Shown here piece after piece: positions 1 through 64,000 of a DNA stretch of 64,000 nt. A program made the position numbers and the translations under genes. Location: contig NIVC01000544.1 of the NCBI GenBank assembly GCA_002269645.1, positions 310,001 through 374,000 on the forward strand. Direction: 5' to 3'. Source of the DNA: Macrostomum lignano (taxonomy: Eukaryota). The notes under the pieces are model-generated. The model saw nothing but the letters and a program-made list of their open reading frames with translations. It ran no database searches and was not told where the DNA came from. Numbering within the stretch: the stretch's first letter is position 1; every line of letters begins with the position of its first letter.

Positions 1-248
1 CAAAGTGGTTTCTCCCGACACCCCTGACAAAAAACTGATCAGTTTCACGAGTTACCAGTAGACTTAATTGTGCCCAGCACATTTACAGCTGATACATTTA
101 TAAATTTACTTGTTTATTCAGAAGCACTGCAGTCGATGAGAACTTATATATGTAATGTTTCTATTGCTATAAGAGTATAACAAAACACAGTTTTAATTTG
201 ACAATTTCATGCCTATAATAACTAGATTATCAACGCGTAACACTGTGA

Positions 249-2996
<2,748 letters not shown>

Positions 2997-4175
2997 TCGG
3001 TCAGCTGTGCGAGTCAGAATCGAGTCTGGCACAGTGAGTAGATAACGAGCTCTCGATTTTAACAAATACGCTTTACACCGGCTGGGTAACCTGGTTGTGT
3101 AGTTTAATAAATATTTCTGTTATTGATTCAATTGGTAATGTTTCAAATGGAGATTTATTCCCCCAACTTACCTCATGCTATGCTAAACCAGCACACTGCC
3201 AATCTTAAGTATTTGCATTCGTATCTCCTTACTCTGCATAAGCCTCACACTAAATCTCTCTGCTCTGTCTCTTGCGTCTTTCTCTCTCTCTCGGGCTTTT
3301 TGAGTTCGGCCGGCGCACGTGCTTATTAGAGACACGTCATCGCAGAGTCTGCATACCCCTCCCTGTGCAACTACCTATTGTTCGTGGATTTTCCTTCGGC
3401 CAGCCATCTCTATCTTAGACACAGCAATGTACGTGCTCGCAATCGACTCGAAATTTAACCTGAGCCCCCGTGTCTAAACAATGAATGAGACTAACTTGAG
3501 ATATGACCATTGTGGTTGTACACTTAAAATTGTATGTAATATGAGAATGGCAGACATTTTCTGACTACTATTACCATATAGGTATAGTAGTCTTTAGTTT
3601 ACTAAATTATAATAGCTACAAAAGTTACTTTAGGGATTGCTGTTATTTCCTTAAGCATACCTAAGCACCAGATCATGGCATTCATTAGCATCAGATCATG
3701 ACATCCTCAAGTATACATTCCATAGGGCAATCCAGAGTCTTCTTTACTGCCGTCCTGGCTTGCTTTATAAATGTGCAGACTATCTGAAGAGTCGCGTATT
3801 TTTAGAAAACGTTCGACACGAGACTTTTGTCCAGTCGGGACCAGTCGAGATTAAGTCGGTACTCGGGATTCCTGACTTGATATTTGTTACAAGAAAAGTT
3901 TTTGCTTAGTTAAGTCAAAGTCCATTGAATAGAGCCGATTCCAATAATGTAAAAAATCAAAATATTGTCGTTTTTTCCTTTATTTTGTTTCTTGACATCC
4001 ACAAGTAGGCAAGAATAAAAAATCCAAACCCAAAACCGAAAAAAACTGCATTTGAAGAAAAAAACGTCGTCGCAAGTTTTGAGCATTTTTTCTGTCGATT
4101 AAAATTGTGCGTCAAAATGCGTATTTCAAAACTGAAAATTTAAGCGGAGCTGGTCAGGTAGGCTGGTTGCAATTC

Positions 4176-7100
4176 TTATTCAACCGTTCTAGCAACCACA
4201 TTTTTAGCTGTACTCTTCACAACGCTGGTGGTGTTGTTAGCCAGAACGTTGACTTCCACGCCGTTGAAGCACCAGTTGGTGAGATTCCAAGCTAGGCGAA
4301 CGTTGACGTCAACTTCGTCGTGCGCAAGTGATTCGATTTTCTTTTGATAAGTTGGCGTATTGATGAAAGCGCTGATTGACTCGAAGCGGTACATCATGAG
4401 CACGGTTCGTCTGAGGTCAGTGTAGGTCTGGTACTCGGTGGTGTGCTGCAGAAGCAAGTTGCTGAAGAAACTTGCCTGCGGCGAGTCGCTGCCCACAGTG
4501 TTTATCAGGTCGCGAATTTTCGCGTACAAATCTTTGATGATCTCCACGGTTAGTGAGACGCGATGCCTGAGTACGAATGGGGTTTAACTTTATTAAGCGA
4601 CGAATTACGAACTGTTATGACCTGATGCTTAAGGAATGTCATGATCTGATGCTTAAGGAGTGTCATGATCTGATGCTTAAGGAATGTCATGATCTGATGC
4701 TTAAGGAATGTCATGATCTGATGCTTAAGGAATGTCATGATCTGATGCTTAAGGAATGTCATGATCTGATGCTTAAGGAATGTCATGATCTGATGCTTAA
4801 GGAATGTCATGATCTGATGCTTAAGGAATGTCATGATCTGATGCTTAAGGAATGTCATGATCTAACGCTTAAGGAATGTCATGATCTGATGCTTAAGGAA
4901 TGTCATTATCTGATGCTTAAGGAATGTCATGATCTGATGCTTAAAGAATGTCATTATCTAATGCTTAAGGAATGTCATGATCTGATTCTTAAGGAATGTC
5001 ATGATCTGATGCTTAAGGAATGCCATGACCTGGTGCTCAAGGAATGTCATGATCTGATGCTTAAGGAATCTCATGATCTGATGCTTAAGGAATGTCATGA
5101 TCTGATGCTTAAGGAATGATCATGATCTGACGCTTAAGGAATGTCATTATCCGATGCTTAAGGAATGTCATTATCTGATGCTTAAAGAATGTCATGATCT
5201 GATTCTTAAGGAATGTCATGATCTGATGCTTAAGGAATGCCATGACCTGGTGCTCAAGGAATGCCATGATCTGATGCTTTAGGAATGTCATGATCTGATG
5301 CTTAAGGAATGCCATACCTGGTGCTTAAGGTAAGTCATGATCTGATGCTTAAGGAATCTCATGATCTGATGCTTAAGGAATGTCATTATCTGATGCTTAA
5401 GGAATGTCATGATCTGATGCTTAAAGAATGTCATTATCTAATGCTTAAGGAATGTCATGATCTGATTCTTAAGGAATGCCATGACCTGGTGCTCAAGGAA
5501 TGCCATGATCTGATGCTTAAGGAATGTCATGATCTGATGCTTAAGGAATCTCATGATCTGATGCTTAAGGAATGTCATGATCTGATGCTTAAGGAATCTC
5601 ATGATCTGATGCTTAAGGAATGTCATTATCTGATGCTTAAGGAATGTCATGATCTGATGCTTAAAGAATGTCATTATCTAATGCTTAAGGAATGTCATGA
5701 TCTGATGCTTAAGGAATGTCATTATCTGATGCTTAAGGAATGCCATACCTGGTGCTTAAGGTAAGTCATGATCTGACGCTTAAGGAATGTCATGATCTGA
5801 TGCTTAAAGAATGTCATTATCTAATGCTTAAGGAATGTCATGATCTGATTCTTAAGGAATGCCATGACCTGGTGCTCAAGGAATGCCATGATCTGATGCT
5901 TAAGGAATGCCATACCTGGTGCTTAAGGTAAGTCATGATCTGATGCTTAAGGAATCTCATGATCTGATGCTTAAGGAATGTCATTATCTGATGCTTAAGG
6001 AATGTCATGAACTGATGCTTAAAGAATCTCATTATCTAATGCTTAAGGAATGTCATGATCTGATTCTTAAGGAATGCCATGACCTGGTGCTCAAGGAATG
6101 CCATGATCTGATGCTTAAGGAATGTCATGATCTGATGCTTAAGGAATCTCATGATCTGATGCTTAAGGAATGTCATGATCTGATGCTTAAGGAATGTCAT
6201 GATCTGATGCTTAAGGAATGATCATGATCTGACGCTTAAGGAATGTCATTATCCGATGCTTAAGGAATGTCATTATCTGATGCTTAAAGAATGTCATGAT
6301 CTGATTCTTAAGGAATGTCATGATCTGATGCTTAAGGAATGATCATGATCTGACGCTTAAGGAATGTCATTATCTGATGCTTAAGGAATGTCATTATCTG
6401 ATGCTTAAGGAATGCCATACCTGGTGCTTAAGGTAAGTCATGATCTGACGCTTAAGGAATGTCATGATCTGATGCTTAAGGAATCTCATGATCTGATGCT
6501 TAAGGAATGTCATTATCTGATGCTTAAGGAATGTCATGATCTGATGCTTAAAGAATGTCATTATCTAATGCTTAAGGAATGTCATGATCTGATGCTTAAG
6601 GAATGTCATTATCTGATGCTTAAGGAATGCCATACCTGGTGCTTAAGGTAAGTCATGATCTGACGCTTAAGGAATGTCATGATCTGATGCTTAAAGAATG
6701 TCATTATCTAATGCTTAAGGAATGTCATGATCTGATTCTTAAGGAATGCCATGACCTGGTGCTCAAGGAATGCCATGATCTGATGCTTAAGGAATGCCAT
6801 ACCTGGTGCTTAAGGTAAGTCATGATCTGATGCTTAAGGAATCTCATGATCTGATGCTTAAGGAATGTCATTATCTGATGCTTAAGGAATGTCATGATCT
6901 GATGCTTAAAGAATGTCATTATCTAATGCTTAAGGAATGTCATGATCTGATTCTTAAGGAATGCCATGACCTGGTGCTCAAGGAATGCCATGATCTGATG
7001 CTTAAGGAATGTCATGATCTGATGCTTAAGGAATCTCATGATCTGATGCTTAAGGAATGTCATGATCTGATGCTTAAGGAATCTCATGATCTGATGCTTA

Positions 7101-10100
7101 AGGAATGTCATTATCTGATGCTTAAGGAATGTCATGATCTGATGCTTAAAGAATGTCATTATCTAATGCTTAAGGAATGTCATGATCTGATGCTTAAGGA
7201 ATGTCATTATCTGATGCTTAAGGAATGCCATACCTGGTGCTTAAGGTAAGTCATGATCTGACGCTTAAGGAATGTCATGATCTGATGCTTAAAGAATGTC
7301 ATTATCTAATGCTTAAGGAATGTCATGATCTGATTCTTAAGGAATGCCATGACCTGGTGCTCAAGGAATGCCATGATCTGATGCTTAAGGAATGTCATGA
7401 TCTGATGCTTAAGGAATCTCATGATCTGATGCTTAAGGAATGTCATGATCTGATGCTTAAGGAATCTCATGATCTGATGCTTAAGGAATGTCATTATCTG
7501 ATGCTTAAGGAATGTCATGATCTGATGCTTAAAGAATGTCATTATCTAATGCTTAAGGAATGTCATGATCTGATTCTTAAGGAATGTCATGATCTGATGC
7601 TTAAGGAATGCCATGACCTGGTGCTCAAGGAATGTCATGATCTGATGCTTAAGGAATCTCATGATCTGATGCTTAAGGAATGTCATGATCTGATGCTTAA
7701 GGAATGATCATGATCTGACGCTTAAGGAATGTCATTATCCGATGCTTAAGGAATGTCATTATCTGATGCTTAAAGAATGTCATGATCTGATTCTTAAGGA
7801 ATGTCATGATCTGATGCTTAAGGAATGATCATGATCTGACGCTTAAGGAATGTCATTATCTGATGCTTAAGGAATGTCATGATCTGATGCTTAAGGAATG
7901 CCATACCTGGTGCTTAAGGTAAGTCATGATCTGACGCTTAAGGAATGTCATTATCTGATGCTTAAGGAATGTCATTATCTGATGCTTAAGGAATGTCATT
8001 ATCTGATGCTTAAGGAATCTCATGATCCGATGCTTAAGGAATGTCATTATCTGATGCTTAAAGAATGCAATGACCTGGTGGCCATGTAATAAGATGCTAC
8101 GCGATAAATAAACAAAACTATGAGAAAAATGCAACCCCACCTGTCAACTCCAAAAGCCATGTATTGCAAGTCGGCCAGCACGCGTGCAATGCCGTTGTTA
8201 GACTTCCAAAAATTGGTTTTAAATTCGCGCAATTTCTGCATCATGCTGTTTCGTTCGATCGATTTAGTGATGTCCGACTGGTTGCTGACCGTGTTGGACA
8301 GGTTGATGTTGTCAACAACTGAACCGCGGCCTGCGGCGCCCGTCTGAGGGACATTTTGATTGGTTGTGTGATTGCTTTGTAACAAACAAACAACCAAACT
8401 GGCAAACAACACAACCAGCAAACCAGCAAACAAACAAGATAACAACAACTAACCCACGCTAAAACCAACCTTGCTACTAGAGCCGCCAGTGCTTAGACAT
8501 GAGTCCCAAGGCAAGTTGTTGGTTAGCAGGGCCACTAAGGTGTAGAAAGCGGACTCAAGGTCATGCACCGGGTGAGCCTGACCTCCCTTCATCCTGATGT
8601 GCGATGCAAATCTCAGGTGACCGTACAGCTCGCTATCTGAGCCGCTCTTGCGCATATTATTGGGATCTTTGGGATCGAAAAGCGTGGCCACGTTGAAATT
8701 CGCAATGTAGAGAACGTTGAAAGCGATGCTGCGACCGAAGTAGAGATTGTGCGGCTCAATGGCGTTGTGAGTTACGCCGAATCTGTGAATCTGAGGCGGT
8801 ATTTGGGGACGTAACAACAATTTTGATTATTTACATCTTGGTTGGGTTGTGAAAGGTAAGTATGCGAAGGAAAAATGGGACAGGATAAGGATGTGACCGG
8901 ATTAGGATGTGACAGGATTAGAATGTGACAGAATAAGGATGTGACAGGATAAGGATGTGACAAGATAAATATGTGACAGAATAAGAATGTGACAGAATTA
9001 GGATGTGACAGGATAAAGATGTGACAGGATAAGAATGGGACGGAATAAAAATGTGAGAGAGGATAAGGATTTGGCAGGGTCAGGATGTGACAGGGTCATG
9101 ATGTGACAGGATAAGGATGTGACAGAATAAGGATGTGACAGGATAAGGCTGTGACAGGATGAGGATGTGACAGGATAAGGCTGTGACAGGATAAGGCTGT
9201 GACAGGATGAGGATGTGACAGGATAAGGATGTGACAGGATAAGGCTGTGACAGGATGAGGATGTGACAGGATAAGGATGTGACAGGATGAGTATGTGACA
9301 GGATAAGGATGTGACAGGATAAGGATAGTCATCAGTAAGTTGCAGTTCGTATTTAACCTGCAAACAGCGGCACAGCAGCTGATCAAAAATCTTCAAAGCG
9401 GTGTCCACATCGAACACATATCCGCGTCGTTTCCCGGACACCATGACTTCCGTGAGGTACTGCAGATTTGGGCCCAACTGCTCCATGCACAGGTAGGACA
9501 GAGTGCTCCGGCTCTCGGATTTCCACGGCACTAAATTGCCATAGACATCGTAGACTTTGTACTCGGCCAGATCGTAATTAAAAGTCGGATTTGACACTTC
9601 GTCGTATTTGAACACAATAGGAATTCCTGTCATCTCGTCTAGCTCCATTGTTTCTCGCATAAAATTGTCCCACAGGTGCTTAATGATGAGATTCTCTCGG
9701 AATAGCAGCCTCATGTTGGGCTGCTGCATTGCCTCAGTGTCGAGGGCTTCGATCTTCAGTATCAGACAGAGGGCAACGTCCCAGGGCCGGCATTTGGCTA
9801 ACTGGTTGTTCGGCTTCTCAGCGGTTCGCGTGTACTGACTGATCTTCTTCTCGAACTCCGGGTGGGAAGCGAATTTGTAGGTCTCGAAATTAGTGATCTG
9901 TTCGCGAGGGCACCTGCGGGCGGGATTGGGGGATTTGGAACTGGTGAACTGTTCTAACGGAATAAGTTATGTGTCTAACAGGTGTCGAAATTATGTGTGT
10001 AACGGGTGAGCTGGTGTGTCTAACAGGTGAACTAGTGTGTGTAACAGGTGAAATGGTGTGTCTAACAGGTGAACTGGTGTGACAGGATAACAATAGTGTG

Positions 10101-11099
10101 ACAAGCGAAATGGTGTGTCTAACAGGTGAACTTGTGTGTGTCTAACAGGTGAACTTGTGTGTCTAACAGGTGAACTTGTGTATCTAACAGGTGAACTTGT
10201 GTGTGTCTAACAGGTGAACTTGTGTGTGTCTAACAGGTGAACTTGTGTGTGTCTAACAGGTGAACTTGTGTGTGTCTAACAGGTGAACTTGTGTGTCTAA
10301 CAGGTGAACTTGTGTGTGTCTAACAGGTGAACTTGTGTGTCTAACAGGTGAACTTGTGTGTCTAACAGGTGAGCTTTTGTGTGTCTAACAGGTGAACTTG
10401 TGTGTCTAACAGGTGAACTTGTGTGTGTCTAACAGGTGAACTTGTGTGTGTCTAACAGGTGAACTTGTGTGTGTCTAACAGGTGAACTTGTGTGTGTCTA
10501 ACAGGTGAACTTGTGTGTGTCTAACAGGTGAACTTGTGTGTGTCTAACAGGTGAACTTGTGTGTCTAACAGGTGAACTTGTGTGTGTCTAACAGGTGAAC
10601 TTGTGTGTCTAACAGGTGAACTTGTGTGTGTCTAACAGGTGAACTTGTGTGTCTAACAGGTGAGCTTTTGTGTGTCTAACAGGTGAACTTGTGTGTCTAA
10701 CAGGTGAACTTGTGTGTCTAACAGGTGAACTTGTGTGTCTAACGAGTGAACTGGTGTGTCTAACAGGTCATCTGGTTTGTCTAACTCGTGAAACAATCTA
10801 ACGGTTAAACGGATTTTAATACCTGTACGATAAACTCACCTTGCCAGCATGTCAATAATGATAGTTCTATCGCTCTTATAACTGAACACAAAGGCGCTCA
10901 TGTCCTCAACGGATTGCACCAAGAACAACTGATTGAACTCTGGTGACAGAGCCACCAGACTTAGCACATCCGTAGCCTTGGACCGCACGATCTCCATGTT
11001 TTTCTGGGCCTCCATTCGTTGAGCCATTTCCTGCATGTCGCTCGATTTTTGCAACTCATCCAGAGCTATCAAGGAGCTGACGCGTTTCTCGTTGGCCAT
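4176..11099 (-). CDS. Casein kinase 1 (CK1/TTBK/VRK)-family kinase-like protein, probable pseudokinase, about 576 aa
   Basis: Phase-consistent exons 11099-10840, 9913-9358, 8790-8470, 8343-8141, 4566-4176 (1731 nt). CK1-like segments: LILKIE (VAIK), TGIPIV, MEQLGPNL (MELLGPSL), HNAIEPHNL (HRDIKPDNF), IANFNVA (IIDFGLA), GHLRFAS, HDLESAFYTLVALLTNNLPW (DDLESLGY..LPW). Confidence 0.78.
4610..8080. repeat. ~3.5-kb 24-bp minisatellite (tgatgcttaaggaatgtcatgatc) with higher-order variant blocks, in intron 4 of the CK1-like gene
   Basis: Roughly 140 tandem units; source of all the LMLKECHD/MTFLKHQI ORFs in the track. Confidence 0.97.
8878..9325. repeat. 16-bp minisatellite (gtgacaggataaggat) in intron 2 of the CK1-like gene
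   Basis: Tandem units lie between the donor at 9357 and the acceptor at 8791. Confidence 0.93.
9965..10770. repeat. 21/23-bp minisatellite (gtctaacaggtgaacttgtgt[gt]) in intron 1 of the CK1-like gene
   Basis: About 35 tandem units with variable gt number. Confidence 0.94.
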
Positions 11100-11483
11100 G
11101 GCGTTTTGAGTTGTTGAGATTCGAAATTAATCAAGGCTCAAGTCGAATTGGACAGACCGGCTGATGACAAAGCAGTGCGCCAAAGATCTGTAGAAGCTCT
11201 TTTTAAAAATCAATTAGTAAATTAGTTACTGCTGCTTGCTACTAAGTCTTATTCTTTTACTACCACAGGTTTGAAGCAGATGGGAGTTTTAGTCTATGGT
11301 AGCCCAGTTAGTTTCGCTTGCAGGGAGGGGGGTGTGCTTCGGGCATTTCTGCCGTAAATCAAGGTTAATGCGGCAGCGTATAGACCAATAGAGGGGGGTG
11401 TTGATGAGTCGTCTATTCTTTTGCTCAAGCTTATAAAGGGACTGTCAGGGGAATATTATCCCTTATATAAAGGGATAAAAGAG

Positions 11484-11815
<332 letters not shown>

Positions 11816-12913
11816 TGATGTGTTCCTTATTACCAGTCCTCAACTGTAATCAAGGAACAATCACTTCTAGCTCTGTAGCTAGGCAGCCCAGTAAGTCAAC
11901 TGCAGGTACTCAATTACCTTAAATCCGGTTGAGCTGTTCTCTTTCGAGTAGTTCTCGCAATAGGTATCTCAGTGGATCCGTAGGTCTCGCTTATCTTCCG
12001 GAAGACTCTGTTGCTCTGGTCCGATTTCTTCTTTGTTTCTCGCCGGCCGGTATCTGTCGTTCGGACCAATGGGAAGCTTTCAATTACAATGGGTACCCTG
12101 CGCCAACTGCGGTTCAATATAAGCCTCCTTCTTCTAGCGGTGCCTTTATGCACTCTAGGTATAGCTCCGGTATTCTCTAGCAGATCTTCTAAGATCTACC
12201 AGGGTAGTCCTTCGGGCGACTACAGCCAATGGACTGAAGAGTCTCAACAGACTCTAACACTATATCACAAGTGAGTCGACTCAACAACAACGGGCGCAAA
12301 TAAGGAAGGCTTACCGCAAGTCACTCGACCGAGTCTCGAGTTGATCTAGGAAGTCTTGGCTAAAGCTTCCTCTTCGGAGCTCCTTCTCCTTCCGGAGACC
12401 GGTTTCTTGGCTCCGGGTCCGCTTCGGATCACTTGTATTTATAGGCAAATGAACCTCTCTCGAGGTCGTCCATCACTTTTTCGTAAATGTCAAAGGGTCA
12501 CGATTCGGTGGCCGTCAAGCATGACAGGGTAGAAAGTTGCGCAACTAGTGTACTGTAAAAGCGCATGATTGGTTACCGTAGCTGGTAGCCTTTGATTGGT
12601 TCATCCGGGTGCAAACCGGGTGCAAGCCAAATGATGAATCGCAGGTGGGGTTTGAACTGACAAACGTAGGTCGCACGTGTCCAATGATGAATCGCAGATG
12701 GAGTTTAACTTGAAAATTGTAGGTCACGCGTGATAGGTCGGTTGCCGAAAATAGCATGACCGACTTTTCTCTCTTTTGATTGGTTGATTAAAATATATGT
12801 ATGGTTCAGCGCATATCTTTATACATGCTACTTAGTATACTACTGAATAAAAATGTATAAGTGGTATGTTAACCATTTTTTACGGATTTTTGAGGGAGGC
12901 AGAATACTCTACA

Positions 12914-13306
<393 letters not shown>

Positions 13307-13869
13307 AAAACAAGATAGATTGTTGTTGCCTCACCTTTGCCGTCCCACTATCTCACCTCCACTGGCCCTCTGTCACTTTCTGCCCTCCTATCTCCAGTGT
13401 TCGTCAGGGCCCTGCCAACCCACACTACTTACAGCACTTAAGCTGAAACTGTTTAACAGGTCGTCTCCATTCTAATTTATGCGGCTTATTCTCAGTTATT
13501 CTGTTAAACTCGATGCAAAAATGCATCACTCTACCCTATTCTCTTAGATATTGTGCAGGCACAGATTTTATTGGTTGAAAATTATATTGCAAAAAGATCT
13601 AGCACTCTTTATAATTATGCTCCTAAAAATGAGTCTCCAGTTTCGCTTTCTGGAACTACGGGAGCAATTTCGATCAAAGGTAAGCGTTGCAGTTTTACTT
13701 TCTTAGCTATAGGAACATTTTCTATATCCATCATTGCTTTCTGCAAGTCTGCATCGTAAGCTATTTTTCTGAAAGATGAGCTGGCTTTTCAACAACTCCT
13801 CCTTGAGCCATGACTAAACCATATACCCTAAACCTTAGCCCCTGAGTCAAACCCTCTTTACCCGAATTA

Positions 13870-14665
13870 ACCTGTACACTGCACCATGGCTACACTACAA
13901 TATATGGCACATGTACACTGCACCATGGCTACACTACAATATATGGCACATGTACACTGCACCATGGCTACACTACAATATATGGCACATGTACACTGCA
14001 CCATGGCTACACTACAATATATGGCACATGTACACTGCACCATGGCTACACTACAATATATGGCACATGTACACTGCACCATGGCTACACTACAATATAT
14101 GGCACATGTACGAGTACACTGCACCATGGCTACACTACAATGGCACATGTACACTACACAATGGCTACACTACAACGGCACATGTACACTACACAATGGC
14201 TACACTACATTGGCACATGTACATTACACCATAGCTACACTACAATGGCACATGTACACTACACAATGGCTACACTACAATGGCACATGTACACTACAGA
14301 ATAGCTACACTACAATGGCACATGTACACTACACAATAGCTACACTACAATGGCACATGTACACTACACAATGGCTACACTACATTGGCACATGTACACT
14401 ACACAATGGCTACACTACATTGGCACATGTACACTGCACCATGGCTACACTACATTGGCACATGTACACTACACAATGGCTACACTACATTGGCACATGT
14501 ACACTGCACCATAGCTACACTACATTGGCACATGTACACTGCACCATGGCTACACTACATTGGCACATGTACACTACACAATGGCTACACTACATTGGCA
14601 CATGTACACTACACAATGGCTACACTACATTGGCACATGTACACTACACCATGGCTATACATGTA
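13870..14665. repeat. 39/35-bp minisatellite (tgtacactgcaccatggctacactacaat[atat]ggcaca)
   Basis: 39-bp units at the left end, switching to 35-bp units. Confidence 0.94.
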
Positions 14666-15156
14666 CTACAGAGGTACATGTGCTGTACATTAACATTTAA
14701 AACATGAAACAGTTTTTTTCATTACTGCCGGCAACTATATACTACTTACTATAGCTATAGCAGTAGCAAGATACTCGCCAGGCATTAGATGGCCCTATAG
14801 TCACCGAAATATGAAACTTGAGACTGAAAATTGTCAAACCGCTGTGAGCATTACTTATAGTGTTTCTGCTCAGTGCATTTCTTGTCAAAAAACACAGGAG
14901 TCTTGGGCAAACAGGCTGGTTAGAGGTTAGAATAGGGCGCGCGGCTTCGAACTCAAGCAAGCTCAAAGCTCTCGCTTTCTTTTTTTCTATTGTTCGCGCC
15001 TGCAGGTTGGGCTCACTATCTTCTTTGCTAAATTATTTTTGCAACAGGTTTCATTTTCCTGTTGTTCTCTGCTCACATGACTGAAGAAAATTTAAAACAC
15101 ACTTAATTGGTCTCTAAAAGTGCTATATATTGAGTGTGAGGCTGACATCTCAGAAT

Positions 15157-15642
15157 GGGGGGGGGTTCATAAGACCGAAATTTCACAACGCCGAAACACC
15201 ATCCTTCACAAGATCGAAACTTCATAAGACCGAAATTTCACAACGCCTCGGTCTTGTGAAGGGCCCTGCATTTTGAGTTTTCGGCGTTGTGAAATTTCGG
15301 TCTTATGAAGTTTCGGTCTTGTGAAGGGCCCTGCATTTTGAGTTTTCGGCGTTGTGAAATTTCGGTCTTATGAAGTTTCGGTCTTGTGAAGGGCCCCGCA
15401 TTTTGAGTTTTCGGCGTTGTGAAATTTCGGTCTTATGAAGTTTCGGTCTTGTGAAGGGCCCCGCATTTTGAGTTTTCGGCGTTGTGAAATTTCGGTCTTA
15501 TGAAGTTTCGGTCTTGTGAAGGGCCCCGCATTTTGAGTTTTCGGCGTTGTGAAATTTCGGTCTTATGAAGTTTCGGTCTTGTGAAGGGCCCTGCATTTTG
15601 AGTTTTCGGCGTTGTGAAATTTCGGTCTTATGAAAGCGACCC
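15157..15642. mobile_element. Non-autonomous DNA transposon, Merlin-like (GG..CC termini, 8-bp TSD), with internal 65-bp tandem repeats
   Basis: TSD CTCAGAAT at 15149-15156 and 15643-15650; inverted ends ggg..ttcataagaccgaaatttcacaacgcc; the internal unit recurs at 15261, 15326, 15391 and onward. Confidence 0.72.
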
Positions 15643-16232
15643 CTCAGAATTTGCGGTACTAATTAATATTCAAGGCAGTGTACGTATTTTATAAGTCAAC
15701 ATCGAATATCATTTGGTCAATAGTTACGGTTTAGGCGAGAGTAGATTACAATGAATGTAAAGAACTTTTTACCCAGACACAATGACAAGTCAAAACTGCC
15801 ATATAGTTGTTACACCAGTTGTTACTCAGCGACCGCCAGCAGATTTTTCTAAATTGATGAGAGCATTATACGACTATGATTTTATTATTAAACTACGCTC
15901 GTAATTAAAAATCTATGATTCAGTTATCCGGTAGACTCTCGCCCCAATTATCTTAGCTGATTGTCAATTCAACTGTCCCTCGCCACGCGTAATCAATGTA
16001 CACCATACTCTTTGTCCAAGTGACCGATTAATTCACCCACCCCATCTCTTCATAAAATCAAATCAAATTTAAAAGTGGAAAAAATACTCAGCAACATTGA
16101 AAAGCCGCCACTCTGAGCGCCAGTGAGCAATTTCTCTTGGACTATTCTGAAATAAAAGATACGAGAAAATCGATCGGGGTAGCTTTAATCCGCCCAACCC
16201 TCGCACACCGCTCCTCTGCACTTCATTCGTCA

Positions 16233-16411
16233 ACTCAAGTCTGCCGCGGCGTAGCTGAGCTGCGTCAATCGCAAAGATTGAGAGTCTCAGCAACATCAAA
16301 AAGTAGCCATCACAGAAGATTCCGTCCGTGGTGGCCACATTTGAGAGTGCAGGTAAAGTCTCTCAATCTTTGCGAGTGACGCAACTTAGCTACGCCGCGG
16401 CAGACTTGAGT
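16233..16411. repeat. ~35-bp inverted repeat (hairpin or mini-MITE) about 200 bp upstream of the TRP start codon
   Basis: actcaagtctgccgcggcgtagctgagctgcgtca pairs with tgacgcaacttagctacgccgcggcagacttgagt. Confidence 0.7.
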
Positions 16412-16607
16412 ACTTGAGACTCAAGTCTTGAGACTTGAGACTTGGTATACTAGAAAATGGATCAGGGGAGCGGTGTTTCAGTAGGCCATGCAGCTGTTTC
16501 GCCACTTTACTTAATTTTCAATTATTCATTATAGAAAAAACAGGCAGCTAATATAATTCTCTAAACTTTTTTTTGAACAGGAAATAGCTAGTTTTTAACC
16601 GGTCTCC

Positions 16608-19600
16608 ATGGCTACTGCTCACTCTGCTGCCCATGAGCAGGGCAGTGGGGGTTCAGTCAGATCAGTCTCAGACCAGCCAACAGTCTCAGCCGACAGGCAC
16701 GCTACGTTTGACGGATTTGACCCGACCGAGTGGCCTGACATACTGATGATGACGGAAGAGGATGATCCAGACTCTGATGACGATGTGGATGATGATAAGC
16801 TGCCGGACACGAAGCCTCTGGATCACAAATTTATGGGAAATCTGCTGGCTTTCGCAATTGAGGGACAGTTTAAACAAGCGATTGAATTTGTTGGAGGCGT
16901 GCCCGATCGACAGCTTCAACTGCAGCGAGACAAGCACCAGAGAACTGCCGCTCACTATGCCGGAATGAGTCCTGAAGGAGCAGAACTGCTCAAGAAATTA
17001 GTACAGAGATTGGGTACTTCCTGTCTGAGGCATGAGGACTGCAACTCGGTAGCTCCACTTCACTATGCTGCTCAGAACTATTCACTGCAGCAGTTTAGTG
17101 ATCTGTTTCTAGGTGCGGAACAGGAGTTGCGGAGCTCAAATTATCGGAATAAAGTGGGAGACACGCTGGCCCACTTTGCTGCTAGAAATACTAGCGATGA
17201 AAAATTAATCAAATCGGTGCTCCACGGCAACAAGTCCGATCGGTTGCTATGGAAAAACAACAGAGGCCGCACTGTGCTTCATGAGGCAGTTGAGCACTGC
17301 AGTGCCGAAACTGTAAAGTATCTCCTTAGCCAGGGGATAAATCACTTCATTCCAGTGAGCCTAAGAGATGAGAGCAATGATGAAGATCCCCAAGGCGCCC
17401 CAGCAACCAATGACCATCAACAAGATGAAGAAGAGGAAACAAGTGCGAGCGCAAACAAAAGGGCACGAAAATGGAAGGCACGACAGGAGGCCATCGAGAA
17501 AATGAAAAATCTGAAAGACTCCGACGGAAACACGCTGGCCCACTGCGCCTCTAGGAACCGGAATCCGAGCTGCTATAAGGGCGCAGTGTTCCTGGAAGTG
17601 CAACAGCTGTTTGGCCAAGAATGTCTTAACTGGAGGAACTCAATGGATCAGACAGTGCTACAGGCAGTCATCGAGTATAGCCCAGACAGCACGGCTGAAC
17701 AGATGGTAGAGGAATTCGCGAAATACCAGTACAATATAGATCAGCTTTTTACGCACGCCGATGAGTATAAGAACAGTTACCTGCACTTTGCCGCGATGTA
17801 CAAAAAAGTACAAACATTCGGCAAGATATTGGAGCTGATGCTTAAAGCTCGTGAAAATGAATGCATCAAACAAATTAAAGACAAAAGCAATGTCGATGGC
17901 AAAACCGTTTTTTTCCTTGCTGCCAGTAGCAAAGATGAACTATTTCAGATTCTGAAGGAGAAACTTCCCCACTTTGATTTGGGGAGAGTCCTTGGTGAGC
18001 GCGACAGCAGAAGCAGAAACATGCTTTTCTACGCCTGCATGAGCTGGAATTTCTTCTTTTTTAATGTTGAATTAGAGAAACCTGATGCTTTCACAGAAGC
18101 GGATACCGATGGAAACAGTCTTTTGCACGCCCTGTTCTTGAATCACGAAACCGATCAGAAATATTCCTCCGACAACTTTTTTCAAGCTGTAAACTTCTTA
18201 GCTGAAAAAATGACTGGTAGCATTAGGCGGGAAAATAATATGGGAAAAAACTTTCTTCACTGCTCCCAGGTAAAAGAAAAATTTCTTATTGAAATATTGA
18301 ATGATGCAAGAAAATATAACTGGGAAGAAAAACTGAAAGAAGTTTTTCTCAGCAAGGACGGCGTTCACGTAGTTCACGAGTTCGCTTGCAGGTACAACCT
18401 GAGGGCACTGATGACACCCCTTTCTAAGATTGCTGGAGTGAAGAAAGCCGAACTGCGGAGCAAGAAAGTCGAGAGGGGTCCCTTTAAGGGTGCAACCTGC
18501 CTGCACTTTGCCTGCCGAGCAGGTCACCCGGCCAACATTTTTTACTTACAGAATAAGAGCCTTAGCATCTACGCCAGAGACGGCGACGGGCACACTTGCG
18601 TAGATTATGCTCGCAACACTGACCAGCTTCAAAGGCTGGTGGAGGTGGTGGAAACGAAGTTGAAGAATCGGGAAGGTCAGGAACCGCTAATTGAATTTCT
18701 CCGCCTTCTGGACCCGGCTCAAGCAGCCTTAAAGCTACCTGACCGAGTCGCCGCCATGCAGCACATTAGTGAGATTGTCGATCAACCGGTGATAGATGAC
18801 GTAGAACGAGGCCAGTCACAATTCAAAAAAGAAGCACAGAAAGACCAGGCCAACCCTTCGACTGACGTAGCAAGCAAGTCTTCGATTGAAGTCTCCGTAT
18901 TCGAGGCTGTCTGGAAGGACGGCTCGACAAGGGCGCTTCGAAGTGCACTTAAGCTGGACCCAGTAAGTTCAGATACTCAAGCAAAGTTCATTCGGTATTG
19001 GGTAAAGAAACACCCTGGCGATAAATGCATTGAGAAAAACGAAGAAGAGATGCGAATAGTTGACCTTGCGCTTAGACGCGACAAGCTCGATCTTCTTCCC
19101 GACCTCATTCTGACAAGGCAATTCGAGCTGATTCCCAGCTGCATTCTGCTGATCATTCAGCTGAAACAAAAAAAGGCCAAAACTGATGAGAGCCATGACC
19201 AGCTAAAGCGCCTCAAGAGCAAAGTCATCAGCATTGCTGTAAACACTCTTGACGAACTATACTTGAATGCGAACGGTAAAGAGAGGCAGCTTTTATTCAA
19301 TTATATTAGAGGTGACGTCGGAGGACCAAAGTTTAGCATTGCCGAAGATGAAAGCAGCAGAGCGCTCACATGCTGCGGCGACGAGTCACAGCAGACTCAG
19401 CGGCACACTATTTTAGAACTGGTGGAAATTGCTGAATGCGAGGATCTGTACGCTACGGACTGCATCTACAAGCTGGCTGAAGAAGAGTGGAAAAACTCAA
19501 AGATCTGTGGAAGTCCAAAGATTCACTTTAGACTTAGCCTAGCTATCTACGTAGTATTCATGTTTTACTTTGCCTGGTTCATTACCGACTTTAAGAGAAC

Positions 19601-21221
19601 ATTCGATTGGTTGGGTAGTGACATAGCTTTGACAGCATTCGCGCTGCTGTTTGTCGTGCTCGAATTGTTCGAATTATTCTCGCTTCCGCTAAGAAAAATC
19701 TGCTGTTGCAGCAGCAGAATGAGCAAGTGCTCGATGCACTGGAGGAATGTCTACAACATGTTCGACTTCATAGCACTGCTGCTTCTGTGGCTCGGCATTG
19801 TCTGGAAATGGGTCATCTTCGGAAAGCCTGATGACGACACTGCCTACGCGTGCCAGTCTGTTCTCAGCACGTCGTTTCTCTTTTTTGGATTTCGGTCTGT
19901 TGCCTTTCTAAGCTTGTATAAAAGGATCGGGCACGTCATCGTCATACTGATGAATTTAATCGTCAAAGATTTGCTACCCTTCTTAGCTATCATTGCCATT
20001 GTTTTCCTGTCTTTCGGAGTGTTCTTCTTCAATTTGCTGTTCCCGTCAACCACTACGAACTCGACCGAAACTCAGAAACAGTTTTACTGGTGGCGAGTCA
20101 TGCTGCAGATTTTTACCATGCCGTTTGACCTGCTTTTTACCAACTACGATCGCTTCGATTTCAACACTCCTAGAATTGACTTACCCCAGGAAGTCGGTTC
20201 TGTGACAAACGCTATCGGACTGTCCTGGTTTCGAAATCTCACGATGTTCGTCTTCCTCCTGCTGGTGAACATTGTGATGGTGAACCTTCTTATCGCTCTG
20301 TTTAGTCTCCGGGTGAGCACACTTCACAGCAAGGCAACCGGGATCTGGAGACAGGGCTATTTTGAGCTGATTCGAGCGTATCAGAGACGAGCGGAACTGT
20401 GTCGGTGCTGCTTTGGAAGAAGTGCCTCGATTGATCCAAGTGCCTCGATTGATCCAGACGACAACCAAGACGTGAGTTTGATTTGATTGAGCTTGGCCTG
20501 AGTTTGAGCGGATTTGATGGTTTTTTCATAAAATTAAATACAATTTCAATTTCAGCTCCCACTTTACTGCAATTAGTTTTCTTCTCTTGCCTTGCAGGAG
20601 AAAAAATATCACAATTCATACCTCCGTTACCTGCGTTACCAAGCTGAACAACTGCGTAAACTTCGCCCAAGGCTGTCTCAAGAACTGGAAAAAAATCGAA
20701 CCGATTTCGAAAAGCTGAAAGCACACTTCGAGAACAACATCACACAGGCAAGCTCTGAGATCAACGACGATCTGGCGCGATTACAGCGCAAGTTGAATGA
20801 CTTTGAGCACTCTCAGAATCTTAGAATTTTAGAGTTGGAACACTCACAGCAGAGGCGGCAGGTAACAGGAGTGAGACGTGCTGACCAACAACAGAGCCAG
20901 CAGGGAACTGCAGGAGTGAGACGTGCTGACCAACAACAGAGCAAGCAGGGAACTGCAGGAGTGAGACGTGCTGACCAACAACAGAGCAAGCAGGGAACTG
21001 CAGGAGTGAGCAGTGCTCACCAACAACAGAGCCAGCAGGGAACTGCAGGAGTGAGCAGTGCTCACCAACAACAGAGCCAGCAGGGAACTGCAGGAGTGAG
21101 CAGTGCTCACCAACAACAGAGCCAGCAGGGAACTGCAGGAGTGAGCAGTGCTCACCAACAACAGAGGAGGCAGCAGGGACCAGGAGCCAGACGTACTGGC
21201 AAGCGGGCATGTAGGTCGTAG
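16608..21221 (+). CDS. Ankyrin-repeat TRP cation channel, about 1495 aa
   Basis: Exon 1 16608-20471 and exon 2 20598-21221 (GAC|gtgagt ... cttgcag|GAG, phase 0). Many ankyrin repeats (TAAHYA, PLHYAA, TLAHFAA, TVLHEA, TCLHFAC); six TM segments including WRNVYNMFDF and FRSVAFL..IGHV..KDLLPF; S6 FLLLVNIVMVNLLIALFS; TRP-box-like IWRQGY; C-terminal coiled coil. Confidence 0.9.
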
Positions 21222-22486
21222 CAGATGACCGTTGGGAATCGAGCTGAGTACAAACTATTGGTTGTCTGAGCCAGATATCTTCTCCAAACATTTGTAACGA
21301 AAACCTAATTTGAACTGCCTAATATCTTTTTGCAGCTGAAATCTCGAAAGTATAAGGTCAGAAGTATAAAATTAACAAGAATTGACAATTTGAAAACATT
21401 TGGTAAGAATGCAAAAAGAGACGTTTGAAATTACTTTTGTTTTAGCAGGAATGATAAAAATTTTATTGAAACAATTGAAAAGATTGAAACCGATAAAAAA
21501 CAAAAAAGCATAAGAAGTTTAAGCGGTTTTGTGACTTCCATAAGGATTTACCTCTACACACTGCTTCGATGCATATAATGTTTTTTTCGTGCTTATTCAG
21601 AACTTCAAATTCAATTGTGATTCTATTTTACTTCCCGAATTTTTCATTTTTTTATTCTACGAAATATTTGAAATCACTGGTAGAAATGTTTGTATTGTTA
21701 TAACAAATTTTATTTAATGTTATAATCTTCGTCTTAACTGATCGCAAAGATAATATGAAAGAAAACGTTCTGTGTAGGTTTTTTGAGTTTCGCTGCTAAC
21801 CTTTTTTAAGAACGGAATTTTTTGTTTGAAATGTCGTATTTTAAGACATTGATTTAACTATTTAGAGTAGTATTTATAGTTTTAAACTGCTGTCATGTCT
21901 TGCGTGCAGAAATTATTAGCGAATATTTCCCAGCTTTATATATCGAACTATCGCACCATATGTTCTTTTAATATTCAAGATTTTTTTGCGAGGACACCAT
22001 TTTTTTGTTTGATCTAACAGCTATAATTAATGACGCCGCTTTTACACGAGAGTTTCTTTTTTTCCGTAAGGCAGTTTCCTCTTCCAAGCCAGTGTGGAAC
22101 AGGGGTCAGGAAACTTCGGCCTGGGAAGCCTCTCTATCCGTGGCCCTATACCGTCCTATAAGAACTTCACAATGGCAATTCGGCCCGTTCAATACGTATG
22201 TCTCTTCTCACCTCTTCATCTAAATTCTCCCCTTTTCTCTCTCCTCTTATCTTCCCAATCTCCTGTCCACTTTCATTCTGGTCGCAGCCATGCGCTGAGT
22301 TGTCTATCTCTGGCAATGATGTACTGCGGACCCCAGGTGTAGAAGTTTATTATACTCTTAGAAAGAAACGGCTGTGAAGGCGCTGTGGACGCTTCCGTAT
22401 ATTTGTATTTTTGTTTGTAAACACGGATGGTTAGTAACTGATGCTTATACTCGCAAGCAGACAGGTCAACGAAGTCAGGTGTTTAA

Positions 22487-24165
22487 TGCTACGGCTTCGG
22501 TGGCGATGACATTGATGGAAATAATTATGAATGTTGCCGATCGGAAACATGGCAACATATTTATGAGTGTGTCACCTGTAGTGCGTACGAGTATTTCAGC
22601 TTGGCCGTGTTTTTGAAAGCCAACGTTAGTGGGATTAGCGGTGTTATAGAGGCCGGGGGCGTGATAAGTGGGAATATTAGCGGCTTTAGCACCACCAGGG
22701 CTTTAGCACCAGGGGATTCAGCACCACCAGGGCTTTAGCAACAGGGGCTTTAGCAACAGGGGCTTTAGCAACAGGGGCTTTAGCACCAGGGGCTTTAGCA
22801 ACAGGGGATTCAGCACCACCAGGGCTTTAGCAACAGGGGCTTTAGCAACAGGGGCTTTAGAAACAGGGGATTTAGCACCAGGGGCTTTAGCAACAGGGGT
22901 TTTAGCACCAGGGGCTTTAGCAACAGGGCAGGGGTTTTAGCAACAGGGGCTTTAGCAGCAGGGGCTTTAGAAACAGGGGCTTTAGCACCAGGGGATTCAG
23001 CACCACCAGGGCTTTAGCAACAGGGGCTTTAGCAACAGGGGCTTTAGCAACAGGGGCTTTAGCAACAGGGGCTTTAGCAACAGGGGTTTTAGCACCAGGG
23101 GCTTTAGCAACAGGGGTTTTAGCAACAGGGGCTTTAGCAGCAGGGGCTTTAGAAACAGGGGCTTTAGCACCAGGGGATTCAGCACCACCAGGGCTTTAGC
23201 AACAGGGGCTTTAGCAACAGGGGCTTTAGCAACAGGGGCTTTAGCAACAGGGGCTTTAGCAACAGGGGTTTTAGCACCAGGGGCTTTAGCAACAGGGGTT
23301 TTAGCAACAGGGGCTTTAGCAGCAGGGGCTTTAGAAACAGGGGCTTTAGCAACAGGGGATTCAGCACCACCAGGGCTTTAGCAACAGGGGCTTTAGCAAC
23401 AGGGGCTTTAGCAACATGGGCTTTAGCAACAGGGGCTTTAGCAACAGGGGCTTTAGCAACAGGGGCTTTAGCAACAGGGGCTTTAGCAACAGGGGCTTTA
23501 GCAACAGGGGCTTTAGCACCAGGGGCTTTAGCAACAGGGGTTTTAGCACCAGGGGCTTTAGCAACAGGGGTTTTAGCAACAGGGGCTTTAGCAGCAGGGG
23601 CTTTAGAAACAGGGGCTTTAGCACCAGGGGATTCAGCACCACCAGGGCTTTAGCAACAGGGGCTTTAGCAACAGGGGCTTTAGCAACATGGGCTTTAGCA
23701 ACAGGGGCTTTAGCAACAGGGGTTTTAGCAACAGGGGCTTTAGCATCAGGGGCTTTAGCAACAGGGGCTTTAGAACCAGGGACTTTAGAACCAGGGGCTT
23801 TAGAAACAGGGGCTTTAGAAACAGGGGCTTTAGAACCAGGGACTTTAGCAACAGGGGATTTAGCACCAGGGGATTTAAATTTAGAAAAGTGGATGCATTC
23901 TATCCGAACCGCGAGCACTTCACCGTCATGGACGCGTTCAAAGCAAGGAATTTTTTTGGTTAAATACGAGTTAAAGAAGATGCTCAAAAGGTCTTCCATG
24001 GACAACAAAGATGATCAAGAGGCTTTGCTATTCCATCCGTTCATCTGCAGCCTCTTTGAGCTCATAGAGATCATGCTTAAACATGCAGACTATGATGCCT
24101 TGGTGATTGGGCCTCATAGGACCGCAAACGAAGAGTCAGAGACGAGTTACCTCTGTGCCAGATAA
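22487..24165 (+). other. Possible degenerate or unannotated exon pair flanking a 15-bp array
   Basis: Open Cys-rich frame 22487-22624 (CYGFGGDD..ECC..YECVTCSAYEY) ends at a gttagt donor-like site; an acceptor-like tttag| at 23884 is followed by coding-like sequence to 24165. The phases do not join cleanly and no family was recognised. Confidence 0.25.
22683..23878. repeat. 15-bp G-rich minisatellite (ggggctttagcaaca)
   Basis: About 75 units with recurring variant blocks (ggggattcagcaccacca). Confidence 0.96.
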
Positions 24166-25289
24166 ATTTTAGGTAGAAAAAAATCACACTAGAATAATGG
24201 TGCAAGTTTCACTAAGTTGAAGCTGATTTTTGGTTTCAAACTACGAGTAGACACAAATTAGGCACAATGCATAAAGATATTTTATTTAATATTTTTATTT
24301 AATTTATTCGTTCAATTTGATTTCAAAAAGTTCGTTCGCACAAGCTTGCAAGTAGTTGGAAATAAAATGGTCAGATTTGAATAGTCAAATTTTAAGAACT
24401 TTTCAACCAATTTGATTAAATTATTAAATCTATAAACTTATAGTTCTACTTTCAGTAGTGTAGTAAAAAGTAGCAGTGTTGAAAAACAATATGTAGAAAA
24501 ACAAGAATAACCGTGTCAGTCTGAATGGATTAACTTTAACTCTTACCGGGGTTTTTAGGCAGTGCAAGGAAAGTTGGAAACAAAAATTTTACATGGCAAA
24601 TTTTTAGCCCTTTGAAAAAATCTTTCCTCGTTTTTATAACCCCCTAAAGTCGGAGGTTATAAAAGTATGGTCTTCTAAACAGGTGAATAAAATTTTAAGT
24701 TAGACAAAAGTGGTATAAAATTACTCAAATAACACGAGGAGGGTGTCCAAAAAGTCGTTCACAAAAATTTGCCGCTAAAGATTCTCTTTGATATTGAAGC
24801 CCAATTCTTGTATGGTTTGCGGAAGTAACTTTACGATTAAAACACTGATAACTACTTTTTGGACAACCCAAATATCACTAACTAAAAGCTACTGCTTTTT
24901 CGAATTAGGTGTACTTTAATTAGAATAATTTGTACTTTACTCAACTACGGAGAACATATGATATCAGCCTCTCACCAAAATAAGAAGTCTATTAGAAAGA
25001 AACACATAAAGAACTGCAAAAACTACTGCGGATTCAGGAGAAAAATTCTTTATTAAAGCAGCCAAACTTAAGCTAATATTTTAGCTTAAATACCAAAAAA
25101 ATTAAATGACAAATAACAAGTACAATATTAGACAAATAAATTCGACAGGAGTTATTTACAGGCCACAGGAAACCCAAAAGCCAAAAGCTATTTTTTGTTG
25201 CAAAACTCATTCGTCAGTATGGCAATGTTTTTTCCTGAATCAAACAGACAGTCAATGTTTTAATATAATTTATTCTCTTGGTCATTTGG

Positions 25290-26160
25290 TTAGATTAGCA
25301 ATCCATTCTATTACTACCTATGATAGTTAATTGGATAGATTAGCAATCCATTCTATTACTACCTATGATAGTTAATTGGATAGATTAGCAATCCATTCTC
25401 TTCCTACCTATGATAGTTAATTGGATAGATTAGCAATCCATTCTATTACTACCTATGATAGTTAATTGGATAGATTAGCAATCCATTCTCTTCCTACCTA
25501 TGATAGTTAATTGGATAGATTAGCAATCCATTCTATAACTACCTATGATAGTTAATTGGATAGATTAGCAATCCATTCTCTTCCTACCTATGATAGTTAA
25601 TTGGATAGATTAGCAATCCATTCTCTTCCTACCTATGATAGTTAATTGGATAGATTAGCAATCCATTCTCTTCCTACCTATGATAGTTAATTGGTTAGAT
25701 TAGCAATCCATTCTATTACTACCTATGATAGTTAATTGGATAGATTAGCAATCCATTCTATTACTACCTATGATAGTTAATTGGATAGATTAGCAATCCA
25801 TTCTCTTCCTACCTATGATAGTTAATTGGATAGATTAGCAATCCATTCTCTTCCTACCTATGATAGTTAATTGGATAGATTAGCAATCCATTCTCTTCCT
25901 ACCTATGATAGTTAATTGGATAGATTAGCAATCCATTCTCTTCCTACCTATGATAGTTAATTGGATAGATTAGCAATCAACTCTATTACTACCTATGATA
26001 GTTAATTGGATAGATTAGCAATCCATTCTATTACTACCTATGATAGTTAATTGATAGATTAAAAATCCATTCTATTACTACTTATAATAATTAATTGGAT
26101 AGATTAGCAATCCATTCTCTTCCTGCCTATGATAGTTAATTGGATAGATTAGCAATCCAT
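25290..26160. repeat. 45-bp minisatellite immediately 3' of the kintoun stop codon
   Basis: About 19 units of gatagttaattggatagattagcaatccattctattactacctat. Confidence 0.96.
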
Positions 26161-26195
26161 TCGCTTATTCCCCCAGCCCAGCCCACCAACCCGAT

Positions 26196-29100
26196 TCAAT
26201 CGTCGTCCAGCTCAAAGATGACGCTACTAGTCAGCTGAGAAGCGCCACCGACAGAGACTGTCGACGACTGACCGACAGCTTTGGTCGCTTTGGCGGCGGG
26301 CGGCTTCTGAGACGGCGGTGCCGGCGGCGGTGGCGACAGGGGAGACGCCGCCGCGGAAGCAACAACAGCGGCGGCCGCGGCAACAGTCTCAGCCTCCTCA
26401 GCTTCATCATTGCCGTCGACAATTCTGAAGTCGTCGCCGTTTTCGTCGCCGTCGTTATAAAATTCATCGTCATTAGCGTAGCAGCCTTCAGAGCTTCGTC
26501 GGACCCGAGCAACGCGCCAACCGGAAGTAGAACCGGAGCCGGAACCAAAACCGGAAGCAGAACCGGAAGCAGAACCGGAAGCAGACGAAGGTTCCACAAT
26601 GGTAGGCGCCGTAGTGTCGCTGTTGTGCCGACGTCGACGAGTTTCGCGCTGTTTTTGGCGCTTCTTGCGATTGCGCAACGTCTGATGAAAAGCGCTGATG
26701 GTGGCCGTTGTGCTGTAGTGGGAGAATAGGGAAGCGGTGAGATGGGAATCTGTTTGACTCAACACTTCTAAGACTCTAAATAGACACGTAGCTATTGAGT
26801 TGGATGGATTGCTAATCTACAGACACATAACTAGCGCATACCTGTAATTAGCCGACTCCACGTGACTTGAGAAAGACACAGATCTATTGAGCAACACATT
26901 CTGCTGCTGCTGTTGACCCTGACTGCTAGACAAAGAGCTGGACAAATCGTCAGACGAAGACAAGGATGGACTTCTTGTAAACTTGAGAATTCCTTGCACA
27001 CGGGATTGAGACTGCTGATCTTGCTGTTGCTTCTGCTGTTGAGCAGGCTGAGGCGCCTGTTGCTGGGCAGTCACTGCCACCGGTTTGTCTCGAACATCTT
27101 CGCCAACACCGTCTAGCCTGACTGTGAGCCGGTCGCCGCTCAGTTCGGTGACCACAAGAGATGATGGAGCAGCCGATGTTGATGCAGCAGAAGCTGCAGA
27201 TGGCACAGCAGAGTACTGAGCCAGACAGCCAGCTAAGCTCTTATTCATATTTGGCAGTTGAATGAGTGTTTTAGCAATTGACCCATCGCTGACCGAGGTG
27301 GGTGACGGTTTGGCCTGCAGGATCAGCTGATCAAGCCATTGGTCTTTGCGAGTCTTAACAAATCTGACAACAATATTGTCTTGATTGGCCTGTTAAGAAT
27401 GATGATTTATTTATAATATGATTAGGCTTAGATTAAAATATTCATAAAGAAAATTAACATAACTGAAAACAGTACATTAAAGTATATAACGTACATTATA
27501 GAATACACAGTAGATTAAAGTATAGTACAATACTTTTCAGTACAAAACATACATTACAGTACATAACAATACATTGTAGTAAATTACATTACATAAAAAT
27601 ACATCACAATAAATCATAGTACTTAACAATACATCACAGTAAATTACAGTACAAGCAGTACATTACAGTACATGCAATACATCAGAGATTCGAGATCCAA
27701 TTAGAATTAAGGACAAAGAAGACAACATATTACACACAGGTTAACATTCTCCTGTACCTGCACAAAGTCCACAGTGAAATCCGATCGCATCACAGCCAGG
27801 CTGTAGTCGCTACGCCAGCCTCCGGAACCGACGCTGGCAAAGCTGACTGCCCAGCAGCAGCCGCCGCTTGACACCTCGGCCTCTTTAATAGACTCCGGAT
27901 CAACATTCTTCACGTCAATCAGCATTGTCAGATGACTGTCAGTCTGATTACAGCGAATAGCCGTGCTAGGTAGCAATTGACCAACTCGAAATTCTTCTTT
28001 CATACTAGTACTACTACTATCAGTAGCATTCTCAGTAGTATTGGTAGCATCGGTAGGTTTAGCATCAACAGACGAAGCGGTCTCAGAGGAGTCTGGAAGC
28101 TCTTCAATAAGCGGAGCCGGGTCTGGCATAGCAACAGCGGACGAAACAGACTGCTCAACTGATCTCTGTTGAGCAATACACGGCAGGATTAGCGTAAGCC
28201 GATGCGATTTGCGATCGAATTTTGCCGATCCATTGTCCTCGGTTACAGGGTAGGGCAAGCGGAGCTGCAGGTTGTAAGCGGCTGAAGACTGCTGACTGGT
28301 GACGCGTAAATCACGGTTGTCAACGTCAACATCGATAGCCTGGGCCGTGGTGACGCCTAGGATGCGAAATAACAGGCATTGTCTCTTTGTTGCTAGGCAA
28401 GGGGATTTGTGGAATTAGGATGCTTTGGTGCGTAGGGGATGGGACTGGGGGATGATGGTATAAACGGGTGATGGGACTACGGGGTGATGGGACTGTGGGG
28501 TGATGAGACTACGGGGTAATGGGACTGTGGGGTGATGGGACTGTAGGGTGATGGGACTACGGGGTAATGGGACTGTGGGGTGATGGGACTGTGGGGTGAT
28601 GGGACTACGGGGTAATGGGACTGTGGGGTGATGGGACTGTGGGGTAATGGGACTGTAGGGTGATGGGATTATGGGGTGATGGGACTACGAGGTGATGGGA
28701 CTGTGTGGTGATGGGACTGTGGGGGGATGGGACTACGGGGTGATGGGACTGTGTGGTGATGGGACTGTGGGGTGAGGGGACTGTGGGGTGGTGAGACTGT
28801 GAGGTGATGGGACTGTGGGGTGATGGGACTGTAGGGTGATGGGACTATGGGGTGGTGGGACTGTGGGTGATGGGACTAGAAGGTTTAAATTAGCTATGAG
28901 ACAAAGCTACGCAAAAAAAGCTTACCAGGCAGTTCCACAACAATTTGCACACTATGCGGGCAGCTCTGACTACTGCCAGCAAGCGCAGTAGTATGAGACC
29001 CATCCGACGGACTTTCGTAGGCGAAATCGCCGAAATCGCTTTGATAAGAGTATTTAATCTCGTATTTCGGCTGCTTGGGCGAATTTTTAGTCGACGGCGA

Positions 29101-31136
29101 CGATTCGTTGTCGCCTTCGGCGGCGCGATCCTGGAGATCGAACTCGCGACCTTCGGCAGTGGGAGTTTCGCCAGATTGGGTATTGTTATAGTGTTGAACA
29201 AACGGATTTGGCGGCTCAGTCTCCAGCTGGGCCTGCTTGTCCTCGAAATCTGGTCGCTTGCGGCGGATTACAGTGGCCTGGGGCAGTCCCTGGATCGGGA
29301 TCAAGGAAGTGTTGGTGTGTTTAAGTATCTGCTGAAGTGTATTTAAGTATTTGCTGAAGTGTGTTTAAGTATCTGCCGAAGTGTGTTTAAGTATCTGCCG
29401 AAGTGTGTTTAAGTATCTGCCGAAGTGTGTTTAAGTATCTGTGTTGGTGTGTTTAAGTATCTGCCGAAGTGTGTTTAAGTATCTGCCGAAGTGTGTTTAA
29501 GTATCTGTGTTGGTGTGTTTAAGTATCTGCCGAAGTGTGTTTAAGTATCTGTGTTGGTGTGTTTAAATATCTGTGTTGGTGTGTTTAAGTATCTGCCGAA
29601 GTGTGTTTAAGTATCTGTGTTGGTGTGTTTAAATATCTGTGTTGGTGTGTTTAAGTATCTGTGTTGGTGTGTTTAAATATCTGTGTTGGTGTGTTTAAGT
29701 ATCTGTGTTGGTGTGTTCAAGTATCTGCCGAAGTGTGTTTAAATACATGTTTTAGTGTTTTTACGGTATTTTTGGTGAAAAAAATTAAATTTTTTATTCC
29801 TTGAAGATCTGCTATGTAACAAAAAACAATGTACTACTTTTTACTAAGTAGTAAAATTCTCTCTGGGTCGCTGATTCGGTAATACTCGTAAAGCTCGATA
29901 GTGTAAATGAAAAACGATACGTTTGTTTTAACGCGTACCGTTTCCGGATTTACACTTTCTAACTAGACGTAACAAATGGAGATATTGACAGAAATTTAGT
30001 AATTTTAAAATACATATAATAAAAAAATACAAGCAAAGCAAAGAATCTCCATTCTATCATTGCCAAAAACATTCTGATTGGCTACCGATCATTTCTAGAA
30101 TTGTCGCTATTAGACGAAACAGTTCGTCACGTGACTGCTCCTTAGCCAATAGCGACAGACACAGCAATTATTATGCAACTTTCTACCATCTAACCTTAAA
30201 CGTCATTTTCGGTCGTTTCACAGAGCCTCCGTTAGCGAATTTTATTTGGAAATTTCTTTCAGCTCCTTGAACAGCCGTGTCTTCAATCATCTTCTTGAAC
30301 TGGGCATTGCGCGACGCCATGAGATAGGTGTCCGGATGGAATACGGTGTCAATCACTAGGCAAGTTTGCTTAGACTTGTCCGTGTCCTCTCTTGGCGGTG
30401 CAAAGCTATGCGGTATGGACCAATTGCCGCCGACTTTGCCATTCTGTTCGGTGCGCTGCATAGTGGCCACTTGGATCTTGTCGTTTGTACAGATGTTGAT
30501 GAACACCTGTTGGTGCAGAAAACAAGACGCATTTGATAGTTTTAAATAGGGTAACGCGGTGCCAGCTGGGCGGACAGGCTCAGGACAGGCAAACCCGGAC
30601 CTCTCTGGTGTTTTCAGGCCTGAGAATCTCTGCCAGCTCGTCCGCTACCCTAGGGGCTACTGGGCGAGCGACCATCCACCTCCTGGACTCTATGGGCGAA
30701 AGCGGAATTGCCATACTGCTATATCCAGATGCCCAGAACTCCCTGCAAGCTGAGTCTAAGAAGTTCGTAAGGCTACGGAAATCTATCCTACACTTCTATC
30801 TACCTGTAGTGTGTAGTATATGTTAAGTAACAAGCAAAGCCTAACCTTTTTTCCACTGGCATCCTTCAGCTTCAGAACGTGACCAGGAGTTGGATGAATG
30901 AACTCAACATCCATGCCTCGCTCCTCTTCTAGTTGAGCAATCTCCTTCTCATAGAGGGCTCTCTGCTCCGGATTCTGCAGTTCCTCAACATACTCTTGGA
31001 ACAGTTTGCGAAATTCTTCTTTTTTAAAGGCTTCAGTAAATCTGTTAATCTCCTCTGGAGTCATATTGAGATCTTTGAATACATTTCCACTGCTGCCACT
31101 GTTGTCTTTGTTGCTATTGGCCATTGTTTGAGCCAT
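26196..31136 (-). CDS. DNAAF2: Protein kintoun (dynein axonemal assembly factor 2, PIH1 domain), about 876 aa
   Basis: Phase-consistent exons 31136-30846, 30506-30195, 29289-28926, 28356-27758, 27389-26842, 26712-26196. Kintoun hallmarks: FKKEEFRKLFQEYVEEL.NP..RALYEKEIAQLEEERG, FIHPTPGHVLK, VFINIC, WSIPHSFAPPRED, VFHPDT, LPYPV..GSAKFD, basic RKKRQKQRE and C-terminal IFELDD. Confidence 0.93.
28437..28878. repeat. 16-bp G-rich minisatellite (gggactgtggggtgat) in kintoun intron 3
   Basis: About 27 tandem units with G3-G4 runs. Confidence 0.94.
29310..29745. repeat. 22-bp minisatellite (gtgtgtttaagtatctgccgaa / ..gtgttg) in kintoun intron 2
   Basis: About 19 tandem units in two variants. Confidence 0.94.
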
Positions 31137-33002
31137 TTCAGAAATTTGTAGATATTAACAGCATTTTATATTACTAAAAGTAATATAAATATCTACAATT
31201 GTCTAAAAATACATATTCTGTTATAAAAAATATAAAACACAAGTTCTTTCAAAGTAGAAACTATGTATAATGAAATCAAAAAATTATTGTTATAAAACAA
31301 TCAGCAACAAATATATCATAGATAAATTTGTATTATTGTTTTAAAAGACAATGTACTAATATACTACTAAATGTTGTACTTTTAGTAGTACTGTCCAAAG
31401 AAGTTTTAATTATAGTAAGTAAAAGTATGCATGATGATGAGGTTTTTTGCAGGTTAATTAACTCACAATTAACAGTCAAGTTAAGAAACAGAGGAAATTT
31501 TTGATTGAACAAGGCAAGTTTGAAGAAAATTGGTTGAGCCATTTTTGCTAAAATTGATCACATACCTAACTATCTACCTAGATAGATACCAATTTTATTA
31601 AAAGCTATTAAAACTTGTGGATTTTGAACCTGCTAAATTTTAATCATTGGAACTATTTTTCATCATTGGGGCATGGGGCTATGGGGCCTAGGGGCCTACC
31701 TAAATCTACAAGTGTAAAGCCAAACTAATATCATTCTAAAACATAGAATAGCCCTCCAACAGCCAAAGTAGTGCCAGAAAATCTGTGCAATAGGTTTAGG
31801 TAAACTTTAGCCTTGAGCTCCTATTGCGTCCTGCACTGAAGTTTAAAGTTTTACCAAATATAGCAATTGATAAAAGCCTTTTCTTTTTTCTTTTCTCACT
31901 TTTTCATTTTCTCTGTTTTTTCCTCTCTTCCCATTTTTTGTCTTATCGATTTTTTATCTCCTCTCTCCTCTTCTTATCTTTGTCACCCACTCTTCCCTCT
32001 CTCCTTTCTTGTTTATCTTATCTCTATTCTCCCATCATTTCTCTCCCCTCCTTTTTTCCCTTCTTTTACCTCTCTTTGCTTTCTCTTCTCTTCCCTTTTC
32101 TCTCTTTTATATTCTTTTATCTTTCTTACTTTCTATTTCTATTCTTTTTTATTGTCTACTCTTTTTACTTTTATATTCTTTCTTTTGTGCAGGGCCCCTC
32201 CCAATTTCTTTATAAAGTAGTCACCATTTAGTCAATTTGAATTCATGCCAAAACTAAGAAACATATTTTCTATAATATTTTGCACTAACAAATTTTGTTT
32301 AAAACTGTAGCAAATTTTAGTATAAATAGAAGCGTTTTTGGCAGAGGAGAGACCAACCTCGCGCACCGCAGTTCACTAACAAAATAGTTGATAACGAATA
32401 GTAAGAGTTCCAAAAAAATAAGAATTGAAGAAGTGTTTTCTGTGTTGATTCTTTTTAAGAAGTAAGAGTGAAATAGACTGAAGCGTATACAGTACATACT
32501 ATTGAGAAGCAGCAGTATTGAGTAGTAAGAGAATACGAAGTAGATCTGAAGTGATACGTGTAAGAATAACCGGAGGCTGTGACCCTCTGATCTCGGTAAC
32601 GCCCAAGGACTTGCAAAGTACATGAAATATATATACCAGTATAGCCGATAGACCACTCAGGCCAGAATAATAATAAACGCTACCAGAACAATAGTAAACG
32701 CTACCGGAATAACAAGAGAACGATAACACTTGTAAGGGCTAAAGAATATTCTAAGAATGATATACTAAGAATAAATACTCAGACTGAATACTCAGACTAA
32801 ATACTCAGACTAAATACTAAGATATATACTCAGATCAATTCTAAGAAACATTTCTCGAATTATTCTAAGATTGATAAACTCATAATTTATTAATAGGATA
32901 ATCCTGGTGGCAGATACCAACTTAAAAGATTAGTTTAGCCCTTTGACAACTTTGGTGGCAGCTAGTAAGGCTAAACAAGAGAACAAATAAGAGCCCTGGG
33001 AC

Positions 33003-33738
33003 CCCTATTGGTGCAAGTTTTCAGACACTGTGGACAGTGCATCTAGTGCGCCATGGCAATCATAAAGTGGCCTGGACGGTGCGTCATGACAATCTTCAAA
33101 TCCTAAGGTGGTATGGACGCCATAGTCAGGAAGGTGGCAGAGTGTGCGCCGGAACAAATTTTGGCCTCTCCCAAAATTGTGCGCCGTGCGCCGACACAAA
33201 AACCCTCGTGTGCGCCGTTGTGCGCCCGCCACTACCTGCCTTGCGACAATAAAAGACCTTTTTTTACAACATAGCAACAATTTTTGTGCGCCAATATACG
33301 GGACGGTTACGGGCTATCTATATTATATTATGAGAAATTGAGATCGTTAAACCAAAAATAGAAATTTAAAAAATTTTTAATTAAATTTCTAATTTTTAAA
33401 ACAAAACAAACATAAAAAGTAAGCAAATGGCAAAAACAAAGGTAAAAAGGAAAAGGAAAATATTTATTTTATTTTTTATTTTTTGGTAGAATGCAGTGTT
33501 ACATTAGATAGAACAGTGAATAGTGTACTGTAACAAGTAACGACTTACATCGTTACATGGGATCGCCACAAGGGTAACGCTGCTGTATGTAGCGCGTGAT
33601 GTCCTCCTTGCATCTTACCTGTGAGCTGCTGTGCGTCATGGCGCATGGCGCGCGTAGCGCGCCATGCGCCATGACTATGAGGAAAAAGAAAAAGTGCGCC
33701 GGACGCCGTCCGCGAAAATACCACTTATTCCAATAGGG
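33003..33738. mobile_element. Non-autonomous DNA transposon with short CCCTATTGG TIRs and an 8-bp TSD
   Basis: TSD CCTGGGAC at 32995-33002 and 33739-33746; termini ccctattgg..ccaataggg; internal gtgcgcc repeats; a GC-richer island inside AT-rich DNA. Confidence 0.7.
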
Positions 33739-36700
33739 CCTGGGACAGCTTTTGGTAACAACAGTGGGATATTAAGAAGGAAGAATCACCCCTGTTACAG
33801 CTTTTGGTGTCTCAGCAGTTGAGATTTTCTAGAGAGAGCTGAAACCCCTAGTACAACTTGGTGGCATAATGGTGGAATTCTCATAGAGAGCCAAAAGGCC
33901 TATTACACTTTTTTAAACATTATTCTATCTTACCCTTTCTCTTTTCTTTCTTTTCTCTTTTTCTTTCTCTTTTGACCTAGATATAATCATAAGCTAGGCT
34001 GCTAGATTCTTTATATTTGTCCTTAAGATTTTTATAGGCCTATTGCAATATAGAACATATATAAAAATTCAAATTATAACTATAGCTAAGCCTGATTATT
34101 ATAACTTAAAGCTTTGACTTAATTTTCAAATTAGAATTTTGATTTTTCTATATAACTACACATTATAAAGGAGTCAATGAGATAGCATTTCTAACTGCCA
34201 TTGCATTATTGGGTATTGGCTATTCCGGCTGAGTCCTGAGATAGGTAGTTTGTATTTTTTTCAAATACTAGGGCTTAGGCCTATTGTCAATGACCTTTTT
34301 TATCCTTTAGAAATTAGAACTTTATGATTAACAGAAAATATTTGTTTGTATATCTAGAAGTTGAATAAAAGCAATATCAAAAATACTTTTCACTATAAAA
34401 TTTCATGAAAACACAAACTATCTTATATACTAATATAGCTAAGGCCAAATTTATAAACTTAAAATGTAAAACTCTAATTCTAAAAAATAATTGTGTAAAA
34501 ATGAAGCTTTTATTTTTAGTCACCATAACGCATAAGCAAAGAGGAAAAAGGTTTTTTTAAACCAATGGAAAATATTTATTACATAATTTCATTATGATTA
34601 TTTGTTAGGCCTCCTAAGTTAAGTAAGCTGATATGCTTTATTAAAAAGATACACCAGTTTACCTATATTTTTCAGCCAAAAGAATTCAGGAAATGGAGAC
34701 TTTCCACCACACTCTTATATAACGTTCTAAACTTCTAAGTTTTATCATTTTAGTTTAGTTTGCGGCGAAATTCCATTTTATAGAAAAATGAAATATTTAA
34801 ATTGTAGGGTTTCAGCTGTTTTACTTCAGAGTAACAAAAAAAGAAAACAATCGCACATTAAACTTTTTTAATTATTCTATTTACTATACGTATGTATTTT
34901 TTATAATAAACTATATTCTAAGATAGTACCTCTTTTTATTTCTATTTGCGAAATATTTCGTCAATTGCACGAAAAAGTAATGCTTACGTTGTCAACTTTA
35001 TAAGCATTTTAGGCATAGGCTCAATAGGCTCAAGGCTAGGCTATGCTTAGCAGTCTTAGCCAAGGCCTGGTGAACAACTGTCTGTATAGATGCATCTCAC
35101 AATCTAGACATATTAAAGCCTCCAAAGCCATTACCTTAGGTATCCTTACAACCTAAGGGAAAAATGATTTATTTTCACTGACTATAAAAGTATAATTTGC
35201 ACTGCAGGAATAATATTGTTTTAATTTTTAACCACATCTGTCAATATGGTCTATAGGCCTAATTTGTCAATATCTATCACAACACAGTATGTAAAAGTAG
35301 ACTGGGGCCTAGGCCCAGAATTTTTATTTGTCAAGGACAAAAGAACATTAGTAGGGCATAGGGCTATGTCATAAAATGAGGCAGGACTATTAGCTAAAAA
35401 ACATTTCTAGTTCATTTGGTATTTTTATAGCAATACACAGTATTTATAAATATAAATAATATGATCAGGCCTATACAATTCTTTCTAAGTCTGTTTTTTT
35501 GTCATATAGCCATAGCATAGGGCCTTGGTCTAGAGTCCTAGACCAATTTGAGATTTGAGATTTTTAATCTTATATTATATGGCTAAAAGCTATAGTATAG
35601 GCCTATAGGGCATATTATAATTTTTAATTTTTTAATTAAAAATTAAAAAATTATAATTTTTTATAATTTTTTAGCATGCCAATGCTAATGTCATGATACC
35701 ATAGGCCTAATTATTATTTTGTTTAATTTTAACAATGGTTATTTACTTGTTTTTAAGCCAAGGCTTATTTGATAATTAATTAGATTATATAATCTTTAAT
35801 AGGGTTCTAATTTATGATTTCAATATTTTATCTTTTGCTTAGGCTTATGCTTATAATATACTATATAGGCTAGGTTTAATGCCTTAGTATATATGCTAAT
35901 GTTTATTTGAGTTAGATATTTTATTTATAGTAAAGTCAAGAAACTAGCCTTTTCATTATCATTTTTGCTTAGGTTTCTATCATAGGTAAATTGTATTTTT
36001 AGTCAAAAAATATGTCACATGGCTAAGTGCAAATGATGGGAAAGGTTACAAATGCATGCTTTTGCATATAAGACAACTTTGCTAGCATAGGTCTACATGG
36101 TTTCTGCATGAATTCTATGAATTGATAGTTATAATATAAACTTTGTTGTATAGTATTAGTATATGTTTAATAGTTTGGTATAATTAAAAATTTTATGACA
36201 TGTATATATATGTATATATGTTAAGGCCTATTATTCTATAAGCTAATTGAATCAAAAAAGGTAGCAATAGCACTCTAGTTGAGCAGTCAGCTGCAACAAT
36301 GTGCCAAATAGCATTGCAAATTCTATGTTTAACAGCACTAAAATTGCCATTGCCTAGACTAAGGTATATATACATATGTAATATCTGTCTAACCTAGTCA
36401 ATCTAAATTACTAAAGAGGCCACTAGCCAAAGTACAAATTACACAATCAGTTGCTTCAAATGCAAGACATGATAGAAAAGAAAGACAAAATAAGGAGAAA
36501 TGAAACATAAACAGAGCAAGCAATAATCAATTAGTCAATTAGCCTAATTGGAATCACCTAAGTTGCATGTTTCGTATAAAACTCTAAATAAATATGTTTA
36601 TTTAGTCTGCAGCCAGGCCCAAGTCGGGAATAAATCTTGCTAGACCACAAACTTCAGTTTACCTGGAACATTCATTACTTCCTAATACATCATCACTACA

Positions 36701-36779
36701 CTGTTTTGCATTTGCAGATTGTAAGGAATTTACTTAGGTAGGCTTTGATCACCAGACTTCCAGAACTTAACCCAATGCA

Positions 36780-39700
36780 ATGGCATCAATGGACAGGTGT
36801 CTAGTAACTTTCTTTGGCGATGGAGACAACGATAGCGATACAGACTGTCAGAGTCTTACACCAGCCTCTTATAGCGGGTCTAAAAGAGCTACCACAGCTG
36901 GTGTAGAGATTTCTAACCAGTCTGCAGACTGCTTCAAACCCCAGCGCCGACAATCAGCTAGGGCTGAACGGCGTCGGTTAAAACGAAACAGTAAAAGTTC
37001 TTATAATACAGAAGAAGACGACGATCGCGTTCAGAGCAGCAACTTAACCCGATCTCAGACGATGCACTGTAGCAAAAGTTGCGGTGAATTGTTGCCATCC
37101 AGTCTGCCGCCGGAGAATGATGAAGGCAACATTGAATACAAATTGAAGCTTGTTAAACCGACCTCCTCGCGATTGGAGCATCTGGTTACGCAGTTGAAAT
37201 GGCGATTAGCGGAAGGTCAAGGCCAAGCTGTCTACGAATTGGGCGTTGAAGATAATGGGGTGGTGCTAGGGCTCACCAAGATGGAGCTAAATGAGAGTCT
37301 GCGCACTTTAGAGGCTATGTGTCGCCGACTTAATGCTAAATATACTATTCTGCGTGAACGACAGGTGAGTGTTATTCAAGAAATACATGTGACTGAAGTC
37401 AATTCTCAGTGATACTTAAAGGTCTAGGTAGCTGGTCAACTCAGTCCATGATACTCAAGGTTGAGATTTGAGATTAGCCGAGGTCAACTCAATCCATGAA
37501 ACTCAAGGTTGAGATTAGCTGAGGTCAACTCAGTCCATGATACTCAAGGTTGAGATTTGAGATTAGCTGAGGTCAACTCAATCCATAAAACTCAAGGTTG
37601 AGATTAGCTGAGGTCAACTCAGTCCATGATACTCAAGGTTGAGATTAGCTGAGGTCAACTCAGTCCATGATACTCAAGGTTGAGATTAGCTGAGGTCAAC
37701 TCAGTCCATGATACTCAAGGTTGAGATTTGAGATTAGCTGAGGTCAACTCAATCCATAAAACTCAAGGTTGAGATTAGCTGAGGTCAACTCAGTCCATGA
37801 TACTCAAGGTTGAGATTAGCTGAGGTCAACTCAGTCCATGATACTCAAGGTTGAGATTAGCTGAGGTCAACTCAGTCCATGATACTCAAGGTTGAGATTT
37901 GAGATTAGCTGAGGTCAACTCAATCCATAAAACTCAAGGTTGAGATTAGCTGAGGTCAACTCAGTCCATGATACTCAAGGTTGAGATTTGAGATTAGCTT
38001 GAGGTCAACTATCTTCACCTAACTCTCATCCTCCAGATTGACAACGGAACGCGCAAAGCACAAGAGATTCTGATCCGCAGATTGCCAAACGACAACATAG
38101 AATTAGTAGAAAGTCGTTTAGCAGTACTTGGTAATTTAGACGCCGGAAAATCCACGTTGTTAGGCGTGCTAACCCAAGGAGATTTGGACAATGGCCGGGG
38201 CAGAGCCAGATTAAATTTATTTCGTCATCCGCATGAAATTCAAACCGGCTATACGTCGAGCGTAAGCTCAGAAATTCTCGGCTTTGATGCTCGCGGAAAT
38301 CTGATTAATTATAGCGGCAACAGGTGCGTTGAGGATATACTTGACGAGAGTAGCAAATTGTATAGGCTAATTGATCTAGCAGGTCATATCAGGTATCAGA
38401 AGACTACACTGCGAGGCCTTATTGCTCACGATCCGCATCTGGTGATGCTGGTTGTGTCTTCCGTGACTGGACTGACGGATATGGCTCAGGAGCATGCGGC
38501 ACTTGCGGTTGGATTGCAGGTGATGAGGGCTTAAGTTTTTGGTATGTATCTGACTGGATTAGCTGTTATCTTACGGGTGATTCTTACATGATAAGGATAA
38601 GCTAAAATTGTTTAGCTACAGGTTTGGATTAACCAATTCAGCTACAGGTGAGGATTAGCCAATTCAGCTACAGGTGAGGTTTAGTCAATTCAGCTACAGA
38701 TGAGGATAAGCCAATTCAGCTACAGGTGAGGATAAGGGGATTAAGCTACAGGTGAGGATTAGTCAATTCAGCTACAGGTGAGGATTAGTCAATTCAGCTA
38801 CAGGTGAGGATTAGGGGATAAAGCTACAGATGAGGATAAGCCAATTCATCTACAGGTGAGGATAAGGGGATTAAGCTACAGGTGAGGATTAGTCAATTCA
38901 GCTACAGGTGAGGATTAGTCAATTCAGCTACAGGTGAGGATTAGGGGATTAAGCTACAGGTGATGATTAGGGGATTAAGCTACAGGTGAGGATTAGGGGA
39001 TTAAGCTACAGGTGAGGATTAGGGGATTAAGCTACAGGTGAGGATTTTGAGATTAAGCTACAGGTGAGGATTAGGGGATTAAGCTACAGGTGAGGATTAG
39101 GGGATTAAGCTACAGGTGAGGATTAGGGGATTAAGCTACAGGTGAGGATTAGGGGATTAAGCTACAGGTGAAGATTAGGGGATTAAGCTACAGGTAAGGA
39201 TTAGGGGATTAAGCTACAGGTAAGGATCAAACCTATACTAAATCCGACACCTCTCTCTCCTACAGGTGCCCTTCATAGTGGTGATCACGAAGATCGATCT
39301 GTGCGATCACGGGCCAGTGCTGGCCTCAGTTGAGGCCTGGCTGAAAGCTACAGGCAACAAGCGAGTACCCCTGGTAGTGCAGACCAAGGATGACGCAATC
39401 ACAGCTGCAGACAATATTTTCCAAGCTGGCGGCAGTGTCACTCCGGTGTTTCCGCTGTCCTGCGTCACAGGCTCCGGCTTGTCTCTGCTAACTGAATTTC
39501 TCAACGTTGCCCCAACGAATCCGCAGTCTCGAATCGGCCTCGGTTCGAGGCATCTTCAACAGCAGCAGCAGCAGCAGCAAAGATTTGCTCAGGAATTCTG
39601 CGTTGACAGCGTGGCGTCGCTGTGCGGCTCTGGCAAGTTCAGCTACGTTCTGTCTGGTCCGGTGTTGAACGGCCAGCTGCGAGAGGGCGAACTGCTTAAG

Positions 39701-40843
39701 CTTGGGCCCGGAGTTGACGGGGTCTTTGTTACGGTGCGGATTACCGGACTAAATCGGAATCGGCTGCCCTGCGGCGCGGTGCAGGCCGGGCATTGGGCAT
39801 CTGTGACTGTCTGTCTGCAGCTGGAGGACAGGTAAGTGGCTTAGAAAATCGCCCTAATCTACCGTGAGAATCGCCTCTCCAATATTACCGTGAGAATCGC
39901 CCCTGATCTTACCGTGAGAATCGCCCCTGATCTTACCGTGAGAATCGCCCCTGATCTTACGTTGAGAATCGCCCCTGATCTTACCGTGAGAATCGCCTCT
40001 GATCTTACCTTGAGAATCGCCCCTGATCTTACCTTGAGAATCGCCCTCAGTCTTACTGTCAAAATCGCCCCTGATCTTACCGTGAGAATCGCCCCTGATC
40101 TTACTTTAAGAATCGCTCCTGATCTTACTTTAAGAATCGCCCCTGATCTTACCGTGAGAATCGCCCCTGATCTTACCGTGAGAATCGCTCCTGATCTTAC
40201 CGTGAGAATCGCCCCTGATCTTACCGTGAGAATCGCCCCTGATCTTACCTTAAGAATCGCTCCTGATCTTACTTTAAGAATCGCCCCTGATCTTACCGTG
40301 AGAATCGCCCTCAATCTATCTTACCGTGAGAATCGCCCTCAGTCTTACTGTAAAAATTGCCTCTGATCTTACCTTAAACTCCGCAGAAACTGGGGCTCGC
40401 ACTCGTTGCCACGCGTAGCTGAGAGTTTCGCCAGACGGGGCGCCTTCCTAATCCCATTGAATAGCCATCCACCAGCTGTGCTCAGCTTCAGCGCCGAGGT
40501 GGCGCTGCACTGCCGACAGCGCGGCGGCGGTGGCCTCAGCGGCGGTCCGCTCCGTCACAATCAACCGGTGAACATCCTGTGCGGAATTGTCTGCCAACAG
40601 GCCATTGTTAGCAATGGATTTTTAGCATCAGCATCCGCGTCATCAGGTTTGAATTCGAGTAAACGGCGTCAACAGCAACAGAGGCGAATGGACTGCAGTG
40701 TGGCCAGTCCAGTCCAGGTTCACCTGCGATTTGCCAAGCAGGCCGAACTGTTGCGACCGGGCGATCGTCTCGTGCTTCGCAGCGGTCACCGACTGCTCGG
40801 AGTTGGTCGAGTATTGCAAACAAACAACCTGTTAGAGAGCTGA
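36780..40843 (+). CDS. GTPBP2: GTP-binding protein 2 (translational GTPase, eEF1A/HBS1-like), about 696 aa
   Basis: Exons 36780-37364, 38037-38519, 39266-39831, 40387-40843 (phase-consistent). LPPENDEGNIEYKLKL, LKWRLAEGQG, G1 GNLDAGKS, TQGDLDNGRGRARLNLFRH (GTPBP2- rather than GTPBP1-type), G3 DLAGH, G4 TKID. Confidence 0.93.
37425..38010. repeat. 41/48-bp minisatellite in GTPBP2 intron 1
   Basis: Unit gagattagctgaggtcaactcagtccatgatactcaaggtt, with or without an extra gagattt. Confidence 0.94.
38610..39226. repeat. 26-bp minisatellite (ctacaggtgaggattaggggattaag) in GTPBP2 intron 2
   Basis: About 24 units; most contain CAG|GTGAG and many contain TTAGGG. Confidence 0.94.
39845..40375. repeat. 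24-bp minisatellite (gtgagaatcgcccctgatcttacc) in GTPBP2 intron 3
   Basis: About 21 tandem units. Confidence 0.94.
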
Positions 40844-41047
40844 CCGATCACAGGGCGGGCGCGTTGGAGATAAAGATGCTTTAGTTTGTTCTAGTTAGTC
40901 CCTCGTTGTGTTTAAGTAGCCCTGGGCAAAAAAACCTGCCATTAGGACGCACTCACTGCTTATAAAGTTCGTGTCTTACCGCACCTTATTGGTTTTTTTG
41001 AATAGAGTTGTTACAGATGCGAAATGCGATTCTAATTCAGTCTTGCA

Positions 41048-41700
41048 GATCCCCAGTTGGTGGGTCAGCCTCCCAGATCCTCAGTTGCTGGGCCAGCCTC
41101 CCAGATCCCCAGTTGGTGGGTCAGCCTCCCAGATCCTCAGTTGCTGGGCCAGCCTCCCAGATTCTCAGTTGCTGGGCCAGCCTCCCAGATCCTCAGTTGC
41201 TGGGCCAGCCTTCCAGATCCTCAGTTGCTGGGCCAGCCTCCCAGATCCTCAGTTGCTGGGCCAGCCTCCCAGATCCTCAGTTGCTGGGCCAGCCTCCCAG
41301 ATTCTCAGTTGCTGGGCCAGCCTCCCAGATCCTCAGTTGCTGGGCCAGCCTCCCAGATTCTCAGTTGCTGGGCCAGCCTCCCAGATTCTCAGTTGCTGGG
41401 CCAGCCTCCCAGATTCTCAGTTGCTGGGCCAGCCTCCCAGATTCTCAGTTGCTGGGCCAGCCTCCCAGATTCTCAGTTGCTGGGCCACTAGGCTCCCAGA
41501 TCCTCAGTTGCTGGGCCACTAGGCTCCCAGATCCTCAGTTGCTGGGCCACTAGGCTCCCAGATCCTCAGTTGCTGGGCCACTAGGCTCCCAGATCCTCAG
41601 TTGCTGGGCCACTAGGCTCCCAGATCCTCAGTTGCTGGGCCACTAGGCTCCCAGATCCTCAGTTGCTGGGCCACCGTCCCAGATCCTCAGTTGCTACGCC
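41048..41700. repeat. 28-bp minisatellite (cagttgctgggccagcctcccagatcct) 3' of GTPBP2
   Basis: About 23 units, with a variant block at the right end. Confidence 0.95.
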
Positions 41701-42889
41701 ACCCTCAGCCTCCCAAAAAGACTTCTAAAATAAAAAATAACGCGTAAAAAGTAAATATCCAGTATTTATAACATTATGCATATTGACTCTTGGCAACTGG
41801 TTTTAAGTATCAGTAATTAGTGTGTAATATATATATTTAATTCAGAGATCTTTCACTGGTTTTGCGGTTTAATCATTACAGATGAGTAAATACCTACGAC
41901 TAAATTGCGTTCGTATTCTTTTCCCACTGTGCAGGTTTCTGTCTGAAAAAAACACATTGTTTAATAACATTATCTATTATATGTGTACTGAATCATGTAA
42001 TCTGTTTAATGTCTTTAGGAAATCTGGAATCAAATATTTTTATGCTGTCAAGTTTAAACGAAATTCTGGGCTAGCAACATTTATTTTCATATATAGTCTG
42101 TGATGTACATCTATTTGGGTTAATCTATATTATATAGATACTTATATATGCAGCTATTGTATACATTGCTTTATTACAAAAGCTTATATTAAGCTTAAAA
42201 ATATTTTTCTTTTTTTACTAACGTTATCTCACTGCATATTCGCAGAAAAGTATACTTTTAGTGGTAAAAATGAGAAAAAGGCGCGTAAAAATATACAAAT
42301 ATTTTACTTTCATATTTGTTTTCGTAGATATTGCAGAAAATTTTACTTTGCAATGTTACTTTGTTTACAATATAAATATATTTTACGCTTAACAATAAAA
42401 CAATTATAAATAATGTGTTAAAATCATGTATATGTTTTTGACTAGGATTTTATTGACTTATTTAATAATCAGAAAGCTGAGATTCAATCTTAATGAAAAC
42501 ATACGCAAAAGTGCTACTAAGTGTACATGTTAGTAGTAGTATGAGATTATAATTAAATTTAAAACGTAAATATCTGTAAATTTGCATTTTATTTCTCTTG
42601 AGAGTCGGCTGCTTGTTTTAAATACCATCTTTAACTGCTGGTGGGTCTTCCATATTTAGTTGGAGTAATTCACTGAAATTACATAAAAATTATTTGCAAA
42701 ATCCACTGTAAATTATTAATAGTAGTGAAATGCAACAAATAAACTTACGGCATTTGCTGCGCCTGATCAAAATAAGGCAGCTGATTAGTGCAGAGGCAGC
42801 GGCGCTGTGTAAAACTGAAATATAGATAACGATGTTCATATACACGTAGTGTTATAACTATTCTAGCAATTTGCGCCCCCGTTAAGATT

Positions 42890-43285
42890 CAGCAAATCCC
42901 CCATAAGGCTACAGCTCAGTAAATTCAGCGATTTCCCCATGAGCCTTAAAATCTTACTGATCGGAAATTTCACACAAGAGCCACATTTCACATATGAGCC
43001 TTGATTTTTATCTCAGCAATTTTCAAAATAAACCTTGACTCTCAGAAAATTTTCTTAATTATGAGCCTCAGCATTTCAGCAATTGCTGGGAGTATAGATG
43101 GGGATCCCCACGTTCAATGTACATTCCTGCGGGTAGAGGGGGATCCCCACGCTAAATGTATATTGCTGGAGTAAGGGGAAACCCCCACGCTCAATGTACA
43201 TTTCTGGGGAAGAGGGGTATCCCCACGCTCAATGTACATTCCTGGGGGTAGAGGGGGATCCCCCGCTCATTGTACATGCATGTAC
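42890..43285. repeat. Two degenerate tandem repeats (ctcagcaatt..gagccttga type; ~42-bp gggatccccacgctcaatgtacatt type)
   Basis: Several diverged units each; the first type recurs at ~47855-48010. Confidence 0.65.
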
Positions 43286-43455
43286 GTTAGTTTGGGGGCA
43301 AGAAGAAGATATTCTAGGCTCAATTTTCATGCCCTATTACAATGCGCATGCATGATTGTATTTTTGCATTTTTATTTGAAAAAAGACACGTGCAATTAGG
43401 AATTAATTAACTAAAAAGCGAAAATAATTAAAGATAACATGCAGACGTAGTCTGC

Positions 43456-43986
43456 TCACCCGCTCAAATAGTCCACCGTTTTTCGTCGCCTCATCCGGCG
43501 GGCCCAATCGATTGCGCAGCAGCCGAACGAATCGCGTCGGCTCCAATCAGCGACGCCTAAGCAGATTAATTGTCGTACAACAACGTCGCCTTGGTTGCCG
43601 TTATTCTCGAGGCTGCTGTTTTCGTTGTCGTCGTTGTTGTCAAGCATGGCGGCTCGCATCAGCGGAGTGAGTCCGACAAGTTTCGTGGCAGCGTTAACTG
43701 GAGCTCCAGCCTCTATTAGTATCCGAGCTCCGGCCTCGGTGGCAACTCGGTGAAGGCTGGTCTCGCCCATCAGATCGGCGCAGCTGACATCGGCGTCAAC
43801 TGAACGTACAAGGAATTCAACTAGCGGTGCAGAGCCGTCTGGGCCTAGTCGAGAGGCTGCCAGCATCAGAGCTGTCTGTCCGTAGGCGTCCGGTAGGTCG
43901 CAGTTGACTCTGGTAGCGACTTGTTGGAGACCAGCAAGGTCGTTTGATCGGACCAGATTGGCCAACTGCTGCTGGGTGGCTGTTTC
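43456..43986 (-). CDS. Ankyrin-repeat protein, terminal exon (5' part not resolved)
   Basis: Acceptor ctctccag| at 43987; ankyrin motifs DAYGQTALMLAA, DLMGETSLHRVA, GLTPLMRAA, DSFGCCAIDWA; stop at 43456. Confidence 0.72.
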   Translation of the reverse strand, partial: ETATQQQLANLVRSNDLAGLQQVATRVNCDLPDAYGQTALMLAASRLGPDGSAPLVEFLVRSVDADVSCADLMGETSLHRVATEAGARILIEAGAPVNAATKLVGLTPLMRAAMLDNNDDNENSSLENNGNQGDVVVRQLICLGVADWSRRDSFGCCAIDWARRMRRRKTVDYLSG

Positions 43987-44855
43987 CTGGAGAGGCCAGA
44001 TGAAATGTCAAGGGCCACCGCGAGGAATTTTCTCAGATTTTCAACCAATTAGCTCCCGAGCGCATTTCTGAGGTCTACAGAAGCTCCGAGGTTGGACCTC
44101 CTACATTGTCAAAGTCATCTAGGGATAAAATGATATAAATATAGGCAAAATGGTTGCGGAAACACTGGCGAAACGCCTTCGTTGACATCCTCCCAACAAC
44201 TAGCGCTGAGAGATGGGCCGTAGCAGCGCGGCGCACTGATGTGCCAGCGGCCCAGGCTCGATTCCAAGTGCAGTCGCATTTATTTGAGGCTAAATTGGAA
44301 TCTCGGCTTGGCTCTGCTCGTGCAATTAACGCCCAGCTTGAGGGCCTACCCCCCCCCCCCCAAGGCACAGTGAAGTGTACATGCCTAACGATATATAACG
44401 TTAGGGCCGCTGTACACTCCTGTGTGAGTGTGTGTCTTTGCGTAAGACTGCGTACGTATCCGCGCGCTTGTGTGCCTGCTCAGGGGAGTCGGCGGAATGG
44501 GCAGCAATGCCTCTCACCGGTTGTGTGACAATGTCGCAATTAAAGTCGCGCAGAGAATCGAACCAGCTTGGGGGTCGTGAGGCGAGAGTTAGACGGATTT
44601 TTTACCGCTGAGCTGCTGTGCCCAAAAACTGGCATGTCATCACCAAAAAACATCATTTAATATTTAAATTGTTTTGTTAAATAATATCCACACGTACCAA
44701 CTCACCTCAGCAGTGAGGCCCACAATTTGACCGAAAATCCAGAAGCCCGAAATAGAGAGTCGCATTTCTCTGAGGAAGAAAAACAAAAACATTGAAATCA
44801 TCAGTCAAGTTGTTGTGGTGGTCAAGTATTCCTGGATACTGTGTGTCCTCTTGAT

Positions 44856-45006
44856 GCAGTTCACCCATGCATCTGTAAAATGGGCGCCAGCATTAGCTGG
44901 GGTAATTGAGGGTGTGTGTGACGACCCCCCAGTCCTTGGACTGAACAGCCGTACGCAGCCTTCAGATGCGCCGCGCAATAGCTGCGGCTGAGCTGTCGGT
45001 TGCACA
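44856..45006 (+). mobile_element. 5'-truncated copy of the SINE at 58542
   Basis: High identity to ~58660-58806 (cagttcaccc..ctgtaaaatggg..cattagctggggtaattgaggg..gagctgtcggttgcac). Confidence 0.85.
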
Positions 45007-45128
45007 TCTGGCCCAATTGGGGCACATGTAATCAACTACATGTACATTTACTTAAAACAATAGATCATTCTCAAAAAATGGAATGGTACATAAAAGACGA
45101 AAGGTGTTTACTTGCCTAAGCCCCTGAC

Positions 45129-45529
45129 CACAGATGTTAGAATAACCAGATGGGCCACTCAGCACATTTGCATGTAAGCTACTTTCAGTTCAGTAGTGAG
45201 TTAAACAAAATAATTTTAATGTATATATGTAATACCCCCGCCCCAACCCAATTTTTATTGCCATTCTTGGAATTCCAGCCTAAAGCTACTTCCATGTACA
45301 TTTCAGTGGACTGGCAAATGTACATTATTGCTGAACCAATTAGCAAGTTGTTTACGCCTGCAAGCTTGGGCTTCTAAACTTATCAAAGTCATTTCAGCGC
45401 CGTGTACTCTTATAAAAATAGCTTATGTATTCTTCTTTGCTACTTAACTGAAAGTAGAAAGCTGTTTTACTAATTACGAGCTATATATGCCTGAGTGGCC
45501 CATCTATAGTTATTCTACTAGTATCTGTG
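45129..45529. mobile_element. MITE, P-element-like (CACAG termini, 8-bp TSD CCCCTGAC)
   Basis: TSD at 45121-45128 and 45530-45537; imperfect TIR cacaga..agaataac..agatgggccactcag; homologous to 50002-50476 in the opposite orientation. Confidence 0.85.
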
Positions 45530-45606
45530 CCCCTGACCAATTGACACTAACCATTGTCAACTTTGCTTAACTTGCCGCCACGTATACATAGAGTAGCCAC
45601 AGCCGC

Positions 45607-46140
45607 TCACATCTGAATAATCGCAGCCAAATCCTCGTGTCCGCAGCATCTGGCCAAGTCCAGCGCTGTCTGGCCTCGCCGGTTGCGCGCCTCCAGCAGC
45701 AGTTGCCTGCGAATGCTGCGCTTTGAACCGCTGCGCAACAGGTGCAACAGGTGTTTAGCGCAATCAATTTGGCCACATTCAGCCGCTTCCATCAGCGGAG
45801 TCGAATCGTCTGTTTGATTTCTAAGAAATTTGACTCGAAACGGCAGCAGCGTCAGCAGCCGCAGGCGACCCCGCCGAGCCGCCAGGTGAGCTGCCGTGTT
45901 GCCGTCAGCGTCTGTCGTGTTGCCGTCAGCGTCTGTCGTGTCTGACTGAGCGCCCAGGTGTAAAAAGTACTCGATACACTTTGCTGATTGAGGCCGACTG
46001 GGGACTGTTGAATTGGCAATCAGCATGAGCACTGAACGGCCCTGTTCATCCACCTGCCGGACCAGAGGCTTTGTGACCAGCTCTCGCACCTGGCTGAAAT
46101 TGCCTTGAATGGCTAGCTCGGCTAATTGGACTATTGACGC
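45607..46140 (-). CDS. Ankyrin-repeat protein exon (5' part not resolved)
   Basis: Acceptor ttttcag| at 46141; motifs DEQGRSVLMLIA, DADGNTAAHLAA (with an in-frame 21-bp TDADGNT duplication), DSTPLMEAA, RRGQTALDLA. Confidence 0.75.
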   Translation of the reverse strand, partial: ASIVQLAELAIQGNFSQVRELVTKPLVRQVDEQGRSVLMLIANSTVPSRPQSAKCIEYFLHLGAQSDTTDADGNTTDADGNTAAHLAARRGRLRLLTLLPFRVKFLRNQTDDSTPLMEAAECGQIDCAKHLLHLLRSGSKRSIRRQLLLEARNRRGQTALDLARCCGHEDLAAIIQM

Positions 46141-46335
46141 CTGAAAAGTATTAATTATAATAATGATATTTTTAATTAAAACTAATACACGTAAATAAAC
46201 TATATGCGTATGGTCCTCTCTGCGCCATTCTTTACTCAGCCATGCCTTCCAGCTGTGGCCCAAATTTCTTGCTGTTGTCTAGATGGCTTTTCTATGGTTT
46301 GTCTGTGGAAATTATCTCTGCAACGCTGCGACGTC

Positions 46336-47442
46336 CACAGATTCTACGAGTATATTGCCTAGATGGTCTGGCCCAGGGAAGCCTCTATGGTCCCTGCGCT
46401 CCCCAGGAAGGGACAGTAGTTTAGGCAGCATACAAGTTTAGGGGTAAAAACCCAATTGGAAAGCAGTGAATGAATAGGAAAATGCAACGTTTTTTAATTT
46501 CTATGATTGATAACTTTTTAACTAAAAGTCATAGAAAGATGCGGTTTGCACTATTCAACGCAAAACATTCAGAACTTTAGGTCTGCAAGGTTAAGTTGCA
46601 TTATTCAAAAAACTTCCGTTTTGTTAGTGCGAGAAAAATACTTTACAACCCTTCAGGCCATGCAAACATATGAAATAAAAAATGAAATGGTTACCCTTGG
46701 GTGATAATTAAGCAAAAGAGAGTGAAATTAGCAGAAAATTTCTGGGGCAAGCTGTATACAAATAGCACTCTGTATGACTATAAAACAAAAGCAAAAGTAT
46801 ACTACGGGTATACATCAGAGCTATAGCTCATTTCTCAGATAGTTTTGACTTCAAAATGTTTGTGCCTCATCCTCGCAGCGACGCATGGATGACACTTCCT
46901 CGCCGAGTCTGAGCAGATGTCATTGTGGTAGGTCGCTTCTCAGGAACAGTTTCGATGAAGTAGGATGGCGCGTTTGGAAAGATGCTGGGTACGGCATCAG
47001 AAGTCAACCAACCGTCGATTTTTCAGCTTCTTTGCTTGTCCATCTGCATCTGCAAATGCGGAGCGCTTACGGCTGGAGTTGGAGTACTGAGAGTTTGTTA
47101 CAAAGAACCTTTCCGAAAAATGCAGCGAGCAGATCCGGTAGTTGTGCTTTGGATCGCAGCGCAACAACTTCTCCAACTCTGCCGCTGTCCACTTTCGGGG
47201 AATTGCAGAGATCCATTTTCCAGAAGCTCCGGCTGTGTATATATTATTTTTCCAGTTAGCAAGCTATGAAATACGAGAGGTGTAAGTTCGCGTACAAACT
47301 GCTCTAGCGAGAAATCGATAAGCAGCAGCATCATTTCACATTATATGCCATGCCCATTCCCCTAAACTTGTATAGCGGAGTGGGGTGGGGCGGGTGAGTG
47401 TCCCTTCCTGGGGAGCGCAGCGAACATAGAGGCTTCCCTGTC
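46336..47442 (-). pseudogene. Degenerate THAP-domain transposon relic (P/THAP9-like)
   Basis: Frameshifted minus-strand segments VFHSL..PELL(E)KWISAIPRKW, RICSLHFSERFF (~47117-47134) and LTSDAVPSIFPNAPSY. Flanked by a ~42-bp inverted repeat (cagggaagcctctatg..ccccaggaagggaca at ~46374-46415 and ~47399-47440). The left end starts CACAGAT like the neighbouring MITEs; the right terminus was not found. Confidence 0.68.
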
Positions 47443-47854
47443 TGGCCACTCCAGCCGCGAAAACCCCGTGGTTAAGACCATAGACTATAGCTTCTGCAGC
47501 TCTCACATGGATGAAGGAATAGAAAGGATCGCTTCATCCTTCATCCATGAGCTCTTAAGCATTAGCACTCGAATGAGAAGCACTTGAGAAGCATTAGATT
47601 CTTACTAAACATTGTGACTATGCTGCAGTAACAGAAGAAGCTTAGTGTCTATGGCCCTAACCCCGGGTTTTCGGGCACCGGAAGGAGACGGCCGCTAAAT
47701 ATACTCTAGCGACAACTCACCTAGGTATCAACTTTAATGAAGAAACTATCAAATACGAGTTGGTGGTTTGTAGGATGCAAAAGGCAAACGAGTAGATCAT
47801 TTGGCCATAGACATCAGCACAAGGTATGAATAAACATATGCAGCTTCTGACCTC

Positions 47855-48010
47855 TCCGCCTTGATATCTTAGCAATTCCCCCAATAAGCCTTGACACCTC
47901 AGCGATTCCCCCCAAGCCTTGACATCTCAGCAATTCCCCCAGTATGCCTTGATATCATAGCAATTCCCCCCTAGTCTTGACATCTCAGCTAGCAACTCCC
48001 CGAGAGCAAG
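47855..48010. repeat. Degenerate ~30-bp tandem repeat (gccttgacatctcagcaattcccc)
   Basis: About 5 units; related to 42890-43085. Confidence 0.7.
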
Positions 48011-48729
48011 CGACCCCAGATAGCTAATTTAGGTGAGGTGAGGTAACTCCCAACTTGTTAGGCCTTCAAAACAGACATCGAAAGTTGAAAGTCCAACTAT
48101 AGAACAAAGAAGACAAGTTAGTCCAGAGACAACACAAAAATTTCTGACCGAGAAGAACTCCCAACAGCATACAAACGTGCAAAATATGGTCACCAGAGTT
48201 TTTGTTAAAGAATGAGAGAGAGCCATTTGCGTGTTGTCTATGGCCCAACTTAGGGAATCTCTATTTTAATTGGTAGGCTTGAAACAATGGATTCCAAATA
48301 TAGATAGATAGAATAGAATAGATGAAGAATGCTTACTGAATTGCGGAGAACAGTATAGCCCAAGCAGCAAACCACATACTGCAGACTCTTCTTTCACATC
48401 TCTCTCTATCCCTATGTCAACAGCAGAAATCGTACAATACGCACAACACTCTCGTAGATGATGTGTCTTTCAGGGTGTACAGAAATTGAGAAGAGAGAGA
48501 AGAGAGAGAAGAGAGAGGTCGACGGACTTAGAGGCGAACTGCTCAGCCCCAACTGTTGCTAACCAAAACCAACCCCATGCGCTGTACAGTTTTAATTTTC
48601 TCTCCCCCTCTTCTGTCCACACTGCTCCTATATTTCCATTATAAAGCAGCTTCTAAAAGAGATTTTTAGTTTCACGTTTGGCTTTTGGATAAAAATTCAA
48701 AAAACAGAAATTCAGAGCAACACACAAAA

Positions 48730-49134
48730 ATGACGGGACAAAAACACCTGATGACCAATGTGAACCTGCTATATGACAGTCTGTTATCAACTGGTCACGT
48801 TAACAGTTGCGCTCTGCTGTCCAGAGCGGACGGATCGGTCCTAGCTAGCTCTGTAGGCTACAGCCCGTCTCCTGAACAGCTACAGGTCGTCCTCGATGCG
48901 TTTGCCAGTCCGGCAGAGGCGCGAAAAAGTGGCGCTAAATTTGAAGGTCGCGACTACAAAGTGATGCGCGCGGACAAGAACTCTGTGTACGCTCGGACAG
49001 GTAAGAAAGGCCTAGTAGCTGTACGGACGCATGGTCACGTGATTCTGGCCACGTACGGCGACGCTCACTGTCCGGCTGTGTGCATCGAGGCGTGCGAAAA
49101 ATTAGGCGAATATTTGCGACTAAAAGACAAATAG
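48730..49134 (+). CDS. PFN4: Profilin-4-like protein (intronless)
   Basis: LLYDSLLSTGHVNSCALL, FEGRDYKVMRADKNSVYA, ILATY..PAVCIEACEKLGEYLR matches the PFN4-type profilin pattern. First ATG at 48730 (alternative 48751); the ORF track starts at a non-ATG codon. Confidence 0.85.
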   Translation: MTGQKHLMTNVNLLYDSLLSTGHVNSCALLSRADGSVLASSVGYSPSPEQLQVVLDAFASPAEARKSGAKFEGRDYKVMRADKNSVYARTGKKGLVAVRTHGHVILATYGDAHCPAVCIEACEKLGEYLRLKDK

Positions 49135-50001
49135 AGGAGATCTACAGCTGTATACTTAAGCCCGAGTTACCTGACTTTGTGACTCGTGAAATATATATAT
49201 ATATATTTGTTCGCTCTTATATATCGCGACCGATTGTTTTCATACACTTTTCAGAGAATAGCCTTTTGATTTTTTAAACGGTAATAAGGACCATTTTTGT
49301 GGCAAGGACCTTTCGGTAGATAGTAGGCGGATGGCCGTTAGATGGGTAGATTCGGTGAATTAGGAAGATTATGGACAACTTTAAAAGATATTCATTATTA
49401 TGGAAAATTAAGGAGCATTAGCTAAATATGCCAAAAAGCATGCAGATTGACTGATTGTATATTACTATATTTTTAAATTCAATACGCCTAGCGTAAATCT
49501 ATGCTGTAATTTCAAAAATACTACGACTAATCACCATCATTGTTATTGGTATATAAACTTATGACGGTACACTCTTATACACATAACCTATGCCTGTCAT
49601 CCTATCACATATCACACTTTGCAAAAAGTTAAACAGATTTTTTTAGTTTGTTATTATAAAACAAACAGAAATAAATAACTTTTGACTCCGTTGTAGGCTA
49701 TTCTATTTAATAAGTGGAGAGTAAGGTGCTAGCTATATTTCAAAGTTCAACTTCAGTTAAAGGTTTTATTTTATGAGTTACGGCATTAAAACTATCAAAA
49801 AATGAAATAGTTATAAATAAAAATCAAGATAAACACTTAGTAAGAATCGAAAGTGATCGATAACGCATTGTAGCATAGGTGTTTGTAGTGACGCAATTTC
49901 AATTCAGTGTCTTAAATTGAAGATAAAATTTAGAAAAAAGGTGCCACATGATCGTCGAAAGTTTTTCTATTGAATGGGGCACATTTCATCTCTGCACTGA
50001 C

Positions 50002-50476
50002 CACAGGTACTAAAATAACTAGATGGGCCACTCAGACATCCACCTATACTAATTTATACTTAGTAAAACAGCTTTCTACTTTCAGTTCAGTAGCAAAGAA
50101 GAATACGTCAACAAGCTATTTTATAAAAATAAAGGCAGCTGAAATGACTTTGATAAGTTATCTTGGAAGCCCAGGCTTGCAGGCGTAAACAGCTTGCTAA
50201 CTGGTTCAGCAATAATGTACATTAGCCAGTCCACTGAAATGTACATGGCCGCTTTGGCTGAATCGAATTCCGAGAAAGGCAATAAAATTTGGGGGCGCGG
50301 CCGGGGGAGTGTGGAAATGCGCGGTTGGAGGGCTTAAGCTGTGGGGTAAGAGCCAATAAATGAGCCTTGGCTTTAAAATACTTTAAAATGCTTCTGTTTA
50401 ACTTACTACTGAACTGAAAGTAGCTTATACGCAAATGTGCCGAGTGGCCCATCTAGTAGTTATTCTAGTTTCTGTG
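50002..50476. mobile_element. MITE, P-element-like (CACAG termini, 8-bp TSD GCACTGAC)
   Basis: TSD at 49994-50001 and 50477-50484; same family as 45129-45529. Confidence 0.85.
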
Positions 50477-50526
50477 GCACTGACAGTCGAAAGTGTAAAT
50501 TAACATAATCCAAACAGTTCGCGGTA

Positions 50527-53500
50527 TCAAAACACGCTATCATCAGTGCCCGTCTCGTCCAGAAACTGTTTCCAAACAACTGGAAACTGATTAAACACCA
50601 AATCCTTGAACTGATCTCTCTGTGTAGACAAACGACGAACGCAGAACTTCAACAAATCAGCTCCAATCTGCTGCCAACGCTGAGTAATCTCGCTGCTCAG
50701 GCCGAGCCAATTCTGTATCTCGCGGATTCTTTTATGAATATTTTTCTGATGCATATTGGCATCGAATTGGCCGGGTCGTTTAGCGCCGAACGAGGCGGCG
50801 GATTTGATTTTTTCGCGCAGTGCTCGAATCAGAATGTACCAAGCGGTTTTCTTTTTTAACAAGCCGATCACTTCGTTTGATGCGTCGATAAAGTACAGCA
50901 CTTCGCCTTCGTAGCCGTGGCCGCGGCGGATCTGCCGGTGGTGCAAGTTTTCTTAGATTTTTTTTAGAATAGATTAGCAACGCTGGTGGTTAAATTCTTT
51001 CATGGCTTATATTTGAAAGGGCGATTCTTTTACAGGTAATTTTTAGGGGTGATTCTTTTTTTGCCGATCATTGTTTACTCAGCAACAGTCAAAAGTTCCA
51101 CCCACCAAGCGAGATAAAAATTTTCTCACTTATTGCGACAAATTCTCACTCACAATTCAACCCTCAAGTTACGCAACTAAGCCAGCCACGGCGAGGAAGG
51201 GAAAGTTGACTGTATCAATAACTTGTAATAAATGTCAGTCGCACAAGATCATAAAAATTTTTAATGCAATATTCAGTTAGAATCGCGATGCTTAATAACG
51301 CGTGTGGGATCCCCTCGCACGCAGAAATGCGCGATTCTGCGGGGCATCCCCAGGATGAGGCGGCGCAGAAAGTCCTGGAGAAGCTGCTGCCAAGCGTTTT
51401 CAATGGCAGGACGCAGCTCCGCAACATTCCGGATTCTATTTTCGAATGCTGCGTGGGATGCTCGATGGGATTCATGTCTGGGGACCGGGAAGGCCAGCGC
51501 AGAGTGCGCAGCTGTAGCTGTTCTTTCAGTTGACTGACAGCATCGGCTCGGTGTGGCGGCGCGTTGTCCTCCTGGACCATTAAGCAGACCCAAGCCACCC
51601 CCAAGTGGCAATAAGATTTGTTCGTGCCGTAAGTTGCGTCACCCGCAATAAGTGAAAAAATCATCTCACTTAGTGGGGTGGAACTTTTGACTGTTGCTGA
51701 GTATAGGGATAATTAATCTATAGAAGATTCTTCCTCTAGCTATTTCTTTCGGGGGGGGGGGCGATTTTTCCCATAGGCGATTTTTTCTAGTGGCGATTTT
51801 TCGTGTAAGCTATTTTCTTAAGAAATAAGCAGCAACTTTCTTAAGGGCGCAAATTTTCCTAGGGGTGATTTTCCTAGAGGCGATTTTCCCAGGGGCGATT
51901 TTTTTAGGGGCGATTTTCCTAGGGGCGATTTTTCTAAGGCGATTTTCCTAGGGGCGATTTTCCTAGGGGCGATTTTCCTAGGGGCGATTTTCCTAGGGGC
52001 GATTTTCCTAGAGGCGATTTTCCTAGGGTCGATTTTCCTTGGGGCGATTTTCCAAGGGGCGATTTTCCTAAGGGCGATTTTCCTAGAGGCGATTTTCCTA
52101 GGGGCGATTTTCCTAGGGGCGATTTTCCTAGGAGCTATATTTCCTAAGCGCGATTGTTTCTAAGATATACTTTTCCTAGGGGCGATTTTCCTAGCGGAGA
52201 TTTTTTTAGGGGCGATTAATTCTAGGGGCGATTTTTCCAAGTTAGTGATGATGATTAACTTTTCACTTTAAAGCATCGATAGTTAAACAGACAATAAAAA
52301 CATTTAAAAACAATTTATGCTATCTACCAGTTCGCAGACGGATTCAAATTCCGAAGGCTCGCAGACTTCATAGCTAGTCGGTTCCAATCCGAAACTGTCT
52401 CTGGCCAAATCTATGGCCGAATCTGGCGGCATGTAAGACATGCTGCCGCTGTCTATGTCGTGACTTGTGAACGTTATGAACTTCGGAATTGGCCTGAAAT
52501 AAAGTGCAGGTCAAATGAAGAGGTCTATCTTAATGCATATTGAGGTCTATCTTGGTGTCATTGAGGTCTATCTTGGTGTCATTGAGGTCTATCTTGGTGT
52601 CATTGAGGTCTATCTTGGTGTCATTGAGGTCTATCTTGGTGTCATTGAGGTCTATCTTGGTGTCATTGAGGTCTATCTTGGTGTCATTGAGGTCTATCTT
52701 GGTGTCATTGAGGTCTATCTTGGTGTCATTGAGGTCTATCTTGGTGTCATTGAGGTCTATCTTAGTGTCATTGAGGTCTCTCTTGGTGTTTATTGACGTC
52801 TTTCTTGGTGTTTATTGAGGTCTATCTTGGTGTTTATTGAAGTCTATCTTGGTGTTTATTGAGGTCTATCTTGGTGTTTATTGAGGTCTATCTTGGTGTT
52901 GATTGAGGTCTATCTTGGTGTTTAGTGAGGTCTATCTTGGTGTTTAATGAGGTCTATCTTGGTGTTGATTGAGGTCTATCTTGGTGTTGATTGAGGTCTA
53001 TCTTGGTGTTTAGTGAGGTCTATCTTGGTGTTTAATGAGGTCTATTTTGGTGTTGATTGAGGTCTATCTTGGTGTTGATTGAGGTCTATCTTGGTGTTGA
53101 TTGAGGTCTATCTTGGTGTTTAATGAGGTCTATCTTGGTGTTTAGTGAGGTCTATCTTGGTGTTTATTAAGGTCTATCTTGGTGTTTAATGAGGTCTATC
53201 TTGGTGTTGATTGACGTCTATCTTGGTGTCATTGGAGTTTACGAGCATGGTCTAATTAAGAAACAACCTTGATGAAATGCAAACTTACACTTTATTAGTG
53301 AGCAGTTCAATGTGCTGATGATCACTGTACAATATCTCAAATACAGCTGTGACAAACTGTTCCCTCAAATAGTCGACAAATGCCTTGCGGTTGTCGGCTG
53401 GCAGCTGGTCAAAGTAACACAGAAAATCTGCACAAAATTTGCGAGCCACTCGGCACCTGTCGTGGGTGAAATGCTGCAGATCCTCTGGTTGGAAGGAGGA

Positions 53501-54262
53501 ATCAAACAATCATATAATTAATAACACATCTAATTGCAACCATAGCAACCATTTTGCGTCCATAGTAACCAATTTCGCGTCCATAGTAACCATTGTTGCA
53601 TCCATATTAACCATTTCTGTCTTCATAGTAACCATTTTGCGCCTACAGCACAACCATTTTGTCGGCCGTAGTAAACATTTTTGCGGCCATAGTAACCATT
53701 TTTGCGCCTATAGCAACCATTTATTCGGCCGTAGTAACTAATTTTACGTCCATAGTAACCGTTTTTGCGTCCACAGTAACTAACTTTGTGCCCATAGCAA
53801 CCATTTTACACCCACAGTAACGGTTCTACAGACCATTTCCATAACATCCTGTTTACGAACCCTAGTAACCATTTTTGCGATGGTAGTAATCGTTTGTGGA
53901 AGTTTTGCGACCCTAGTAATCATTTGGTGCCTTTAGTAACCATCTTTGTGTCCCTAGTAATAGCCTAGTAACCAATTTTGAGACCCTAGTAACTAATACA
54001 ATTATATACTTACCGAACTGCCTAAACAAAATATGAGTGTTTTTTGATCCGCCTAAAAAGTAGTCCACACCGCCCAGTCGAATGACGGCCACGTGCAGCG
54101 CCTCGCCGTTGGCTTTGCGAGTTCGAACTAGCCGGGTTGCCGAGGCGATTGGCTTGGAAAAGTACTGGTGCCACACCTGCGGGTGGAAATTTTACAAGCA
54201 TGCTGATACATATGAAGTTACGACCTTTAATCTCCTGACTAAATTAACTAACTAACTAACTT

Positions 54263-54305
<43 letters not shown>

Positions 54306-55696
54306 GCCTAACCAACTGACTGACTAACTAACCAACTAACTAACTAACTAACTAACTAGACTCAACAAGCCCCGTGCTCACCTGATCTGCAACGCAATCG
54401 GACCTGTCATCGTCATCGCCAGAACCTCCGGTGAACTTTTTCAACGCTTTTAAAGCTACGTAGGTGCCAGGCGGAGCCGACTGAAGGCAGCTGGCTTTAC
54501 TGTCGCCTGCGCCTTCATCGCGATGCATCTTTCCTTGTAGTCGGACCTCCAGAACCGTGTTGCCCCTGGCAACCATTTTACGCAGATCGGCGTGCCGATC
54601 GTAAACGGCATCGTCTGGCCCGTGCTTAACTTTTACCTAACGGCACGGTATGCATGCGTGCTCAGGAAGAAATTCAAATGATGGAAACGGCACCTCTCTG
54701 AACTACTACTACATACTCGGATATACTCGTACTATAATTGTGGGCGCCGTCATTTTTTTTGGGGGGGGGGCAGGTCCCTCTTGAACCCCTCTCTTGGCTT
54801 GGTCCCCTGCTCTTGCTCTTCTTTCAGTTTCTTAGCAATGAACAGTTAATTTAGTGACTTTAAGAGAATTAATATAAAAAACTTTTTTATGGACAGTCGT
54901 AATGTACATTAGACCAGCGCCACTGAAAATATAATAATTAATTTGTCAGCCGCGCGGCGGGTTCAAGAGGGTCGCCAATAAACAACTTTGATTAGTCAGC
55001 CGCGGCGTAGGGAGGTAAGAGGGTCGCCAATAAACAACTTTGATTAGTCAGCCGCGGCGTGGGGGGGTAAGAGGGTCGCCAATAAACAACTTTGATTAGT
55101 CAGCCGCGGCGTAGGGGAGTAAGAGGGTCGCCAATAAACAATTTTGATTAGTCAGCCGCGGCGTAGGGGGGGGGTAAGAGGGTCGCCAATAAACAACTTT
55201 GATTAGTCAGCCGCGGCGTGGGGGGGTAACAGGGTCGCCAATAAACAACTTTGATTAGTCAGCCGCGGCGTGGGGGGGGGGTAAGAGGGTCGCCAATAAA
55301 CAACTTTGATTAGTCAGCCGCGGCGTGGGGGGGGGGAAAGAGGGTCGCCAATAAACAACCTTAAGTCGGCCATCTTGTACTCATGAAAAAGCAGAAAGCT
55401 GTTATGCTACAGACCTGAACATCGTGCAGAATGCATTGATAACCCTTGGGTAATATGCAATCTGGCACCGTTGTGGTATGAAGTTTCACGTGAGCATGAT
55501 TGCTAGCCCAGTTGAGATATCTGCACGTTGAAATAAATTTAGCTCGTAACAGTGATAAAAGCCATAAAAAGCATATTGGTCGAGACATGTCGCGAAGCAT
55601 TAATCATTACCTCTCTCCTTGTTCATTTCGTTCCTGCCACGTGAGTACAGTACAGGCAGTTGCATTCGACGAGGCGCTTGCATCCTCAGTTGCCAT
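50527..55696 (-). CDS. Stand-alone ATP-dependent RNA ligase of the T4 Rnl1 / fungal Trl1-ligase type (predicted), 458 aa
   Basis: Seven phase-consistent GT-AG exons: 55696-55611, 55520-55415, 54636-54382, 54176-54014, 53484-53289, 52493-52328, 50931-50527 (1377 nt). Motifs in the correct order: VARG..KALKKFTG, motif I RKANG (K170), Ia GSKN, III TAVFE (E253), IV EGEV (E332), V KKKTAWY. Confidence 0.8.
51078..51701 (-). mobile_element. Internally deleted Tc1 (DD34E) transposon in ligase intron 6
   Basis: TA TSD at 51076-51077 and 51702-51703; TIR CTCAGCAACAGTCAAAAGTTCCACCC; transposase remnant QEDNAPPH..WPSRSPDMNPIEH with 34 residues between D and E. Confidence 0.9.
51750..52240. repeat. 15-bp minisatellite (ggggcgattttccta) in ligase intron 6
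   Basis: About 28 units; degenerate units also lie on the other side of the Tc1 (~51015-51060). Confidence 0.92.
52520..53235. repeat. 21-bp minisatellite (ttgaggtctatcttggtgtYa) in ligase intron 5
   Basis: About 33 tandem units. Confidence 0.95.
53535..53990. repeat. Degenerate ~21-23-bp catagtaaccattt repeat in ligase intron 4
   Basis: Recurrent gtaacc core. Confidence 0.75.
54245..54358. repeat. (CTAA)n microsatellite in ligase intron 3
   Basis: Tetranucleotide run. Confidence 0.93.
54965..55360. repeat. ~52-56-bp minisatellite in ligase intron 2
   Basis: About 7 units of gagggtcgccaataaacaactttgattagtcagccgcggcgt followed by a variable G-run. Confidence 0.93.
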
Positions 55697-55869
55697 TATT
55701 AACTGCAAGTTTTAATTAATAGCTCCTAATATGCTGATTGTAGATAGATATTACCTATTTTTACCTACATGTAAATATGCTTTTTCTTAGCTTCAGTTGG
55801 ACTTTAAAAAGGACTTTAGAAAGACATACTTATGGAACCGCCCAATAGTAAGTGGAACTATAGACGGTG

Positions 55870-56790
55870 CTACTATGGACAGTGGACTATGGACAGTGGG
55901 ACTATGGACAGTGGGACTATGGACAGTTGGACTATGGACAGTGGGACTATGGACATTGGGACTATGGACAGTGGACTATGGACAGTGTGACTATGGGCAG
56001 TGGGACTATGGACAGTGGACTATGGACAGTGGGACTATGGACAGTGGAACTATGGACAGTGGGACTATGGACAGTGGAACTATGGACAGTGGGACTATGG
56101 ACAGTAGGAATATGGACAGTGAAACTAAGGACAGTGGGACTATGGCAGTGGGACTATGGACAGTAGGAATATGGACAGTGGAACTAAGGACAGTGGGACA
56201 ATGGCAGTGGGACTATGGACAGTAGGAATATGGACAGTGGAACTAAGGACAGTGGGACTATGGACAGTAGGAATATGGACAGTGGAACTAAGGACAGTGG
56301 GACTATGGCAGTGGGACTATGGACAGTGGAACTATGGACAGTGGGACTATGGACAGTAGGAATGGACAGTGGAACTATGGACAGTGGGACTATGGCAGTG
56401 GGACTATGGCAGTGGGACTATGGACAGTGGGACTATGGACAGTGGGAATATGGACAGTGGGACTATGGACAGTGGGACTATGGACAGTAGGAATATGGAC
56501 AGTGGAACTAAGGACAGTGGGACTATGGCAGTGGGACTATGGACAGTGGGACTATGGACAGTGGGACTATGGACAGTAGGAATGGACAGTGGAACTATGG
56601 ACAGTGGGACTATGGCAGTGGGACTATGGCAGTGGGACTATGGACAGTGGGACTATGGACAGTGGAACTATGGACAGTGGGACTATGGACAGTGGAACTA
56701 TGGACAGTGGGACTATGGACTGTGGGACTATGGACTGTGGGACTATGGACAGTGGGACTATGGACAGTGGGACTATAGACAGTGGGACTC
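55870..56790. repeat. 15-bp minisatellite (ggactatggacagtg) upstream of the ligase ATG
   Basis: About 60 units with 14-bp variants. Confidence 0.95.
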
Positions 56791-57414
56791 TTGTAACTGG
56801 ACAAGTGACTGAATAAAAACAAATTAAACAGAGACATCAATTTTAAAAGTATCAGATAGCTTCAGTACAGCATCTTTTGATTGTGAGCAGAGCAATAATC
56901 AAATAGGCCATTATTTTAGCCGTAGCATTTAAATTTTAAATAATAGCTATTACTATTAACAAGCTAGACCTTGACAATATATCATAAAAGCCAACTGCAT
57001 TATCATCTAGCTAAAGGGGTAAATTGATAAATCGGAACTTTCAACAAATAAAATGTTCAACGCGTTAATTAGACATAGTGCGATTAACAAATAAATAAGA
57101 CGCGGATGCATTGTGCCCAGTAATTCCACGGCTCATAAGTGAAGTAGCATTTGCTCTAAACAAAAAGGCAAAAATACTTTTGACAGAATGATGATCATGA
57201 CCTGTTGATTGCAATCCTAACAAATTCAAACTGTTTTTGTTATAAATTACTGATGCAATATGTTGTACTCATGGAAAGTTCGTTGCGTTTTTGTGCTGTC
57301 ATTTGCAGGGTAGAATGAGACACTGACTTGTGTGCATAACTTAACTCAAAGGGTTGGTTTGAATTTTCGACATTGAGGAGTCTATTGGGCGTACAAGTTA
57401 GGAAAGAAATCGGG

Positions 57415-57745
57415 ATCGAGAGTACATTTAGGGTAAGAGTGGAGAGGAAATGGTCGGAAGCCAGTGTACATTAAGGGTAAGAGAGGAGAGAAAATGGTCG
57501 GGAGCCAGTGTACATTAAGGGTAAGAAGGAGGGAAAATGGTCGGGAGCCAGTGTACATAAGGGTAAGAGAGGAGACGAAATGGTCGGGAGCCAGTGTACA
57601 TTGAGGGTAAGAGAGGAGAGGAAAAGGTCGGGAGCCAGTGTACATTGAGGGTAAGAGAGGAGAGGAAAAGGTCGGGAGCCAGTGTACATTGAGGGTAAGA
57701 GAGGAGAGGAAAAGGTCGGGAGCCAGTGTACATTGAGGAGGGTGA
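57415..57745. repeat. 44-bp minisatellite (gggagccagtgtacattgagggtaagagaggagaggaaaaggtc)
   Basis: About 7-8 units. Confidence 0.92.
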
Positions 57746-58541
57746 GACGAGATGGTCCAGAGCGAGTGTCGATTGAGGTTAAGAGAAAGAACGAGATCGT
57801 GTGTAAGTTAAAACGCAATTATGCGATGGGTTGTTAAAACACACCCATCGATTTTATGCGAAATACAAAAAAATTAGAAAGGAAATACCGGTTGTAGTTT
57901 TTATTCCCTATCGTGAGAGAAGAAAACAAATTAAACTGCTAAGAAGACAATACGCAACATAATAAACTATATGCAAAATATTTATCTTCTATCTGCTTAA
58001 AACTACAACAAAACAGCGCTATTTCCATCTTTAAAGTCCATATTGTGCACCAAAATATTCGCATATAATAAGTGCAAGAAATTTTGATACTCTAGAAGCA
58101 AATTTTTTAGAAATAGTTAAGAAATTTTAACATTCTAGAGGTTCCGGCGGATAGGCATACGAACGTAAATGACTGCGAAAGCATGCACGGATATGAATTC
58201 ATAAATAATACAGCAAAAGCCAACAAAGCGGAGCAGAATTATGATTTATGACATGATGAACAAAGATGAGTAACATAAATAGTTTTCACTAATTAATAAA
58301 AATAGTTCTACCTTGATACACTGGAGATTCAATGAATAAAACATACTAGTAGAAACAGAAGAGACTGTACTTTTAGATATTGAAAAATTCCTATAATTGC
58401 ATAATGGTACATCGCTAGCGGTCAATATTAGACAAGCTGCAAGTTTAACCCCCGTAATATAAGACATTTTAGAAAATAAACTGAGAAAATTTAAGCTATT
58501 AGTAAAAATTACAAAAATGTTAAAAATTAATAACATTAGAT

Positions 58542-58844
58542 GGGTTGTAGCCTAGATGTTAGAGCTGTCGGAGTCACGACTGAGAGGTCGGGGGTTCGAT
58601 TCTCGACCCGCTGGAATAATTTGTATCCTTGAGCAAGATTAATACTAATAGCAACTTAACTTCAGTTCACCCAGCTGTAAAATGGGTGCCAGCATTAGCT
58701 GGGGTAATTGAGGGTTGGTGTGGCGACCCCCCAGTCCTTGGACTGAACAGCCGTACGCAGCCTTCAGATTCGCCGCGCGATAGCTGCGGCTGAGCTGTCG
58801 GTTGCACTGCAAATCCGGCCATTAATTATTATTATTATATTATT
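58542..58844 (+). mobile_element. tRNA-derived SINE with a CORE-like central domain and (TTA)n tail
   Basis: A-box-like tagcctagatg and B-box ggttcgattc; central tccttgagcaag..ttaac..cagttcacccagctgtaaaatggg resembles the MIR/CORE consensus; tta tail; second partial copy at 44856. Confidence 0.8.
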
Positions 58845-59808
58845 CTTTTAAAAAAAGCCGTATAATTCTACAGCTTAAAAACAACACACTAAAAAAACCA
58901 TAAACATGATATAAGCTAATTTGGCAGTAAGAGGAAGATTATATAATATAATATAGTAATATTATTGCTATTACTATAGGTTTATTATATTATTAATTAA
59001 ATAGCCAAGCAAGCACAGCCAAAACAAAAACAATAGAAACAATGTTAAGATCAATAAGATTAACCTACTTTCCACTGAGCGTCTGTTCGGAGTTTTTCGG
59101 CTATATTTGTGCACCACGGAAAAATGATGCATTTTCAGTAGGTTTTCGGTTTGACTGGGCTGCTTACATTCCTATCGGCTTATTAGATCTCTTACACCTT
59201 CTAGTTTAAACCCCACGCTGTGTCTTATACACAGTAACCCCATCCTCTACCCCATTTTTTTGCCCTCCACTTAGTGGCCCTATAAATCAAATGTACTATC
59301 ATAAGTTAACGCCGATAAACAAATTGTTTGCGCTTAAATGTTACTTCAATCAACAGTCAACTGGTTTCTCTGTTAAGACCCGAAATATTTTACCCAGTTT
59401 TTTTTATCTGGATAGCAACAGGCAAATTATATGCATATTAGAAGCAAGTAAACCTACGAGTAGAAAGGGGTGGGCAAACTCTGGACCGTGAAGCCTCTCT
59501 ATACGGCCTCTCTCCTCCCTTTTCTCCTCTAATCTTATTTCTAATCTCTTCTCTCATCCCATTTCTGGTCTCTCATCTTCTATTCCCTTTCCACTCTCAT
59601 CAGACCCACAGCCATGAGCTGGATTCTTTAATCTGGCGCCATTCATGATACCTGATCACCAACCGCTTAATGAACTACATGTAATAAAGCAGATTAAATT
59701 ACTTATGACATTGTTTAAACTAGACATCAAATTAGATTGAGTTTGCAGGTTACAAATGACAATGATAAATTGATGAAGTCGGGGCAAGATTGATAAAAGT
59801 TAACGAAT

Positions 59809-61658
59809 TTACAATGACTGATTGATGCCCGAATTGCAATCTGCATCCTCTTTAGCCAGGATGTCATTCAATAGCAAGTCGAAGTCCGCTAGATCGCGTT
59901 CAAAAAAGTCCAACTGCTGCGGTATAGCCCCGATTCTATTAGCCAACGGGCCGCAGCCGGCGAACATGCTTAACCGTAAATTCAACGACTTCAAGCGTTG
60001 CACTAGTTTCGCTCGACGCGCCTCTGCGTCAGCTTCTGATACGGCATCTGCCGCGTCAGCGTCGGCATTGGCGAAGCAGGCAGCCAACTGGCTGTCAGTC
60101 ATAGACAATTGCTGCTGTTGCTGCTGCGATTGAAATGCCAATTCTTGTTCAGCACTACTGTGACTGCTACTATGAGTAGCGTGATTGCTTGTTTCTTTGT
60201 TATTTTCTTCTTCTTCCTCCACCTCCTCCTCCTCTTCTTCTTCTAGATCTTCGGAATCGTCTTCCTCTTCTAAGTCGTGTTCTTCGTCTTCTTCAGCGGC
60301 GCTCGGCTCATTCGTGGTCGACAGGCAGCGACGCGACGACAGCCTTGGCGGCGGTGTCGGTGGAGCTGCCGTTGTCATCGAGTTTTTACTGTCCTTATCG
60401 TAGCAATCCTCTATGGGCGCTAGCGCCGCTTCGAGCTGTTTCGGATCGAGATTCTCGCCAGCTCGATAGCAACAGGTAAGTGTCAGTTGACCGGCCGCAG
60501 TTCGAATCGAAACTACTCGACGTTCTCGCGAATCGGAGCCGAGAGCCGCCGCGGCGGCCGACTGCGGGCCGCTGTCGCCGGCCGTCGAGCTGCCACGACG
60601 AATGTTGAAGCACAGCAGGCATCGGTCACTGATCTGTTGACGTCGGGCAATTCGATAAGCTGGTAGAACGCGACTCACCGACCACAGAGCTTTGAGTGAC
60701 ACCACTAATCGATCGAAAGTTTTCATTCGCTTGATAGCAGGATCGGCCTCTTCATCTGAGAATTGAAACGTCCACACCTGCAGTCAAATTTTTTTTGGAT
60801 GATATATAAACTGGTGCTTTGATTTTAGTCTGGTCACTCTGGTGAGAACATCGGTTGAAGGACTATTTCTATATTTTTTTCCTAGCGCATTCAGTTCCAT
60901 AGCAACAGAGTCCAGTATAGCATACAGTTCCCTAGCAACCGAGCCCAATACCGCATTCAGTTCCCTAGCAACCGAGTCCAGTATAGCATACAGTTCATAC
61001 AGTTCCCTAGCAGCCGAGCCCAATACAGAATTCAGTTCCCTAGCAGCCGAGCCCAATACAGCATTCAGTTCCCTAGCAGCCGAGCCCAATACAGCATACA
61101 GTTCCCTAGCAACCGAGCCCAATACAGCATCAGTTCATACAGTTCCCTAGCAACCAAGCCCAATACAGCATCAGTTCATACAGTTCCCCAGCAACCGAGC
61201 CCAATACAGCATTCAGTTCATACAGTTCCCTAGCAACCGAGCCCAATACAGCATTCAGTTCATACAGTTCCCTAGCAACCGAGCCCAATACAGCATTCAG
61301 TTCATACAGTTCCCTAGCAACCGAGCCCAATACAGCATTCAGTTCATACAGTTCCCTAGCAACAAACCTCAAGAAACACGCGAGCTGGACTTCTCTCGGA
61401 GCATAAGTAAATCTCTACCGAGTGGCTGTCGTTGTTGCGCAGCTCAAAATTACTGCTAAATTGACTTTTGATTGACACGGCAATGCTTGGATCGTCCTCT
61501 AGAGACAGGCCTAGCGACACCTGCGGACTGTAGACTTTGCAACTACAGCGGAACACTTTGCTGGATCGGCTCTGCAGAATAACTTGGATAGCCCGAAATA
61601 TAAAGTAACGAATCAGTTTTTGGACAAGTCGACGGTCCTCCTGCTGGCTTGGCTCCAT
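59809..61658 (-). CDS. ATG13: Autophagy-related protein 13 (HORMA domain), about 419 aa
   Basis: Exons 61658-61368 and 60777-59809 (phase 0). DRRLVQKLIRYFIFRAIQVILQSR, VEIYL..FLEVWTF, FDRLVVSLKALWSVSRVLPAYRIARRQ and C-terminal QLDFFERDLADFDLLL match ATG13. Confidence 0.85.
60885..61365. repeat. 33/42-bp minisatellite in the ATG13 intron
   Basis: Unit gttccctagcaaccgagcccaatacagcattca[gttcataca]; begins essentially at the splice donor. Confidence 0.93.
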
Positions 61659-63339
61659 TGTGATTGGCTAGCCAGCCTAAATTAATCCCCTTAGTCAACA
61701 AAACGACTAAAACTTAGCCTGCCGGACTTGGAAACTTGATTACAAGCTCTGGAATGTTTTGAAAGTTAGTAGTAAGTTAAAAAACAGTAAGATTATAAAA
61801 ATACAAGGTTTAAATTGCAAACAATTATAAATTTAACTAATAATTATATATAAATCTGGTTTTAGAACTGTATTAAATCGAATAATTAAAGCCAAGAAGG
61901 CTAAAGAGCTACCATTTAAGTATCAAAGCCAAAAGGTAGAAAATGCTTAAAAATTCTCAAATAAAATAATTCTATGTAATCTTATTCTTAGCAATTTTTG
62001 TAATATATAGATATATGAAAAGTTCACTTTGGCAATTTGAAGTGCTTTAACAAACATTAAACAAGACAAATATTAGAACTTTTGTATATTTTTCTAGATA
62101 TATTTTTATTACATAGATTTTATTTTATCCATAATTATAACTTTTAAAATATTAAAATTTAAAAAAAGTTACTATCATCAAAGTTATCACTTATCAAAAA
62201 CATCAACCAGATAAAGAATTATGTATCCATCAACTAAAATAAAAGCACTAATTTAACAAAACTTTTTTAACTTTAAGTAACTAGCCAGTCAAGCAATTTT
62301 ACCTAAATATACTACTAGTACTAGTAGGTAAAAATATATAAAAAATTAATATAACTCTATAAAAACCAGAATGATCAAATGATCTAATCAAAAGTTCAAT
62401 TACACATGGTCTATGCCACCATGGTATGGACTGTGGTCATTTTGCAACAAAATCATTAACAATCTAGCTAAGATTAAAAATCATACTTTTCTTATTGGAG
62501 TATTCTTATTGGGACAAAAATCATAAATAATAGTCTCATTCTGCAGAAAAGGTAGGTCGGGTGTACCACACTCCTAACATTAATTGTTTTGAGTTTTCTT
62601 TACTTTTAAATGCTATAGTTAGATTTTTAATATTACCAACACCTTGTTATTGAGACAATACCAGCCTCATAAAATAGTACTAGGAGAGATCTCAGACAAA
62701 ATTAATTATTACAATGAAAGTCCATAGCAGAGTCATAATAGTCAAAATACAAAAAATCTCGAAATGTCAAAATTAAAAAACCGCCACCCACGCGCGATAA
62801 ATAATTGTGATTACTCATTATACGTTTTGTAACGTAATAATGCTAGCCTAACGAGCTAAAAACTTTTTCAATAACAATACTAGATGTTTATCTTATCTAT
62901 TACTTATACTCATTAAACTTTAAAACATATGAAGTTGAAAATTTGTTATTTTTCTAGCAGCCTTTTACGGTTATATTGCGTTGCTTTCGGAAAATACGAG
63001 CTTATTTGCACTTCTATGCGCATTGTTTTTGTAAAACCATACATTGGAAATATAAAGAACTGACAATAAATTTATAAATAGGCCTTAGCATGGAACTTTT
63101 CAGTAAAGGGACAATAGCTAGCATTTACTTCTGATCTTTCATGCATGCGCATAAATTGATTGACAGCAAAATTAGTCTAGCTGCTGCATGTACTTTTGAG
63201 TTTTAACGTTTAACTAGCAATCTTCGCCCCCCGATGGGGGACATCTAGATAGAATCTCTGTTCTCTACAAGTAACAAACAGACAGCGAAATAAAGCCTTC
63301 ACAAAGACAACAGACATTCCCTCTAAAAGAAAACATCCC

Positions 63340-63515
63340 AAGACAGCAAGCATCCCCCAGATAGCAAGCACCCCCCAAATACAATAGCAAGAAGCATCCG
63401 GCTGCTGCTGCTAAGTTGCGGCACTGGCGTGGCGTCACCCCCCCCCAAATAGCAAGAATCCCCCAGATAGCAAGCATCCCCCCCCCCCCCAGATAGCAAG
63501 CATCCCCCCAGATAG
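63340..63515. repeat. Degenerate ~19-bp repeat (atcccccagatagcaagc)
   Basis: About 6 units with variable C-runs, interrupted by a short unique segment. Confidence 0.65.
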
Positions 63516-64000
63516 CTCAGCATATTGCTTTTTCAGTTGATCGCAATTTTATGTACATGTAGTGTGTAATTGATATATAATTCATTTACTTAAGATGTAC
63601 GCGTAGTAAAGCACTTAACCCGGGTAGCATTTTGACGTCAATTTGCGGTTGCGTTGACGTCGCAAAAATTACCTTCGCAAATCTATTCACCCCAGCCCGT
63701 CTTCGTTGATATTGTAGTTTATTTTTGCATAATTAGATGCCAGAGTCAATATGCATTTATAGTCATCATTTTGCTAGCTCAATTATGCCTGTAAAATAGC
63801 AAAGAAGTAACGTAAAATATTCGTTGAAAGTAGGTTGAAAAATCAACGTCAAACTTTAGTCATTATGGAACCCAAAATTTGACGTTTCTATGCTGCATTA
63901 CTATATAATAACGTAGATTGAATGATTTTTATAACACTAAAAAAAGTAAGGGAAAAAGTAAGGCTCGTTTTTTTACAGTTTTATTTTGTTAATACGTGTT

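Follow-up and report, generated by a model that had tools for sequence, protein, structure and literature searches.

A gene of the flatworm Macrostomum lignano as a probable orthologue of the amphioxus-type stand-alone RNA ligase

Animals also possess RtcB, a GTP-dependent enzyme whose fold and chemistry bear no relation to those of the ligases discussed here, and RLIG1/C12orf29, which belongs to a separate family. T4 Rnl1 joins RNA ends without the need for a 2'-phosphate, whereas BfRNL, the RNA ligase of the amphioxus Branchiostoma floridae, was reportedly characterised by Englert et al. in 2010 (PNAS 107:16834) as 2'-phosphate-dependent. Published accounts portray BfRNL as a stand-alone enzyme with this dependence, able to complement yeast trl1-delta if a kinase-CPD is provided, and place it in a family of its own, which resembles Trl1 and plant RNL (AtRNL) only weakly and is missed by the Pfam Rnl1 model. 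Besides BfRNL, amphioxus encodes both RLIG1/C12orf29 and RtcB. A 2'-phosphate requirement has been reported for the tRNA ligases of yeast, plants, amphioxus and Mucorales (literature including PMC10946426). The stand-alone RNL of Mucorales is a monofunctional, sealing-only enzyme that depends on a 2'-phosphate and has two conserved arginines (Ghosh et al. 2024, PMC10946426); at ~370-390 aa, these proteins are close homologues of the Trl1 ligase domain (Trl1-LIG) that are retrieved by PSI-BLAST with Trl1 (PMC10946426).

Here we describe a gene of Macrostomum lignano that is probably orthologous to the stand-alone RNA ligase of amphioxus type. The Pfam family of this ligase, DUF7920, would belong to the Rnl1 branch of covalent nucleotidyltransferases, as a diverged sister group to the ligase domain of fungal Trl1. 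This assignment concerns a known family rather than a new enzyme class and is an improved annotation.

Structure of the gene

The gene lies on the minus strand (55696-50527) of the window, by which we mean the whole 64-kb stretch of DNA that was analysed. Its seven exons, together with a transposon in its last intron, are arranged as follows.

55611..55696, minus strand: exon 1, aa 1-29; ATG at 55696-55694; phase-2 donor
55415..55520, minus strand: exon 2, aa 29-64; GT-AG borders
54382..54636, minus strand: exon 3, aa 65-149; R88-G89 (VARG) and K131-F132 (ALKKFTG)
54014..54176, minus strand: exon 4, aa 150-204; motif I KANG and motif Ia GSKN
53289..53484, minus strand: exon 5, aa 204-269; motif III TAVFE and the HQHIE element
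52328..52493, minus strand: exon 6, aa 269-324; variable part of the nucleotidyltransferase domain
50527..50931, minus strand: exon 7, aa 325-458 and TGA; motifs IV EGEV and V KKK; all-helical C-terminal domain
51076..51703, no strand assigned: internally deleted Tc1/mariner-type transposon inside intron 6, outside the enzyme's CDS

All six introns are bounded by GT..AG, and the exons join in frame, as an earlier note on this DNA had proposed, into a CDS of 1377 nt that encodes 458 aa. This is no chance assembly of reading frames, as the product matches GenBank PAA81206.1 (BOX15_Mlig013642g7, Macrostomum lignano), which carries the database name 'hypothetical protein', with 100% identity across all 458 aa. 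Two further near-identical M. lignano copies, PAA63062.1 and PAA58791.1, differ at four residues and start 1-2 codons upstream of the ATG. These upstream starts resemble those of 5'-partial ORFs called on transcripts, which suggests that the deposited models, and hence the exon junctions, are transcript-derived. An AG at 55702-55701, located 5 nt upstream of the ATG, may serve as a trans-splice acceptor. The transposon in intron 6 features perfect 28-nt terminal inverted repeats and a DDE_3 remnant, which accounts for the 'unrelated ORFs' at 51215-51664.

The motifs listed in the earlier note (VARG, ALKKFTG, RKANG, GSKN, TAVFE, HIE, EGEV and KKKTAWY) are all present and in the same order, and the codons it assigned to K170 (54116-54114), E253 (53338-53336) and E332 (50910-50908) proved accurate. 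The remaining residues considered below are encoded at 54047-54042 (S193-K194, exon 4), 53314-53312 (H261, exon 5) and, within exon 7, at 50856-50854 (K350), 50850-50848 (K352), 50826-50824 (R360) and 50817-50815 (R363).

Family membership, fold and catalytic residues

A Pfam scan of the 458-aa protein returned a single match, PF25536 DUF7920, at 30.7 bits against a gathering cut-off of 27 (residues 169-361). RNA_lig_T4_1 (PF09511), the family of Trl1-LIG, gave no match in the window protein at E <= 1. Among 52 family sequences, 51 match DUF7920 and 10 match PF09511 at E <= 1 (best 3.5e-6), and the two PF09511 scores seen in full-length relatives fall under the 28.3-bit cut-off. Within this set of 52, K170, N172, G173, S193, K194, E253, H261, E332, G333, K350, K352 and R360 are invariant and R363 is kept in at least 90% of the sequences. 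R88-G89 and K131-F132 of exon 3 are likewise family-invariant, whereas the loop at about aa 98-118 of the same exon is lineage-specific and modelled with low confidence. Alignment with hhalign to PDB-derived Trl1 ligase domains pairs KANG with KANG, SKN with SKH, TAVFE with TAVAE, EGEV with EGFV and KKK with KYK (E 1e-3, probability 20%), which places K170, the presumed AMP-accepting lysine, in motif I, S193-K194 in Ia, E253 in III, E332 in IV and K350/K352 in V of Trl1; motif I also aligns with the KENG variant of Trl1. The motif numbering of the earlier note is thus reproduced by the profile alignment and by the fold match described below. At the sequence level the tie to Trl1 is weak: PDB sequences gave zero matches by phmmer or with the family profile, and no sequence alignment to Trl1 could be obtained for the N-terminal 168 residues.

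The AlphaFold model of the protein (pLDDT 90, pTM 0.89) consists of a single nucleotidyltransferase domain followed by a helical C-domain. Its best Foldseek match in the PDB is 9qw7, the adenylyltransferase domain of the Candida glabrata tRNA ligase Trl1 (E 4e-11), with 454 alignment columns that cover most of the 372-residue target and a target-normalised TM of 0.68; archaeal Rnl3 and Naegleria Rnl5 are the runners-up. A search of viral models returned annotated RNA ligases as top matches, the best of which was the 'T4 RNA ligase' of Panulirus argus virus 1 (E 3e-33, TMq 0.80). RLIG1/C12orf29 and RtcB are absent from both the Pfam and the fold matches. A DNA ligase or mRNA capping enzyme, either of which would have contradicted the earlier note, was rejected: these proteins match far worse and only partially (E >= 2e-4, TM <= 0.27), and the C-terminal domain of the flatworm protein is all-helical rather than an OB-fold. 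The C-terminal region of ~100 aa that had been described as an extension forms an all-helical domain (helices 354-451), which probably corresponds to the C-terminal domain of Trl1-LIG.

The flatworm protein shares with the fungal Trl1 LIG domain (PDB 9qw7, 6n67, 6n0t) the order of motifs, an RxxR arginine pair after motif V and the helical C-terminal domain. In contrast, identity is ~15%, the Pfam families differ, sequence alignment fails for the N-terminal module and the fused kinase-CPD domains of Trl1 are missing. The animal DUF7920 family is also much more divergent from Trl1-LIG than the Mucorales RNL. With DUF7920 as its only Pfam match and a single nucleotidyltransferase domain in its model, the protein is a ligase domain devoid of healing domains, and the earlier description holds: an animal gene with introns encodes a stand-alone Rnl1/Trl1-branch ligase that has neither a kinase nor a phosphodiesterase domain.

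We also considered whether the enzyme could be a general repair ligase similar to T4 Rnl1, acting on plain 3'-OH/5'-PO4 ends with no 2'-phosphate and serving stress-cleaved tRNAs or rRNA rather than yeast-type splicing. The fold and motifs are common to the whole Rnl1 branch, including T4 Rnl1 and phage RnlA-type proteins, and in some relatives the fusion partner is a B3_4 domain or a methyltransferase instead of a healing domain. However, the best structural match is Trl1-LIG and not phage Rnl1: models of phage RnlA-type proteins match much more weakly (E 1e-7 to 1e-5, TM ~0.3-0.45), and the C-terminal domain of T4 Rnl1 differs. In addition, in other relatives, which come from uncultured eukaryotes, this ligase domain is joined to tRNA_lig_kinase and 2H phosphodiesterase modules, the pair that yields 2'-PO4 ends, in both orders (LIG-KIN-CPD in P0221 and P0262; a kinase/2H-phosphodiesterase module followed by LIG in P0257). 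R360 and R363 fall on Chaetomium R334/R337 in the hhalign alignment, the probability of which is low (20%), and this pair, the proposed 2'-PO4 site of Trl1 (PMC10946426), is kept across the family. Together with the 2'-PO4 requirement reported for all of the yeast, plant and amphioxus tRNA ligases, these observations make a general repair ligase improbable, and a Trl1-like sealing enzyme remains the preferred reading.

Descent and the link to amphioxus BfRNL

Homologues in animals align over 93-100% of the query length (E 1e-94 to 1e-56), and single-domain homologues with 35-42% identity occur in amphioxus, molluscs, nemerteans, hemichordates, tardigrades, springtails, crustaceans and rotifers. 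Their database names are 'uncharacterized', 'hypothetical' or 'DUF7920', with a few mislabelled 'actin-binding protein IPP'. The closest named homologue among the matches listed is the amphioxus protein (42% identity, 96% coverage, E 3e-94). Intron positions and phases (identical column and phase) are common to oyster for four of the six introns and to amphioxus for three: the intron after exon 1 and those on both sides of exon 5 are shared with both species, and the intron downstream of exon 6 with oyster. The identity, the coverage and the common introns together indicate that the flatworm and amphioxus genes are probably orthologous.

These introns also bear on whether the gene was recently acquired by horizontal transfer, with a giant virus as one conceivable donor, or is an assembly contaminant. 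Close structural relatives do occur in nucleocytoplasmic large DNA viruses, namely Panulirus argus virus 1 (26% identity), CroV, Homavirus and Sylvanvirus. Transfer more probably ran from host to virus. Against such an origin stand the six spliceosomal introns with their positions and phases, the three near-identical copies across M. lignano assemblies, and intronic sequence that bears a host-type transposon and minisatellites resembling those elsewhere in the window. Family members in a choanoflagellate and in chytrids furthermore fit an ancient opisthokont ancestry. We conclude that the gene has descended vertically and regard a foreign origin as very improbable; the earlier argument from the presence of introns is strengthened by their conservation in oyster and amphioxus.

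The amphioxus 90% cluster contains XP_002604648.1 / BRAFLDRAFT_126791, which we take to be gi|260818956, the entry for BfRNL. On grounds of parsimony, the amphioxus family member is very probably BfRNL, a 2'-phosphate-dependent sealing enzyme. Like BfRNL, the flatworm protein is a stand-alone ligase polypeptide that lacks kinase and CPD domains, and it shares with the amphioxus protein the KANG, SKN, TAVFE, EGEV and KKK motifs and the presumed 2'-PO4 arginine pair. It differs from the amphioxus protein in having ~30 fewer N-terminal residues and an extra disordered loop of ~19 residues (aa 98-118). The published description of BfRNL, with its weak likeness to Trl1 and its escape from the Pfam Rnl1 model, matches the behaviour of DUF7920, which indicates that KANG is a property of the amphioxus-type family. 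The earlier note's suggestion that the flatworm enzyme is uncharacterised and distinct from the amphioxus RNL is not supported, and the fungal- or phage-like look of its KANG no longer sets it apart from amphioxus.

A related possibility is that DUF7920 proteins are a truly uncharacterised metazoan RNA ligase family that has never been assayed, and that the amphioxus enzyme of Englert 2010 is another protein. The equation of XP_002604648.1 with gi|260818956 is presumptive, the names given to the family in databases are uninformative, and our literature search turned up no mention of DUF7920. However, the only amphioxus cluster among the 120 matches listed holds a protein of the 2008-09 B. floridae annotation, which was current at the time BfRNL was described, and the published description fits DUF7920 exactly. 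A separate identity would also require two distinct stand-alone Trl1-like ligases in amphioxus. We consider it unlikely and favour orthology to BfRNL.

Proposed mechanism and significance

By analogy with the family, K170 would react with ATP to form ligase-AMP, the AMP would be handed to the 5'-phosphate RNA end, and the 3'-OH of the partner end would attack to seal the break. R360/R363, within the helical C-terminal domain, would recognise a 2'-phosphate adjoining the 3'-OH. The enzyme would therefore act only on ends that a polynucleotide kinase and a 2',3'-cyclic phosphodiesterase had prepared in trans, and a Tpt1-type phosphotransferase would afterwards take the 2'-phosphate off the junction. 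We infer RNA ligase activity and a 2'-phosphate requirement, with tRNA halves, XBP1-type mRNA or broken RNAs generally as candidate substrates. No healing enzyme was found in the 64-kb window, and a database search seeded by the fused kinase-CPD module gave zero matches.

The fold of Trl1 and the very probable link to BfRNL provide a testable name and mechanism for the DUF7920 family. The results also show that a sealing enzyme similar to Trl1, and probably dependent on a 2'-phosphate, is vertically inherited and widespread in invertebrates rather than a quirk of amphioxus, which bears on the old question of what purpose a 5'-phosphate RNA ligation pathway serves in animals. Macrostomum lignano, as a genetically tractable regeneration model, is open to RNAi or transgenesis. 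More speculatively, a yeast-type 'heal and seal' pathway of 5'-phosphate ligation, built around a ligase of the DUF7920/BfRNL type, might have been retained in most phyla of invertebrates (flatworms, molluscs, nemerteans, annelids, bryozoans, hemichordates, cephalochordates, tardigrades, crustaceans, springtails and rotifers) and operate there alongside RtcB, with its own dedicated substrates and independent losses in vertebrates, insects and nematodes. If so, the standard model animals would mislead on animal RNA ligation.

Structure of the ligase gene

The earlier note had proposed that seven separate segments splice in frame into a 458-aa protein, and our reconstruction confirmed this gene model. 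Joining the exons listed below removes six introns of 90, 778, 205, 529, 795 and 1396 nt, all of them GT..AG, and yields a reading frame of 1377 nt that encodes 458 aa.

Exons of the ligase gene (GT..AG splicing)
55696-55611, minus strand, exon 1
55520-55415, minus strand, exon 2
54636-54382, minus strand, exon 3
54176-54014, minus strand, exon 4
53484-53289, minus strand, exon 5
52493-52328, minus strand, exon 6
50931-50527, minus strand, exon 7

The spliced product equals the deposited Macrostomum lignano protein PAA81206.1 in GenBank (100% identity; "hypothetical protein BOX15_Mlig013642g7"), which UniProt lists as A0A267G5D9, "DUF7920 domain-containing protein". This identity marks the window as flatworm DNA. 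The motifs quoted from sequence alone are all present in the order stated, and the codon positions given for K170, E253 and E332 are exact. Two further copies in the M. lignano genome, in which four residues differ, start 1-2 codons upstream of the ATG, which suggests that they are transcript-derived 5'-partial ORFs; if so, the ligase junctions would have transcript support. The minus-strand sequence ttgcag|TTAATAATG at 55701-55702, 5 nt upstream of the ATG, resembles a splice acceptor, and two deposited "partial" proteins open with LIMATED and IMATED directly after this putative site, a configuration that would fit spliced-leader trans-splicing of the ligase mRNA.

Two 439-aa models from another annotation (P0130 and P0131) skip residues 185-203 and lose the invariant G192-S193-K194; because this GSK motif is removed, we rejected them as probably mis-spliced predictions. 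A pseudogene was likewise rejected, since the ORF is intact, every catalytic residue is retained and three copies exist. We conclude that the ligase gene is assembled correctly.

The short, apparently unrelated ORFs between the ligase exons are minisatellites and a deleted Tc1/mariner element. Arrays with units of 15, 22, 21, 4 and 52 nt lie between the exons, and five of the six introns contain one. Nearly all introns and intergenic stretches of the window carry long minisatellite arrays (units of 4, 15, 21, 22, 52 nt and others), which give rise to long spurious ORFs of repeated peptides. The internally deleted transposon in intron 6 holds a frame-broken DDE_3 transposase remnant (DNAPPHRA...PDMNPIEH). 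An Rfam scan of 49000-57000 returned no match.

Repeats of the ligase region and examples from elsewhere in the window
51853-52235, 52520-53229, 53540-53821, 54245-54358, 54965-55359 and 55851-56500, minisatellite arrays of the ligase region
2208-2804, 4577-7707, 11421-13446 and 39859-40366, minisatellite arrays elsewhere (examples)
51076-51703, Tc1/mariner-type element, internally deleted, in ligase intron 6, with perfect 28-nt terminal inverted repeats TACTCAGCAACAG...

The other multi-exon genes, at the three loci listed last below, include one for a PIH1-domain protein with PIH1 N-terminal and CS-like domains and one for a GTPase whose GTP-binding domain is of the EF-Tu type; two ankyrin-repeat ORFs also belong here. 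The profilin ORF is convergent with the ligase gene, with a stop-to-stop distance of about 1.4 kb. The 1292-aa ankyrin-repeat ORF is unusually long and intron-free within an intron-rich window, and its C-terminal region, which is hydrophobic, resembles a TRP-type channel by eye.

Other genes in the window
48685-49134, plus strand, intronless profilin ORF (Pfam Profilin, E 2e-30)
16608-20486, plus strand, uninterrupted 1292-aa ORF with N-terminal ankyrin repeats
27707-31136, minus strand, multi-exon gene
36780-40843, plus strand, multi-exon gene
43456-46263, minus strand, multi-exon gene

Family, fold and catalytic motifs

Pfam places the flatworm protein in DUF7920 (PF25536; 30.7 bits, cut-off 27) and not in PF09511, the T4 Rnl1/Trl1 model. 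Among 52 family relatives, 51 match DUF7920 and 10 also show a weak PF09511 match. An NCBIfam search with the flatworm protein gave no match, and neither phmmer with that protein nor hmmsearch with the 52-sequence family profile found a relevant match among PDB sequences. The link to the fungal tRNA ligase Trl1 came solely from structure comparison. A confident AlphaFold model built on the family alignment (mean pLDDT 90, pTM 0.89) has a nucleotidyltransferase domain of mixed alpha/beta structure, after which come five helices (354-451). Of the solved structures, the model best matches 9qw7, the Candida glabrata tRNA ligase adenylyltransferase domain (E 4e-11; target-normalised TM 0.68; 454 columns aligned), and next archaeal Rnl3 and Naegleria Rnl5. 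In contrast, DNA ligases and capping enzymes gave only partial matches (E >= 2e-4, TM <= 0.27). The structure search favours an RNA ligase fold over these alternatives, which we rejected on the basis of weak, partial fold matches and the lack of an OB domain in the flatworm protein. The earlier note was right about the enzyme class, a stand-alone Rnl1/Trl1-type RNA ligase.

Giant-virus and phage RNA ligases are the best matches among predicted viral structures, led by a Panulirus argus virus 1 protein annotated as "T4 RNA ligase" (BFVD A0A6G9HDT9; 26% identity, TMq 0.80, E 3e-33). Close structural relatives also occur in Cafeteria roenbergensis virus (E3T4N1), Homavirus and Sylvanvirus. Together with the lobster virus, these large DNA viruses of protists may owe the gene to host-gene capture.

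Profile-profile alignment of the family with Trl1 ligase-domain sequences from the PDB is statistically weak (E 1e-3, probability 20%) but lines up every nucleotidyltransferase motif assigned from sequence alone: motif I (flatworm KANG, Trl1 KANG), Ia (SKN, SKH), III (TAVFE, TAVAE), IV (EGEV, EGFV) and V (KKK, KYK). In the same alignment (probability 20%), IRALRE, after motif V, faces YRQWRE of Trl1, and R360/R363 fall on Chaetomium R334/R337. In the Chaetomium structure a sulfate is held by this arginine pair, the proposed binding site for the RNA 2'-phosphate (PMC10946426). The aligned motif residues and R360/R363 are invariant or near-invariant within the family. The VARG and KKFTG elements are also family-invariant; no mapping onto Trl1 or T4 Rnl1 residues was obtained for them, and an hhalign comparison of the N-terminal 168 residues with the Trl1 N-terminus was not significant.

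Relatives and descent

A protein search with the flatworm ligase returned 161 matches. Among the matches listed, named relatives at 32-42% identity have one domain and about 420-510 aa and come from amphioxus, many molluscs, nemerteans, an annelid, a bryozoan, hemichordates, a tardigrade, springtails, barnacles, a shrimp, a copepod and a rotifer; vertebrates, insects and nematodes were absent from the 120 matches listed. In GenBank, three mollusc relatives (P0012, P0049, P0075) go by "actin-binding protein IPP(-like)", apparently a misannotation that has spread. Many further relatives, unnamed sequences from metagenomes or transcriptomes, span ~700 aa and match B3_4 weakly; the extra C-terminal domain is a weak B3_4 domain of the PheRS type in ~700-aa P0054, P0069, P0085 and P0087, a Methyltransf_16 lysine methyltransferase in P0157 and P0188, and HAM1_N in the chytrid P0166. 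An exhaustive profile search yielded 1663 cluster representatives at E <= 1e-3, which take in one choanoflagellate and two chytrid fungi.

We placed the exon structures of the amphioxus and oyster genes on the protein alignment. Of the six flatworm introns, four shared exact column and phase with oyster introns, and three with amphioxus introns. These matches provide strong evidence that the gene has been inherited vertically since early bilaterians. A contaminant or recent horizontal transfer, against which the earlier note had argued from the presence of introns, is rejected by these shared positions, which are the stronger argument.

The amphioxus family member falls in a 90% cluster that includes XP_002604648.1 / BRAFLDRAFT_126791 of the original Branchiostoma floridae annotation, which we take to be gi|260818956. 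This identifier is that of BfRNL, the amphioxus stand-alone RNA ligase, which heads an Rnl1-related family missed by the Pfam RNA_lig_T4 model (Popow et al., 2012). A full-text literature search found no text linking gi|260818956 to XP_002604648.1, and no informative match to DUF7920, BRAFLDRAFT_126791, XP_002604648 or C3YGD8. Because the published description fits the family well, we consider it highly probable that XP_002604648.1 is BfRNL. The proposal of an uncharacterised enzyme distinct from the amphioxus ligase was not borne out, because the flatworm protein is very probably that enzyme's orthologue.

Healing partners and proposed reaction

Healing modules are fused to this ligase domain in three relatives, all from uncultured eukaryotes. 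In P0221, DUF7920 comes first, then a tRNA_lig_kinase domain and a pair of HxT motifs, HVTM and HITL. P0262 combines a P-loop with a weak match to tRNA_lig_CPD, accompanied by HVTL and HVTI. In P0257 the ligase follows an N-terminal kinase of the P-loop type (AAA_33), accompanied by the motifs HITC and HITL. Judged by eye against human CNP, the P0257 module may resemble CNPase. These fusions tie the ligase domain to kinase and 2H-phosphodiesterase chemistry, which generates 5'-PO4 and 3'-OH,2'-PO4 ends. A search for a flatworm partner seeded with the P0257 kinase/2H-phosphodiesterase module gave no match at E <= 1e-3, and no healing gene was seen within the window, where the neighbours encode profilin, ankyrin-repeat proteins, a GTPase and a PIH1-domain protein.

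RtcB is also present in animals. According to the literature, BfRNL strictly requires a 2'-PO4, acts with separately encoded PNK/CPDase, and complements yeast trl1-delta when kinase-CPD is supplied. Our analysis establishes the gene structure, family, fold, conserved catalytic residues and vertical descent of the flatworm ligase. The enzyme would seal RNA in three ATP-dependent steps through K170-AMP, with R360/R363 recognising the RNA 2'-PO4; sealing would depend on a kinase and a cyclic phosphodiesterase acting in trans, and Tpt1 would later take off the 2'-PO4. The flatworm ligase adds to a known kind of enzyme, the novelty of which the earlier note overrated. Taken together, Pfam DUF7920 can be read as a BfRNL/Trl1-like RNA ligase domain, and this ligase family is widespread in invertebrates.
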